From Promethearchaeota archaeon (GTDB lineage Archaea > Asgardarchaeota > Lokiarchaeia > Sigyniarchaeales > SOKP01), in contig JBHLMP010000015.1 of NCBI GenBank assembly GCA_048938025.1, forward strand, positions 1-51,969: DNA of 51,969 nucleotides. The letters run 5' to 3'. This document shows positions 1 to 51,969 of the stretch, one piece after another. The notes under the pieces were generated by a model, which ran no database searches, was not told the origin of the DNA, and saw only the letters and a list, made by a program, of their open reading frames with translations. Position numbers and translations under genes: made by a program. Within the stretch, counting starts at the first letter, position 1; every line of letters begins with the position of its first letter.

Positions 1-260
1 GCAGGATAGAAGCTTAAAATAAAGGAGCTTAAAATAAAGAATAAAATTGATTTGTTTAGCTTATTTAACTTTATATTATACATATTATTTTTCGCCTTTT
101 TTTGTAAATTAAAAATGATATGAAATTAGATTTACATTCATTATATTTATACTTTTATTTACGGTAAAAGTACTAAATTGCTTTCTATAAAAAAATTATT
201 TTAATCTTTATAATAGTTCAAATCTAGTAATACTTAATGAAGAAGATTGCGTGAAAAAAT

Positions 261-728
261 TTGGAAGATAGAGAAAAATTAACTTCATTTGATACAAGAA
301 AATATCCTGTACGACCTCATGTTGGAGTTGGTATCCTTCTTGTCCGGGATAAAAACTTATTATTGGTTAAGAGAAAATTTGATCCCGATGCAGGGTATTG
401 GTCAATTCCAGGTGGTCATTTGGATCTTGGTGAGAAAGTACAGTCTGCTGCTGAAAGAGAAGGTTTCGAAGAAACAAGATTCAAAGTGAAAGTAACGAAA
501 TTAGCAGGGATAATTGATAAAATCATGTATGATGAGAATGGAGAAATTGAATATCACTATGTTTTGATAAATTATTTTGTTGAGCAAATTGAAGGAGACG
601 CTAATCAACCCCCTAAAGCTGCTGATGATGCTTTAGAAGCAAAATTTGTCCCCTTCGAAGAATTAAAAAATTATAATTTAACTGAATCGTTGATTGAACT
701 TCTGAAACAATTAAAAATAGGATTCTAA
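261..728 (+). CDS. Nudix hydrolase (ADP-ribose pyrophosphatase-like)
   Basis: Nudix-box-like GGHLDLGEKVQSAAEREGFEETR; TTG start. Confidence 0.85.
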   Translation: MEDREKLTSFDTRKYPVRPHVGVGILLVRDKNLLLVKRKFDPDAGYWSIPGGHLDLGEKVQSAAEREGFEETRFKVKVTKLAGIIDKIMYDENGEIEYHYVLINYFVEQIEGDANQPPKAADDALEAKFVPFEELKNYNLTESLIELLKQLKIGF

Positions 729-738
729 AAAAAAAGAT

Positions 739-873
739 TTATTTATAATTTTTTCGCTTTTCAATAAGAATCACTAATGAGAAAATTGCCATAATTGGTA
801 TTAATAAGAAAAGGTCATAGCCAGGAATGATTCCCTCCGATTCTTGGTAATGCGAAAATATGAATATGATCAT
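739..873 (-). CDS. 44-aa ORF or gene remnant that is essentially a Loki-CTERM-like sorting tail
   Basis: Manual translation MIIFIFSHYQESEGIIPGYDLFLLIPIMAIFSLVILIEKRKNYK*: IPGYD, hydrophobic helix, basic tail; absent from ORF track. Confidence 0.5.
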   Translation of the reverse strand: MIIFIFSHYQESEGIIPGYDLFLLIPIMAIFSLVILIEKRKNYK

Positions 874-1046
874 TCTTATTAAAATACCTTTTCTACACTT
901 TTAAAAAAATATTTCTTGGATTTATTTTAACATAAGAGAAAATGAATTGTAACTAATAAAACAAAAGAATATAATTTTTCTTTTATTAGTTATAATAGAG
1001 ATTGGATTAATGAGAATTTATTAATATTTTTTAAAGGTCTTAAGAT

Positions 1047-2363
1047 TTGTCTACATTAATGAAAGATGCTAGAAATGGCAAGATAACTAAAGAGATGGAA
1101 ATTGTTGCTAAAAATGAACAAGTGGATCTAGAATTCATAAGACGTGGAATTGAAAACGGGAGAATTATTATCCCTAAATCGAATAGAAGAGAATTAAAAT
1201 CTCCTATTGGTATTGGTAAGGGATTACTAGTAAAAATAAATGCGAATGTTGGTTCATCTAAAACTGTTTGTAATATTGACATGGAACTAGATAAAGCTAA
1301 AATTGCCGTTCAATTTGGTGCAGATACAGTAATGGATCTAAGTTCTGGAGTGACTGAGCAGGATATTAAAAGCATAAGGAGGAAAATTTTAAGTGAAATT
1401 AATGTACCATTAGGAACTGTCCCAATATATCAAACAGCAGTGAGATCAATAGAGAAAAAAGGTGCTATTATCCATATGGATGAGGATGATATGTTTAATG
1501 TTATAGAAGAACAAGCAAAGGAGGGTGTAGATTTTTTTACGATACATGTTGGAGTAACAAAAGAAATTGTTAATTACTTAGTAGATCATCCCCGATTGAT
1601 GGGTGTAGTTTCCAGAGGTGGAACATTCTTAGCATCTTGGATTTTAGAACATGATATGGAAAATCCATATAATAGAAGATATGATTATTTACTAGAAATG
1701 GCAAAAGAATACGACTTTACTTTATCTTTAGGTGATGGTTTGAGACCAGGGGGAATCTTTGATTCAACCGATTATGTTCAAATACAGGAACTACTTGAAA
1801 TTTCTAAATTAGTAAAGAGAGCATGGCAAGAAAATATACAAGTAATGGTTGAGGGACCTGGTCATATCCCAGCAAATGAAATAGAGAGTAATGTCAAAAT
1901 GCAAAAATCTTTATGCGATGAAGCCCCTTTCTATGTTTTAGGACCTTTAGTAACTGACATTGCTCCTGGTTATGATGATATTGTTAGTGCAATAGGTGGT
2001 ACTATTGCTGGTTTAGCAGGTGCGGACTATTTATGCTATGTCACTCCAAGTGAGCATTTAGGACTCCCTACTAAAGAAGAAGTTAAAAGAGGAGTAATTG
2101 CTTCAAAAATTGCTGCACATGCAGTGAATATTGCAAAATATGGACCAAGGGCTTCTAATTGGGATTATCATATGGATATTGCTCGTAAAAATCTTGATTG
2201 GGAAGAAATGATAAATTTATCTATTGATCCTGAATTAGCGAGAAAAGTTCATTACAGAAATGGCGCTAATGAATTTGATGATGTTTGTAGCATGTGTGGA
2301 GAATTATGTGCTATTAAACTCTTAAAAGACGCTCTAGAAAGTAAAAAAAAATCTAAGAAGTAA
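1047..2363 (+). CDS. thiC: Phosphomethylpyrimidine synthase ThiC
   Basis: KINANVG, GADTVMDLS, SRGG, SLGDGLRPG, EGPGH, YVTPSEHL and C-terminal CSMCGELC cluster motif. Confidence 0.97.
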   Translation: MSTLMKDARNGKITKEMEIVAKNEQVDLEFIRRGIENGRIIIPKSNRRELKSPIGIGKGLLVKINANVGSSKTVCNIDMELDKAKIAVQFGADTVMDLSSGVTEQDIKSIRRKILSEINVPLGTVPIYQTAVRSIEKKGAIIHMDEDDMFNVIEEQAKEGVDFFTIHVGVTKEIVNYLVDHPRLMGVVSRGGTFLASWILEHDMENPYNRRYDYLLEMAKEYDFTLSLGDGLRPGGIFDSTDYVQIQELLEISKLVKRAWQENIQVMVEGPGHIPANEIESNVKMQKSLCDEAPFYVLGPLVTDIAPGYDDIVSAIGGTIAGLAGADYLCYVTPSEHLGLPTKEEVKRGVIASKIAAHAVNIAKYGPRASNWDYHMDIARKNLDWEEMINLSIDPELARKVHYRNGANEFDDVCSMCGELCAIKLLKDALESKKKSKK

Positions 2364-2371
2364 GAGATTTC

Positions 2372-3058
2372 TTATTTTAATTTAACACCTAACGCATTTG
2401 GACATAATTTACGACATAAATTACATTTTTTAAGAGTATAGCCTTTTTCTGTTTCGATAATTGAATGTTCTCTACATGCTTTTTGGTTAACTGTGATTCC
2501 ATCTAATGCTCCTTGAGGACAAGAATTAAGGCAGATTTGACAGTTTGTTAAACATCCTTCATACTCTGCTATTTCATCCCCTTTTAAATTAATGTTGATT
2601 AATACAGCGCCAAGTTGGATCATATTCCCAAAATTTTCATTGATCAATAAAGTGTTTTTTCCTAAAATCCCCAATCCTGCAAGATAACCTGCATGTCTTA
2701 ACGATAAAATTGCTCTACCATATTTTCTTTCAGGTTCCCAATGTTCATAAGGGTCATCAGAAGGAATGGGAACACAGTTTATTTCTAATTCTTCGAACAT
2801 CCTTACAATTTTTAGAGTTAATTCATCTACTTCATTAATTACAATTGAATTAAAATGCGAGTACGGAACGCAACTTGATGCCAACAAAGGTGATTGAGGA
2901 ACTTTTTTAGCATAGACTATCACTGTTTTACAATCTTTATATATGTCTAATGGATGAAATCCAGCTGGAGCTTCATTAAATCTTTCAATAGGAGCTAGAC
3001 CACATAGATCAGCACCTAAACCTTTAATTTTTTCTTTAATAATTTGATGATTGATCAT
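2372..3058 (-). CDS. QueG-like (epoxyqueuosine reductase family) 4Fe-4S protein
   Basis: GADLCG, RHAGYLAGLGILGKN, CLTNCQICLNSCP, CNLCRKLCP. Confidence 0.75.
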   Translation of the reverse strand: MINHQIIKEKIKGLGADLCGLAPIERFNEAPAGFHPLDIYKDCKTVIVYAKKVPQSPLLASSCVPYSHFNSIVINEVDELTLKIVRMFEELEINCVPIPSDDPYEHWEPERKYGRAILSLRHAGYLAGLGILGKNTLLINENFGNMIQLGAVLININLKGDEIAEYEGCLTNCQICLNSCPQGALDGITVNQKACREHSIIETEKGYTLKKCNLCRKLCPNALGVKLK

Positions 3059-3113
3059 GATACATATAAATTGTTTTAAGATTCTTATAAAATTAGAGAT
3101 CGATCAAGCCAAT

Positions 3114-4517
3114 TCAATTAGATATTAAATTGATTATCTTCTGCAGTTTTACAATCATATCTTTTGAGTTTTTACCAAATAGTCTCATCATAGGTTCTTT
3201 ACCAATAGTTCCCTTATCCCAAATAATATCAGGAATTTTACCATTTTTCTCAAAACTTTCTTTGATTATCCATTGCATCGTAGAAAACTCTTTCAATTTA
3301 ATTTCATCTGGTTGTCTTTCCCTAATAATCTCCTTTAATTCTAAATCAGTACTCTCTTGAATTAATTTTATCAAAGTAGGTGTATATTTTAGATTCATCA
3401 CAAAATTAACTGATTTATCAAATCGCTTTGCTGAGAATAATAATCTCGCAGTATGATCAGATCCCCCAAATTTAATTTCGCCGGACGCTTTAGGAAAGCC
3501 ATCTACAATCGTTATTCTCCCTTCAATTCCTGCAACATCTTCAATTTTTGTTGGATTAGGAATTGAACCAGATATATTCATCCTTACTTCAGGTATGAGG
3601 TGGCTAAATTCTTTGAATTGAGCAATATAATTGTAGATTTCTTTTATCTGATTTATAACAATTAACTTGTCATCTGATAATGATAAATCAATAACTATCC
3701 CTTTATCAGGCAATTTTATAAAAGTCTGAAATGTATAATCAAAAAAGTCTTCTGCCATGGCAATTGTTTTATCTATTGAATTACCTTTTGCCAAAAAAGC
3801 AGTAATTGCCGAGGAAAATATACAACCTGTTCCATGTACATTTCCATTATGTGGAATCTTTACTTTTCTAAATAATAGAAATTCATAGGTAAGCTGATTA
3901 TTTACCTTTTTTCCAATGCACGCAAGATCGAAAATTTCTTTATTTGTGCTACCAGCACCTTTAATAACTACTGCTTTTTCTTTAAGTTCTGAATTCCCGT
4001 TTAAAAATAATTTATTTAATAAAATTTCTGCTGCATCCTTAATCTTATCTAAATTCTCAACAGTTATATTATTAAGATCTTTATTTGAATAGAAAGCTGC
4101 TTCAGTTATATTAGGAGTAATTATAGTTGCTAGTGGAAATAAACCCCTTTCAATTTCTAATTCTAACCCCTCACTGGAGAGCCTCTCTCCCGCGCTCGCG
4201 ACAGACACGGGATCTATAATGACGGTTAAGTTAAACTTTTTAACATAATTAGCAATTATATCGATCGTTTTAATGTCTGGAATCATGCCAATTTTAACAT
4301 ACTTAATAGGATACACAGAAAAAATTGAATCTAATTGCTTATCAAGCTCATCAGATAGAGACTTATATCCATAAAATTGTGTAGCTGTTTGATAAGTAAT
4401 CGCTGTAATTACAGAAAAAGGATAAACCCCACATCTATCAAAAGTCCTTATGTCAGCTTGAATTCCAGCTCCAGAGGTAGGATCTGCCCCTGCTATTGTT
4501 AAACAAAGAGGTTTCAT
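3114..4517 (-). CDS. thiD: ThiD-ThiN fusion (HMP/HMP-P kinase plus archaeal thiamine-phosphate synthase)
   Basis: IAGADPTSGAGIQAD, TPNITEA, HGTGC; C-terminal LIPEVRMN, FGGSDHTAR, GKEPM (ThiN). Confidence 0.92.
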   Translation of the reverse strand: MKPLCLTIAGADPTSGAGIQADIRTFDRCGVYPFSVITAITYQTATQFYGYKSLSDELDKQLDSIFSVYPIKYVKIGMIPDIKTIDIIANYVKKFNLTVIIDPVSVASAGERLSSEGLELEIERGLFPLATIITPNITEAAFYSNKDLNNITVENLDKIKDAAEILLNKLFLNGNSELKEKAVVIKGAGSTNKEIFDLACIGKKVNNQLTYEFLLFRKVKIPHNGNVHGTGCIFSSAITAFLAKGNSIDKTIAMAEDFFDYTFQTFIKLPDKGIVIDLSLSDDKLIVINQIKEIYNYIAQFKEFSHLIPEVRMNISGSIPNPTKIEDVAGIEGRITIVDGFPKASGEIKFGGSDHTARLLFSAKRFDKSVNFVMNLKYTPTLIKLIQESTDLELKEIIRERQPDEIKLKEFSTMQWIIKESFEKNGKIPDIIWDKGTIGKEPMMRLFGKNSKDMIVKLQKIINLISN

Positions 4518-4547
4518 AATAATTATAGTATAATAAAAGCAATAAAT

Positions 4548-5132
4548 TTATTTGACCCTATCAAAAGCCCATTTAGCTTTATCCTCTAAACCAAGCTCTT
4601 GATATGATTTACCCAAATATAGAAAAGCATCAGGAAAATCATAGCCTGCCTTTCCTGATTTTACCAATTTAAATAAATAGTTAATAGCTAAATCATAACG
4701 TCCTGTTATATAGTTTGTTTTCCCAAGTAAAAAGAGAATTTGCTGACTCTTGTAATCATTAGTTTTGTTATCATAAGTTGCATTAAGTCGATTTAATGCT
4801 GCATCATATTCTTCTTCTTCAATTAAATATTCAATAGCTTCTACAAATTTTAAAAAAACCATTCTATCAGCAATTTTTTTCATTTTTAGAATGGCTTCTT
4901 CTTCTATTTCCTTATCAGCGGCCTCTTGTTTTTCCCTTTCTTTTTTTTTTAAAAAATTCTTAAATTTATCTATTAGTTTCTGAGAATATGGTTCTCTACA
5001 TAATGGACAATTGTTAGAATTAGTTAACCATTCTTTTAAACAATCTTCATGAATAGGATGTCTATTGGGGCATTTATAATACGAATCAATGCTTTCATAA
5101 ATCATCATGTGACAAATAATACAAGAAGGCAT
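4548..5132 (-). CDS. RING-H2 finger plus TPR protein (E3-ligase-like)
   Basis: CIIC..CPNRHPIHEDCLKEW..CPLCR; C-terminal TPR-like helices LGKTNY..AINYL and AFLYLGKSY..AKWAF. Confidence 0.75.
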   Translation of the reverse strand: MPSCIICHMMIYESIDSYYKCPNRHPIHEDCLKEWLTNSNNCPLCREPYSQKLIDKFKNFLKKKEREKQEAADKEIEEEAILKMKKIADRMVFLKFVEAIEYLIEEEEYDAALNRLNATYDNKTNDYKSQQILFLLGKTNYITGRYDLAINYLFKLVKSGKAGYDFPDAFLYLGKSYQELGLEDKAKWAFDRVK

Positions 5133-5357
5133 ATTTAGTCTATAATAGGGTTATTTGAAACCATTCATGAAATGATATAATAAATTATAAAAACTAACTA
5201 TTTTTAAAAATATGGTATTAAATTAATTAATATAAATTTAGATAAAAATTATTAATTAGATGCGTATTAACAACCAAATAAATATGTTAATCAAGTAGAA
5301 AATAATAAAAATAATAAATATTATTATATTGATATAAAAAATTAGATTCTGGTTCAT

Positions 5358-6917
5358 ATGCCAATAAATAGAAATAAACTTTTTATTGAATTATTCAACA
5401 AGTTCTTAGAGATTAATACTGATGTTGAAGCTTTAATTATATCTGATCAAGAAGGATTAATAATAGCAGGTGAAAAAAGAAAAGATATAGATATTGAAAT
5501 AGTTTCCGTTTTAACAGCAATAATTAATCCTGTTTTGGAACGAATTCGAAATGAATTTGCTTTTAAAAAATTTGGTACAGCAAGCTTTGATACAGAACGT
5601 CATCGGTTAGTATTTATCTCTATTGATGAACAAAGGATTTTAAGCTTAGTTTTAAACCATATGGCGTCAATTGAAAAAATATCTCCTTATGGGTTTTTTC
5701 TTGCTGAAAAAGTAGCTCAGATTTTAACTGTTGAAGAAGGAGATTTAATTCAAGTATCTGTTCCCAATTTTGAATATCAGGCTAAGAATGCTATACGATT
5801 GAAAGATCAGATATATCAAATGAAAATGGATGTTGGGGGAGAATACCGTTTTAAATTTGTTATTATAGGCAACCATGAAGTAGGAAAAACGTCTATTATA
5901 AGAAGATTTGTTGAAAAAAAGTTTTCTACTGATTACCGGGCGACAATAGGGCTTAATATTTTATCTCATGCATTCGAATTTTTTGGCAATGAAATATCTG
6001 TGACTCTTTGGGATATCGGAGCGCAAAAATATTTTAGACGATTTCGCAAAACATATTATTTAGGTGCTCAAGCAGCATTTCTTGTTTTTGATTTAACCAA
6101 CAGAGAATCTTTTGATAATATCTCAAGTTGGTATGAAGAACTAAAAAGCTTTGTTGAGATTACAGATTTGCCAGTTGTTCTTGTTGGAAATAAATCTGAC
6201 TTAACAGAACAGCGAAAAATTTCATATGAAGAAGGTGTAATTCTGGCAAATAAATTATCTGAACAACAAAAAGTAAAAATCTCTTATATTGAAACAAGTG
6301 CTTTAAGCGGAGATAATGTTGAAGATGCATTCAATTTAATATCATATCACTATGTAATGAAGAGTAAAGAACTCGAAGAAGAAAGACGTGGTAATATGTT
6401 GTATGATGAAATTAAAGCTATATTAGACAAGAAAATAGTTTTTACACTCTCTTTTTTGGTAGAAAGTCCACATTGGGATCCTGGTTTGCAAATACTATCA
6501 AATATTGGACAGTTAGGGGATTTTTCTGCAATTAGAGATTATGAAGATGAAAGAGTCTTCCAATACCCTAATGGATTAATTTTGAAGGAACATCTCTATT
6601 CATCAATAGATATATCTAACTCAGATGGAGTATTTTGCATATTTGATGCTAGAGACAAAGAACACATCAATCCTAAATGGAAAGGAATTATTATTAATAT
6701 GATTAAGAATCTAAAAAGAGATGGTGTTATCTCAATTGGTATAAGAGTTTCAGAAACGAGTGATTTTTCTCAGCTGATTGAAGAATTAAATGTAGATGAA
6801 GATTTAGATAAAAAGGAAGTGGTAAATCTCTTATTCTTTAGAATTGGAGATGACTATAAACTAGATGTATTCGATCAATTAAACGTAATGCTTAGTGCTA
6901 TTAAGGAAAAAGTGTAA
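5358..6917 (+). CDS. Roadblock domain plus Rab-like small GTPase plus degenerate C-terminal domain
   Basis: N-terminal ALIISDQEGLII (roadblock-like); G1 GNHEVGKT, G2 YRATIG, G3 WDIGAQ, G4 GNKSD, G5 ETSA. Confidence 0.85.
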   Translation: MPINRNKLFIELFNKFLEINTDVEALIISDQEGLIIAGEKRKDIDIEIVSVLTAIINPVLERIRNEFAFKKFGTASFDTERHRLVFISIDEQRILSLVLNHMASIEKISPYGFFLAEKVAQILTVEEGDLIQVSVPNFEYQAKNAIRLKDQIYQMKMDVGGEYRFKFVIIGNHEVGKTSIIRRFVEKKFSTDYRATIGLNILSHAFEFFGNEISVTLWDIGAQKYFRRFRKTYYLGAQAAFLVFDLTNRESFDNISSWYEELKSFVEITDLPVVLVGNKSDLTEQRKISYEEGVILANKLSEQQKVKISYIETSALSGDNVEDAFNLISYHYVMKSKELEEERRGNMLYDEIKAILDKKIVFTLSFLVESPHWDPGLQILSNIGQLGDFSAIRDYEDERVFQYPNGLILKEHLYSSIDISNSDGVFCIFDARDKEHINPKWKGIIINMIKNLKRDGVISIGIRVSETSDFSQLIEELNVDEDLDKKEVVNLLFFRIGDDYKLDVFDQLNVMLSAIKEKV

Positions 6918-7141
6918 AATAAGCAAATCCAAATAAATAACTGGTTTATTTAGATATCTTACTTTTATTCAGATTTTATTAAATTGGTTCAACAGATTTA
7001 ATTATTAGACTCAGTCGATAATAGTTTTCAAAATTAAAAAAAATCTCAGATCTAATAGCTCAGAACTATATATGGTGGTGTTCTTCTCAGACATCGCAAT
7101 TTTGTCGATCGGACGAAATCATTAACCCAATCATATAATAT

Positions 7142-7167
7142 CGGTAATTTACCGTAATATTTATATA
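7142..7167 (+). promoter_or_regulatory. Palindrome CGGTAA-T-TTACCG next to a TATA-like box upstream of the histone gene
   Basis: Perfect inverted repeat 7142-7154; TTTATATA 7160-7167; GGAGG SD at about 7245. Confidence 0.45.
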
Positions 7168-7257
7168 TTTAAATAAAGTAATATAATTTAAAGAAGTTTT
7201 TTGTAAAAATTAAAACATTTTCAAAATATTTTAAATTAAAAAGTGGAGGAATAAAAA

Positions 7258-7470
7258 ATGGCAAAAAAAGTATTTGCTTGGTCCCCTGTGAGAAAATTAA
7301 TGAAAGACAACGGCGCTGAAATGGTTGCTCGAGATGCTGTTGATGCCCTAATTGATTATTTAGAAAAAATGGCTAAGGGTGCAACAAATAAAGCTCTTGA
7401 AATGACCCGACACGCTGGTCGCAAGAAACTCACGCTTGGGGACATGAACTTGGCAATGAATTTGATGTAA
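7258..7470 (+). CDS. Archaeal histone (HMf-like)
   Basis: 70 aa histone fold: SPVRKLMK..GAEMV..AV..L..YLE..A..A..HAGRKKL..D; strong SD; T-rich terminator downstream. Confidence 0.9.
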   Translation: MAKKVFAWSPVRKLMKDNGAEMVARDAVDALIDYLEKMAKGATNKALEMTRHAGRKKLTLGDMNLAMNLM

Positions 7471-7639
7471 AATAAGTCTAAATTAACGAATAATTAATAA
7501 CCTTATTTTTTTATTTTTTTTAATTTATATTTCTTCAATAAATCAATTCATCATTAAGGAGTTGTAAATATAAATAAATAATACTCTACATTTGCATAGA
7601 TTATTTTTCATAGGGAATTAATAACACTATTTTGAAATA

Positions 7640-8830
7640 ATGGAATCAACCCCTCCAATAAAAAAATACAAGTCAAATATAAACAAGTTGTATATTTTCT
7701 ATTTTATTATGGGAATCCATACTGTGAGGGGGATTTACATACCATATATGATGGATTGGGGTGGTCTGACATTCTTTCAGATTATGATCCTACAAAGTTA
7801 TTTTATGTTAATGATTTTTCTTCTTGAAATCCCCTCAGGAGCTATTGCGGATCATATAGGTAGAAATATAGCATTGATGTTATCTGCTCTATCTGTTGCT
7901 ATAGCTGCTTTTATTTATAGTATTATGCCCAATCTTCTCTTATTCTTTTTAGCCGAGACTTTTTGGGCTTTTAGCTCTGCTCTATTTTCAGGTACCCAAG
8001 AAGCATTCACATTTAATACATTGAAAACAATGGACGAAGAAAAAAAACTTCCCAGTATTTTAGGAAGAATTCAAACAATTAATTTAATAGCTTTAACAAT
8101 ATCAGCACCACTGGGGAGCATTATCGCAGAATATATCTCATTACAATTTACTATGACTTGCCTTTCATTTATTTATATCGGAGCTTTTCTCACTTCATTA
8201 ACTTTTAAAGAACCTAAAATTGAAAATGAGAAGAAATCTCAGAGATATTTAACGATTTTAAAAGATGGTTTTCGTGAATTAAGAAAAAATAAAATATTGA
8301 GAACATTATGTTTTGACAGAGTATTTATAGGAGTTTTAACTTTTTTTCTGTTTTGGACATATCAAATATATCTAGAAGAAGTTAATATTCATAGGTTATG
8401 GTTTGGTTTTATATTAGCACTAATGAATGTTATTAACATGGTTTTTACACTTTTAATACCATGGCTTTTAAATTTGTTTAAAAAGAAGTTATTATTTTTA
8501 ATTATAATTAATCTAATTATTGGTACAGCATTTATTTTATTAGGATTTACTGTAAATCCTATTTTGGGAATCATTTTTCTTTTAGTAATAGTTGCTTTTG
8601 GGTATCCAAGATATCTGATATATGTTAATGGAATTAATAAACAAATCAAATCAGAAAATAGAGCAACAGTTCTTAGCACTATAAATATGTTTGGAAGCTT
8701 TCTAATGGCTATTGCTTATCCATTTATAGGACTAATAGTAGAATGGAATCCGTTTGTAGTATTTATATTAATAGGAATAATGATTTTAATTTTTACTTTA
8801 TTTACAAGAGTAAAAAATGAATACCTCTAG
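7640..8830 (+). CDS. MFS transporter
   Basis: About 12 hydrophobic segments; motif A-like EIPSGAIADHIGR; ENRATVLS. Confidence 0.88.
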   Translation: MESTPPIKKYKSNINKLYIFYFIMGIHTVRGIYIPYMMDWGGLTFFQIMILQSYFMLMIFLLEIPSGAIADHIGRNIALMLSALSVAIAAFIYSIMPNLLLFFLAETFWAFSSALFSGTQEAFTFNTLKTMDEEKKLPSILGRIQTINLIALTISAPLGSIIAEYISLQFTMTCLSFIYIGAFLTSLTFKEPKIENEKKSQRYLTILKDGFRELRKNKILRTLCFDRVFIGVLTFFLFWTYQIYLEEVNIHRLWFGFILALMNVINMVFTLLIPWLLNLFKKKLLFLIIINLIIGTAFILLGFTVNPILGIIFLLVIVAFGYPRYLIYVNGINKQIKSENRATVLSTINMFGSFLMAIAYPFIGLIVEWNPFVVFILIGIMILIFTLFTRVKNEYL

Positions 8831-8966
8831 TTTTTCATGACTTTTGAGTTTAATATTAAACATTCCTACAGCTTGAAAAGCGTAATTATTCTTTTTTAAT
8901 AGGTTTTAATAAAATTAAATCATTATTTAATTTACTTTAAACTAATAAAGAATAGAAAATTAAAAT

Positions 8967-9527
8967 ATGGAAAATTCAGAAGTTCACACATTTATCGAAG
9001 GTAAATTAATTGATCTTTTACCGTTAAACTCTGATCATGTTGAACTTTATTCAAAATGGGAAAATAATCCAGAAGTTCGTAAGTATGCTAGAACTGAAAT
9101 ACCTATCACTGTTGAGGAATCGAAAAAATATCTAGAACAAGGTAACAGTAAAATAAGAACAAGAATAATGTTCGAAATTTGGCATAAGAAAGATGAAAAA
9201 CCAATTGGGTTCTGTGAATTTGATGATATTTTTTGGTCTTATAGCATAGCACATATTGGATATTTAATTGGGGAAGTTGAATATTGGGGAAAAGGGATTG
9301 GAACAGAACTAGTTAAGTTGCTCCTCGAGTATGGATTTAAGGAATTGAATTTACATAAAATAACGGTTGATGTAGTTGTTCCTAATCTTAGCTCAATACG
9401 TTGTATTGAGAAAAATGGATTTAGACTTGAGGGTACATTGAAAAAAGAGATGTATATAGATGGAAAATATTATGATGTACTGAAATATGGGCTATTAAAG
9501 GAAGAATGGATTAGACTGAATAAATAA
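8967..9527 (+). CDS. GNAT acetyltransferase, RimJ/RimL-like
   Basis: YWGKGIGTE, GFKELNLHKI, N..S.R..EK.GF. Confidence 0.88.
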   Translation: MENSEVHTFIEGKLIDLLPLNSDHVELYSKWENNPEVRKYARTEIPITVEESKKYLEQGNSKIRTRIMFEIWHKKDEKPIGFCEFDDIFWSYSIAHIGYLIGEVEYWGKGIGTELVKLLLEYGFKELNLHKITVDVVVPNLSSIRCIEKNGFRLEGTLKKEMYIDGKYYDVLKYGLLKEEWIRLNK

Positions 9528-9585
9528 AATATAAGTGGAATTTCTTATCTAAAAAAATTAAAATGATATAAAAAGTGAAAAAAAA

Positions 9586-10149
9586 TTGGTAGAACAAGAA
9601 AAAATAATGAGTTCTCCTTTTATAGGTGGAGAATTAATTGATCTCTGCCCTATAAATTTAGAGAATGTTAAGCTATATACTAAGTGGGATAATGATCCAC
9701 GAGTGCGTAGATATGCAAGAAATATGATACCGCATACAATTGACGAGATTAAGAAACGATATGAACCGGAGAAAGAGAGGACACAAGGAAGTATTAATTT
9801 TGAAATTTGGTATAAAAAAGATAAAAAACTGATCGGATTAGCAGGATTTAATCGGTTAAACTGGTATGATCGCAATACCAATATTTTTGCAATAATTGGA
9901 GAAAAAGATTATTGGGGACAAGGAATTGGGACTGAAGTTGCCCAATTACTTATAGAATATGGGTTTAATGAGTTGAATTTGCATAAAATTAATGCAAGGA
10001 TTTTTTCACCAAATAAAAGTTCTTTACGTGTTGCTGAAAAAGCAGGATTTAAATATGAGGCTACAGATAAAGAAGAAATCTATATTGATGGAGGTTATGT
10101 TGATCACATAAAGTTATCGATTTTTAAAGATGATTGGAAGAAATCATAG
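9586..10149 (+). CDS. GNAT acetyltransferase, RimJ/RimL-like (tandem paralogue)
   Basis: YWGQGIGTE, GFNELNLHKI; colinear with the upstream gene. Confidence 0.88.
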   Translation: MVEQEKIMSSPFIGGELIDLCPINLENVKLYTKWDNDPRVRRYARNMIPHTIDEIKKRYEPEKERTQGSINFEIWYKKDKKLIGLAGFNRLNWYDRNTNIFAIIGEKDYWGQGIGTEVAQLLIEYGFNELNLHKINARIFSPNKSSLRVAEKAGFKYEATDKEEIYIDGGYVDHIKLSIFKDDWKKS

Positions 10150-10164
10150 AAAAAAACTAGATCA

Positions 10165-12126
10165 TTAATTCGATTCTGGTAATAATATGATAACTTTACT
10201 TCCTTTAGAATAATCTCCTTTTACTTTATCCTCAATCCAAATTTTTCCATTATAATAATTAATAATTTTACTAACTAAAGAAAGTCCAAGCCCCATACCC
10301 TTATCACTTCTTAATTCTCCATTTCTTCTCTCAAAGATAAGTCTCTTTCTCTCATCTTGAATTCCAATTCCGTTATCAATAAATTCAAATCTAAAATATG
10401 TATTATTTTCATATGTCCCTCTAAAAATGCTAATTAATATTTCAATAGAAGGATTTTCATTATATTTTATAGCATTGATTAATATATTTTCAAAGACATC
10501 TTGAAGTAGTTCATTAGCTATAACATATATCTCATTATCAGGACAATCTATCTCCACATTTAAATCTCTATCATTATAGGCTTTTTTAACATATTCAATT
10601 GATTTTAATAAGATATCACAAGCTTTAGTAGGTTGAATCAAAAGTTCACTTTCTTCAAGTTCAGAAAGAATTCTAACGTTATTAACCAATTTTGTACCTC
10701 TACTAACTTGCTTCTTGATTATGTTCGCGATGCTTTCTATATCCTCCATCTGATTAGAATCCTTAAGCTGGAGCGATATAAGTTCTGCTGAAGAATTCAT
10801 AATTTGTAGAATATTATTAATATCATGAGCAAAAAGATCTTTATAGAAACTTGCGCGATTGAAAGCTTCACGATATTTACTTTCACTTTCTTTTAAGTTT
10901 TGTTCAGCAATAACCATATCATTTATATCAGTTACAGTACCTCTTAATCCAACAACTTTATCATTTTTTATTATTGGTCTGGAATTCAGTCTGGCATAAA
11001 ATTTTGTCCCATCTTTCCTGACCATTAAATATTCATTAGGTTCAGTTATGTTTCTATTAAAAATGGATTTTATTGTTAAGAAAGCTTTCTCTGCATATTC
11101 TGGAGATACTAAATCCTTGATATTAACACCTTTTTTAAGATCTTCAGGAGTATATCCGAACTTTTTAAATCCTATTTTGTTAACATAAGTAATGTTTAAC
11201 TTCAAATCAGCTTCATAAATTATATCAGGTAATAACTCAGTCATGACCCGATATTTTTCTTCAGATTCTTTTAATTTCTGTTCAAGGTTGTATTTTTCTG
11301 TAATATCCATAAAAGTGCCATCAATTCTTATAGGATTCCCTGTTTTGTCTCGAATTAAATGGGAATTTAATTGGACAATTATTTCTTTATCGTCTTTGGT
11401 TAAGGAATGGCATATATAATCCTTGACACTACCTTCTTTCAATAATTGGTTTATATATTCTTCTCGCTGTTCTGGATATTGCCAAAACATCCTAACATCT
11501 TTACTTTTTAGATTTTCTGTTGGATCATATCCTAAAATTATTTTATGTGCTTGATTGAGATTTATCATATGTCCGTCCAAAGTGACTTGATAGAACCCAA
11601 CATCTAAATTATCTAATAAGTTGCGATAATTTTCTTTAGATTCTTCCAACTCTTTAGTTCTTTCCTTGACTTTTTGTTCAAGTTCTTTATTTAATTGTTT
11701 ACATTTCATTTCTGAGGCTACTAATTTTTGCTTCGCATATTTTTTTTCAGTAATATCTTCTAGATATATTAAAACTAACTCAGGAGGAATAAAACTATAT
11801 CTTATACTTAAAGATCTTACCTCTTGAGTTGATTTAACGGTGTAGTCTACCTCTTTAGACATATTTTTCTGTCTCATAAAACATTTATTTAAATCTTGTA
11901 TTATTTTAGGATGATCTTTATAAAATTCTGAAGCTTTTACACCAATTTTTTTTTTAGATTTTTCTTTTAGGTCTCTATTAGTAGCGTCATTATAATCTAC
12001 TAAAATAAAATCGTTATCATAGCGTTGCCAAACATACATAGGGATTGGGATTCCTTCAAATAGTTTTCTAATATATTCTTCAGATTTTATTAAAATCTTT
12101 TCTATAGATGTCACAAATTTCACCAA
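10165..12126 (-). CDS. Cytoplasmic multi-PAS sensor histidine kinase
   Basis: PAS/PAC repeats (ESEEKYR, DITE); H-box HDINN; N-box NAIKY; DNGIG, GMGLGL. Confidence 0.9.
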   Translation of the reverse strand: MVKFVTSIEKILIKSEEYIRKLFEGIPIPMYVWQRYDNDFILVDYNDATNRDLKEKSKKKIGVKASEFYKDHPKIIQDLNKCFMRQKNMSKEVDYTVKSTQEVRSLSIRYSFIPPELVLIYLEDITEKKYAKQKLVASEMKCKQLNKELEQKVKERTKELEESKENYRNLLDNLDVGFYQVTLDGHMINLNQAHKIILGYDPTENLKSKDVRMFWQYPEQREEYINQLLKEGSVKDYICHSLTKDDKEIIVQLNSHLIRDKTGNPIRIDGTFMDITEKYNLEQKLKESEEKYRVMTELLPDIIYEADLKLNITYVNKIGFKKFGYTPEDLKKGVNIKDLVSPEYAEKAFLTIKSIFNRNITEPNEYLMVRKDGTKFYARLNSRPIIKNDKVVGLRGTVTDINDMVIAEQNLKESESKYREAFNRASFYKDLFAHDINNILQIMNSSAELISLQLKDSNQMEDIESIANIIKKQVSRGTKLVNNVRILSELEESELLIQPTKACDILLKSIEYVKKAYNDRDLNVEIDCPDNEIYVIANELLQDVFENILINAIKYNENPSIEILISIFRGTYENNTYFRFEFIDNGIGIQDERKRLIFERRNGELRSDKGMGLGLSLVSKIINYYNGKIWIEDKVKGDYSKGSKVIILLPESN

Positions 12127-12378
12127 AATTTTTAAATATTAATCCATTTGCTTTTATTCAAAAAACTCTTTTGAAATTTTAAAGGTACAATCTTTCTCTT
12201 TATTTGGATATTATTTAGAATCCTTCTTTAATATATACTTTTAAAATTCTTACTTAAAAGTAGTATTAATAATTTTAAAAATAGCTCAAAAATTAGATAT
12301 GTACGTTCTTTAGTCAAACACAAGTAATTATCTTAAAAATAAAAAAAAGAAATATTAATTATTAATAAAAAACACTCT

Positions 12379-12627
12379 CTAACCTCCACCTATAGGTGGG
12401 AAAATTGCAATTATATCTCCGTTTTGAAGAATAGTCTTCAGATCACGATGGGGTCTTCCATTAACTAAGATAATAGTTCGTCTCTCTTCTTTAGGGATTT
12501 TATATTTATCAAATATTGATTTAACTGTACTATCTTCTACTAATTTTATCAATTCTTCAGCGGGTCCAAATTTTCTTAGAGTCGCAAAGAATTTTACTGT
12601 TACTGAGATCCCATTATTCTTACTCAT
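12379..12627 (-). CDS. MoaD/ThiS (SAMP-like) sulfur carrier
   Basis: VKFFATLR..ILVNG..GDIIAIFPPIGGG C-terminal diglycine; likely ATG at 12627. Confidence 0.88.
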   Translation of the reverse strand: MSKNNGISVTVKFFATLRKFGPAEELIKLVEDSTVKSIFDKYKIPKEERRTIILVNGRPHRDLKTILQNGDIIAIFPPIGGG

Positions 12628-12907
12628 CTTCCTCACGATTAAAATACCATTTATATAATAATCCCATGTTTCGGGGGAATAGTGCGATTAGATCTCCATT
12701 TTCTACTTTTTTATGAAATCCTGAATATCTATGATTGACAAAGATATGACTTACTTCATTTTCAGTCATGTTCAACTTTTTCAAGATATCGGAAATATAT
12801 GTAATCTCTGTATTATCCACGTCTAAAATAACTGGAGATCCTACAGACGTTATTTTTTTATCTGTTCTTCTCCTTAAATCTCCGAATAATTTCACTTGAA
12901 TTGTCAT
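12620..12907 (-). CDS. MoaD/ThiS-like protein lacking C-terminal GG
   Basis: VKLFGDLR..HIFVN..GDLIALFP followed by RNMGLLYKWYFNREEDE; likely ATG at 12907. Confidence 0.75.
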   Translation of the reverse strand: MTIQVKLFGDLRRRTDKKITSVGSPVILDVDNTEITYISDILKKLNMTENEVSHIFVNHRYSGFHKKVENGDLIALFPRNMGLLYKWYFNREEDE

Positions 12908-12923
12908 CTTTCTACCTTGAATC

Positions 12924-14663
12924 TTAAAATACACTGTCTAAATCTTCATCTGTTACATTAAACAATTCATCAGTCGGAGGTAGTTTTTCCTCTAGGAAGA
13001 ATTCAGGTAATCTATCATGTAGTGGCGTAAACCCTGCTTTTCTATTGAATTCAAGTTCTGTGTCAATAATTGACTTTCCAATTGGTCCAACATCATCAAC
13101 CGTTAAATTTGCTCCCAAGATTCCATTTAAAGATTCTACTACACCTTCTAACCCTTCAGGAATATCAAGGATCGCAAATGCAATGAAAAGACAGTATCCT
13201 GTTGCATCAACAGCCGCGGTGGCAATTTGTAAATTGCGAGAAACCTCTGCCTTATGTGGATCCCTTGGATCTGCCTGACCGCCCACTCCCAATATTTCAG
13301 GAGCTATGCAATAACCTGCCGTGTGATCCGCTCCCATTGGAGTTGTGGCATATGTAACACCAATTCCCTTTATTGCTCTTGGATCATAAGCAGGTAATGA
13401 TTGTCCTTTAACTGTTGGGATTCTAGTGACTCCAAATACTTTGCCAGTGATTTCTGTTCCATTAGCTAATATTTTTCCAGTAGGGGTTTTTTTACGAATT
13501 TCCTCCATTAGTTTAAGAGCACCTTTTCCATCTCCGAAATTTATTAAGCCACCTTCCATTGCCACGGCAATAGTATCTCCTGTTTCAATAGTATCCATCC
13601 CTAAATCATTGCATGCACGATTTAATTCACCAATTTCATCTAAGTTATAAATTCCACTATTAGGACCAAGCGCCCAGACACTCTCATACTCTAATACTCC
13701 AACGGGATCTTTTCCTCCTGGCTTTACCCAAACCTCAGAACATTGTATTATACAACCAGGATTACAAAAGTGAGGTCGTTGACCACCTCTCTTCTTAATT
13801 TCTGCAGCCTTTGCTTCACCAGAAACTTTCTCAGATCGAGAATCTTGACCACTTGAGAAATTTCTTTGAGGTAATCCTCCTGCTTCATTTATAATGTTAA
13901 CTAATACAGCAGTACCATATGAATTGAGCGCACCCCCAGGTTTAGTAACATCATGTGTTGTAAGTGCATCTCTAAGCTTTTTAATTCCTTGCTTAAAGAC
14001 CTCTTGATTTGCAATTTCCACTCCTGGAGCACCAGTATCATCTACAATAATAAATTTCAGACCTTTAGATGCCATAACTGCACCTAAACCACCTCTTCCT
14101 GCATATCTACTGGGTAATCCTTCAGGGTCACCAAAACATACTCCTGAATTACCTCCAAGAAGTTCAGCTGCTATTCCAACACCACAAATACCCACTTTAT
14201 CTCCAAATTCCTTATATAGATCTTTATAAACCCCATATAACCCTTTCCCAGCCCATTTATTTGCATTTATAAATTCTCCACCATCCATAGTCACTTTTAG
14301 AAGATAATAATCATCTCCTTCATGTTTACCTTCAACTATTATTGCACCTATACGCATTCTTGCCACCATCTGGGAGAAAGGAGTTCCAGAATTAGCTTCC
14401 TTAATACCACCAGTTAATGGTGATTTTCCACCGACGGAAATTCTACCAGATGATGGGGCAGCAGTACCTGTAACTATCCCGGGAGCAAGCACTAATTTAT
14501 TATGAATTCCTAATGGATTACAAGTTGGTGGGACTTCTTTAGCAACTATTGTTGAAGTCATACCACGACCACCTAAAGCAGCATAATCTGCGGGTAAATC
14601 TTCAAATTTAGCTTCTAGATTATTCATATTAACTCTTAAAATTCTTTTTGGCAAATTTTTCAC
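12924..14663 (-). CDS. aor: Tungsten-dependent aldehyde:ferredoxin oxidoreductase
   Basis: KSPLTGGIKEANSG, AGRGGLGAVMASKGLK, CNPGCIIQC, EYES, LGMDTIE, YDPR, GADH. Confidence 0.92.
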   Translation of the reverse strand: MKNLPKRILRVNMNNLEAKFEDLPADYAALGGRGMTSTIVAKEVPPTCNPLGIHNKLVLAPGIVTGTAAPSSGRISVGGKSPLTGGIKEANSGTPFSQMVARMRIGAIIVEGKHEGDDYYLLKVTMDGGEFINANKWAGKGLYGVYKDLYKEFGDKVGICGVGIAAELLGGNSGVCFGDPEGLPSRYAGRGGLGAVMASKGLKFIIVDDTGAPGVEIANQEVFKQGIKKLRDALTTHDVTKPGGALNSYGTAVLVNIINEAGGLPQRNFSSGQDSRSEKVSGEAKAAEIKKRGGQRPHFCNPGCIIQCSEVWVKPGGKDPVGVLEYESVWALGPNSGIYNLDEIGELNRACNDLGMDTIETGDTIAVAMEGGLINFGDGKGALKLMEEIRKKTPTGKILANGTEITGKVFGVTRIPTVKGQSLPAYDPRAIKGIGVTYATTPMGADHTAGYCIAPEILGVGGQADPRDPHKAEVSRNLQIATAAVDATGYCLFIAFAILDIPEGLEGVVESLNGILGANLTVDDVGPIGKSIIDTELEFNRKAGFTPLHDRLPEFFLEEKLPPTDELFNVTDEDLDSVF

Positions 14664-14743
14664 CTCTATATTTTTTAGGCATTATATAATTGTGATAGTA
14701 TATTATTTATAGATTTTCAATTCCATTTATAAGTTCGATATGT

Positions 14744-15022
14744 ATGAGCGAACCTAAAGACTTTTATCATAAATTTCTATTTTTAAAAATTATCCAAAGT
14801 GGAGAGATTATTAAAATTGCATTAACAGACATGAATTTAAAGAAGAACCTTAGAGAATTTTATTTTCCAATACTAAAAAGGTTAAAATTAAAGGAAAAAA
14901 ATGTATTTATAAGCAATGAAGAGGGTAAGATGTTAGGGAATCCTGATTTAGAATTACCTCTAAAGGTAATTTCGAAAAAATTTGGCTATAGATTAAGATT
15001 ATATTCAGAAAGGGTATTCTAA
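14744..15022 (+). CDS. Small hypothetical protein divergent from aor (possible beta-grasp fold)
   Basis: 92-aa ATG ORF filling the gap; beta-beta-alpha-beta pattern judged by eye only. Confidence 0.55.
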   Translation: MSEPKDFYHKFLFLKIIQSGEIIKIALTDMNLKKNLREFYFPILKRLKLKEKNVFISNEEGKMLGNPDLELPLKVISKKFGYRLRLYSERVF

Positions 15023-15031
15023 AGGAAGGAT

Positions 15032-16972
15032 TTATTTAAAAATAGGAATTAAAAGATGACTTACATATTCTTGATTATGAAAGATTTTTTGCTCAGCTAT
15101 TATATACTCACCAGGTTTACCTACTCCTCCAAGATTTGAATTTATATCAAATCTAGGAAAATTACTGGAAGTTATTTCAATCCTGATTTGATGTCTTTTT
15201 CTAAAATAGTTAGAAGTGTTTCCTAATTCTATTTCATATTTGTATACTTTTCCAGATTCGATAAGTAGCGGATTCTCTTCTCCATTTCTATAACGAGTCC
15301 GAATTCCAGCATCTAAGATGTTATAAGCCTTTCCATTGGGAAAAACATCAACTAATTTTACGGTATAATCAGTATCCTTCGCTGAAGATGATGCGTAAAG
15401 AATCATTTTCACAGGACCCGTAATTTCTATTCCATTTTCTAATGGTTCTGTAGAATATACCAGCACATCTTCTCGATTTTCTGCATCTTTTTGATCCCGA
15501 GCGCCCTTCAAAATTCCTAGATTTCTTCCACCTCTAGTAATAACCGGATTCATGGGATCAAATACATAGATATCTTCAGGTTCCTCAGATTGTTCATCAA
15601 AATTAAGACTTCCATCACCCCTAACGCTATTAGCATTACCACCAGAATGAATATAAAGTTTTTGATATTTTAGATTTTTTGGAGGCCATTCTTCCGTATA
15701 TCTCCAACAGTTTTTTCCCATAACCCAATATTTAATTGATGGTTTATTAATCTCGGGAAAAGCTTTCTCATCATCCATTAGCCAATAACGATTCCAATCA
15801 ATGTTTAGAAATTCTTTAAAGAATCGTGGCATCCCGGAATTGCGAAGTTTGCTCTTAGGATGTCCACTAGCTGCATGTGCCCATGAACCAATAATCATTT
15901 TTGAATTTCTTTTTGCTTTCCCTACAGCATTAGCTTTAATCTCTAGAAAATCTTCCAATTGCTTTTCAAAGAACATGTCTTGCCAGCCAGCTAGCATTAA
16001 TGCAGGTTGTGAGAATTTTTTTGCATCCATTTCTAAGAATCCGGACATTTTTTCAGAATCTTTGTCCAAACCACGAGTTATTAAGAAATCATTTAGGAAT
16101 TTAAAGTATATCTTAAAGTTTCGTTTGGTAGAATCGAAATTTTTAACATTATAGTAGGCAACCAAGAGATCTTGGACTTCCTTAACGGATTTACCTTTTA
16201 ATTGGGAAAGTTTAATACGAGTTTGCTTTTTAATGGGATCATTGAATAACCCAAATCTGGGGTTTAAATATCTTTCCTGCATCAAATTAGTCAAAGTATC
16301 CACATCAGGGATTTCACGATGAGCTACTACATTAACCATTATTCTATATATTGAAGTGGTTAGCGAATGAATCTCAAGACCTCCATTATTTTTCCATAAA
16401 TTCAAAGTTGAGGTGATGGCAGGGGAAATACACGTTAAATATTTATTATCCCAAGATAATGCAAGTTGTGTTATTCCAAAATAACTTGCTCCAGCCATTC
16501 CAATCTTTCCATTATACCAATATTGTTTAGTAATCCATTCAAGCGTTTCTAATCCATCTTCTCTTTCTGTAAATAAATAGTAATTGAATCCATCAGAATG
16601 ACCTGTTCCACGTATATCCTGTATAATCGCTACAAAACCATAAGCCGCATATGCGTATCCTAACATGCTTAGACTATCTTTCCAATAAGGTAGTCGCACT
16701 AAAATTGTAGCACATCTCCCTTTTTTTCTAAAAATATTCTTTGGGACATAAACATCAGTAGCTAATCTAGTTCCATCCTTTAATTTTACAAAACATTCAG
16801 GGTATCTCTTAACACCATTTTTGGGAAAACCAATACCCAGAAGCTTTCCTGCAATCTTAACAAAAGGGATAGACCTCATGAAGATCGAAATGAATCTTTG
16901 TAGGAATTTTGGAAATCTTGGTCTTACTACTACTTTTAAGTATGAGAAATTAGTAACATATTTTTGTTTCAT
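15032..16972 (-). CDS. CocE/NonD family serine hydrolase
   Basis: RLATDVY, RLPY, QDIRGTGHSDG, GASYFG nucleophile, WAH, SSNFPRFD; start moved to ATG 16972 because the longer ORF overlaps the tRNA. Confidence 0.88.
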   Translation of the reverse strand: MKQKYVTNFSYLKVVVRPRFPKFLQRFISIFMRSIPFVKIAGKLLGIGFPKNGVKRYPECFVKLKDGTRLATDVYVPKNIFRKKGRCATILVRLPYWKDSLSMLGYAYAAYGFVAIIQDIRGTGHSDGFNYYLFTEREDGLETLEWITKQYWYNGKIGMAGASYFGITQLALSWDNKYLTCISPAITSTLNLWKNNGGLEIHSLTTSIYRIMVNVVAHREIPDVDTLTNLMQERYLNPRFGLFNDPIKKQTRIKLSQLKGKSVKEVQDLLVAYYNVKNFDSTKRNFKIYFKFLNDFLITRGLDKDSEKMSGFLEMDAKKFSQPALMLAGWQDMFFEKQLEDFLEIKANAVGKAKRNSKMIIGSWAHAASGHPKSKLRNSGMPRFFKEFLNIDWNRYWLMDDEKAFPEINKPSIKYWVMGKNCWRYTEEWPPKNLKYQKLYIHSGGNANSVRGDGSLNFDEQSEEPEDIYVFDPMNPVITRGGRNLGILKGARDQKDAENREDVLVYSTEPLENGIEITGPVKMILYASSSAKDTDYTVKLVDVFPNGKAYNILDAGIRTRYRNGEENPLLIESGKVYKYEIELGNTSNYFRKRHQIRIEITSSNFPRFDINSNLGGVGKPGEYIIAEQKIFHNQEYVSHLLIPIFK

Positions 16973-17019
16973 TAGTTTGAAAAAAATATAATACCTTAAA
17001 AAGTTTAAAATTTGGAAAA

Positions 17020-17127
17020 TGGCAGGCCCGGGGGGATTTGTTCGGAATTCGTCCAAGGCGAATCTCATTGAACCCCCGATCTTCAGCTTAGGAGGCTGCC
17101 GCCTTATCCAGTCTGGGCCACGGGCCT
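17020..17127 (-). tRNA. tRNA-Arg(CCU) with encoded CCA and a 30-nt intron at position 58/59 (17038-17067)
   Basis: AGGCCCG/CGGGCCT acceptor stem, anticodon loop CT-CCT-AA, T-stem GGGGG/CCCCC, BHB motif (GTTC/GAAC helix with AAT and AAA bulges). Confidence 0.9.
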
Positions 17128-17209
17128 AAAAAAAGCTGTATTCTATTATCTAATAAAAGTATTATTGAATAAAAACTTAAACGATTAATATTTTAAATCT
17201 AGAATGAAA

Positions 17210-17362
17210 TTATAAATTTAGAATACTTCGATAATAAGCAGTACCACAAGAGGGACAAAAACATTTTCCTTCGATTATGATTGCTTTTTCAATTGGTACT
17301 TCTGCTTGACAATTCATCACGCAACATGTTACTACTTTTTTCTTCTTATTATCTTCATTCAA
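17210..17362 (-). CDS. 50-aa Cys-rich zinc-finger microprotein
   Basis: Manual translation (TTG start) MNEDNKKKKVVTCCVMNCQAEVPIEKAIIIEGKCFCPSCGTAYYRSILNL*. Confidence 0.65.
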   Translation of the reverse strand: MNEDNKKKKVVTCCVMNCQAEVPIEKAIIIEGKCFCPSCGTAYYRSILNL

Positions 17363-17497
17363 TATTATCAGATATTTTTTAGTGCATTTTAATGTATAAG
17401 AATATAAAAATAATCAAAAGGTTTTAATTAGTTTTAATTTAATTGCAATTATAATTAGTTTTTTTATTAATAATTGTTTTTCTAGTGTTTTTTAAAA

Positions 17498-17764
17498 ATG
17501 GAGAGAAAGTCAAACAGACCTATAGATTATTTAAAATCTTCCATAGATAAAATAATTCTTATAAAAGTAAAGCGAAACCGTCTGTTTCGTGGAATTTTAC
17601 GCGGCTTTGACGAACATCTTAATCTATTCCTTGAAGGGACCAGCCAAATTTTTGAATATCAGGATGAGGATGGTAACATTAGGGAGGAGCATGAAAACTT
17701 AGGATCCATCGTTGTACGCGGGGATAATGTCATATTCGTCAATCTGGCTAATTTGGATTTATAA
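17498..17764 (+). CDS. Sm/Lsm family RNA-binding protein (SmAP)
   Basis: Sm1 G.LRGFDEHLNL.L and Sm2 LGSIVVRGDNV. Confidence 0.92.
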   Translation: MERKSNRPIDYLKSSIDKIILIKVKRNRLFRGILRGFDEHLNLFLEGTSQIFEYQDEDGNIREEHENLGSIVVRGDNVIFVNLANLDL

Positions 17765-17939
17765 TACAATAATTTTAGAGTATTATTTATAAGGCTGATA
17801 TAACTTTCATTCCTTATTATATCTACCTCATAAATCTAAGAAAAATATACTTTTAAATAACGATTATTTAGTTATTTATAGATAAATAGACCATATTTTA
17901 TGTAAATTTAAAAAATTACGAAGAAAGAGTTTAGAAGAA

Positions 17940-19958
17940 TTGAATCAAAATAATTCTAATCGCTCGATAATAGTTAATCCAAATCTAGGGCATCCAACTT
18001 TTTTAAGCGTTGATCCTAAATTAAAAGCGAAAAATTTTCGAACTGAATTATTATTTATAAGTAACATAGTAGATAAAAAGGAATTCGAGAAATTTATTAC
18101 AGGAAATATACAAATAATCCCTATATTTGATTATGGATGGAAATTAAGAAAGATTTTTAAGAAGAAAAAGAAAAAGAAAAGATTAAAGCTTTTTGCAAAG
18201 AAATACACGTTAGATGAAAGTCCTCAAGATTTTAAATCCAATGATGTCGATTATAAATTACAGAAATTAAAGATTAAATCCTATAGAGGAAATTCAATTC
18301 ACCCAACGATGATTGATGTTGACATAAAAACTACTATACCAATTAATAATAAGTCTTATTTAGAAAGTCTTAGTCCTCAGGATTATTTATTAAAGTATCA
18401 AGTTTTTTCAAACTTTGATAAATTCTACAGAGTGCTAGTAGAATTTAAAATGAGTAAGGAAATTAAGAACTTTCTGAAAGAAAGAAATTTCGTTATGTTT
18501 GATTTGGTTTTGTTAAAAAATCAAATAAATTATCATGCTATTGTCGTATCTAAACAAGATTGGAAAAATTTCACTTTTGTTCATGCAACAGACTTGCATT
18601 TAGCAGAAAGAAACGATAGAATTTATAGAATTATTAAAAAATGGACTGAATCATCTATTAAAACAAATGTAGACGATTTTTTAAAGCAAGCTATGAAAAA
18701 GCTAAAGATTAAAAAAATAAAGCAAAAAGAAGAATCCTTATCAGAAATTACAATCCCCCTGAGAAAACGCTTAATTAACCCAAATAATCAATTTAGGAAA
18801 TTCATTAAATTGATGAATAGAAAGGTTATTAAAAATGAAATAGACTTTATTGTGCTAACTGGAGATCTTGTTGATTATACAATTTTAAGCAGATTGTCGA
18901 AAAAAATTAAAAATCTTAGTGAATTTAAATATGAAGAAACTAATTGGCAGATCTTCAAAAATATAATATTAAATGTGCAACCTAAAAAAAATCAAAAAGG
19001 AGTAAAAAAAGGTGAAGAATTACTTTGTCCTATCATTACTACTATAGGTAATCATGATTATCGACCCTATCCTTATGATTTAACATGGGCAGAAATGTAT
19101 AAGAAAATTGGTTTAAATGCTGCAGAAGCTATTGCTTTAAATGAAATGTTTTCAGCATCCCCCATATCAGCATTAACAAAATCTCCTTTTGCGTTAAAGG
19201 GATATTCATCAGAAATTAATCCATTTAATGATTTTTATTTTATACTAGGAAAAAATATGTTTATTTTTTTAAACAGTGGAGCAGATTCATTTAAAAATAT
19301 AAGAGATTTAATAACGGGTCACCCATCGGTAACAGGTCTTTCTGGTAAGCAAATTAAATATTTGGAAAATTTAATTAATTACAAAATGAATGAAACAATC
19401 AATACTTTCCTCTTTTTACATGGTCCGCCAATAAATACAGGGACAAAACATTATAGTCTACAATTATTTGGAAAAAAAGGTAGTAAAATTCTTAAAAAGA
19501 AGCTTGAAGATTTTAAGGAGTCTTTCTTAATAAAATTAGGAAAACCGCTCTCAAAAGCAAGAATAGATACGTCATTTAATGTAAAATATGGATGTATATC
19601 CTCAAATTGGGAGAAACTCATTAAATTTTGTAAAGATTATTGTATATTAACTCTTTCAGGTCATACACATACCCTAAGAGAATTCCGATTAGAAGAACCC
19701 AAGGAAAAAACTCACGTATATGACGCACCCCCTTTTTTGTTAAGAAAAATTGAAAATCCAGCTGCAATTTTTTATGACATTTATTCAGAAATACATACAA
19801 CATCAGAAATGATTGAAATGAATAAACCCTATATCGTTCAAACTCCTGCTTTAGGATTAGGTGGATATAAGAATCCTGAAACCGCAGGAGCATATAGAGA
19901 GATTATAGTTAAAAATGGTAAATTAAACTCATTTAGAGTACTATTTATTAATCGCTAG
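17940..19958 (+). CDS. Calcineurin-like metallophosphoesterase with a long basic N-terminal region
   Basis: DLH, GDLVD, GNHD, FLH, GHTH motifs in order. Confidence 0.82.
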   Translation: MNQNNSNRSIIVNPNLGHPTFLSVDPKLKAKNFRTELLFISNIVDKKEFEKFITGNIQIIPIFDYGWKLRKIFKKKKKKKRLKLFAKKYTLDESPQDFKSNDVDYKLQKLKIKSYRGNSIHPTMIDVDIKTTIPINNKSYLESLSPQDYLLKYQVFSNFDKFYRVLVEFKMSKEIKNFLKERNFVMFDLVLLKNQINYHAIVVSKQDWKNFTFVHATDLHLAERNDRIYRIIKKWTESSIKTNVDDFLKQAMKKLKIKKIKQKEESLSEITIPLRKRLINPNNQFRKFIKLMNRKVIKNEIDFIVLTGDLVDYTILSRLSKKIKNLSEFKYEETNWQIFKNIILNVQPKKNQKGVKKGEELLCPIITTIGNHDYRPYPYDLTWAEMYKKIGLNAAEAIALNEMFSASPISALTKSPFALKGYSSEINPFNDFYFILGKNMFIFLNSGADSFKNIRDLITGHPSVTGLSGKQIKYLENLINYKMNETINTFLFLHGPPINTGTKHYSLQLFGKKGSKILKKKLEDFKESFLIKLGKPLSKARIDTSFNVKYGCISSNWEKLIKFCKDYCILTLSGHTHTLREFRLEEPKEKTHVYDAPPFLLRKIENPAAIFYDIYSEIHTTSEMIEMNKPYIVQTPALGLGGYKNPETAGAYREIIVKNGKLNSFRVLFINR

Positions 19959-20413
19959 ATTATTTCTGGTAGAATCGCAGTATTAGGACAATTCTTGAAA
20001 CAATTTAAACATTTAATACATTCTGAAAAGTTATATTTCCGGAAATAAATAAAATCTTTTCCATTTTTATCTTTTTGAAGTTCAAAAAGATTTTGAAAAC
20101 AAAAATCATTATTTAAGCAAAACTTACATAGCGTACATCTTTCTGAATCAATAGAGAATCCTTTTAGACGACCTTCTTCAATGGAAATAACTTCAATAGC
20201 TCCATGCTCGCAAACATCTACGCACTTTAAGCACCCCTTACATTTATTATAATCCACATAACGCATTGAATTCTTAAAAAATATAGCTTTTTGGGGGCAA
20301 CTATACATACAGCTTTGACATCGTACACATAAATTTGGATTTATACTGATTGGAAATAATTTTTCATTTATCATAACACTCATATAACTTCCAGAAATTT
20401 CTCGACTAATCAA
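19955..20413 (-). CDS. Polyferredoxin (4Fe-4S dicluster protein)
   Basis: Four CxxCxxC(xxxC)-type motifs. Confidence 0.85.
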   Translation of the reverse strand: MISREISGSYMSVMINEKLFPISINPNLCVRCQSCMYSCPQKAIFFKNSMRYVDYNKCKGCLKCVDVCEHGAIEVISIEEGRLKGFSIDSERCTLCKFCLNNDFCFQNLFELQKDKNGKDFIYFRKYNFSECIKCLNCFKNCPNTAILPEII

Positions 20414-20461
20414 ATGTCTTTTAATTTTAGAAGAATAAAAAAATTATTTTAAATAATTAAC

Positions 20462-20653
20462 TTAGTCCATCAATTTCTTGAAACAATCTTCACAAAAAAA
20501 AATCCTTCGTGTTTTAGAATTATCCCAAACCATATGACCCGAATTGTGCTTCGTTTCGCAACCCCAACACATTTTAGGTACTTTCGTATCAACAAAATAT
20601 TCATCTCTCTTATTAAAAGTATCATCTTTTATTATTTCCTTATAACTTTTCAA
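20462..20653 (-). CDS. Small zinc-finger protein
   Basis: CWGC..FFCEDC. Confidence 0.65.
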   Translation of the reverse strand: MKSYKEIIKDDTFNKRDEYFVDTKVPKMCWGCETKHNSGHMVWDNSKTRRIFFCEDCFKKLMD

Positions 20654-21092
20654 TTTTTATCAACTCATTTTTTATAATTCTGAATAATTATTCATAAATC
20701 TCATATTGCTAAAATAAATATTTTTATTTAAATTTTTTGGATAAATGCTTTAAACAGACTTGAGCTTATGTGGTTACCGGAGAATATGGAGGAGGATGAT
20801 CTTGTTCGAGTTTAGTTCTAATCTTTTGGATGAAAATAATACCTTAAAAATTCAAACTATAAAATGTATCTCTACCGAATCTTGTTCAGTAATAAATTAT
20901 AAATATATATAATATACGGAAAAATCATTATAAACAGAATCAACTTCGATAGATTTAAATAATATAGATCCCATATATCATATTAGAGAAATTAAATTAT
21001 TGTCAAATTAAGAAAAAACCTAAAATGAACTTTATTCAGATTTTTAATAAAAATGAATTTAATAAATTTGAATTTCAATTAATAGAAACGAG

Positions 21093-21686
21093 TTGATTTT
21101 TATAGTAACCTGTCCTAAATGTGGAGAAGAATATTCATTAGGTAGAAAAATATATCATAGCTGTGAAGGTTATTCAATAGAGCATGGCGTTATTTTTAAT
21201 GATGATCGTAAAAATCGTCCTTGGAATTGTGTTTCTATAGATGAAACGGATAAGAAAATTTTGAATATATTACAAAAAAATGATAAAGTTTCATATCGGG
21301 AATTAGCAGATAAGTTAGAATTAGCAGCGAGCACCATTCATAACAGAGTGAAAAAGATGATTGAAGAAGAAATAATTAAAAAATTTGCTGCTATTATAGA
21401 TCCTTCAAAAATAGGTTTTAACACGATAGCACTAGTGGGTCTTAGGGTTGATCCACTAAAAATGAATGAAATTGCAGGAAAGATTGCATCCTATGAAGAA
21501 ACTCAACTTGTAGCAATTTCATCAGGAGATTATGATATTATTGCTCAGATCATTGCTAAGGATGAAAAAGCGCTCTGGAACTTTATAAACCTAAAAATCA
21601 AGACAATAAATGGAATAAAACCTCAAATTCATGTATCGAGCTTTTTAGATATATATAAATCCTCACCTTCAATAAAAATTGCCTGA
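21093..21686 (+). CDS. Lrp/AsnC regulator with N-terminal Zn-ribbon-like extension
   Basis: CPKC..HSC, then IDETDKKIL..LAASTIHNRV HTH and a RAM domain (SSGDYD). Confidence 0.85.
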   Translation: MIFIVTCPKCGEEYSLGRKIYHSCEGYSIEHGVIFNDDRKNRPWNCVSIDETDKKILNILQKNDKVSYRELADKLELAASTIHNRVKKMIEEEIIKKFAAIIDPSKIGFNTIALVGLRVDPLKMNEIAGKIASYEETQLVAISSGDYDIIAQIIAKDEKALWNFINLKIKTINGIKPQIHVSSFLDIYKSSPSIKIA

Positions 21687-21770
21687 CAATAATAAGAATA
21701 AAAAAAATCTTATTTTTGTGCTTTTTAAAAATGAATAAACCATTAAAAGTGAGTCTCTTTTACTTCCTAA

Positions 21771-22217
21771 TTAATCATCATCAAAATGTTTTACTATAGT
21801 AAACCAAAAATTCACTATTGAATTAATAATTCTATAAAAATTCTTCATTTCTAAAGGTTTGATTACATAACAATTAGCATGGAGATTATAAGCTTTTATT
21901 AAATCATCTTTAGCATCAGACACTGTTAAAATTACAATTGGAATCCGTTTTAATTCTCCGTCTTTCTTAATTTCTTCCAATACATAAAAACCATTTCTTT
22001 TTGGCAAGTTTAAGTCTAAGAGAATTAGATTTGGTTTATTTGCATTAGAATATTTTCCTCGTCTTTTTAAAAATTCAATTGCTTCAACACCATCCCTTAC
22101 TACATCTAAACTATTTACAATCTTGTTTTCTTGGAGAACTTCCTTAGTAAGACGGATATCTGCAGCATTATCTTCTACAAGTAAGATTTTAGCTTTAACT
22201 CTTTTGTATTCATTCAC
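21771..22217 (-). CDS. Single-domain response regulator (Rcp1-like)
   Basis: ILLVEDN, LILLDLNLP, VILT, YVIKP. Confidence 0.92.
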   Translation of the reverse strand: MNEYKRVKAKILLVEDNAADIRLTKEVLQENKIVNSLDVVRDGVEAIEFLKRRGKYSNANKPNLILLDLNLPKRNGFYVLEEIKKDGELKRIPIVILTVSDAKDDLIKAYNLHANCYVIKPLEMKNFYRIINSIVNFWFTIVKHFDDD

Positions 22218-22229
22218 GATTTTGTACCC

Positions 22230-23297
22230 TTATTCTTTATTTTTTCCTGGAATAATTGTAAAGTAAAAGGTTGATCCTTTACCAAATTCTGATTCTACCC
22301 ATATTTTTCCACCATATCGTTGAACTATCTTTTTGCATATGGGTAATCCTATCCCCGTACCTGGATATTCTTCTTTAGTATGAAGACGGTAAAAAATGTT
22401 AAAAAGTTTATCAAAATATTTTGACTCAATACCTATACCATTATCTTCTACTGTAAATAACCATTCATTATTGATTCTTTTTGTTCCAATATGTATTTTA
22501 GGCGGTTCTTCTCTTCGGAATTTTATTGCATTGCTAAGCAAATTCTGAAATAATTGTATAAATTGTGTTTTATCTACTTTTAGAATTGGCATTTCGTCAT
22601 AAGTTATAATTGCTCCACTCTCTTTTATTGATTCTTGTAAATTAAATAATGCATCTTTAATAATATCTTTAAGATTAGTTAATTTTGAAGGTTTAGCTTG
22701 TGTTGTAACTCTCGAATATAATAATAGATCTTTTATAAGAATATTCATTTTTTTTGCTCCGTCTGTAATAAAGTCAATGAATTCTTTACCGTCCTTATCT
22801 ATCGTATCTTGATATTTTTCCTCTAAAAGTTGAGAAAAACTTACAATTGCTCTTAAAGGTTCTTGTAGATCATGTGATGCTACATAGGCAAATTGTTGTA
22901 AATCCTCGTTTGAACGTCTCAAATCTTCCATTATTTCATTAAATTCAACTTCCCTTTTTGAAATATGCTCAGATAATAATGATATAACTATTCCAACTAT
23001 AATTAATGAGATTCCTCTCAATAAATTATTTATAGTCTCTACATTAAAAAATTCATTTTCAGGGATGAGATTAAAAATAAATAATATTATGGATAAAAAA
23101 ACAGGAATTATTAAGCCTTTTCTTTTCCACCATAAACATGCTAAGATTGATGGAAAATAAAAAAAATGTGCTATTAATATAGATGTTGTTAGTATTACCT
23201 TGAAATAATAAATTAATAAGCAAGAAATTATCATTAAAATTAAAATAATCAATATTTTCATTTTTTCTTCCTTAAGTTTCAACTTCGTTTCAAACAT
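22230..23297 (-). CDS. Membrane sensor histidine kinase
   Basis: About 4 N-terminal TM helices; FAYVASHDLQEPLR, NAIKF, DNGIG, GTGIGL. Confidence 0.92.
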   Translation of the reverse strand: MFETKLKLKEEKMKILIILILMIISCLLIYYFKVILTTSILIAHFFYFPSILACLWWKRKGLIIPVFLSIILFIFNLIPENEFFNVETINNLLRGISLIIVGIVISLLSEHISKREVEFNEIMEDLRRSNEDLQQFAYVASHDLQEPLRAIVSFSQLLEEKYQDTIDKDGKEFIDFITDGAKKMNILIKDLLLYSRVTTQAKPSKLTNLKDIIKDALFNLQESIKESGAIITYDEMPILKVDKTQFIQLFQNLLSNAIKFRREEPPKIHIGTKRINNEWLFTVEDNGIGIESKYFDKLFNIFYRLHTKEEYPGTGIGLPICKKIVQRYGGKIWVESEFGKGSTFYFTIIPGKNKE

Positions 23298-23702
23298 TTC
23301 TCATCTTATATTAAATATTCTTTAATTTGAATTTCTGAAAGAAAATAAGTGAATATCTTAGGAATTAAATATTTACATTTAAAATAAAAAGTGAAATCTT
23401 TCATTTAAATATCATAGGATAAATTCTTCATTATTAAGAATATTGTCCAATATAAAATAAATTTAACCGAACAAAAATATGATTATTTTTAATTGATAAA
23501 ATGAGATTTCAAATCATAATATTTAAAAAATTTTTAATTTGCTTTTTTTCCTTAAAATTTTTATAAAAAAATTAATCTATTTGCTATGTTAATAAAATAA
23601 TTATAAATATTAAAATGAATATTATTCAGAATAAGGAATATAGAGTTGGAAAAATTCTTAATTTTGATTGTAAATATAAAAAATATTTTCTGGTGAATCC
23701 CT

Positions 23703-24584
23703 ATAGAGAGAAAAAAACCTGATATCTTATTAATTGAAGATAATAAAGCTGATGTACGTCTTATTGAAGAATTGCTAAAAACATCTGAAGAATTCAAATT
23801 TAATTTAGAATCAAATCCTAGGCTTTCTGAAAGTATAAATCGTCTTAGAGCCAAAAACTTTGATATAATTTTATTAGATTTAACTTTACCAGATAGTGAT
23901 AGAGAATCAACTTTAGATAGAGTTTTAAGTGTTACTAATGCAGTTCCTATAATCATTTTAACTGGATTGGATGATAAGGATTTCGCATTGAAATCTCTTC
24001 AAAAGGGTGCTCAGGACTACATAGTAAAGGATGAACTTAATGGACCAAGTTTAATTCGAGCAATTTTATATGCTATTGAAAGACACAAAATTGAAACTGA
24101 AAAAATAATAGATAAAACTCTAAAAGTATCCTTTGATGAAAAAGATAAAGAAATTCTTAATTTTCTACAAGATAATTATAGAATCTCTTATAAGGATTTA
24201 AGTAAAAAAGTGGAATTAGCTGCTAGCACCATACATAATCGAGTACAAAATATGATAAAAGAAGGGATCATAAGAAAATTCGATACTTTTGTGGATCCAT
24301 TCAAAGTGGGATATGAGTCTATTGCTATTATTGGTCTTTCTGTAGATCCGTTAAAATTAGATGATATTGCGAGAAAACTCTCCAACTATGATGAAATACA
24401 ATTAGTTGCATCTTCTACAGGTGATCATAATTTATTAGTGAAAATCATTGCTAATGATGAAAAAAATCTCTGGAGATTTATTAATGAAGAAATTAAAACA
24501 TTAGATGGAATCCAATTACCAATAAACGTGTCAAGTTTTATAGATATTTTTAAAATGTCTTACAAAATACATTTTAAAATCTAA
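23703..24584 (+). CDS. Receiver (REC) domain fused to Lrp/AsnC regulator
   Basis: Frame extends upstream of TTG 23772 to ERKKPDILLIEDN; IILLDL, ILT, YIVK; LAASTIHNRV HTH; probable ATA start at 23703 after GGTGA. Confidence 0.85.
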   Translation: MERKKPDILLIEDNKADVRLIEELLKTSEEFKFNLESNPRLSESINRLRAKNFDIILLDLTLPDSDRESTLDRVLSVTNAVPIIILTGLDDKDFALKSLQKGAQDYIVKDELNGPSLIRAILYAIERHKIETEKIIDKTLKVSFDEKDKEILNFLQDNYRISYKDLSKKVELAASTIHNRVQNMIKEGIIRKFDTFVDPFKVGYESIAIIGLSVDPLKLDDIARKLSNYDEIQLVASSTGDHNLLVKIIANDEKNLWRFINEEIKTLDGIQLPINVSSFIDIFKMSYKIHFKI

Positions 24585-24592
24585 TCAATACT

Positions 24593-25948
24593 CTAAGGAA
24601 AAATGCCTCTCAATTCAATTGCTTTAGCTAATCTTGAAATAGCAATCATATATGAGGTGATTCTGAGAGTTAATTTCTTTTCTTTTGATAGATTATAAAC
24701 ATCTTCGAATGCATTATCGAGAATATTCTTTAATTCTTGATTAATTCGATCTAATTTCCAAAAATAACTATGAATATCTTGAATATACTCAAAATAAGAG
24801 ACGCATACACCTCCTGCATTGGCAAGAATATCAGGTACTACAATTATCCCCTTTTTTTCTAAAATTTTATCAGCTTCAGGAGTAGTTGGACCATTGGCAC
24901 CTTCTAATATTATTTTACAATTTATTTTATGAGCATTTAATTGAGTTATTTGGTTTTCTATTGCTGCTGGAATTAAGATATCACATTTTAACATGAGAAT
25001 GTCTTCATTTTTAATAAACTTATAATTCTCATTTTGGAAATCTTTTAGATAACTATTTGTATCCCTCCAATCCAATAATTGTTTAATATTTAATCCTTCT
25101 TTAGCATATAAACCACCACTAATGTCTGATACCGCAATTATTTTACAGCCTTTCTCGTATAAAATTTTTGCTATATTTCCCCCAACATTACCAAATCCTT
25201 GTATAACAATATTTTGAGTTTCTAAATCTATATTCATCTTATTACATAGAGCTTCGAGTACAAAATACAAACCCATTCCAGTTGCGGTTTCTCTCCCAAC
25301 TGAACCTCCTATCTCTATTGGCTTTCCTGTTACTACTCCAGAAATAGTTCTACCTTTATTCATAGAATAAGTATCCATAATCCAGGCCATAATTTGAGGA
25401 TCTGTATTAACATCTGGAGCAGGAATATCCATGTCAGGGCCTATTATGTTTATTATTTCTGCCGTATATCTCCGGGTCAACCTTTCTAGTTCTTTTTTTG
25501 ATAACTTTTTAGGATCTACACGTATACCCCCTTTTGCTCCTCCAAGAGGTAAATTTAATAAGCTACACTTCCAAGTCATCCAAGTAGCTAATGCCTTAAC
25601 TTCATCAAGATTAACATTTGGTGCGAATCTAAGACCCCCTTTGCCAGGACCCCGAACAGTTGAGTGATGGACTCTGTAGCCTTCAAAAATCTCCAAACTC
25701 CCATCATCCATCATAATTGGAATCGACACAATCAAAGCTCGCTCTACTCTTTTAAGAAATTTCTTAATATCGCCATTTAACCCCATCTTTTCGGCAACAA
25801 TATCAATCTGCTTTTTTGCCATTTCAAATGGATTCGTTTCTGACAATAAATCTTTCTTTTCTTTTCCATAGACTTCAATTTCCTTTGTAGGAATTAAAGT
25901 TTTTGGATAAATGAATCTTGTCTGTTCTTTTTTTTTATCTTCTAACAT
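24593..25948 (-). CDS. gdhA: Glutamate dehydrogenase
   Basis: GPGKGG, GGAKGG, DIPAPDV, QGFGNVG, EGANGP, PDILANAGGV. Confidence 0.95.
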   Translation of the reverse strand: MLEDKKKEQTRFIYPKTLIPTKEIEVYGKEKKDLLSETNPFEMAKKQIDIVAEKMGLNGDIKKFLKRVERALIVSIPIMMDDGSLEIFEGYRVHHSTVRGPGKGGLRFAPNVNLDEVKALATWMTWKCSLLNLPLGGAKGGIRVDPKKLSKKELERLTRRYTAEIINIIGPDMDIPAPDVNTDPQIMAWIMDTYSMNKGRTISGVVTGKPIEIGGSVGRETATGMGLYFVLEALCNKMNIDLETQNIVIQGFGNVGGNIAKILYEKGCKIIAVSDISGGLYAKEGLNIKQLLDWRDTNSYLKDFQNENYKFIKNEDILMLKCDILIPAAIENQITQLNAHKINCKIILEGANGPTTPEADKILEKKGIIVVPDILANAGGVCVSYFEYIQDIHSYFWKLDRINQELKNILDNAFEDVYNLSKEKKLTLRITSYMIAISRLAKAIELRGIFP

Positions 25949-26269
25949 TTCGAATATGATTCAATTATGAGCTTTTCTTAATAATTCAATAGAATATATC
26001 TCTTCATTTTATATATGTTATTTAATATTTATAAATGTGTCGAATAAGATCCTATAATATTAACTCTAAACGAAGAAAATTCGAATAATAGCAAATCAAG
26101 CAAATTATATTCAAAAGACAATGTATTAGATAATTGAAACTTTTATCTATTGAATTATATAAGAAAAAATATCTTTGAAGAAGAAAAGTTAATAGATCAC
26201 CCCAATTTCCTCATCTATATATGTATAATTTTACCCCTTTTAATTGAAAATTCTATATTTTTTAATATA

Positions 26270-27568
26270 TTAGTGGGTGGCGCAAGAAATACATGGATCA
26301 AAAGCTCTTATAATTTTTTGAATTTCTTTCTTAACTGTATTTAAATCTTCTTTTTCGTAGAGTTTTCGAGCATAATTACTAATCATCTCATTAATAAGTG
26401 GTATATTTATTTCTGTTGCTATAAATAATTTAGCTTCTTCAAGAACATTTTTATTATTTATTCGATAATGATGAATAAGCAACCCTCTAGGCGCTTCCAC
26501 AACTCCAATCCCTTCTCGAGAAATAATTGATTTAAGATTTGGAAGAGGAATGGTACTTTTTAGAATAGGTTCCTCCAAAATTTTTAATGAATTTTGTGAT
26601 TCAACATACATCTCAATTAATCTTAAAAAGGGCGCATATAGAATATTATTTCTCCATTTGTTATCAAAAAGACTTAAATATTCAGAAATTCCATCTGATC
26701 CATAACTTTCTACAACCTGGTTTCGAGAAATTGGGCCGACTAAGAAATTATGATTTTTATCAGCAAAATCAATACCTCGTATTGTAGGATCTTTGTCAAA
26801 GTAATTAAAATATTCTTCTAATCTGAAGTCCTGACGTTTTGCTAAGTCCTTTTTTATAGTAATAATACCATCATATCTATCATAGGATCTATTATTATTT
26901 AATGAAAGGAAATTAACATTTGGGATTATAAAACTTTCTGGAGGGTTAAATTTTGAGAATAAATCAATGTAGTTTTCAATAATCCATTCTAAATTGTTTA
27001 AAACTTTTAAAAAATACTTTTTGATTATATTTTTCTTATTTTGTGATGGTCTGTAAACAGTTCCCCCTGGGATAGGAGTTATTGTATGAACTGATCTCCC
27101 TCCAAAGAGATAATCTATATCATTTCCTATTTTAATTATATCATATATGTGTGATGTTAATTGTGGGTGAAATTTTATTAAATCATTAACATCAAGAGGC
27201 TTTTTATATATATCAAAAATATTTAAGAGATCTGGTAAGGATTGGAAAAAGTAATGCATAGTATGTGATTTCAATAACTCTCCTGACATTAAGAGCCTTC
27301 TTATTAGAATAGATTGTCGATTAACTTTAATTTTATACATTTCTTCAATGCTTTTACAACTTACTATAGTTTGGGATGCATGGCATAATCCACATATTCT
27401 AGAGATAATTTTAGGAACATCTGATAATTTTTTACCTATTAAGATATTTTCAAATCCCCTGAAGGCTAAAATTTCAAATTCCACACTCGAAATATTATCA
27501 TTTTGAATAAGAATTTTTACATTACCATGCCCCTCAACCCTAGTACAAACATCAATAACTTTTTGCAG
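26270..27568 (-). CDS. Group 3 [NiFe] hydrogenase large subunit (MvhA/HydA-like)
   Basis: TRVEGHG upstream of the track start, RICGLC, EAPRG, DPCISCATH*; probable CTG start at 27568. Confidence 0.88.
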   Translation of the reverse strand: MQKVIDVCTRVEGHGNVKILIQNDNISSVEFEILAFRGFENILIGKKLSDVPKIISRICGLCHASQTIVSCKSIEEMYKIKVNRQSILIRRLLMSGELLKSHTMHYFFQSLPDLLNIFDIYKKPLDVNDLIKFHPQLTSHIYDIIKIGNDIDYLFGGRSVHTITPIPGGTVYRPSQNKKNIIKKYFLKVLNNLEWIIENYIDLFSKFNPPESFIIPNVNFLSLNNNRSYDRYDGIITIKKDLAKRQDFRLEEYFNYFDKDPTIRGIDFADKNHNFLVGPISRNQVVESYGSDGISEYLSLFDNKWRNNILYAPFLRLIEMYVESQNSLKILEEPILKSTIPLPNLKSIISREGIGVVEAPRGLLIHHYRINNKNVLEEAKLFIATEINIPLINEMISNYARKLYEKEDLNTVKKEIQKIIRAFDPCISCATH

Positions 27569-27572
27569 AATA

Positions 27573-28331
27573 TCACCATCTGAATTTTGGTTTCGAAAAT
27601 CTATAGAAGATACCTTTATATTTCCTTAAGTCTTTAGAAAGATTTACAATACTTAAGAAATTTATCAAATTTGATGTGTAATCCTTAGATACAGGTCCTA
27701 AACATCCTTCACAAGGTATCCCATGTTCTATACATATATGATCACATCCCTCCCTGGTTATTGGTCCTAAACATAAAATTCCATTATTTAAAAAGCAATT
27801 TGGATTTTCATCAAGAGAAAATATCTCATCACCAGAAGGATTTAATTTATAAATTTGTTTTTCAATAAGTATGTTATTATTTCCTCTTAGTGGGCATGAT
27901 GAACATAGATTTTTTTCTGACAATTCTATTTCTTTATTTTCTATTAATCTTATTAAACAAGTTCCTATTAGTTTTAAAGGAGGAGGACAACCAGGTATAA
28001 TACCATCGATTTGGACAATATCTGATATTGCACCTGCTTTTTTCTTTTCTGATAAACTTAAAATTCCCCCAAATGCTGCACAAGTACCTAAAGCGTATAC
28101 TTTTTTTGCATTATTTCTAATCTCTTTTAATAATTCAATTTGTGAATCCATCGAGATACAACCTTCTATTAAAGCAATATCACATTCGGTAATTTTATTC
28201 TCATCAGAGATAAAGGGAAAGTAAGAGATATTTGTTCTTTCTAAAAACTCAGGAAATATATCGCTTGAGATTAATGTAGAGATACATCCACTACAGGAAG
28301 TAAGGGATGTTATTAAAAATTTAAGTTTCAG
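27573..28331 (-). CDS. Group 3 [NiFe] hydrogenase small subunit (MvhG/HydD-like)
   Basis: SCSGC and ALIEG upstream of the track start; GTCAAFGG, PGCPP, CLGPITREGC, PCEGCLGP; probable CTG start at 28331 after GGAGGAG. Confidence 0.88.
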   Translation of the reverse strand: MKLKFLITSLTSCSGCISTLISSDIFPEFLERTNISYFPFISDENKITECDIALIEGCISMDSQIELLKEIRNNAKKVYALGTCAAFGGILSLSEKKKAGAISDIVQIDGIIPGCPPPLKLIGTCLIRLIENKEIELSEKNLCSSCPLRGNNNILIEKQIYKLNPSGDEIFSLDENPNCFLNNGILCLGPITREGCDHICIEHGIPCEGCLGPVSKDYTSNLINFLSIVNLSKDLRKYKGIFYRFSKPKFRW

Positions 28332-30867
28332 ATCTAATCTCCTCCGTTAATAGATTATAAAATTTATTTATTGTATTTGTAAATTTGGAACCTTCTACAG
28401 CATTCAGATTCTTTATAATAATTCTCCTACTTAATCGGGGACCTAATACTTTCTTTAACAGGTCTACTTTTTTCTGAATTTTTTGAATTCCATCAATATA
28501 TCTGCATGCATCTTTTCTACAACCAATAACCATTACACCATCAAATCCAAACTCAAAAGATTTAAGGATAAATTCGGTATCAATACGCCCTGTGCATGGA
28601 ACTTTAATTATAAACACATTTGGGTGATAGAATAGTTTCTTTAATCCCGCATCATCTGCAGCAGCATAGCCACAAGATTTACAGCAAAAAGCAATAATCT
28701 TAGGCTTTTTTTTAAATTTAGAAAAAATTTCTATTGTTTTAAGTATTTTTTTGGAAGTATCAATATTCAAATCAATAGCATTTGTAGGACACACACTTAC
28801 ACATGTTCCACAGCCTTTACATTTAAACTTATCGATATTTATTTTATCTCTTCCGATTATTATGGCATTATATGGACAAGAATCTACGCATAATCCACAC
28901 AACCCACATTTTTCTTCATTTATTTTAATTCCTGTAAATTCTGATACTAAATAGTCATTTGAAAGAAGATAAATTATTTCTAAAGCTGTTTGATGTGTTG
29001 TTGAAATTGTAGATTTATAATTTAATGGTCCAAAAATTGTACCAACGCCATAAATACCAGATGCTAATGTTTCTCTACTCATGAAACCATTGTCGTCTAA
29101 AGAAAAGTCCATGTATTTTCGAAGATCTTTTAGATCTTTGTTGGGAATATACTTAAGGTTTAATACAATCAAATCACTTGGAAATTCAATATCATCAGCA
29201 ACCACATTGTTTATATCTTTATTACATTTAATAGAAATATGATTAGCGTAAATAAATCTAGGATTAGTTGATCTTAACAATATCTGATCCTTATCATTTA
29301 ATTTACTCAAATCATAAAAAATATTAACTTTACATTTAGTATTTCTTATTTCAATATCCTCAATATATTTTTGTGCTAAAATTTCAGAGTAATCTGAGAG
29401 TAATTTTGAAGGCCCCACCTCTTGAATAATAGAAACCGAATTTACTTGTTTCTTATCCGATATTCTTAATAATTTCCCTTCTGTAATACCGTCAGAAGAT
29501 AATATACGCTCAAATTCTGGTGAAGTAATAATATTATTTTGAGGATTATAATGATAATCTTTTAAATTCTCACTAAAATCTGACCCGATAGCTATAACTT
29601 TTACACCAACCTTAATTCGGACTTTTTCCGGTTTTTCATTTAAATTAATTGCTTTATTAATACAAGCTCGTTCACAAATCCTACAATTGAGACAGTCTTC
29701 AATATTTTCGTGATCAATTAAAGGGACATATGGATATGAATTCTGAAAAGGGATATATATAACTTTTCTATTTGATAAACCGAAATCATACTGATCCTTT
29801 TTCTCCTTACCACATACATTAATGCATTGTTTACAACCGGTACATTTCTTTTCATCTACATATCTAGGTTTTTTAATTAATTCAATTGTAAAATTTCCCA
29901 CTTCTCCCGAGATTGTTTCAATTTCGCTGTTTGTAAATATTTTGATATTCTTTTCTTTAACTATTTCTCCAATCAATTCTGAAGTGAAACAAATAGAACA
30001 ATCACCCATCTCAGAGATACGGTGCCATCTAGCAACCTTACCTCCTAATGTTGGTGATTTTTCAATAAGATATACTTTTATTCCTGCTTTTGATAAATTG
30101 AGTGCTAAAGTCATACCTGCAATACCCCCCCCTAATATTGCACAAGCTTTCTCAACTTCTACTGTTTTAATTTTTACTTCCTTTTGAAGTCTTACACGTT
30201 CAATTCCTGCTTCTATTAATAATTCTGCTTTTCTTAGAATTAGAACTGCACTAAATTTTTCAAGATTTGAATCATGAACCCAACAGCATTGCTCCCTAAT
30301 ATTTGCAATTTCTATATTTGTATATTCAATCACATCTTTAAAGATACGTTCAAAAATATGTTGGTGTGTTTTAGGAGAACAAGCTGCAATTACTACTTTA
30401 TTTAGAAAATTTTCTTTTGCCCAAGATATGATTTTATTCAAATTCTTTTCTTGACATAAATTATCAAATATCTTGACAGAAACAACATCATTCAACTTTG
30501 CAATATACTTCTCTAAAATTTTAATATTAATAACATTAGAAATTTCAGTATTACAATTACAGATTATTACTCCTATACGATTTATTAAACTTCCTTTTTT
30601 ATCCGAGTATTCTAATTCTTCGCCTGATAAAATACGTTTGTTTAAACTTATTATTTTTAATACTCGTTTACCATCTTCTGTCAAAAAATAAGATCTTTTA
30701 TCTTTACTAATCAATGACCCAAGCTTTTTTAAGTGGAAATTTAATTGCCCCGTTTGGTCTAAACCCAATTTTTCCATTAAATCGGTGTAAGGAATGAATC
30801 CCTCTCTTTCTAAAAGTAAGAGAATTTTTCTACGAAAAGGATGTGATAATATTGAGTAAAGATCCAT
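28321..30867 (-). CDS. ArsR-like wHTH plus HdrA-like flavoprotein plus ferredoxin plus MvhD fusion
   Basis: LSHPFRRKIL..GQLNFHLKKL; IICNC, AACSP, NIREQC, GGGIAG; CxxCxxC repeats; MvhD FCCKSCGY, VPCTGR, GCRKDACRY. Confidence 0.88.
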   Translation of the reverse strand: MDLYSILSHPFRRKILLLLEREGFIPYTDLMEKLGLDQTGQLNFHLKKLGSLISKDKRSYFLTEDGKRVLKIISLNKRILSGEELEYSDKKGSLINRIGVIICNCNTEISNVINIKILEKYIAKLNDVVSVKIFDNLCQEKNLNKIISWAKENFLNKVVIAACSPKTHQHIFERIFKDVIEYTNIEIANIREQCCWVHDSNLEKFSAVLILRKAELLIEAGIERVRLQKEVKIKTVEVEKACAILGGGIAGMTLALNLSKAGIKVYLIEKSPTLGGKVARWHRISEMGDCSICFTSELIGEIVKEKNIKIFTNSEIETISGEVGNFTIELIKKPRYVDEKKCTGCKQCINVCGKEKKDQYDFGLSNRKVIYIPFQNSYPYVPLIDHENIEDCLNCRICERACINKAINLNEKPEKVRIKVGVKVIAIGSDFSENLKDYHYNPQNNIITSPEFERILSSDGITEGKLLRISDKKQVNSVSIIQEVGPSKLLSDYSEILAQKYIEDIEIRNTKCKVNIFYDLSKLNDKDQILLRSTNPRFIYANHISIKCNKDINNVVADDIEFPSDLIVLNLKYIPNKDLKDLRKYMDFSLDDNGFMSRETLASGIYGVGTIFGPLNYKSTISTTHQTALEIIYLLSNDYLVSEFTGIKINEEKCGLCGLCVDSCPYNAIIIGRDKINIDKFKCKGCGTCVSVCPTNAIDLNIDTSKKILKTIEIFSKFKKKPKIIAFCCKSCGYAAADDAGLKKLFYHPNVFIIKVPCTGRIDTEFILKSFEFGFDGVMVIGCRKDACRYIDGIQKIQKKVDLLKKVLGPRLSRRIIIKNLNAVEGSKFTNTINKFYNLLTEEIRSET

Positions 30868-31212
30868 TTCAAAATCCTCCCTATTTCTCTTTTATTATGG
30901 TTTTTTTCGTAATTTTTAATTTTTGATAAATTTATTTTTCCTCATGATAATTATTATTATCGAATTATTTAAACCTTTGTGAAATATTGATCATATAATT
31001 TATGATAATCGTAGCCTATATTATTGATATTAGTCGATCTTTTGTTAATTTTAGTTATAACTAAAAAAATTGTCATATTAGAATTCTTGATTAAAAAATT
31101 TATCAAATTTGAAGAAATTATTCTTGTCAAATTCTTTTTATTTTGATAAAATAATCATTTACTTAGAAAGTAAATTACTTGCAAATTTAAAAATAAAGAG
31201 GTGTATAACTTA

Positions 31213-31830
31213 ATGGAAGTTTTGGAATTTAAGCCAATAAAAAACAAAAAAATTGTAGTATATATGTCATCTAAAGAGAATGTTAAATATTTCCAAAATA
31301 CAGATAACTCTAAACTTATAGAATTTTTAAAAAAGAAAAATATAGACTTTGTGACTGTTGATTTTCAAGTTGACATGAAAGAATTCAGAACAACACCATT
31401 CGCTCAAACATTAAATGGACTAAGCATACCATATTTTCAATTAGATATTCCAGATTATGCTATGGGGTATCTATATCAGGAAATTATTGAAAAACAACAA
31501 TTTCAAAATGAACTGTTTGAAGAATATGAAAATATGGAAGATAAAGAATCGTTTAAAGGGCTTAGTTTAAAAAATTGGATTGATATGTTAGGAGAGGAAA
31601 TTCAGGAAAAAGAAATTTTTCTTAGTTTAAAATTGAGACCTCAATGGATTGTTAAAAAAATGTTAGATTTAGCATTATCGTACAAGAAAGATAATGTGGC
31701 ATTTGTTCATTTTGTTCAAGAAGATATCTGTGAAGATATTTGTCCACAAGTAGTTGAAAATTTAAGAGAATTAAATGTTAAAGTTATATCTTATAATAAA
31801 AAACATACAATTCAAAATATAATATTTTAA
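31213..31830 (+). CDS. Hypothetical protein, paralogue of the downstream gene
   Basis: GAGGTG SD before ATG 31213; N-terminus EVLEFKPIKNK and overall layout match 31855. Confidence 0.75.
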   Translation: MEVLEFKPIKNKKIVVYMSSKENVKYFQNTDNSKLIEFLKKKNIDFVTVDFQVDMKEFRTTPFAQTLNGLSIPYFQLDIPDYAMGYLYQEIIEKQQFQNELFEEYENMEDKESFKGLSLKNWIDMLGEEIQEKEIFLSLKLRPQWIVKKMLDLALSYKKDNVAFVHFVQEDICEDICPQVVENLRELNVKVISYNKKHTIQNIIF

Positions 31831-31854
31831 TAAAAAAAAGAGAGGCGATAATAA

Positions 31855-32580
31855 ATGCCAGAAGTATTAGAATTAAAACCTTTAAAAAATAAGATCTTAA
31901 AGTTGATTTTGATTGAGAGTGAGTTTCCTATCGACTGGTGGTTTGAAGTTCCCAAGGATTATAAAGAAGATCTTTTTTGGAATCTTCATTTAATTTCTAA
32001 GGAATACCTTCAATTAATTGATTCGTTAATAGAAAAATATAAACCGAATTTTATTTTAGAAGAAAGGCCAAATTCATGGAGTGAAGAACTGAATAAAAAT
32101 GATCCTTTAAAAATACTTCTTACAAAACGTGGAATTCCATTTAAACATACTGATATTTCAGAAAATGCTGAATTATATCTCTCTTCAGCATTGGATGAAC
32201 ACAGGACAATGATTAAGAATCTCGAAAAAAGAGTCAATGGTATAATGAAAGAATTTAAAGAGAAACCTGAAAAAGAGGAATTTATTCAACGATTAGTATT
32301 ATGGAAAGAATATTTACAAATGGATTACAAGAGTCAAGAAGATGAAGTTAGATATAAAGTTCGAGAAGCATGGATGATGATGAATATTTTGAAGTTTGCG
32401 AAGGAATTTGAAGGAAAGAAATTGAAATGTTTATTCATATGTGATCCTCGACATTTTAACGGTCTTGAGAAACTTTCATTGGATCTTGGTATTGAAACAG
32501 AACAAGTGAAAATAAATAGGAAGATTAAAACTGAAGAAGTCGGCGAAATATTTGAAAAAGATTTAGAAATTGATAATTAA
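31855..32580 (+). CDS. Hypothetical protein, possibly TraB/Tiki/ChaN-like fold
   Basis: KYKPNFILEE, VREAWM, LFICDPRH resemble the P..V..E, R..M and G..H elements of that superfamily; product call tentative. Confidence 0.6.
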   Translation: MPEVLELKPLKNKILKLILIESEFPIDWWFEVPKDYKEDLFWNLHLISKEYLQLIDSLIEKYKPNFILEERPNSWSEELNKNDPLKILLTKRGIPFKHTDISENAELYLSSALDEHRTMIKNLEKRVNGIMKEFKEKPEKEEFIQRLVLWKEYLQMDYKSQEDEVRYKVREAWMMMNILKFAKEFEGKKLKCLFICDPRHFNGLEKLSLDLGIETEQVKINRKIKTEEVGEIFEKDLEIDN

Positions 32581-32629
32581 AAGTTATTTTTTATTAAATT
32601 TTTAAATATAAAAAAAATAGTTGATGTAA

Positions 32630-33625
32630 ATGGTAGAAAGAGAAATTGAAAATATCCTTGGAAAAAAATCAATAATAGAACTGACACCGATTATTATTAA
32701 AAAGAAAGATACATCCGATAAAATTTGTTATTTTTTTGATACGGATGACAATGCATCTCCATTTGATATCAATATGGCATATGATGCCGGTTTTGATGTT
32801 GTAATCCCTTATAACAATATAAAGGTTGATAAAGTAACTCAATTAGTCCAAGATGCGATGTTTTCGAGAAAAGCAGGTGCTCCAACAGTTTATTTTATTG
32901 GTGGTTCCGATGTAGAAGAAGTTGATAAAGTTGCCGAAACTGTATTAAGCTCGCTTGTACCTCCTTTTGAATCTCCTGTAATAATAGATCCAAGAGGTGC
33001 TTATACAACTGCTGCAGCAATGGTTGCTAAGTCTATAGAAATTACTCGAAAGCTAGGATGGCATGATCTCTCTGGTAAAAAAGTAGTCATTTTAGGAGGT
33101 ACAGGTCCAGTCGGACAAATTGGTGCAATTTTAGCTGCAAAGCTTAATTGTACTACTGTGATAACATCCCGAAGGGAGGAAATTATCAAAACTTTGGCAC
33201 AGAACTTAACTGAAAAAGCAGGAGAAGGAGTAACCGAAATTATTGGTGCTGTAGGGATTACTGATGAGCAAAAATATAAACTTCTTAAAGAAGCTGACAT
33301 TATTTGGTCTGTAGCTAAAGCAGGAGTCCAAATGGTTTCAAAAGAGCTATTGGAAAAATTACCTAAGAATAAGATCGCAGTTGATATCAATTTAGTACCT
33401 CCCTACGGAATTGAGGGATTAAAACCAAAATTTGAAGGTGATGAAATAGTTCCAGGAATTTATGGAATTGGAGCTTTAGGTGTAGGGAGACTAAAATACA
33501 AGACTGAGAGTAATATTTTTAAAGAAGCATCAGAGAGCAAAGGTAATAAAATCTTTGATTATCATAACGCTTTCAAACTAGCGTGTAGGATTCTTTTCGA
33601 TGAAGAAATTGAAATTACAGCTTAA
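32630..33625 (+). CDS. NAD(P)-dependent methylene-H4MPT dehydrogenase (MtdA/MtdB family)
   Basis: DTDDNASPFDINMAYDAG, VQDAMFSR, DPRGAYTTAAAMV, LGGTGPVG, DINLVPPYGIEG. Confidence 0.85.
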   Translation: MVEREIENILGKKSIIELTPIIIKKKDTSDKICYFFDTDDNASPFDINMAYDAGFDVVIPYNNIKVDKVTQLVQDAMFSRKAGAPTVYFIGGSDVEEVDKVAETVLSSLVPPFESPVIIDPRGAYTTAAAMVAKSIEITRKLGWHDLSGKKVVILGGTGPVGQIGAILAAKLNCTTVITSRREEIIKTLAQNLTEKAGEGVTEIIGAVGITDEQKYKLLKEADIIWSVAKAGVQMVSKELLEKLPKNKIAVDINLVPPYGIEGLKPKFEGDEIVPGIYGIGALGVGRLKYKTESNIFKEASESKGNKIFDYHNAFKLACRILFDEEIEITA

Positions 33626-33636
33626 AGAAAGCAGAA

Positions 33637-33669
33637 ACTTATATAGAATTAGAAATTCAATTTCTAATT
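33637..33669 (+). promoter_or_regulatory. TATA-like box plus perfect 11-bp inverted repeat (operator or terminator)
   Basis: ACTTATATAG followed by AATTAGAAATT-C-AATTTCTAATT (33647-33669). Confidence 0.45.
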
Positions 33670-33718
33670 TACTTTTTTTAAATTTTTATAATTGTAAATA
33701 AAAATAAGGGTTCCAATT

Positions 33719-34606
33719 ATGGTCTATAAAATTTTAATGAAAAAAGAATTAGGAAGTAGTAGAACGTTATTTGAAATGGAATTAGACATGCCTTTAATTG
33801 CTAAAAAGGCGCGGGCTGGAAATTTTATAATAATCAGAATAAATGAGAAAGGAGAGAGAATTCCTTTAACTGTTGCTGATTATAATCGAGAGAAAGGAAC
33901 TATAACGATTGTTTTTCAGGTTGTTGGTAAAACAACAAAATTATTATCGACATTAGAAAAGGGAGATTTCCTTCTTGATGTTGTTGGACCTTTAGGAAAT
34001 GAAATTCATTTGAAAAAATATGACTATCCTGTTGTAATTATTGGAGGTGGAGTGGGTATTGCTCCTTGTTATCCTCAAGCAAAAGAATTGAAAGAAACAG
34101 GAAACAAGATAATATCAATTATTGGTGCAAGGAGTAGTGATTTATTATTTTGGAGAGAAAAGATGAAACAGGTTAGTGATGAGTTAATAATTTGTACAGA
34201 TGATGGAACCGAAGGGAAAAAGGGTGTGGTTACTGACCCTCTTAAGGAACTTTTAAAGAGAGAGCCTTTAAGTCTAGTTATTTCTATAGGACCATTAATT
34301 ATGATGAAATTTGTAGCTTTAACGACAAGTGGGTATGAAGGATTACCTAAAGTAAAAACAATGGTCTCTCTAAATACGATTATGATCGATGGTACTGGCA
34401 TGTGTGGAGGATGCCGATTTTCCACAATAGATGGGAAAATATATTTTGCCTGTGTGGATGGTCCTGATGTGGATGGTCATATTGTAGATTTTGATAATCT
34501 ATTAAAACGTGCTAAAAGATTTATGGCTCAAGAAAAGGAGAGTATTGAACGCTATGAACATGAATGTAAGGCTGTAGAAAAACTCAAAATGGGAGGTTTA
34601 ATTTAA
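33719..34606 (+). CDS. nfnA: NfnA/SudB small subunit (FAD/NAD-binding, 2Fe-2S)
   Basis: GERIPLTVAD, VVGPLG, GGGVGIAP, TDDG, DGTGMCGGCR..ACVDGP. Confidence 0.9.
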   Translation: MVYKILMKKELGSSRTLFEMELDMPLIAKKARAGNFIIIRINEKGERIPLTVADYNREKGTITIVFQVVGKTTKLLSTLEKGDFLLDVVGPLGNEIHLKKYDYPVVIIGGGVGIAPCYPQAKELKETGNKIISIIGARSSDLLFWREKMKQVSDELIICTDDGTEGKKGVVTDPLKELLKREPLSLVISIGPLIMMKFVALTTSGYEGLPKVKTMVSLNTIMIDGTGMCGGCRFSTIDGKIYFACVDGPDVDGHIVDFDNLLKRAKRFMAQEKESIERYEHECKAVEKLKMGGLI

Positions 34607-34607
34607 A

Positions 34608-37394
34608 ATGCAAAATCAAACAACTATTATTAACATTTTATTAGATAATAAACAGAAGATTTTGAAAGCAGCAAAATTCGATGAAACCGAGTTTGATTGC
34701 TTAATCTTCAAACTAAATAAAGCTGAAAAACAAAGAAAAAAGATTTTACAGAAAATTAAAGATATGGGAGAATTTAATATAGAAAAATTCAGTCAAGAAT
34801 TAGCAATCTCGCGTCAAAATTTAACATTAGAGATTGATTACTTACAAGAATTAGGTTTTTTGAAATCTGTAGGAAAGGAATCGCGATTTTTCCAATATTT
34901 ATTGGATGAATATAGATCTAAGGGTGTTTTTCCTAATGTATCTATTATTAAAGAAAAAAACTTATGTTGCGGTTGTGGATTATGTGTTTCTCTATGTCCT
35001 TTAAATGCAATTAAATATTCTGAAGATACTTTTGAAGTCATAGAGGAAGACTGTATCAATTGTGGATTATGTTTTGCATGTTGTCCAAGATCATTTTTTC
35101 CAATAAATCTCAAATTTCTTAAAGAGAATGAAGAGATAAAAGCTAAGTTTTCTGATCAAATAAATTATTACCGAGAAGTCTGTACTGCCCAGACAAATGA
35201 TAATCAAATAATTGAAGTTGCTCAAGATGGAGGTATCGTAACAAGCTTATTAAAAACTGCTTTTCAAGTAAATATGATTGATTCTGCTTTAGCTGTGGGA
35301 TTAACAAATAAACCACACAAGCCAATACCTATCATCGTTGAAAATGTGGATGATTTATTAAAAACGGCTGGAACAAAATATAGTAATACACCTTCTTTAA
35401 AAATTTTACATGAATCTAAAAAATATAAAGATATTGCGATAGTCGGGACACCTTGTATGATGGAGGGGCTTAAAAAAATATCCATTTATCCATTTAACGA
35501 ACCTTTTTATGATAATATCGCTATAAAAATTGGATTATTCTGTATGGAATCATTCGATTACTCACAAATTTTAGAGCTGTTAAAAAATGAATTTCAAAAA
35601 CCTGCTACTGATATTATTAAAATGAATATAGATAAAGGTAAATTTCTCCTTTATAATAATGATGGTACTTCAATAAATATTCCTTTAAAAAAGATCAAAA
35701 AGTATGGAAGATTGGGTTGTTTCTTCTGTGATGATTTGACTGCTGAACAAGCAGATATATCGGTAGGGTCTATTAGTTCTGAGCCGGGATGGTCAACAGT
35801 TATAATTAGGACTCAAAAAGGTGCTGATCTATTTCAAAAAGCATTGGATTTAAAAATAATCGAAAAGAAAGAAATTAAGGAAGATGATAAGCGTTTTGGT
35901 GATTTAGAACGGATAGCAAAATCAAAAAAGAAGATCTATAAGGAAGGATGCAGACCTAAAATGATTGAACAAGATCCTAAAGAAAGAATAAAAAATTTTG
36001 ATGAAGTCCCTTTTGGATTAACTGAAGAAATGGTGAAATTAGAAGCTCAAAGATGTTTACAATGTGGGAGGCCTTTGTGCATTACAGGATGTCCAGTAAA
36101 TATAAATATCCCTGAATTTATTAGATTAATCAAATTAGGCAAAAATATTGATGCATTACATCTAATTAAAAGAGATAATTTATTACCAGCTATTTGTGGA
36201 AGAGTCTGTCCTCAAGAAACTCAATGCGAAGAAAAATGCTTATTAAATTCACTCGGAGAACCTATTTCAATTGGTTATTTAGAAAGGTTTCTTGCTGACT
36301 GGGAAAGAAAAAATAAGCTTAAAGAATGTCCTGATTGTCAAACGCCCAATAATATTAAAGTAGCTGTTATTGGATCGGGACCTGCTGGGTTAACATGTGC
36401 GGGCGATCTTGCAATGAAAGGTTATAATGTTACACTGTTTGAAGCTTTTCATGCAGGTGGAGGAGTATTGGTCTATGGAATACCTGAATTTAGATTGCCT
36501 AAAGAAATCGTTAAAGATGAGATTGAAACTTTGAAAATGCTTGGTATTGAGATAAAATATAATACTATTGTTGGTAAAACTTTAACTCTAGAAGATTTAA
36601 AAGAAGAAGGTTTTAGGGCATTTTTTATAGGTGTTGGAGCAGGGCTTCCTATGTTCCTAAGAATTCCTGGACTGAGTTTGAATGGGGTTCTAACAGCAAA
36701 CGAATTTCTAACAAGATCTAATTTGATGAAAGCATATAGATTTCCAGAATATGATACTCCAATAAAGGTTGGAAAGATTGTTACTGTTATTGGTGGTGGG
36801 AATGTTGCTTTAGATTCAGCCAGAACAGCATTAAGGTTAGGTGCAGAGAAAGTAATTGTTGTCTATAGAAGGTCAGAAGCAGAAATGCCTGCTAGAAGGG
36901 AAGAATATCATCATGCTATAGAAGAAGGTATTGAATTTCAATTTTTAACAAACCCAACAAGAATCATTGGTGATGAGAATGATAATGCTAAAAAAATGGA
37001 GTGTCTTAGAATGAAATTAGGAGAACTAGATGATTCAGGAAGGCGAAGCCCTATTCCCATTGAAGATTCGGAATTTGTAATTGAAACTGATGCAGTAATA
37101 CTTGCAATTGGGGCTTTGGCAAATCCTATTCTAACAAAGTCAGTCCCTGGTTTAAAATTAAACAAATGGGGTTATATCGAAACTGATACGGATGAAAGAA
37201 CGAGTATAGAAGGTGTATATGCTGGAGGAGATATAGTGACTGGAAGTGCTACAGTAATCTCTGCTATGGGCGCAGGAAGAATAGCCTCAGTGGCTATAGA
37301 TAAATATCTTAGAAATAAATTTCTGAATAAGGTAGATTCTATTGAAGTTGAAATGTTGGAAATTAGGACAATTAAGAAAGAGAAGATAAAATGA
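34608..37394 (+). CDS. wHTH plus 2x4Fe-4S plus FrhB (F420-binding) plus NfnB/SudA/GltD fusion
   Basis: QDGGIVT, AGTKYS, VGTPCM, IGLFCME, ADISVG (FrhB); EAQRCLQC, CGRVCPQETQCE, GSGPAG, GGGNVA, AGGDIVTG (GltD/NfnB). Confidence 0.9.
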   Translation: MQNQTTIINILLDNKQKILKAAKFDETEFDCLIFKLNKAEKQRKKILQKIKDMGEFNIEKFSQELAISRQNLTLEIDYLQELGFLKSVGKESRFFQYLLDEYRSKGVFPNVSIIKEKNLCCGCGLCVSLCPLNAIKYSEDTFEVIEEDCINCGLCFACCPRSFFPINLKFLKENEEIKAKFSDQINYYREVCTAQTNDNQIIEVAQDGGIVTSLLKTAFQVNMIDSALAVGLTNKPHKPIPIIVENVDDLLKTAGTKYSNTPSLKILHESKKYKDIAIVGTPCMMEGLKKISIYPFNEPFYDNIAIKIGLFCMESFDYSQILELLKNEFQKPATDIIKMNIDKGKFLLYNNDGTSINIPLKKIKKYGRLGCFFCDDLTAEQADISVGSISSEPGWSTVIIRTQKGADLFQKALDLKIIEKKEIKEDDKRFGDLERIAKSKKKIYKEGCRPKMIEQDPKERIKNFDEVPFGLTEEMVKLEAQRCLQCGRPLCITGCPVNINIPEFIRLIKLGKNIDALHLIKRDNLLPAICGRVCPQETQCEEKCLLNSLGEPISIGYLERFLADWERKNKLKECPDCQTPNNIKVAVIGSGPAGLTCAGDLAMKGYNVTLFEAFHAGGGVLVYGIPEFRLPKEIVKDEIETLKMLGIEIKYNTIVGKTLTLEDLKEEGFRAFFIGVGAGLPMFLRIPGLSLNGVLTANEFLTRSNLMKAYRFPEYDTPIKVGKIVTVIGGGNVALDSARTALRLGAEKVIVVYRRSEAEMPARREEYHHAIEEGIEFQFLTNPTRIIGDENDNAKKMECLRMKLGELDDSGRRSPIPIEDSEFVIETDAVILAIGALANPILTKSVPGLKLNKWGYIETDTDERTSIEGVYAGGDIVTGSATVISAMGAGRIASVAIDKYLRNKFLNKVDSIEVEMLEIRTIKKEKIK

Positions 37395-37464
37395 GAATTT
37401 TTAAATTTTATATAAGCTTTAAAAATTCTTGATAGAAAATAAAAAGGATATGAGGGTTATAGAT

Positions 37465-39711
37465 ATGGAATCAGAGCAAAAATTAAGAATTAAAGATGCT
37501 TTTAAAGAGGATGCGGGAAGAGGAATTATAAGAATAGATCCAGATGTAATAAAAAAATTAAAGTTGAAAGTAGGTGATGTTATTAGAATTTCTCATCCTT
37601 TTGCAAATAAAAAAACTGTTGCGGTATTATCATCAGCAAGAATTGAAGATAATGGATCACAAGTAATTAGAATGGATCCTTCTTTAAGGAGAAATTTAAA
37701 TGCTTCTATTGATGATCTTGTGGAGATAAAAAAGATTGAAGTAGATTTAGCTACGAGTGTAAGTTTTGCTGGATTAAATAGTTCATTGATCCCACGTGAC
37801 CCTCAAGCTATGGCAAGAAAATTAGAAAATCGAGTCATTACTTTGGGAGACAGCTTGAGTTTTTACGCAATGGGACATAGAATTGATCTAGTTGTCGTTA
37901 ATTATATTCCGAAGTCAGAAGCCGTTAAAATTCATCTTAATACGAGTATAGAATTTACAGAAAAACCTCAAAATACTATAGAAACAAGAAAGACCATTGT
38001 CAAATATGAAAAAATAAGTGATATTGAAGAAAAATTACAAAAAATACGTGAAAAAGTAACTTATGAGGATATTGGTGGATTGGAAGCATCAATTCAAAAG
38101 ATTCGTGAAATTATTGAACTTCCAATAAGACATCCAGAACTTTTTGAGAGAATAGGAATTGAACCACCCAATGGGGTTTTATTATTTGGCCCTCCAGGTA
38201 CAGGGAAAACATTATTAGCAAAAGCAGTTGCCTCAGAAACAGATGCATATTTTATGAGTATTAGTGGTCCTGAAATAATGAGTAAGTTTTTTGGACAGAG
38301 TGAAGAAAATCTCAGAAAAATATTTGAAGAGGCTAAGGAGAATTCTCCTTCGATAATTTTTCTAGATGAATTAGATTCTCTTGCTCCAAAGAGAGATGAA
38401 GGGAAAAATCAAGTTGAATTAAGAGTAGTTGCTCAATTATTATCCCTTATGGATGGTTTAAAAGGAAGAGGAGAGGTAATTGTAATAGGAGCAACAAATA
38501 AAGTAAATAATATTGATATTGCATTACGAAGACCCGGAAGATTTGATAGAGAAATTGAAATAAAAGTCCCCGATAGTAATGGACGTTTTGAAATATTGTT
38601 AATTCATACCAGAGGAATGCCTTTAGGCGAAGATGTGAATTTAAGATTAATAGCTGAAAAAACACACGGATTTGTTGGAGCAGACATAAGATCTCTATGC
38701 AAAGAAGCTGCAATCCTTGCTATTCGTGAAATAATTCCTGAAATTGATTTAGATGAACCTATTCCGGAAGTAATTTTAAATCAATTAAAGATAAAAATGA
38801 ACCACTTTCTTGAAGCCCTAACTAGCATTGAACCCTCAGCTTTAAGAGAAGTGTTGATAACTCATCCTTTAGAAACATGGGATGATATTGGGGGATTGGA
38901 GGAAGCAAAACAAGAATTAAAAGAAATTGTTGAATGGCCCTTAAAATATCCCGGGTTTTACAATTATATGAAATCGAGACCTCCTAATGGTATTCTTATA
39001 TATGGTCTCCCTGGTACTGGAAAAACTTTACTTGCTAAAGCTCTTGCTCATGAAACTGAAGTTAATTTTATCTCAGTAAAAGGTCCCGAATTCTTATCTA
39101 AATGGGTAGGAGAAAGTGCTAAAGCTGTTCGAGAGACTTTCCGCAAAGCACGATCTACAGCACCATGTATTATTTTCTTTGACGAGATAGATGCTATCGC
39201 ATCTAGACGTTCAGAATCTTCTGATTCAAAAGTAATAGATCAGATTGTAGCACAACTTTTAACTGAAATGGATGGTTTGGAAGAATTGAAAGATGTGGTG
39301 TTGATTGCGGCTACTAATAGACCTGATTTGCTCGATCCTGCATTACTTAGATCAGGGAGATTTGGCAGACATATTGAAATTCCTCTCCCAGATAAGAAAA
39401 CTCGTATAAATATCTTAAAAATTCATCTAAAAGATCGTCCTATTAATGATGAAATAAATATGGAATCATTAGCTCAAGAATTAGAAGGATATAGTGGTGC
39501 TGATATTAAAGCAGTATGCGAAGAAGCTACAATTTTAGCAATTCGAAAAGGTGTTTTCCACGTTGATATTGATGCATCGAATCCTAACTCTTATTCTAAA
39601 ATTAAAATTTCCCAAGAAGACTTTGAAAAAGCTATAGCAAAAATCAAAAAAGTTGCAGATCAAGCAAATAAATCCTACAAGGAAATTACCTACGGGGAAT
39701 TATATAGATAA
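37465..39711 (+). CDS. cdc48: Cdc48/VCP/VAT AAA+ ATPase
   Basis: DAGRGIIRID N-domain; GPPGTGKT and GLPGTGKT; two Walker B motifs; C-terminal LYR (HbYX-like); start placed at ATG after GAGG. Confidence 0.93.
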   Translation: MESEQKLRIKDAFKEDAGRGIIRIDPDVIKKLKLKVGDVIRISHPFANKKTVAVLSSARIEDNGSQVIRMDPSLRRNLNASIDDLVEIKKIEVDLATSVSFAGLNSSLIPRDPQAMARKLENRVITLGDSLSFYAMGHRIDLVVVNYIPKSEAVKIHLNTSIEFTEKPQNTIETRKTIVKYEKISDIEEKLQKIREKVTYEDIGGLEASIQKIREIIELPIRHPELFERIGIEPPNGVLLFGPPGTGKTLLAKAVASETDAYFMSISGPEIMSKFFGQSEENLRKIFEEAKENSPSIIFLDELDSLAPKRDEGKNQVELRVVAQLLSLMDGLKGRGEVIVIGATNKVNNIDIALRRPGRFDREIEIKVPDSNGRFEILLIHTRGMPLGEDVNLRLIAEKTHGFVGADIRSLCKEAAILAIREIIPEIDLDEPIPEVILNQLKIKMNHFLEALTSIEPSALREVLITHPLETWDDIGGLEEAKQELKEIVEWPLKYPGFYNYMKSRPPNGILIYGLPGTGKTLLAKALAHETEVNFISVKGPEFLSKWVGESAKAVRETFRKARSTAPCIIFFDEIDAIASRRSESSDSKVIDQIVAQLLTEMDGLEELKDVVLIAATNRPDLLDPALLRSGRFGRHIEIPLPDKKTRINILKIHLKDRPINDEINMESLAQELEGYSGADIKAVCEEATILAIRKGVFHVDIDASNPNSYSKIKISQEDFEKAIAKIKKVADQANKSYKEITYGELYR

Positions 39712-40149
39712 GTCATCCTGAATTCAATTTTCCAAAAAAATTTTTTCCTTTTTATAGATTGGATTAAAATACATTAATCATGGGAAATACTATTTTTAAT
39801 TATTACTCTCTAGAATTAGCAGGTAAAAAAACCTCACATAATTGTGCAATTTTGCTACTTTCTTTCACCTATGTTGATTAAGAATTTTTTTCAATTAATA
39901 GACAGGATTGATCATTTTATGGTTCAATCTCGATAATATTGATGATTGAATCCTAACAATTTAGTCAAACTATCGACCAACCAACCAATGCATAATACAC
40001 GAAAAGGATCATCTTTATATAATTTGATAATTTATATTTATCATAGGGATCATATCATTCACTAAAACAATCAATATTATTTTTGAAATCATAAATGTAT
40101 TAAATTTTATTTTAAAAAATAATGGTGATGTTTCACAAAGGTGGATTAA

Positions 40150-42201
40150 ATGTCTGAAATGCAGACAATAGTTAGAATCGGAGTATATATCTGTAAATGA
40201 GGAGTTAATATTGGTGCTAATATTGATTGTGATCTTATAAGGGATTATGTTGAATTTCTCCCGAATATAATTATTGCCAGAGTTAATGATTTTACTTGCA
40301 GCGATTCAGGGCAAAAAATTATTAAAAACGATATCATAGAACTGAATTTAAATAGAGTTGTTGTTGCTGCTTGTACACCAAAAATTCATGAATCCACCTA
40401 CCGAGCTGTTTTAGTTGAAGCGGGATTAAGTCCTTATTATTTTCAAATGGTTAATATTCGGGAACATTGTTCATTTATTCATTCTGGTAATAAAAAAGCT
40501 GCAACAAAAAAAGCTATTAGATTAATAAAGGCAGGTATAAATCGCTCACGGGAATTAGAAATTATCCCATATAATAAAATTTCATTGGAAAAGGCTGTAT
40601 TAATTATTGGTGCAGGAATTGCTGGGATGAATGCAGCATTAGATTTAGCAAATCAAGGATTTATTGTTTATTTAATAGAAAAAGAAGCTACTATCGGTGG
40701 AAAAATGGCACAATTAGATCGAATTTATCCAACAGATGATTGTGCTATATGAGTTCTTGCGCCTATTATGGTGAGTGCTTCAAAGCATCCAAATATAAAT
40801 TTAATGACTTATAGTGATATTGTCGGATTCAGTGGAAACCCCGGGAATTATGAAGTTAAAATAAGAAAAAATCCCCGTTATATTGATGAAAATAAATGTA
40901 CTGGTTGTGGATTATGCATGGCAAAATGTCCAATAAAAATTCCTAACGAATTCAATAGAGGCATTGGGGAACGAAGCGCAATTTACATACCTTTTCCTCA
41001 AGCAATGCCTAAGATTGCCCTAATTGATAAGAATACGTGTATAGAATGTAAAAATTGCCAAAGATCTTGTCTTGCGGAGGCTATTGATTTTGAACAAGTT
41101 CCAGAGTATGTAGATTTAAAAGTTGGAGCAATAATCGTGGCTACAGGATGGGATGAATACTCAATTATGAGAAGTAATGAATATAAATATGGTATTTATC
41201 CTGATATAATTACTCAATTAGAGTTAGAACGTATGTTAAGCCCGGTTGGTCCAACAAATGGACATCTTTACAAGATTTCTAATGGAAAAACCCCAAAAAC
41301 TGTAGTTATGATTCAATGTGTTGGCAGTAGATCCTTAAAAGGTAATCCATATTGTTCTGGAGTATGCTGTAATGTTGCCCTTAAAAATGCTCAACTATTA
41401 AAACAAGAATATCCTGACATGAATATTGCTATTTTTTATATAGATATTCGGACATGGGATAAAGGAAATGAAGAATATTATAGAAAAGCAAGAGAAGCAG
41501 GCATAATGATGATTAGGGGAAAAGTTGGAGATATTCGGGAAGATCTGGATACAAAAAAACTAAAAATCCATGCATCTTCTACCTTAACTGGTGAAATTAT
41601 TACAACAAATGCAGATTTGGTTGTACTATCAACCGGTATGGTCCCTTCCCAAAATATATCAAAAGTTAGCGATATTTTAGGCTTAAGTAAAGATGCAAAT
41701 GGCTTTTTAACTGAAATTCATGGATGTTTAAAACCTCAAGAGACAAATAGTATAGGTATTTATATTTGTGGATGTGCTGCAGGTCCTAAAAATATTCCTT
41801 ATTCAGTATCAACAGCATTAGCCGCAGCAAGCAAAGTATCAACATTACTTTCTAAAGATATAATGACTCAAGAATTAATAATTGCTGAAGTAGACAAAAA
41901 TCTTTGTATGGGTTGTCATAGATGTAGCAAATTGTGTAACTACAAAGCTATATTGGTTAATAAAGAAGGATTTGCTGAAGTAGATTCTCTAAAATGTAAA
42001 GGTTGTGGAGTTTGCGTAACATCCTGCCCTGCTCGAGCAGTTGATCTCAAATATTATAGAGATAAACAAATTATTGAAGAAATAAAAGGAATTTGTAGTA
42101 CTGAAATTGAATATAAGGTAGAAGACATTGAATTAATTGAGCATATAAAGGAAAAGATTGAATCAATAGCTCCTCTTAAAATTTTACCCGAAATAGAATG
42201 A
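40150..42201 (+). CDS. hdrA: Heterodisulfide reductase subunit A, selenoprotein with two in-frame UGA codons (U17, U201), 683 aa
   Basis: One continuous frame: IGVYICK-TGA(40198)-GVNIG..AACTP..NIREHC..GAGIAG..PTDDCAI-TGA(40750)-VLAP..QCVGSR..YCSGVCC; both TGAs occupy Cys positions. Confidence 0.9.
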
Positions 42202-42330
42202 TCCTTTCAAAAAAATTTTAGTTGAGAGGAAACTAACCCATAGCAAGGGTTTTCGGAGAAAATTATACTCTTTGAATTAGCTGGATAATTTCTTTCTTGC
42301 TTATTTTAAAAAAAAAATAAAAAATAATAT

Positions 42331-42660
42331 TTATGGATAAACTTTTTTTTGTTTAAGATATGATTTAAATTCACAAATGAGCCAACAAAGCTCAACATAA
42401 GTTAAAGTGGAGTCAAAAATTGCCTTAGCTCTTCTACAAACATCTCTTTCTGAATAACCTTTACGACCTTTTTCAAATAATAGTTGGAATTCAGCAAGTT
42501 GCCAACATAAATCTTCATAAGGAAGGCGTTCTTGTAAGAGATTGAAGGTTGCAAATTTAACTTGAGGCTTAATTGTATCATTTTTTTCCACTATAAGGTT
42601 AAAATCTTCTAGATCCATTTTTCTTTTAACCTCTTTAGAATATCTTATTATTTTAGACAT
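42331..42660 (-). CDS. Small hypothetical protein with an internal repeat
   Basis: YEDLCWQLAE and YVELCWLICE; GGAGGT SD upstream. Confidence 0.75.
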   Translation of the reverse strand: MSKIIRYSKEVKRKMDLEDFNLIVEKNDTIKPQVKFATFNLLQERLPYEDLCWQLAEFQLLFEKGRKGYSERDVCRRAKAIFDSTLTYVELCWLICEFKSYLKQKKVYP

Positions 42661-42838
42661 ATTTTTACCTCCTAATTTTTTAAAATTTAATATTTAATTA
42701 CTGTTTTCCATAATATGAATTATCAAACAAGATATTTAAATGTTCGGATTCCGGCATCCAAATGTTAGAGATTGATCATTAACAAATCTGTATCAATTAA
42801 TAGAAAAAAAAATATATATCTACATTTAAAAATTAACT

Positions 42839-43021
42839 TTAATAGTTAATAGGTCTTCCTTTCTTATGAATTGCTTTTCCTACTACAGCTTCACACCCTT
42901 CAGGAACCATTTCTGAAACTGTTGGATAGCTATGAATGGTTTCTGTGACTTCATGTATTGTTAACCCATGTTGCATTGCTAAAGCAATTTCAGCAATTAA
43001 TTCAGATGCTTCAGCAACAAG
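42839..43021 (-). pseudogene. C-terminal remnant of a dihydrolipoamide dehydrogenase-like flavoprotein
   Basis: LVAEASELIAEIALAMQHGLTIHEVTETIHSYPTVSEMVPEGCEAVVGKAIHKKGRPINY*; in-frame stop at 43040, no N-terminal domains. Confidence 0.75.
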
Positions 43022-43143
43022 ACAAGAATAACTATTTTCCTAGAACTTTTAACTAAATTATGCATAATTAAAGCTAATTAAGTAGAAAATTATTTATAGA
43101 ACTAGTTTTATTATTTATAAAATTCGATGCTTGTTACACGAAA

Positions 43144-45987
43144 ATGGATAATATTAGTCAATTATTAAAAAGTTTGCTGGAAAGTAATGAGAAACTAGTA
43201 TTTTTAGCAGGAGCGGGTTGTTCTAAATCAGCTCCATCTTTATTACCTGATGGTTATGAATTATTCTCTATCCTCATTAAATTTTTAAGCGACGATTTGG
43301 AAATTGAAGATATAAGAAAATTCGCTAATCTAAATGTTGAAACCTTACTCAATTTAGTTTATACTTATATCGATCCAAATTTAAAAATATTTGATTTTTT
43401 TGAATCATGCTTTAAACCAAATTATTTGCATTATTTTCTTGTATTTATGATAAAAAGAGGTCATTATGTTATAACTACAAACTTTGATAATTTAATTGAA
43501 TTAGCTTTAATCCAATCTGATGTTTCCAAAAAGCATATAATTCCAATTATTACAGAAGATGATTATGAAAAATATGAAGATTTTACTAATTTTATCAAAA
43601 AACAAAAGCTATTTTTATTTAAAATACATGGTTCATCTAGAAATGTTATAAATAATGCAGATACGAGAGAATCTTTAATCAAGACAATTGAAAAAATAAG
43701 TTCAAATACTAAAAAACTGAATTTATATCAATTAGAGCCTTATAAACGATTATTATTAGAAAAAGTATTTAATAAAAGCTCATTAATAGTAATTGGTTAT
43801 TCAGGGAAGAGCGATTTTGATATTGTTCCTACATTGAAGACTCTTACTACATTAGAAAATCTTTTTTGGATAAATCATATAGAAAATAGTGATGAAAATC
43901 AAATATATGAAATAGATAATGAGAAAAATAATGAATTTGAAATAAATAACGATTATTTAGATGATATTCTTTTAGAAATTAAAAATAATAATCAAAAAAC
44001 AAAAATTTATAGGATTAATGCTAATACACCTAAGTTTTTTGAATACTTAACTAACTTTAAGAAAGAAATAGATTTACACATTTACCCTGCAGATTTAAAA
44101 ATTTGGATGAAGTTCCATCTAAAATCACCAGATTATTTTATGAAAAAGTTAATTCTACTTAAAATATATATTAATTCTGAATTGTATGATGAAGCTTTAA
44201 AGTGTGGAGAGGAAATTTTACAATTAATTGAAAAAAGGGGAGAGAATTCTTTTGAATTAGATGTAATTACTGATATTGGATTAATATATGAAAAAAAAGA
44301 AAACTATGAGAAATCACTAAATTATTATCTCTTAGGAATTCAAATTTCAGAAAATATGAATAATCTCACAAAAAAAGCATTTATTCTTTCTAGAATTGGT
44401 TCAATAAAAGAGAAAGAAAAAAAATATGATGAAGCATTTGAGATCTATAAACAGGAACTTAAATTGTATAAAGAATCAGAGGAGATTAACAAAAAAATAA
44501 AATGCCTTTATAGAATAGGATTAATTTATAAACAACAAGCATTTTATAAAGAAGCATTAGAAATATTTGAAGAAGCTCAAAATATTGAAAAAAAGCGTGG
44601 AGATTTTAAAAATCAAATCAAAATTATTAATCAAATTGGAAAAGTTTATCATATTCAGAAAAATTATTCATTAGCCCTTAAAAATTTTGAAGAAATTGTT
44701 CATATTGCTGAAAAATATGATGATTTGTTATTAAAAGCAAAAGCTCTTAATAAAATCGGTTCTATTTATATAAAACAAAAATTATTTGATCAGGCATTAG
44801 AAAAAATCGAACAAGCATTTCTTATAGCAAATCAACAAGAATATAAATCCTTAATAATTTCTATATTGAACAATTTTGGTAAAGTGTATTTAAAACAAGC
44901 TGATTTTTTAAATGCGTTGTTAAAATTTGAAGAAGCATTAAACTTATCAAATGAAATAGATGATTTAAAAGCAAAAATGTTATCTTTTAATAATATTGGT
45001 GATTTTTATAAGAAAAAGAATAAAAATAAGGAAGCTCTCAAATATTATCTTGAAGCCTTTAATCTTGCAGAGACTTTAGGGAAACTAAAATATAAGTGTA
45101 TTTATTATTATAAAATTGGAACTATTTATAAAAACCAAAAGCAATTTGATGACTCATTAAATTTTCTTGAGAAGGGTTTAATAATCTCTAAGAAATTTAA
45201 AGATCTGTCAGGACAACTACTATTTCTTAATAATATAATAGAAATATATGAAGAGCAAAAAGATTACGTTAATGCTTTAAATAGATATGAGGAAGCAGTT
45301 GAAATTGCGGAAATTTTAGATGATTTAGAAAATAAAGCTTCTTATCTTAATAATATTGCCATCATTTATTATAAACAAAATAATTATTCTGAGGCTCTTA
45401 AATTATTTGAATTATCTTATGGTATATTAAATCAAATAAATAATTTAGAAAGTAGAACTATTAGCCTTAATAATTTAGGAACATGTAATTATAAGTTGGA
45501 AAATTATTCCCAAGCATTAAGATTTTTGGAGATTGCTTGCCAAATAAATGATCAAATAGGGAATTTAGAAGAGGAAGTATGGTATCTTAACAAGTTAGGA
45601 AATATAAATTATAATTTAAAAAGATATCGTGAGGCTTTAGAAAACTTTAAAGAGGCTCACCAAGTTGTTGAATTATTGAATAATTTAGAATTAAAAGCAA
45701 TTCAACTGAACAATATTGGTAAATCTTATTATTTTCTTAGAGATTATAATAGTGCTATATTAAGTTTTAAAAATGCATTTGACTTAGTAGATCAAAAGGA
45801 TCTACTTGAATTTAAAGCAGATTTACTCAATAATATAGCAGGCGTTTATTATATGCAGAATAAATATTTGAGTTCATTAGAATATGCTAAACGATCATTA
45901 GACATCTTAAATGAGATTGGATTACATTCATCAGAGAAAGCAAAAATATTGATGAAAAAAGTTGATTTTTTAGAAAATTATAATTAA
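43144..45987 (+). CDS. SIR2-like domain plus long TPR array
   Basis: FLAGAGCS, TTNFDNLIE, KIHGS, VIGYSG.SDFD; many roughly 40-aa TPR repeats (LNNIG..Y..Y..AL). Confidence 0.88.
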   Translation: MDNISQLLKSLLESNEKLVFLAGAGCSKSAPSLLPDGYELFSILIKFLSDDLEIEDIRKFANLNVETLLNLVYTYIDPNLKIFDFFESCFKPNYLHYFLVFMIKRGHYVITTNFDNLIELALIQSDVSKKHIIPIITEDDYEKYEDFTNFIKKQKLFLFKIHGSSRNVINNADTRESLIKTIEKISSNTKKLNLYQLEPYKRLLLEKVFNKSSLIVIGYSGKSDFDIVPTLKTLTTLENLFWINHIENSDENQIYEIDNEKNNEFEINNDYLDDILLEIKNNNQKTKIYRINANTPKFFEYLTNFKKEIDLHIYPADLKIWMKFHLKSPDYFMKKLILLKIYINSELYDEALKCGEEILQLIEKRGENSFELDVITDIGLIYEKKENYEKSLNYYLLGIQISENMNNLTKKAFILSRIGSIKEKEKKYDEAFEIYKQELKLYKESEEINKKIKCLYRIGLIYKQQAFYKEALEIFEEAQNIEKKRGDFKNQIKIINQIGKVYHIQKNYSLALKNFEEIVHIAEKYDDLLLKAKALNKIGSIYIKQKLFDQALEKIEQAFLIANQQEYKSLIISILNNFGKVYLKQADFLNALLKFEEALNLSNEIDDLKAKMLSFNNIGDFYKKKNKNKEALKYYLEAFNLAETLGKLKYKCIYYYKIGTIYKNQKQFDDSLNFLEKGLIISKKFKDLSGQLLFLNNIIEIYEEQKDYVNALNRYEEAVEIAEILDDLENKASYLNNIAIIYYKQNNYSEALKLFELSYGILNQINNLESRTISLNNLGTCNYKLENYSQALRFLEIACQINDQIGNLEEEVWYLNKLGNINYNLKRYREALENFKEAHQVVELLNNLELKAIQLNNIGKSYYFLRDYNSAILSFKNAFDLVDQKDLLEFKADLLNNIAGVYYMQNKYLSSLEYAKRSLDILNEIGLHSSEKAKILMKKVDFLENYN

Positions 45988-46011
45988 GTTAAACTTAGTT
46001 TAACCTTTTTT
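45988..46011 (+). terminator. Hairpin plus T-run after the SIR2-TPR gene
   Basis: GTTAAAC-TTA-GTTTAAC followed by CTTTTTT. Confidence 0.4.
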
Positions 46012-46121
46012 AGTATTAAATAATTGCTCTATCTTGTAGTTATTAAAAAATTTTAAATTTATCAAAAAGAATAATTAAATTATTAAATTATAAAAAAATC
46101 ATAAAAAAAGGTAAAATCTTA

Positions 46122-46457
46122 ATGGAACCAATTATCTTTGTTTTTAGTTTTATATGTTCTGTTTGCGGTGCTGCGTTCTTTTTAATAAGTTTATTCATCA
46201 TTTCAAAAATAAAAGGACTATTCCCTGGAACTAAAATTAATAAAAAATGGATAATAATACAAATGTTAATTATTTTATTTCTGTTTGGTTATGTGTTTAA
46301 TATCATATTCTTAGCTCTAGATATGCCGGAAATTATTGCGATTATGACTGCGATTGTATATATATTTGGTGCTCTCTTTGTATTAATTGTTATTAACCTT
46401 AGTTTTAAAACTTATAAATTGATTTTGTTAGAACCTGTATCTAAAAAAGAAAAATAA
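46122..46457 (+). CDS. Small membrane protein (3 TM)
   Basis: Three hydrophobic segments and a basic tail. Confidence 0.75.
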   Translation: MEPIIFVFSFICSVCGAAFFLISLFIISKIKGLFPGTKINKKWIIIQMLIILFLFGYVFNIIFLALDMPEIIAIMTAIVYIFGALFVLIVINLSFKTYKLILLEPVSKKEK

Positions 46458-46472
46458 TCATAAATAAGAGAT

Positions 46473-46871
46473 ATGCCGTCTTTACTTGATGAAATCTGGA
46501 TTTTTTCAAAAGATGGAATACCTATCGTAGATTTTGCTAGAATTGGAAGTGTAGATAAGTCAATGTTAGGTAGTTTTATTTCTGCTATTAAAACTTTTGT
46601 AAGAGAAATATCAAAAGGTCAATTAAAATCTATAAATGTAGGAAATGATAAGTATACATTTACATCATGCGTTCAAAATGAGGTTATTTTAGCTTGTAAA
46701 TCACCTATTGAAGTCAAAGACAAAAAAATTCAAAAAATTTGCAGGTTAATAGTAAATATTTTTGATGATATGTTTAGTCTTGATGATATTAATAATTGGG
46801 ATGGTGATACTTCATATTTTGATAAATTCAAGGATAAAATTGATCTTTATTTTAAAATGGCAGATCTATAA
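46473..46871 (+). CDS. Longin/roadblock-like small protein
   Basis: IWIFSKDGIPI..LGSFISAIKTF..WDGD pattern; similar to 51154. Confidence 0.65.
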   Translation: MPSLLDEIWIFSKDGIPIVDFARIGSVDKSMLGSFISAIKTFVREISKGQLKSINVGNDKYTFTSCVQNEVILACKSPIEVKDKKIQKICRLIVNIFDDMFSLDDINNWDGDTSYFDKFKDKIDLYFKMADL

Positions 46872-47029
46872 ATTTTTACTCTTTTTTTTTAAATTTATGA
46901 AGATTGAATCAAAAATTGCTTACTTATTCGACTTATAGTCATTAATTAATAATAAAATAAATAAGAAAAGGAATTATTATAATAGCAACTCTCTATTGTT
47001 AAATGTAATTTAAAACCTTTTTATGTTCA

Positions 47030-49222
47030 ATGGGGAAATTAATGTCTTTAGAAGTATTAACTGATGATCAAATTGAGAAAATAATTAAGGTCTTTAAAGA
47101 TATCTCAAGATATAAATCTAAAGAGAGAGAAAATTATGATGATTTGGTAAAACAAAAAAGTATTTACGTTGATATTATTCCACATGAACGTTGTGTAAAG
47201 AATCTTTTTCAGGTAAGATTAGGAAGAAAAATAAACTACCTAATTGGGAGGAGAGGCGTAGGGAAAACTACTATTCTTAATAGAGCGAGAATTGAATGTA
47301 TAGAATCTCTTTTTATAAAGAAAGAGTTAGATTATTTAAAGGAAGAAAAAATGGTTCTGCCTATATACATAGAGATGAAAACCTTTTTTTTAAATATAAT
47401 TGATAAAATAGAGACCTCAAAAAATGAAATAGAAGAATTAAACCATTTATTTAAAACAATGAATATAGAATTTCTTAGACAAGTAGAACTTGCTTATGAA
47501 GAACTCAGAGAATTAGGGATTATTGACTTTAATATTTTTAAAAAAGTAGAAAACATAATAAACAATGGTATAAAAAAGATTGAAGATAAAAAATCATCAA
47601 TTTCCAAGGATATTGATGAGAAAATAAAAAATTTCTATATAAAATTAAAGAATTGTGTAAAACAAATATCATACTATGATCAAAATGATATATTGTTAAA
47701 TCAATTGGAAAAAAATGACGAATACTCTATAGATTTCACATTTCACATAGATATTATAAAAGAAATACTTAATAAACTTAAAGAATTAAAAGAATACCCT
47801 TTAAATTTTATACATTTTCTTTTTGATGATTTTTCAGAAATTTCAATTCTTAATCAGCTGATCATAATTGAGAGTTTTGTAAAACCCATATTTAGCGGTG
47901 TGCAAGATATCTGTTTTTGTATCGCATGTTACCCAAACCTCTATTATACAGGTTCATTAAAAATCAATCAAGATTATCAAATTATTGATTTAGAGTGGAA
48001 TAAGTTATTTTCAGAAGATTTATTTAATGAAAAAATAGGAAAATGTATTGATATATTAACTCAGATTTTACTTAAAAGACTTCAAAAAGCATTACCTCAG
48101 ATTTTCAAAGATAAGAAGAGTTTCGACATAATTTTCGATGAATTCCCACTTTTTTTAAAACATTTATTTTTTGCTAGCATGAATAATCCAAAAATACTAG
48201 GTTTGCTATTAAGCAATCCTATATGTACTCAATCTTTGCAGATAAAAAGAAAATTAAATATAGATGATATAAAAAAAGCATCAATCTTTATTTTTGAAGA
48301 ATATTTATATAAAGATTATTTCAGATCTCTCTTTAAGAAAGAAAAATCAAACTTGTTTTTTTCCGAACAAGAGATTATAATGGACAAGATATTATTAGAC
48401 AACTTAATAGAAATTTTGAAGGAAAAATTTAAAGATAACTCTAATAGTTGTTTTTGTATCAATACTTCTCTTATTCAAGAACATTTTAATTTGTTAAAAA
48501 GATTGGAAATGCTGGGATTTCTATTTAAAATTGACACTCAGCCTTTAAATAACCAGAAAAAAATTTTTAATTGGGAAGAAGATAATGCGAATTCCCTTGG
48601 ATTATACTGCTTAAATTATGGAATTTATGCAAAAAACGACCTACCCTTTAATATTAATGAAAATCTTGATTCTTGGGTTGAAACACATTATAATCTTAAT
48701 ATTACATCTGACATTATCGACCTTTTGCAGGAATATGAACATTATCAATGCCAAAATATTAATTGTGGAAAAATTTGGTCATTATCAAGTCTAAAACGTT
48801 TAAGGACTCTAAAATTTACATGTGATCAATGCAAAATTGGTGAAATAAGAAAAGTAGGCACCACTATACTTAATTTATTATTTAATAAAACCGAAATCCC
48901 TCAAAGATTTAGAAGAGATAAAGATGATCTGGATCAAATAGCAGCTCAATTAAATGATGAACAAAATAAAATAGTTCATACATTATATCTAAATAAAGAT
49001 GAAGAGAAAGGATGGATGACTACTGACGAGATCGGAATCACTAAAAGAATCTTTCCATTCAGTTTACCCCATATAAGAATAATTAGAATAATCAGAACTA
49101 TAATAAATTTAGGTAAGCCAAAATTTCTTATTAGTGAAACAGAGAAAGGTAAGAAATTATATCGAATTAGTAATTTGGGGATAGAGTTTGAAGAATACTG
49201 TTTATGGAAATTATCTTCTTAA
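47030..49222 (+). CDS. P-loop ATPase with C-terminal Zn ribbon and probable wHTH
   Basis: GRRGVGKT; FLFDDFSE; CQNINC..CDQC; terminal LYRISNLG wing-like element. Confidence 0.75.
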   Translation: MGKLMSLEVLTDDQIEKIIKVFKDISRYKSKERENYDDLVKQKSIYVDIIPHERCVKNLFQVRLGRKINYLIGRRGVGKTTILNRARIECIESLFIKKELDYLKEEKMVLPIYIEMKTFFLNIIDKIETSKNEIEELNHLFKTMNIEFLRQVELAYEELRELGIIDFNIFKKVENIINNGIKKIEDKKSSISKDIDEKIKNFYIKLKNCVKQISYYDQNDILLNQLEKNDEYSIDFTFHIDIIKEILNKLKELKEYPLNFIHFLFDDFSEISILNQLIIIESFVKPIFSGVQDICFCIACYPNLYYTGSLKINQDYQIIDLEWNKLFSEDLFNEKIGKCIDILTQILLKRLQKALPQIFKDKKSFDIIFDEFPLFLKHLFFASMNNPKILGLLLSNPICTQSLQIKRKLNIDDIKKASIFIFEEYLYKDYFRSLFKKEKSNLFFSEQEIIMDKILLDNLIEILKEKFKDNSNSCFCINTSLIQEHFNLLKRLEMLGFLFKIDTQPLNNQKKIFNWEEDNANSLGLYCLNYGIYAKNDLPFNINENLDSWVETHYNLNITSDIIDLLQEYEHYQCQNINCGKIWSLSSLKRLRTLKFTCDQCKIGEIRKVGTTILNLLFNKTEIPQRFRRDKDDLDQIAAQLNDEQNKIVHTLYLNKDEEKGWMTTDEIGITKRIFPFSLPHIRIIRIIRTIINLGKPKFLISETEKGKKLYRISNLGIEFEEYCLWKLSS

Positions 49223-49378
49223 AGATTTAATTTCAAATTAAAAAATTATCCTATTTTAATTTTTTAATGCAATATTGATTAATAATCTTAATGAGGAGTT
49301 CTATCCGAAATAAGAAGATTTTAATAATAGCACTTTTCTATATTATTAGAAAGCTAATTTAAATTTTAAAGAATCATC

Positions 49379-50230
49379 ATGTCTCAAATAATTGATTTAA
49401 TACCAGCCTTAAGAGAAATCTTTGAATTTATTAAAAAAATAAACGAAAAAGTTAAAGATACTAATCTTAAATTGGATGCAGAACCAGACGAAATATTCAA
49501 TGCCATAGAAAGTTACAATAGAGAAAAAAATAATAATATTGAGCAAATAAAATCAAATAAAAATGAAATTGATAACTTAAATAGTAAATTATTTCAAATT
49601 ACTCAAGAGATCCCAAAATCAGAATCACGATTGAGTGAACTATCTGATCAATACCAAGAGATTCATAATAGATTTGAGAGTAAGAGAAAAGAGCTAGAAG
49701 ATATCAAAACAAATTTAAAAGATTCTAAAAAGGAATATGATAATCAGAGTGATTATTTAAATGAATTAGAATCTGAAATCAATGAATCTTGGAAAAAAGT
49801 AGAAGAAAAAATCCAAGAATTATCAAAACTCGAAGAAAAACAAAACCAAGATTTAGCTAAAATAAAAACTGAAAATAAGCAAGAAATAATCAAATTAAAG
49901 GATGGATTTGAAGAAGAATTAATGAAATATGAAACAGAATATAAACAACAGTATAATGAACTCTTAGAAAAAAGCACTCCAATTAGAATTAAAATTAATG
50001 CTATGAAATTATTAATAAAAAATGGTTTTATTGATAATGAGTTGTATGAAATCATCAATGCATTAAAAATAAATAAGCCTTTAGAGTTGAAATTAATTTC
50101 TCAAATGATAAAAATAGAGCCAGAAAAAATAAAAAATGTTCTTAAGAAAATGATAGAATTAAATGGTCCAATTGATTTTGATGAGAAATCGGAAATAATC
50201 ACTTTAAGAAAAGAGGTTGATTTTAAATGA
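49379..50230 (+). CDS. Coiled-coil protein with C-terminal winged-helix-like domain
   Basis: Long heptad E/K-rich region; IINAL..LKLISQMIKIEPEKIKNVLKKM..IDFD..ITL. Confidence 0.7.
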   Translation: MSQIIDLIPALREIFEFIKKINEKVKDTNLKLDAEPDEIFNAIESYNREKNNNIEQIKSNKNEIDNLNSKLFQITQEIPKSESRLSELSDQYQEIHNRFESKRKELEDIKTNLKDSKKEYDNQSDYLNELESEINESWKKVEEKIQELSKLEEKQNQDLAKIKTENKQEIIKLKDGFEEELMKYETEYKQQYNELLEKSTPIRIKINAMKLLIKNGFIDNELYEIINALKINKPLELKLISQMIKIEPEKIKNVLKKMIELNGPIDFDEKSEIITLRKEVDFK

Positions 50231-51093
50231 GTATGTATATCAATTTAATTGAAGAATTCTCTGAGAAAATAATCAAACAATTATTTCTAATTTCAAGTAA
50301 AGAAGAGATGGATGATTCATTTCAGAATAGTAGTGAAAAAATTTTAGAGAATCTTAAAAAAATTTTAACGAACTTAAAAACAGAACAAAATGAAAGTGTC
50401 AAATTAGAAGATGAATTACGTGAATTAAATTCTGAATTGTTTAAATTAAGAATTCATTTTGAAGATATAAAAAAGAAATATAATACAATAAATCATCAAA
50501 TTGAGGATTTTGAGTTAAAAATTAATGAGTCAAAAAATTCGTTAGAGCATTTAGATGCAGATTTACTTAAAACTACAGAAGAATTAGAGAAATATAGAAA
50601 TGAAATAGAAAATTTGAAATCAAAAATATCTGCTAAAGAATCTGAGAAAGAGGTTCTTGAGCAAAAAAAGAACGATAATGAGGAAAAGAAAAATGAGTTA
50701 TTATCAAAAATAACTAAGAAAAGAGAATCTATAAAAGAAGATTATAACAATAGAAAAGAAGAATTCAATAAAGAATATTCTAATAAATTTGAAGAATTAA
50801 AACATAATTGGTCTAAGAAAATAGATAATGAGAAACAACAAATTAGTGAATTTAAGAAAAATTATTTCTTTACTTCATTTTTAATTGATCACTCTGAAAA
50901 AATTCCCGAATTAGATATTATTGCAACTTTAATAGAAAAAACACAGTGTAATCTCGATGAATTAAAGAATACAATTGATTTACCGCCAATTTTAGCTATA
51001 AGAACTATTAAACAAATGGCTATAAAACAAATAATTGATCTTGATGAAGATAATAATATTGTATCCCTGTCAAAGAGTGCTCTAAGTAGTTAA
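50227..51093 (+). CDS. Coiled-coil protein with C-terminal winged-helix-like domain
   Basis: ATGA overlap with the upstream gene; IIATL..LDELKNTIDLPPILAIRTIKQM..IIDLD..VSL. Confidence 0.7.
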   Translation: MSMYINLIEEFSEKIIKQLFLISSKEEMDDSFQNSSEKILENLKKILTNLKTEQNESVKLEDELRELNSELFKLRIHFEDIKKKYNTINHQIEDFELKINESKNSLEHLDADLLKTTEELEKYRNEIENLKSKISAKESEKEVLEQKKNDNEEKKNELLSKITKKRESIKEDYNNRKEEFNKEYSNKFEELKHNWSKKIDNEKQQISEFKKNYFFTSFLIDHSEKIPELDIIATLIEKTQCNLDELKNTIDLPPILAIRTIKQMAIKQIIDLDEDNNIVSLSKSALSS

Positions 51094-51153
51094 ATAACTT
51101 TGAGTGCCTTAAATTATTCAACATTTATTTAAATAAATCTATGGATTAGAATT

Positions 51154-51546
51154 ATGGTTAAAATATTGGAAAATATTTGGATAATGACAACTACAGGATC
51201 TGTAATATATCATCGTAAATATGATCCTATTATTGATGAACAGCTTTTTGGGGCTATAATTTCATCTCTAAATACATTTGCCGAAAAAGGTTTATTTGAA
51301 GATTCAATCTCAAGTTTCGTAATTAGTGATAAAATCCTTTATCTTAAAAAAAAAAATAATATCTTGTTTGTTACTGACACTTCAGAAAAGAAAAAAGAGA
51401 AAAAATTAATAAAAGAATTAGATAAAGTAATAGAAAAATTTTTTAACCTTTTTCCACCTAATATTTTTATTAATTGGGATGGAGAAATTAATCAATTTGA
51501 AAGCTTCGAAAAGGAGATAGAAGAATCATTAAAAGAATATGATTAA
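51154..51546 (+). CDS. Longin/roadblock-like small protein
   Basis: IWIMTTTGSVIY..DEQLFGAIISSLNTF..WDGE. Confidence 0.65.
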   Translation: MVKILENIWIMTTTGSVIYHRKYDPIIDEQLFGAIISSLNTFAEKGLFEDSISSFVISDKILYLKKKNNILFVTDTSEKKKEKKLIKELDKVIEKFFNLFPPNIFINWDGEINQFESFEKEIEESLKEYD

Positions 51547-51645
51547 ATCAATAATTAAATTTATTTAGGTTTTCAAAAAATATTTAAAATAAGAATATAT
51601 AATTTTTTAGAAAAAAATTAATCTATTTAAAGATTTGAAAGTGCA

Positions 51646-51969
51646 ATGTCTGAAGATTGGCCTTATAAGCCTAGAGATCCTAACGAGATAATTGAAGATT
51701 TTGAAAAAATTTTAGCTCAAAAAGATCATGAATTAAAACAAAACTATGAAAAAATTGAAGAATTAAAATTATCTTTAAGTTCCGCGGAAAACAAAATGAA
51801 AGAAACTGATGCAAAACTAGAATTCGCAACTAATAAAATTTCTAACTTAGAAGAAGAACTGTTAGAATCTAAAACAAAATTAAATTCTTTTAATTTAGAA
51901 AAAGAAGAATTATTAAAAACACTTAAAAACAATGATGATCAAATTTTAAACCTTAATTCCGAGATTGAT
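51646..51969 (+). CDS. Coiled-coil protein, truncated by the window end
   Basis: Open frame MSEDWPYKPRDPNEIIEDFEKILAQKDHELKQ.. for 108 codons with no stop. Confidence 0.75.
   Translation, partial: MSEDWPYKPRDPNEIIEDFEKILAQKDHELKQNYEKIEELKLSLSSAENKMKETDAKLEFATNKISNLEEELLESKTKLNSFNLEKEELLKTLKNNDDQILNLNSEID

Follow-up and report, generated by a model that had tools for sequence, protein, structure and literature searches.

The window, 51,969 nucleotides of a Promethearchaeota archaeon contig (JBHLMP010000015.1), carries an nfnA gene followed directly by a gene for a 928-residue protein, in which a winged-helix-like domain, a ferredoxin domain and an FrhB-type domain precede a complete NfnB. Judged from their sequences, the two products would form an NfnAB-type iron–sulfur flavoenzyme, and their most likely function, to which we give about an even chance, is that of an Nfn core with a ferredoxin branch ending in an F420 site. 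The fusion probably links F420, NADH and NADPH in one enzyme. The same architecture had been proposed from the letters of the DNA alone (the sequence-only reading), and open reading frames, Pfam matches, curated profiles and alignments bear it out, the winged-helix-like part being the weakest. That reading did not recognise the protein as a characterised enzyme, and our search of the literature and structures likewise found no published description or characterised enzyme with this domain order.

The two genes are tightly spaced (Table 1). The TAA stop codon of nfnA (34604–34606) and the ATG of the fusion gene (34608) are separated by 1 nt, as read from the sequence, and the frame of the fusion gene contains no internal stops. 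A Shine–Dalgarno-like motif lies within the 3′ end of nfnA, and the two genes may be translationally coupled. The pair is flanked by CDC48 and by a gene for an MtdA-like NADP-dependent methylene-H4MPT dehydrogenase, which matches Mpt_N (Pfam, 9e-25) and of which residues 29–324 align with 6tlk_A, 6tge_A and 1lu9_A (E 1.1e-32 to 4.4e-32). The MtdA-like gene stands upstream of nfnA in seven loci (L001–L005, L009 and L022), synteny being kept for that paralog, and its place in the nfnA–fusion gene string speaks for an enzyme that uses F420.

Table 1. Features of the nfnA–fusion locus, in positions of the window.
Feature	Positions	Strand	Remarks
MtdA-like NADP-dependent methylene-H4MPT dehydrogenase gene	32630..33625	+	93 nt upstream of nfnA
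nfnA (NfnA/NfnS; FAD, NAD(H), [2Fe-2S] subunit)	33719..34606	+	295 aa; PRK06222, PF10418, PF00175, PF00970
GGAGG, Shine–Dalgarno-like, within nfnA 3′ end	34592..34597	+	11 nt 5′ of fusion ATG; read from sequence
Fusion gene, 928 aa: wHTH-like domain + 2x[4Fe-4S] ferredoxin + FrhB + NfnB	34608..37394	+	
N-terminal helical domain, residues 1–105	34608..34922	+	winged-helix-like core ~ residues 37–90
Ferredoxin domain, residues 106–185	34923..35162	+	two CxxCxxCxxxC: C120/123/126/130, C149/152/155/159
FrhB-type F420 oxidoreductase domain, residues 186–445	35163..35942	+	FAD + one [4Fe-4S]; Cys 283, 312, 371, 374; QDGG at 206
Short FrhB/NfnB linker, residues 446–456	35943..35975	+	pLDDT <50 at 443–446
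Complete NfnB, residues 457–905	35976..37322	+	two [4Fe-4S] in Fer4_20 + FAD and NADPH Rossmann domains

Both halves of the core closely resemble solved Nfn subunits. NfnA, with its FAD, NAD and [2Fe-2S] domains, scores 373.4 bits with PRK06222 (cut-off 220) and matches P. furiosus NfnI-S (5jca_S, E 1.1e-87) and T. maritima NfnA (4ylf_A, 1.2e-77), to both of which its DGTGMCG.C motif aligns; with 297 bits to NfnI-S and 162 bits to the small subunit of NfnII/Xfn (5vj7_B), it resembles the former more closely. The NfnB half (residues 457–901), which has two [4Fe-4S] motifs and an adjacent nfnA gene, scores 596.1 bits with TIGR01316 (cut-off 471.75) and comprises Fer4_20 (PF14691, residues 460–570, 1.2e-39) and Pyr_redox_2 (PF07992, residues 584–890, 4.4e-37). 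It aligns with T. maritima NfnB (4ylf_B) over 6–459 against 7–462 at E 1.5e-171 and 574.4 bits, compared with 273.5 bits for a true GltD (6s6s_G). As in known Nfn, both subunits are adjacent and full-length, with all Fe–S motifs and both Rossmann folds. Unlike in known Nfn, NfnB carries a 456-residue N-terminal extension, and we found no solved or described Nfn with a comparable one. The third substrate of the known enzymes is free ferredoxin, whereas here it is presumed to be F420.

The part of the extension next to NfnB has the layout of an Fsr-N/FpoF-type F420H2 dehydrogenase module, in which FrhB is preceded by two ferredoxin-type [4Fe-4S] centres (as described in the available text of PMC3448663). 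Pfam places a 4Fe-4S dicluster at residues 113–162, directly before FrhB, followed by FrhB_N (PF04422, residues 192–267, 7.8e-19, 68.0 bits against a cut-off of 22) and FrhB_C (PF04432, residues 274–425, 2.3e-42, 144.9 bits against 23.3). The four cluster cysteines and the QDGG FAD motif of the FrhB/FdhB family are all present, and the loops of the FAD pocket match those described for FrhB in PMC3930138. An AF2 model of the entire fusion has a mean pLDDT of 79.1 and a pTM of 0.64. Across 50 homologs, all 20 Fe–S cysteines are kept in 49–50 sequences: the eight of the ferredoxin domain and the four of FrhB (C283, C312, C371 and C374) in every one, and those of NfnB (483, 486, 491, 495, 530, 534, 540 and 544) in 49–50, while Q206, G208 and G209 of FrhB are nearly invariant. 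Mean pairwise identity in this set is 0.47 for the N-terminal domain, 0.62 for FrhB and 0.74 for NfnB; the latter two values, together with the conserved cysteines, are consistent with purifying selection on both domains. Degenerate FAD and [4Fe-4S] sites in FrhB, which the sequence-only reading had named as grounds for abandoning its proposal, were looked for in the alignments and homologs, and the sites proved intact.

The best solved matches of residues 114–442 are 8riu_B and 8rja_E, the zeta subunits of Ca. Ethanoperedens thermophilum CODH and Fwd complexes that reduce F420. For the ferredoxin–FrhB part as a whole, the E-values are 1.3e-53 (8riu_B), 4e-51 (FrhB 3zfs_C) and 1.5e-47 (8rja_E), and the QDGG, AGTKY, GLFCMESF and GC..C..ADISVGS..GWSTVIIRT motifs all align with the solved relatives. 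From the ferredoxin domain onward, the fusion aligns to 8riu_B, 8rja_E and Fsr (7np8_A). Every solved relative with E<1e-39 bears an F420-related molecule name: the zeta subunits 8riu_B and 8rja_E, FrhB (3zfs, 6qgr, 6qii and 9r51), Fsr (7np8 and 7npa) and 9tn7_A, the last named solely as an F420 hydrogenase/dehydrogenase beta-subunit domain protein. In 8RIU and 8RJA, a module of ferredoxin (1–83) plus F420 reductase (84–349) connects CODH and Fwd with F420, and activity was measured (available text of PMC11493965). The layout is common to those subunits and to the fusion. There it makes F420 enzymes out of "ferredoxin enzymes", with zeta as a separate subunit docked via its ferredoxin domain, whereas here the module is covalently fused and its host is Nfn.

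A covalent precedent of a similar kind is Fsr (7NP8, 7NPA), in which a ferredoxin with two [4Fe-4S] clusters, an FrhB-type F420H2 oxidase and a catalytic module follow one another in one polypeptide, as they do in the fusion. The ferredoxin–FrhB-type module of Fsr precedes its catalytic domain; electrons leave the FAD for cluster 1, cross the ferredoxin domain by clusters 2 and 3 and enter the following domain (according to the available part of bioRxiv 10.1101/2022.04.07.487323). The catalytic module of Fsr is a siroheme sulfite reductase; in the fusion its place is taken by NfnB, a flavin-based bifurcating unit paired with NfnA, and a winged-helix-like domain is added in front of the ferredoxin domain. 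With the FrhB of F420-reducing [NiFe] hydrogenase (3ZFS, 4OMF, 6QGR) the fusion has the FAD-pocket motifs and the four cluster cysteines in common, but it has an extra ferredoxin domain and no FrhA or FrhG partners. Its FrhB part scores below the equivalog cut-offs (TIGR03289, 228.7 against 331.5; PRK09325, 258 against 269; FpoF, 155.9 against 475), and no FrhA in the genome passes its own cut-off (best 143 bits against 392). The organism thus appears to be without an Frh hydrogenase, and the domain, given its TIGR03289 score and the lack of an FrhA above cut-off, is classed as an FrhB-family domain and not as a hydrogenase subunit.

In the proposed mechanism, NfnA would contribute the NAD(H) site, a-FAD and [2Fe-2S] to the core and NfnB the b-FAD/NADP(H) site with two [4Fe-4S]; a covalently attached relay would be added to this core at the end where free ferredoxin usually reacts. 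The path would lead through the two [4Fe-4S] of the ferredoxin domain to the [4Fe-4S] of the FrhB domain, then to the FrhB FAD and to F420. With a relay at that end, electrons would be exchanged among NADP(H), NAD(H) and F420(H2), F420 being the putative substrate, in a reaction tentatively written as 2 NADPH + NAD+ + F420 <-> 2 NADP+ + NADH + F420H2, of which the stoichiometry and direction are provisional and in which soluble ferredoxin would take no part. In this way a fermentative archaeon living in sediment may couple its pyridine nucleotides to its F420 pool, which would feed or drain the F420-dependent H4MPT enzymes of the Wood–Ljungdahl pathway. It is possible, though we lean against it, that this is the first flavin-based bifurcating or confurcating enzyme with its "ferredoxin" branch hard-wired to F420, a machine for three hydride carriers (NADPH, NADH and F420H2) through which the pyridine-nucleotide pools of Loki-type archaea would determine how reduced their F420 is, and which would regulate itself through its winged-helix domain. 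If so, F420-dependent steps of the archaeal Wood–Ljungdahl pathway could be supplied or drained without a hydrogenase or free ferredoxin.

The genome indicates that F420 is made and used in this organism, as the proposal needs: cofH (463.6 bits, cut-off 374), cofD (312.9, cut-off 257) and two F420-dependent Mtd genes score above cut-off, and cofH does so in 113 of the 135 genomes of the family. F420, with an E0′ of −340 mV (as quoted in the available text of PMC10667645), is not a low-potential acceptor, its potential being close to that of NAD(P)H, and therefore an Nfn ending in F420 would not need bifurcation thermodynamically. Nothing would be gained from bifurcation in such an enzyme, and a simple F420H2:NADP+ oxidoreductase (Fno) would suffice. 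Fno is a small cofactor-free hydride-transfer enzyme, a functional analogue that joins the F420 and NADP pools, although its fold and mechanism are unrelated to those of the Nfn–FrhB fusion. A 212-residue Fno-like gene is present in the genome (PF03807, 75.5 bits; npdG, 77 bits, below the cut-off of 149.8).

The fusion is genuine and not a misassembly. Of the 135 genomes in the family that includes the window's genome, at least 56 carry it (56–59), and 90 of the 120 homolog clusters among the matches listed span 92% of its length or more. The nfnA gene lies directly upstream in each of the 25 fused loci whose upstream sequence is available (27 fused loci in total), and a metagenome contig of another study spans the FrhB/NfnB junction (X8 record 29, 35724–36190). 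An assembly error absent from relatives, which would have refuted the sequence-only reading, is thus set aside. The domain-architecture search it had suggested across Asgard genomes did find the fusion in relatives, but in one family only: none of the 265 genomes from the rest of the phylum has it, and among the best 150 of 1.84 billion protein-cluster representatives there is one full-length match and one shortened form, the other 148 matching the NfnB part only. In the NfnB tree, unfused nfnAB nest among fused ones, five changes of state are needed, and an AU test rejects a single fused clade (p 0.00026). The ferredoxin–FrhB module has been gained or lost repeatedly; since the unfused forms nest among the fused, it is dispensable in close relatives, which, like its presence in fewer than half of the family genomes, counts against the proposal. 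The idea of an F420-linked Nfn therefore keeps its architecture, its intact sites and the organism's F420 genes, and is weakened by the potential of F420, the Fno-like gene and the unstable history of the module.

The same tree bears on the alternative that survives best, a reading we regard as unlikely. The enzyme may still be a ferredoxin-dependent Nfn to which the ferredoxin–FrhB part adds an alternative port, giving a four-substrate hub (ferredoxin, F420, NAD and NADP) that would in effect also be a soluble FpoF/FqoF-type ferredoxin:F420 oxidoreductase docked on Nfn. The NfnB half is nearly canonical, both in its score to 4ylf_B and in its 70–75% identity to the unfused NfnB of sister genomes, and the tree shows changes back and forth between the fused and the unfused state, so that the core chemistry of Nfn is not visibly changed. 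A soluble FqoF/FrhB between reduced ferredoxin and F420 has been proposed for archaeal homoacetogens (available text of PMC10667645). The ferredoxin domain tethered to the N-terminus of NfnB, however, would likely occupy or compete for the free-ferredoxin site; the observations are compatible with this alternative as well as with the main reading.

Rather improbable is an FrhB domain that does not use F420 and serves as a flavin/Fe–S module in O2 detoxification or for a different partner (rubredoxin, a thiol or a quinone-like compound), a situation met in FrhB-family proteins of organisms or pathways that lack F420. Such proteins exist, Thermococcus FrhAGB being reported to reduce rubredoxin (available text of PMC13333549), and this, together with the scores below the FrhB and FpoF equivalog cut-offs, also tells against F420 as the substrate. 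The available texts on FrhB (PMC3930138) and Fsr (bioRxiv 10.1101/2022.04.07.487323) give neither a structure with F420 bound nor a list of the residues that contact it, and the pocket is empty in PMC3930138. Against a module of this kind stand the cofH, cofD and Mtd genes, the F420-related names of all close solved relatives and the conserved loops that line the FAD/substrate channel.

The N-terminal domain invites a third explanation, slightly less probable again, in which the protein is a redox-sensing regulator or "trigger enzyme" whose winged-helix domain binds DNA while the redox state of its flavins and Fe–S clusters controls expression of the operon. PutA follows a comparable logic. 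The domain is conserved, is modelled confidently as a helical fold (pLDDT 83.6) and has a winged-helix-like core. By VIA it resembles the winged-helix domains of Lrp/AsnC, ROK, DeoR and CggR (Z 5.0–5.9, rmsd ~2 Å, ~51–54 residues), and Foldseek gives local wHTH matches with probability 0.97–0.99 and rmsd 0.9–1.5 Å over 42–48 columns, none at E<=0.001. Its Pfam HTH matches are sub-threshold (HTH_11 in 15 of 24 homologs, best E 0.0025). The wHTH-like segment of the sequence-only reading thus stands as a conserved and confidently modelled domain, with modest fold matches and sub-threshold sequence matches. HTH-type N-terminal segments also occur on a neighbouring HdrA-like protein (DUF7347, 1.5e-10) and on a stand-alone FrhB protein, which fits a regulator, but hhalign finds no significant link between DUF7347 and the fusion's N-terminal domain (probability 5%). 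As the full enzymatic machinery is conserved, regulation would at most be an added role, and the winged-helix-like domain may be either structural or regulatory.

A very improbable fourth explanation, the small, GltD-like subunit of an F420-dependent glutamate synthase (cf. the putative FGltS enzymes), draws on the database label of the relatives ("NADPH-dependent glutamate synthase") and on proposals that FrhB-type subunits serve glutamate synthases (available texts of PMC3448663 and, for FrhB10, PMC9012536), but the C-terminal half matches NfnB far above GltD, nfnA is paired with it in every assessable locus, Pfam and BLAST reveal no glutamate-synthase large subunit at the locus, where the neighbours are nfnA, the MtdA-like gene and CDC48, and the FGltS proposals in the available text of PMC3448663 involve separate subunits and a synthase domain, not NfnB.

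An Nfn with its ferredoxin branch led to F420 would have company among natural chimeras. The N-terminal–ferredoxin–FrhB module also occurs free-standing, and because this stand-alone copy adjoins an HdrA-like gene on C85, the module behaves, as far as gene order tells, as a plug-in for flavin-bifurcating cores. ANME-1 HdrA9–11 carry an NfnB module inserted into HdrA (PMC9012536), another recruitment of NfnB into a bifurcating enzyme; there NfnB lies inside HdrA and FrhB is lacking, whereas here FrhB precedes NfnB and NfnA is retained. The genome of the window itself encodes a 1648-residue HdrA/NfnB-like/MvhD protein comparable to the ANME-1 chimeras.

The window carries a canonical nfnA gene followed, after a single nucleotide, by a gene for a 928-residue protein that ends in a complete NfnB, as the sequence-only reading had it. 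The nfnA stop codon (TAA, 34604–34606) is separated from the ATG of the fusion gene by 1 nt, and a GGAGG stands 11 nt 5' of this ATG; the base composition of the window is AT-rich (GC 0.23–0.34). P. furiosus NfnI-S (E 1.1e-87) and the NfnA of T. maritima (E 1.2e-77) both match NfnA over its full length, including the cluster motif DGTGMCG.C. The C-terminal half of the fusion passes the TIGR01316 profile (596 bits against a cut-off of 472) and matches the whole chain of T. maritima NfnB (E 1.5e-171). N-terminal to NfnB are the two 4Fe-4S motifs and the complete FrhB that had been claimed. These scores lie far above chance level, so the architecture of nfnA and the fusion is confirmed. By membership tests, the fusion belongs to the NfnB and FrhB families; the same tests reject it as FrhB proper (the hydrogenase subunit) and as GltD.

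Positions of the features discussed, in the window unless another locus is given (G, genome, G000 being the window's own; C, contig; L, locus examined, with positions counted within it)
Feature	Position	Strand	Description
[NiFe]-hydrogenase large (PF00374) and small (PF01058) subunit genes, with the gene of an 848-aa neighbour	26270–30867	-	
Two adjacent ORFs	31201–32580	+	209 and 241 aa, mutually similar; without Pfam family
nfnA	33719–34606	+	295 aa; PRK06222 373 bits, cut-off 220
Fusion ORF	34608–37394	+	928 aa, without internal stop
4Fe-4S dicluster	fusion residues 113–162		Pfam
FrhB_N	fusion residues 192–267		Pfam, 7.8e-19
FrhB_C	fusion residues 274–425		Pfam, 2.3e-42
Fer4_20	fusion residues 460–570		Pfam, 1.2e-39
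Pyr_redox_2	fusion residues 584–890		Pfam, 4.4e-37
HdrA-like gene	40150–42201	+	TGA near 40198 (ICK-TGA-GVNI) and at 40750 (DDCAI-TGA-VLAP)
SIR2_2 protein with many TPR repeats	43144–45987	+	947 aa; SIR2_2 2.7e-09
Stand-alone FrhB protein	L008 (G000:C85:1-8000), 1524–3014	-	496 aa
HdrA-like gene on C85	L008, 3571–5271	-	ORF split, 101 + 459 aa
605-aa FrhB protein	L047 (G000:C15:44000-51000), 2797–4611		
1648-aa HdrA-like protein	L051 (G000:C36:8500-17500), 1923–6866		NfnB-like unit: Fer4_20 158–235, Pyr_redox_2 251–551
Tandem fused genes of G175	L018 (G175:C211:62000-74500), 3361–6081 and 6130–8871	-	both full length; single nfnA

The first 105 residues had been called wHTH-like, a fair label, short of proof, that rests on resemblances of fold and of helix-turn-helix profiles. 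The segment is conserved among homologs and is modelled with a pLDDT of 83.6 as a set of helices (residues 6–13, 15–20, 26–53, 58–65, 69–82 and 96–105). A Pfam scan of the whole protein gives no match to it at E ≤ 0.01. When the N-termini of 24 homologs are scanned alone, HTH_11 appears below threshold in 15/24 (best E 0.0025), HVO_A0114 in 15/24 and CggR_N in 13/24. A Foldseek search of the PDB with the N-terminal model finds nothing at E ≤ 0.001, and its best rows, all with E > 0.001, are winged-helix DNA-binding domains: CggR, 5duk_B (probability 0.99, rmsd 0.9 Å, 42 columns) and Lrp (probability 0.97). VIA, which is independent of Foldseek, places residues ~37–90 on Lrp/AsnC, ROK, Z-alpha, DeoR and IclR domains with superpositions of ~2 Å over ~51–54 residues and Z of 5.0–5.9, a middling range. 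Compared by hhalign with the DUF7347 wHTH that begins the HdrA-like protein nearby, the segment gives no significant match (probability 5%, E 0.0079).

The fusion is not a product of misassembly. Sediment metagenomes of other studies contain contigs that run across the boundary of nfnA and the fusion as well as across the joint of FrhB and NfnB, and the fusion recurs within the window's own family. A search for the architecture across Asgard genomes, suggested in the sequence-only reading, was made in 400 species-representative genomes of the phylum, scoring two candidates in each. The fusion is matched in full (E = 0, query ~1 to 905+) in at least 56 of the 135 genomes of the family (7 of its 13 genera); three further genomes (G147, G204 and G212) carry a fusion that is shorter or cut by a contig end. 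A 484-aa ORF on contig C36 of G212 (residues 3–475) was considered as a split form and rejected because the contig end interrupts it. Among the matches listed for the 265 genomes outside the family, none is full length and none begins before query residue 419. In these genomes the fusion is thus confined to one uncultured family; two closed genomes of a sister family (G135 and G138; 4.4 and 6.0 Mb) have a plain nfnA–nfnB pair with 60–62% identity and without fusion. In a collection of 5.8 billion proteins, 120 clusters are listed, of which 90 match 92% or more of the query (58–97% identity) and contain the Pfam domains of FrhB as well as NfnB; those with a name are labelled 'NADPH-dependent glutamate synthase' and come from Promethearchaeota or Lokiarchaeota MAGs. 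HMMER was also run exhaustively against 1.84 billion representatives of clusters at 50% identity; the best 150 matches comprise one full-length protein (P0067, 64%), 148 NfnB-only proteins and an N-terminal piece of 420 aa, which shares its 90% cluster with a 902-aa member.

Contig C45 of the window's genome carries another fused copy, which is 67% identical and again has nfnA in front. Throughout the 27 fused loci examined, nfnA lies directly upstream wherever upstream sequence is available (25/25). Each of the 18 unfused loci is a plain nfnA–nfnB pair, which an FrhB gene neither separates nor flanks. Genome G175 carries two full-length fused genes in tandem, which follow one shared nfnA.

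The unrooted NfnB-domain tree (IQ-TREE) has 45 rows, 27 fused and 18 unfused; the only rows left out are HSPs with an identity under 55% or with no more than 400 query residues covered. The fused state changes five times on it (bootstrap 5–95% range 4–6); none of 200 bootstrap trees needs only one change, and well-supported branches force at least three. A single fused clade is rejected by the AU test (delta lnL 118, p 0.00026). The cassette of ferredoxin and FrhB domains has therefore been repeatedly added, removed or swapped between paralogs, and gains are indistinguishable from losses since the tree has no inferred root. In a quick tree, the unfused NfnB of the window's genus is sister to a fused gene of the same genus. 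Through these changes the NfnB core stayed canonical.

In Nfn of P. furiosus and T. maritima, the bifurcating b-FAD of NfnB takes its electrons from NADPH. From there one electron travels via the [2Fe-2S] cluster and the a-FAD of NfnA to NAD+, and the second via the two [4Fe-4S] clusters of the NfnB N-terminal domain to ferredoxin; PMC9012536 describes part of this scheme. It is exactly upstream of this [4Fe-4S] domain that the fusion polypeptide extends into its ferredoxin and FrhB domains. An identical module is fused to the N-terminus of Fsr, where the path is described as FAD, FrhB cluster, the two ferredoxin-domain clusters and then the next domain (bioRxiv 10.1101/2022.04.07.487323). In the CODH and Fwd complexes of Ca. 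Ethanoperedens, the module docks via its ferredoxin domain, and F420 reduction was measured (PMC11493965). By analogy with these enzymes, the low-potential arm of the fused Nfn may end at F420, and the reaction would be 2 NADPH + NAD+ + F420 <-> 2 NADP+ + NADH + F420H2. Of the F420/NAD/NADP transhydrogenase previously proposed, the sequence establishes that every module is there, intact and in its place, and that NfnA is the partner; electron transfer between the domains, F420 as substrate, stoichiometry and direction we infer from the analogues. A complex prediction of NfnB (residues 451–928) against the ferredoxin and FrhB domains (residues 106–450) has ipSAE values of 0.01 and 0.01, which we weigh neither way.

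The potential of NAD(P)H is about -320 mV. That of F420 is -340 mV (PMC10667645), so the two are nearly isopotential and coupling is energetically unneeded. Given a high cellular NADPH/NADP ratio and a low NADH/NAD ratio, NAD+ and F420 would become reduced and energy would be dissipated; the Ethanoperedens enzymes are likewise reported to give up energy for direction (PMC11493965). The interpretation as an F420-linked Nfn is plausible and partly supported, if thermodynamically puzzling. A hub in which the complex still uses free ferredoxin is less likely, though it keeps some weight.

The F420-linked reading draws on the FrhB domain itself, whose sites are intact, a point on which degeneracy would have told against it. 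Solved chains matching residues 114–442 all bear F420-related names. They include the zeta subunits of the Ethanoperedens complexes (8riu_B, 1.3e-53; 8rja_E, 1.5e-47), FrhB of three methanogens (4e-51 to 2.7e-44), Fsr (about 1e-40) and 9tn7_A (2e-40), entitled only F420 hydrogenase/dehydrogenase beta-subunit domain protein. The FAD pocket of Frh is described as a 24-QDGG motif, a G73–T77 loop and a loop at 131–138 with a cluster cysteine (PMC3930138). These elements are identical or near-identical in the fusion (QDGG at 206, AGTKY at 254 and GLFCMESF at 309), as is the segment 370–402 (GC..C..ADISVGS..GWSTVIIRT). The Fe-S cysteines (eight in the ferredoxin domain, four in FrhB and eight in NfnB) are present in 49–50 of 50 aligned full-length homologs. 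The mean identity between pairs of these homologs rises from 0.47 in the N-terminus through 0.58 in ferredoxin and 0.62 in FrhB to 0.74 in NfnB. Against such matches and motifs, a FrhB domain serving a non-F420 partner is distinctly improbable.

The genome encodes cofH (463.6 bits, cut-off 374), cofD (312.9 bits, cut-off 257) and two genes above cut-off for F420-dependent Mtd, and no FrhA at cut-off (best 143 bits against 392); F420 is thus made and used, with no Frh hydrogenase to reduce it. CofH is above cut-off in 113 of the 135 family genomes. Two Mer-like genes are under cut-off, the hydrogenases look Mvh-like, and a Fno-like 212-aa protein scores 75.5 bits with PF03807 and 77 bits with npdG, under the cut-off of 149.8. 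How F420 is reduced for the H4MPT branch of the Wood–Ljungdahl pathway in fermentative, homoacetogen-like Asgard archaea without Frh is an acknowledged gap, for which HdrA-MvhD-FrhB or FqoF has been proposed (PMC10667645). The nfnA–fusion pair is a concrete, clonable candidate to fill it.

FrhB-family proteins are numerous in this genome: the two fusions, a stand-alone protein on contig C85, a 605-aa fusion and two shorter FrhB_C proteins. The C85 protein shares the layout of the fusion's front part, with the same N-terminal segment, two [4Fe-4S] motifs and FrhB, and is 35–37% identical to fusion residues 8–452/464. Its gene follows an HdrA-like one, which suggests that the cassette serves HdrA besides Nfn. 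The 605-aa protein joins FrhB_N/C to a PyrK/NfnA-type [2Fe-2S] domain (PF10418) directly 3' of the POR alpha, beta and gamma genes; it could be an F420-linked 2-oxoacid oxidoreductase module, recalling the FrhB-Pfor clusters of ANME-1. Two NfnB-like ORFs of ~845 aa (L056 and L057, on contigs C22 and C6) were rejected as FrhB fusions, being NuoG-like ([2Fe-2S] plus Nqo3-type ferredoxin) at the N-terminus and NfnB-like thereafter; a BcrAD/BadFG-type ATPase gene pair adjoins each.

In logic the fusion comes closest to Fsr and to the zeta subunits, and the nearest chimeras involving NfnB are the HdrA–NfnB proteins described for ANME-1 (PMC9012536). Comparable to the latter is a 1648-aa HdrA-like protein of the window's genome with an inserted NfnB-like unit and a C-terminal MvhD (FlpD). 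Another chimera (P0178, L052–L054), of ~820 aa, has its NfnB-like unit inserted between FrhB_N and FrhB_C; P0178 is Logan-derived, and three MAGs, of which two bear the title Promethearchaeota, contain full-length relatives with 46% identity to it. The full-text literature searched has no description of a FrhB–NfnB fusion or an F420-linked Nfn, and the sequence-only reading likewise did not recognise it as a characterised enzyme; an earlier mention is possible. Here a known portable adaptor is applied to Nfn, extending an emerging rule by which the ferredoxin–FrhB cassette turns ferredoxin enzymes into F420 enzymes (Fsr, Fpo, and Ethanoperedens CODH and Fwd). The fused enzyme is also a natural experiment for bifurcation, in which a canonical Nfn core would have its diffusible low-potential acceptor swapped for a tethered relay. 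This relay would end in a mid-potential two-electron carrier, and whether coupling, gating or direction is altered would bear on electron control in Nfn.

The gene string of the window, two Promethearchaeota-specific ORFs without known function, an MtdA-like gene, nfnA and the fusion, is repeated whole in genomes G177 and G168, and its MtdA–nfnA–fusion part in loci L001–L005. The MtdA-like protein matches NADP-dependent methylene-H4MPT dehydrogenases (1lu9, 6tge and 6tlk) over its full length at ~1e-32. For both upstream ORFs the clusters returned by the ESM Atlas are all unnamed ones of Promethearchaeota, and a lead to TraB/GumN is weak (0.83). A promoter and terminator scan of 30800–40200 with bacterial-type models is of no guidance for an AT-rich archaeon, yielding 64 promoter-like sites where 46.5 are expected and 3 terminator-like sites where 3.6 are expected. 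The 848-aa protein beside the hydrogenase genes comprises a DUF7347 wHTH (1.5e-10), an HdrA-like flavoprotein and MvhD (FlpD, 1.5e-33), and is the second redox enzyme of the window with an N-terminal HTH-type domain. On the 3' side the fusion is followed by CDC48 and by an HdrA gene whose reading frame is interrupted twice by TGA, each time within a cysteine motif; it probably encodes a selenocysteine-containing HdrA. The HdrA-like gene on C85 is split at the same relative position as that of the window (101 + 477 aa).
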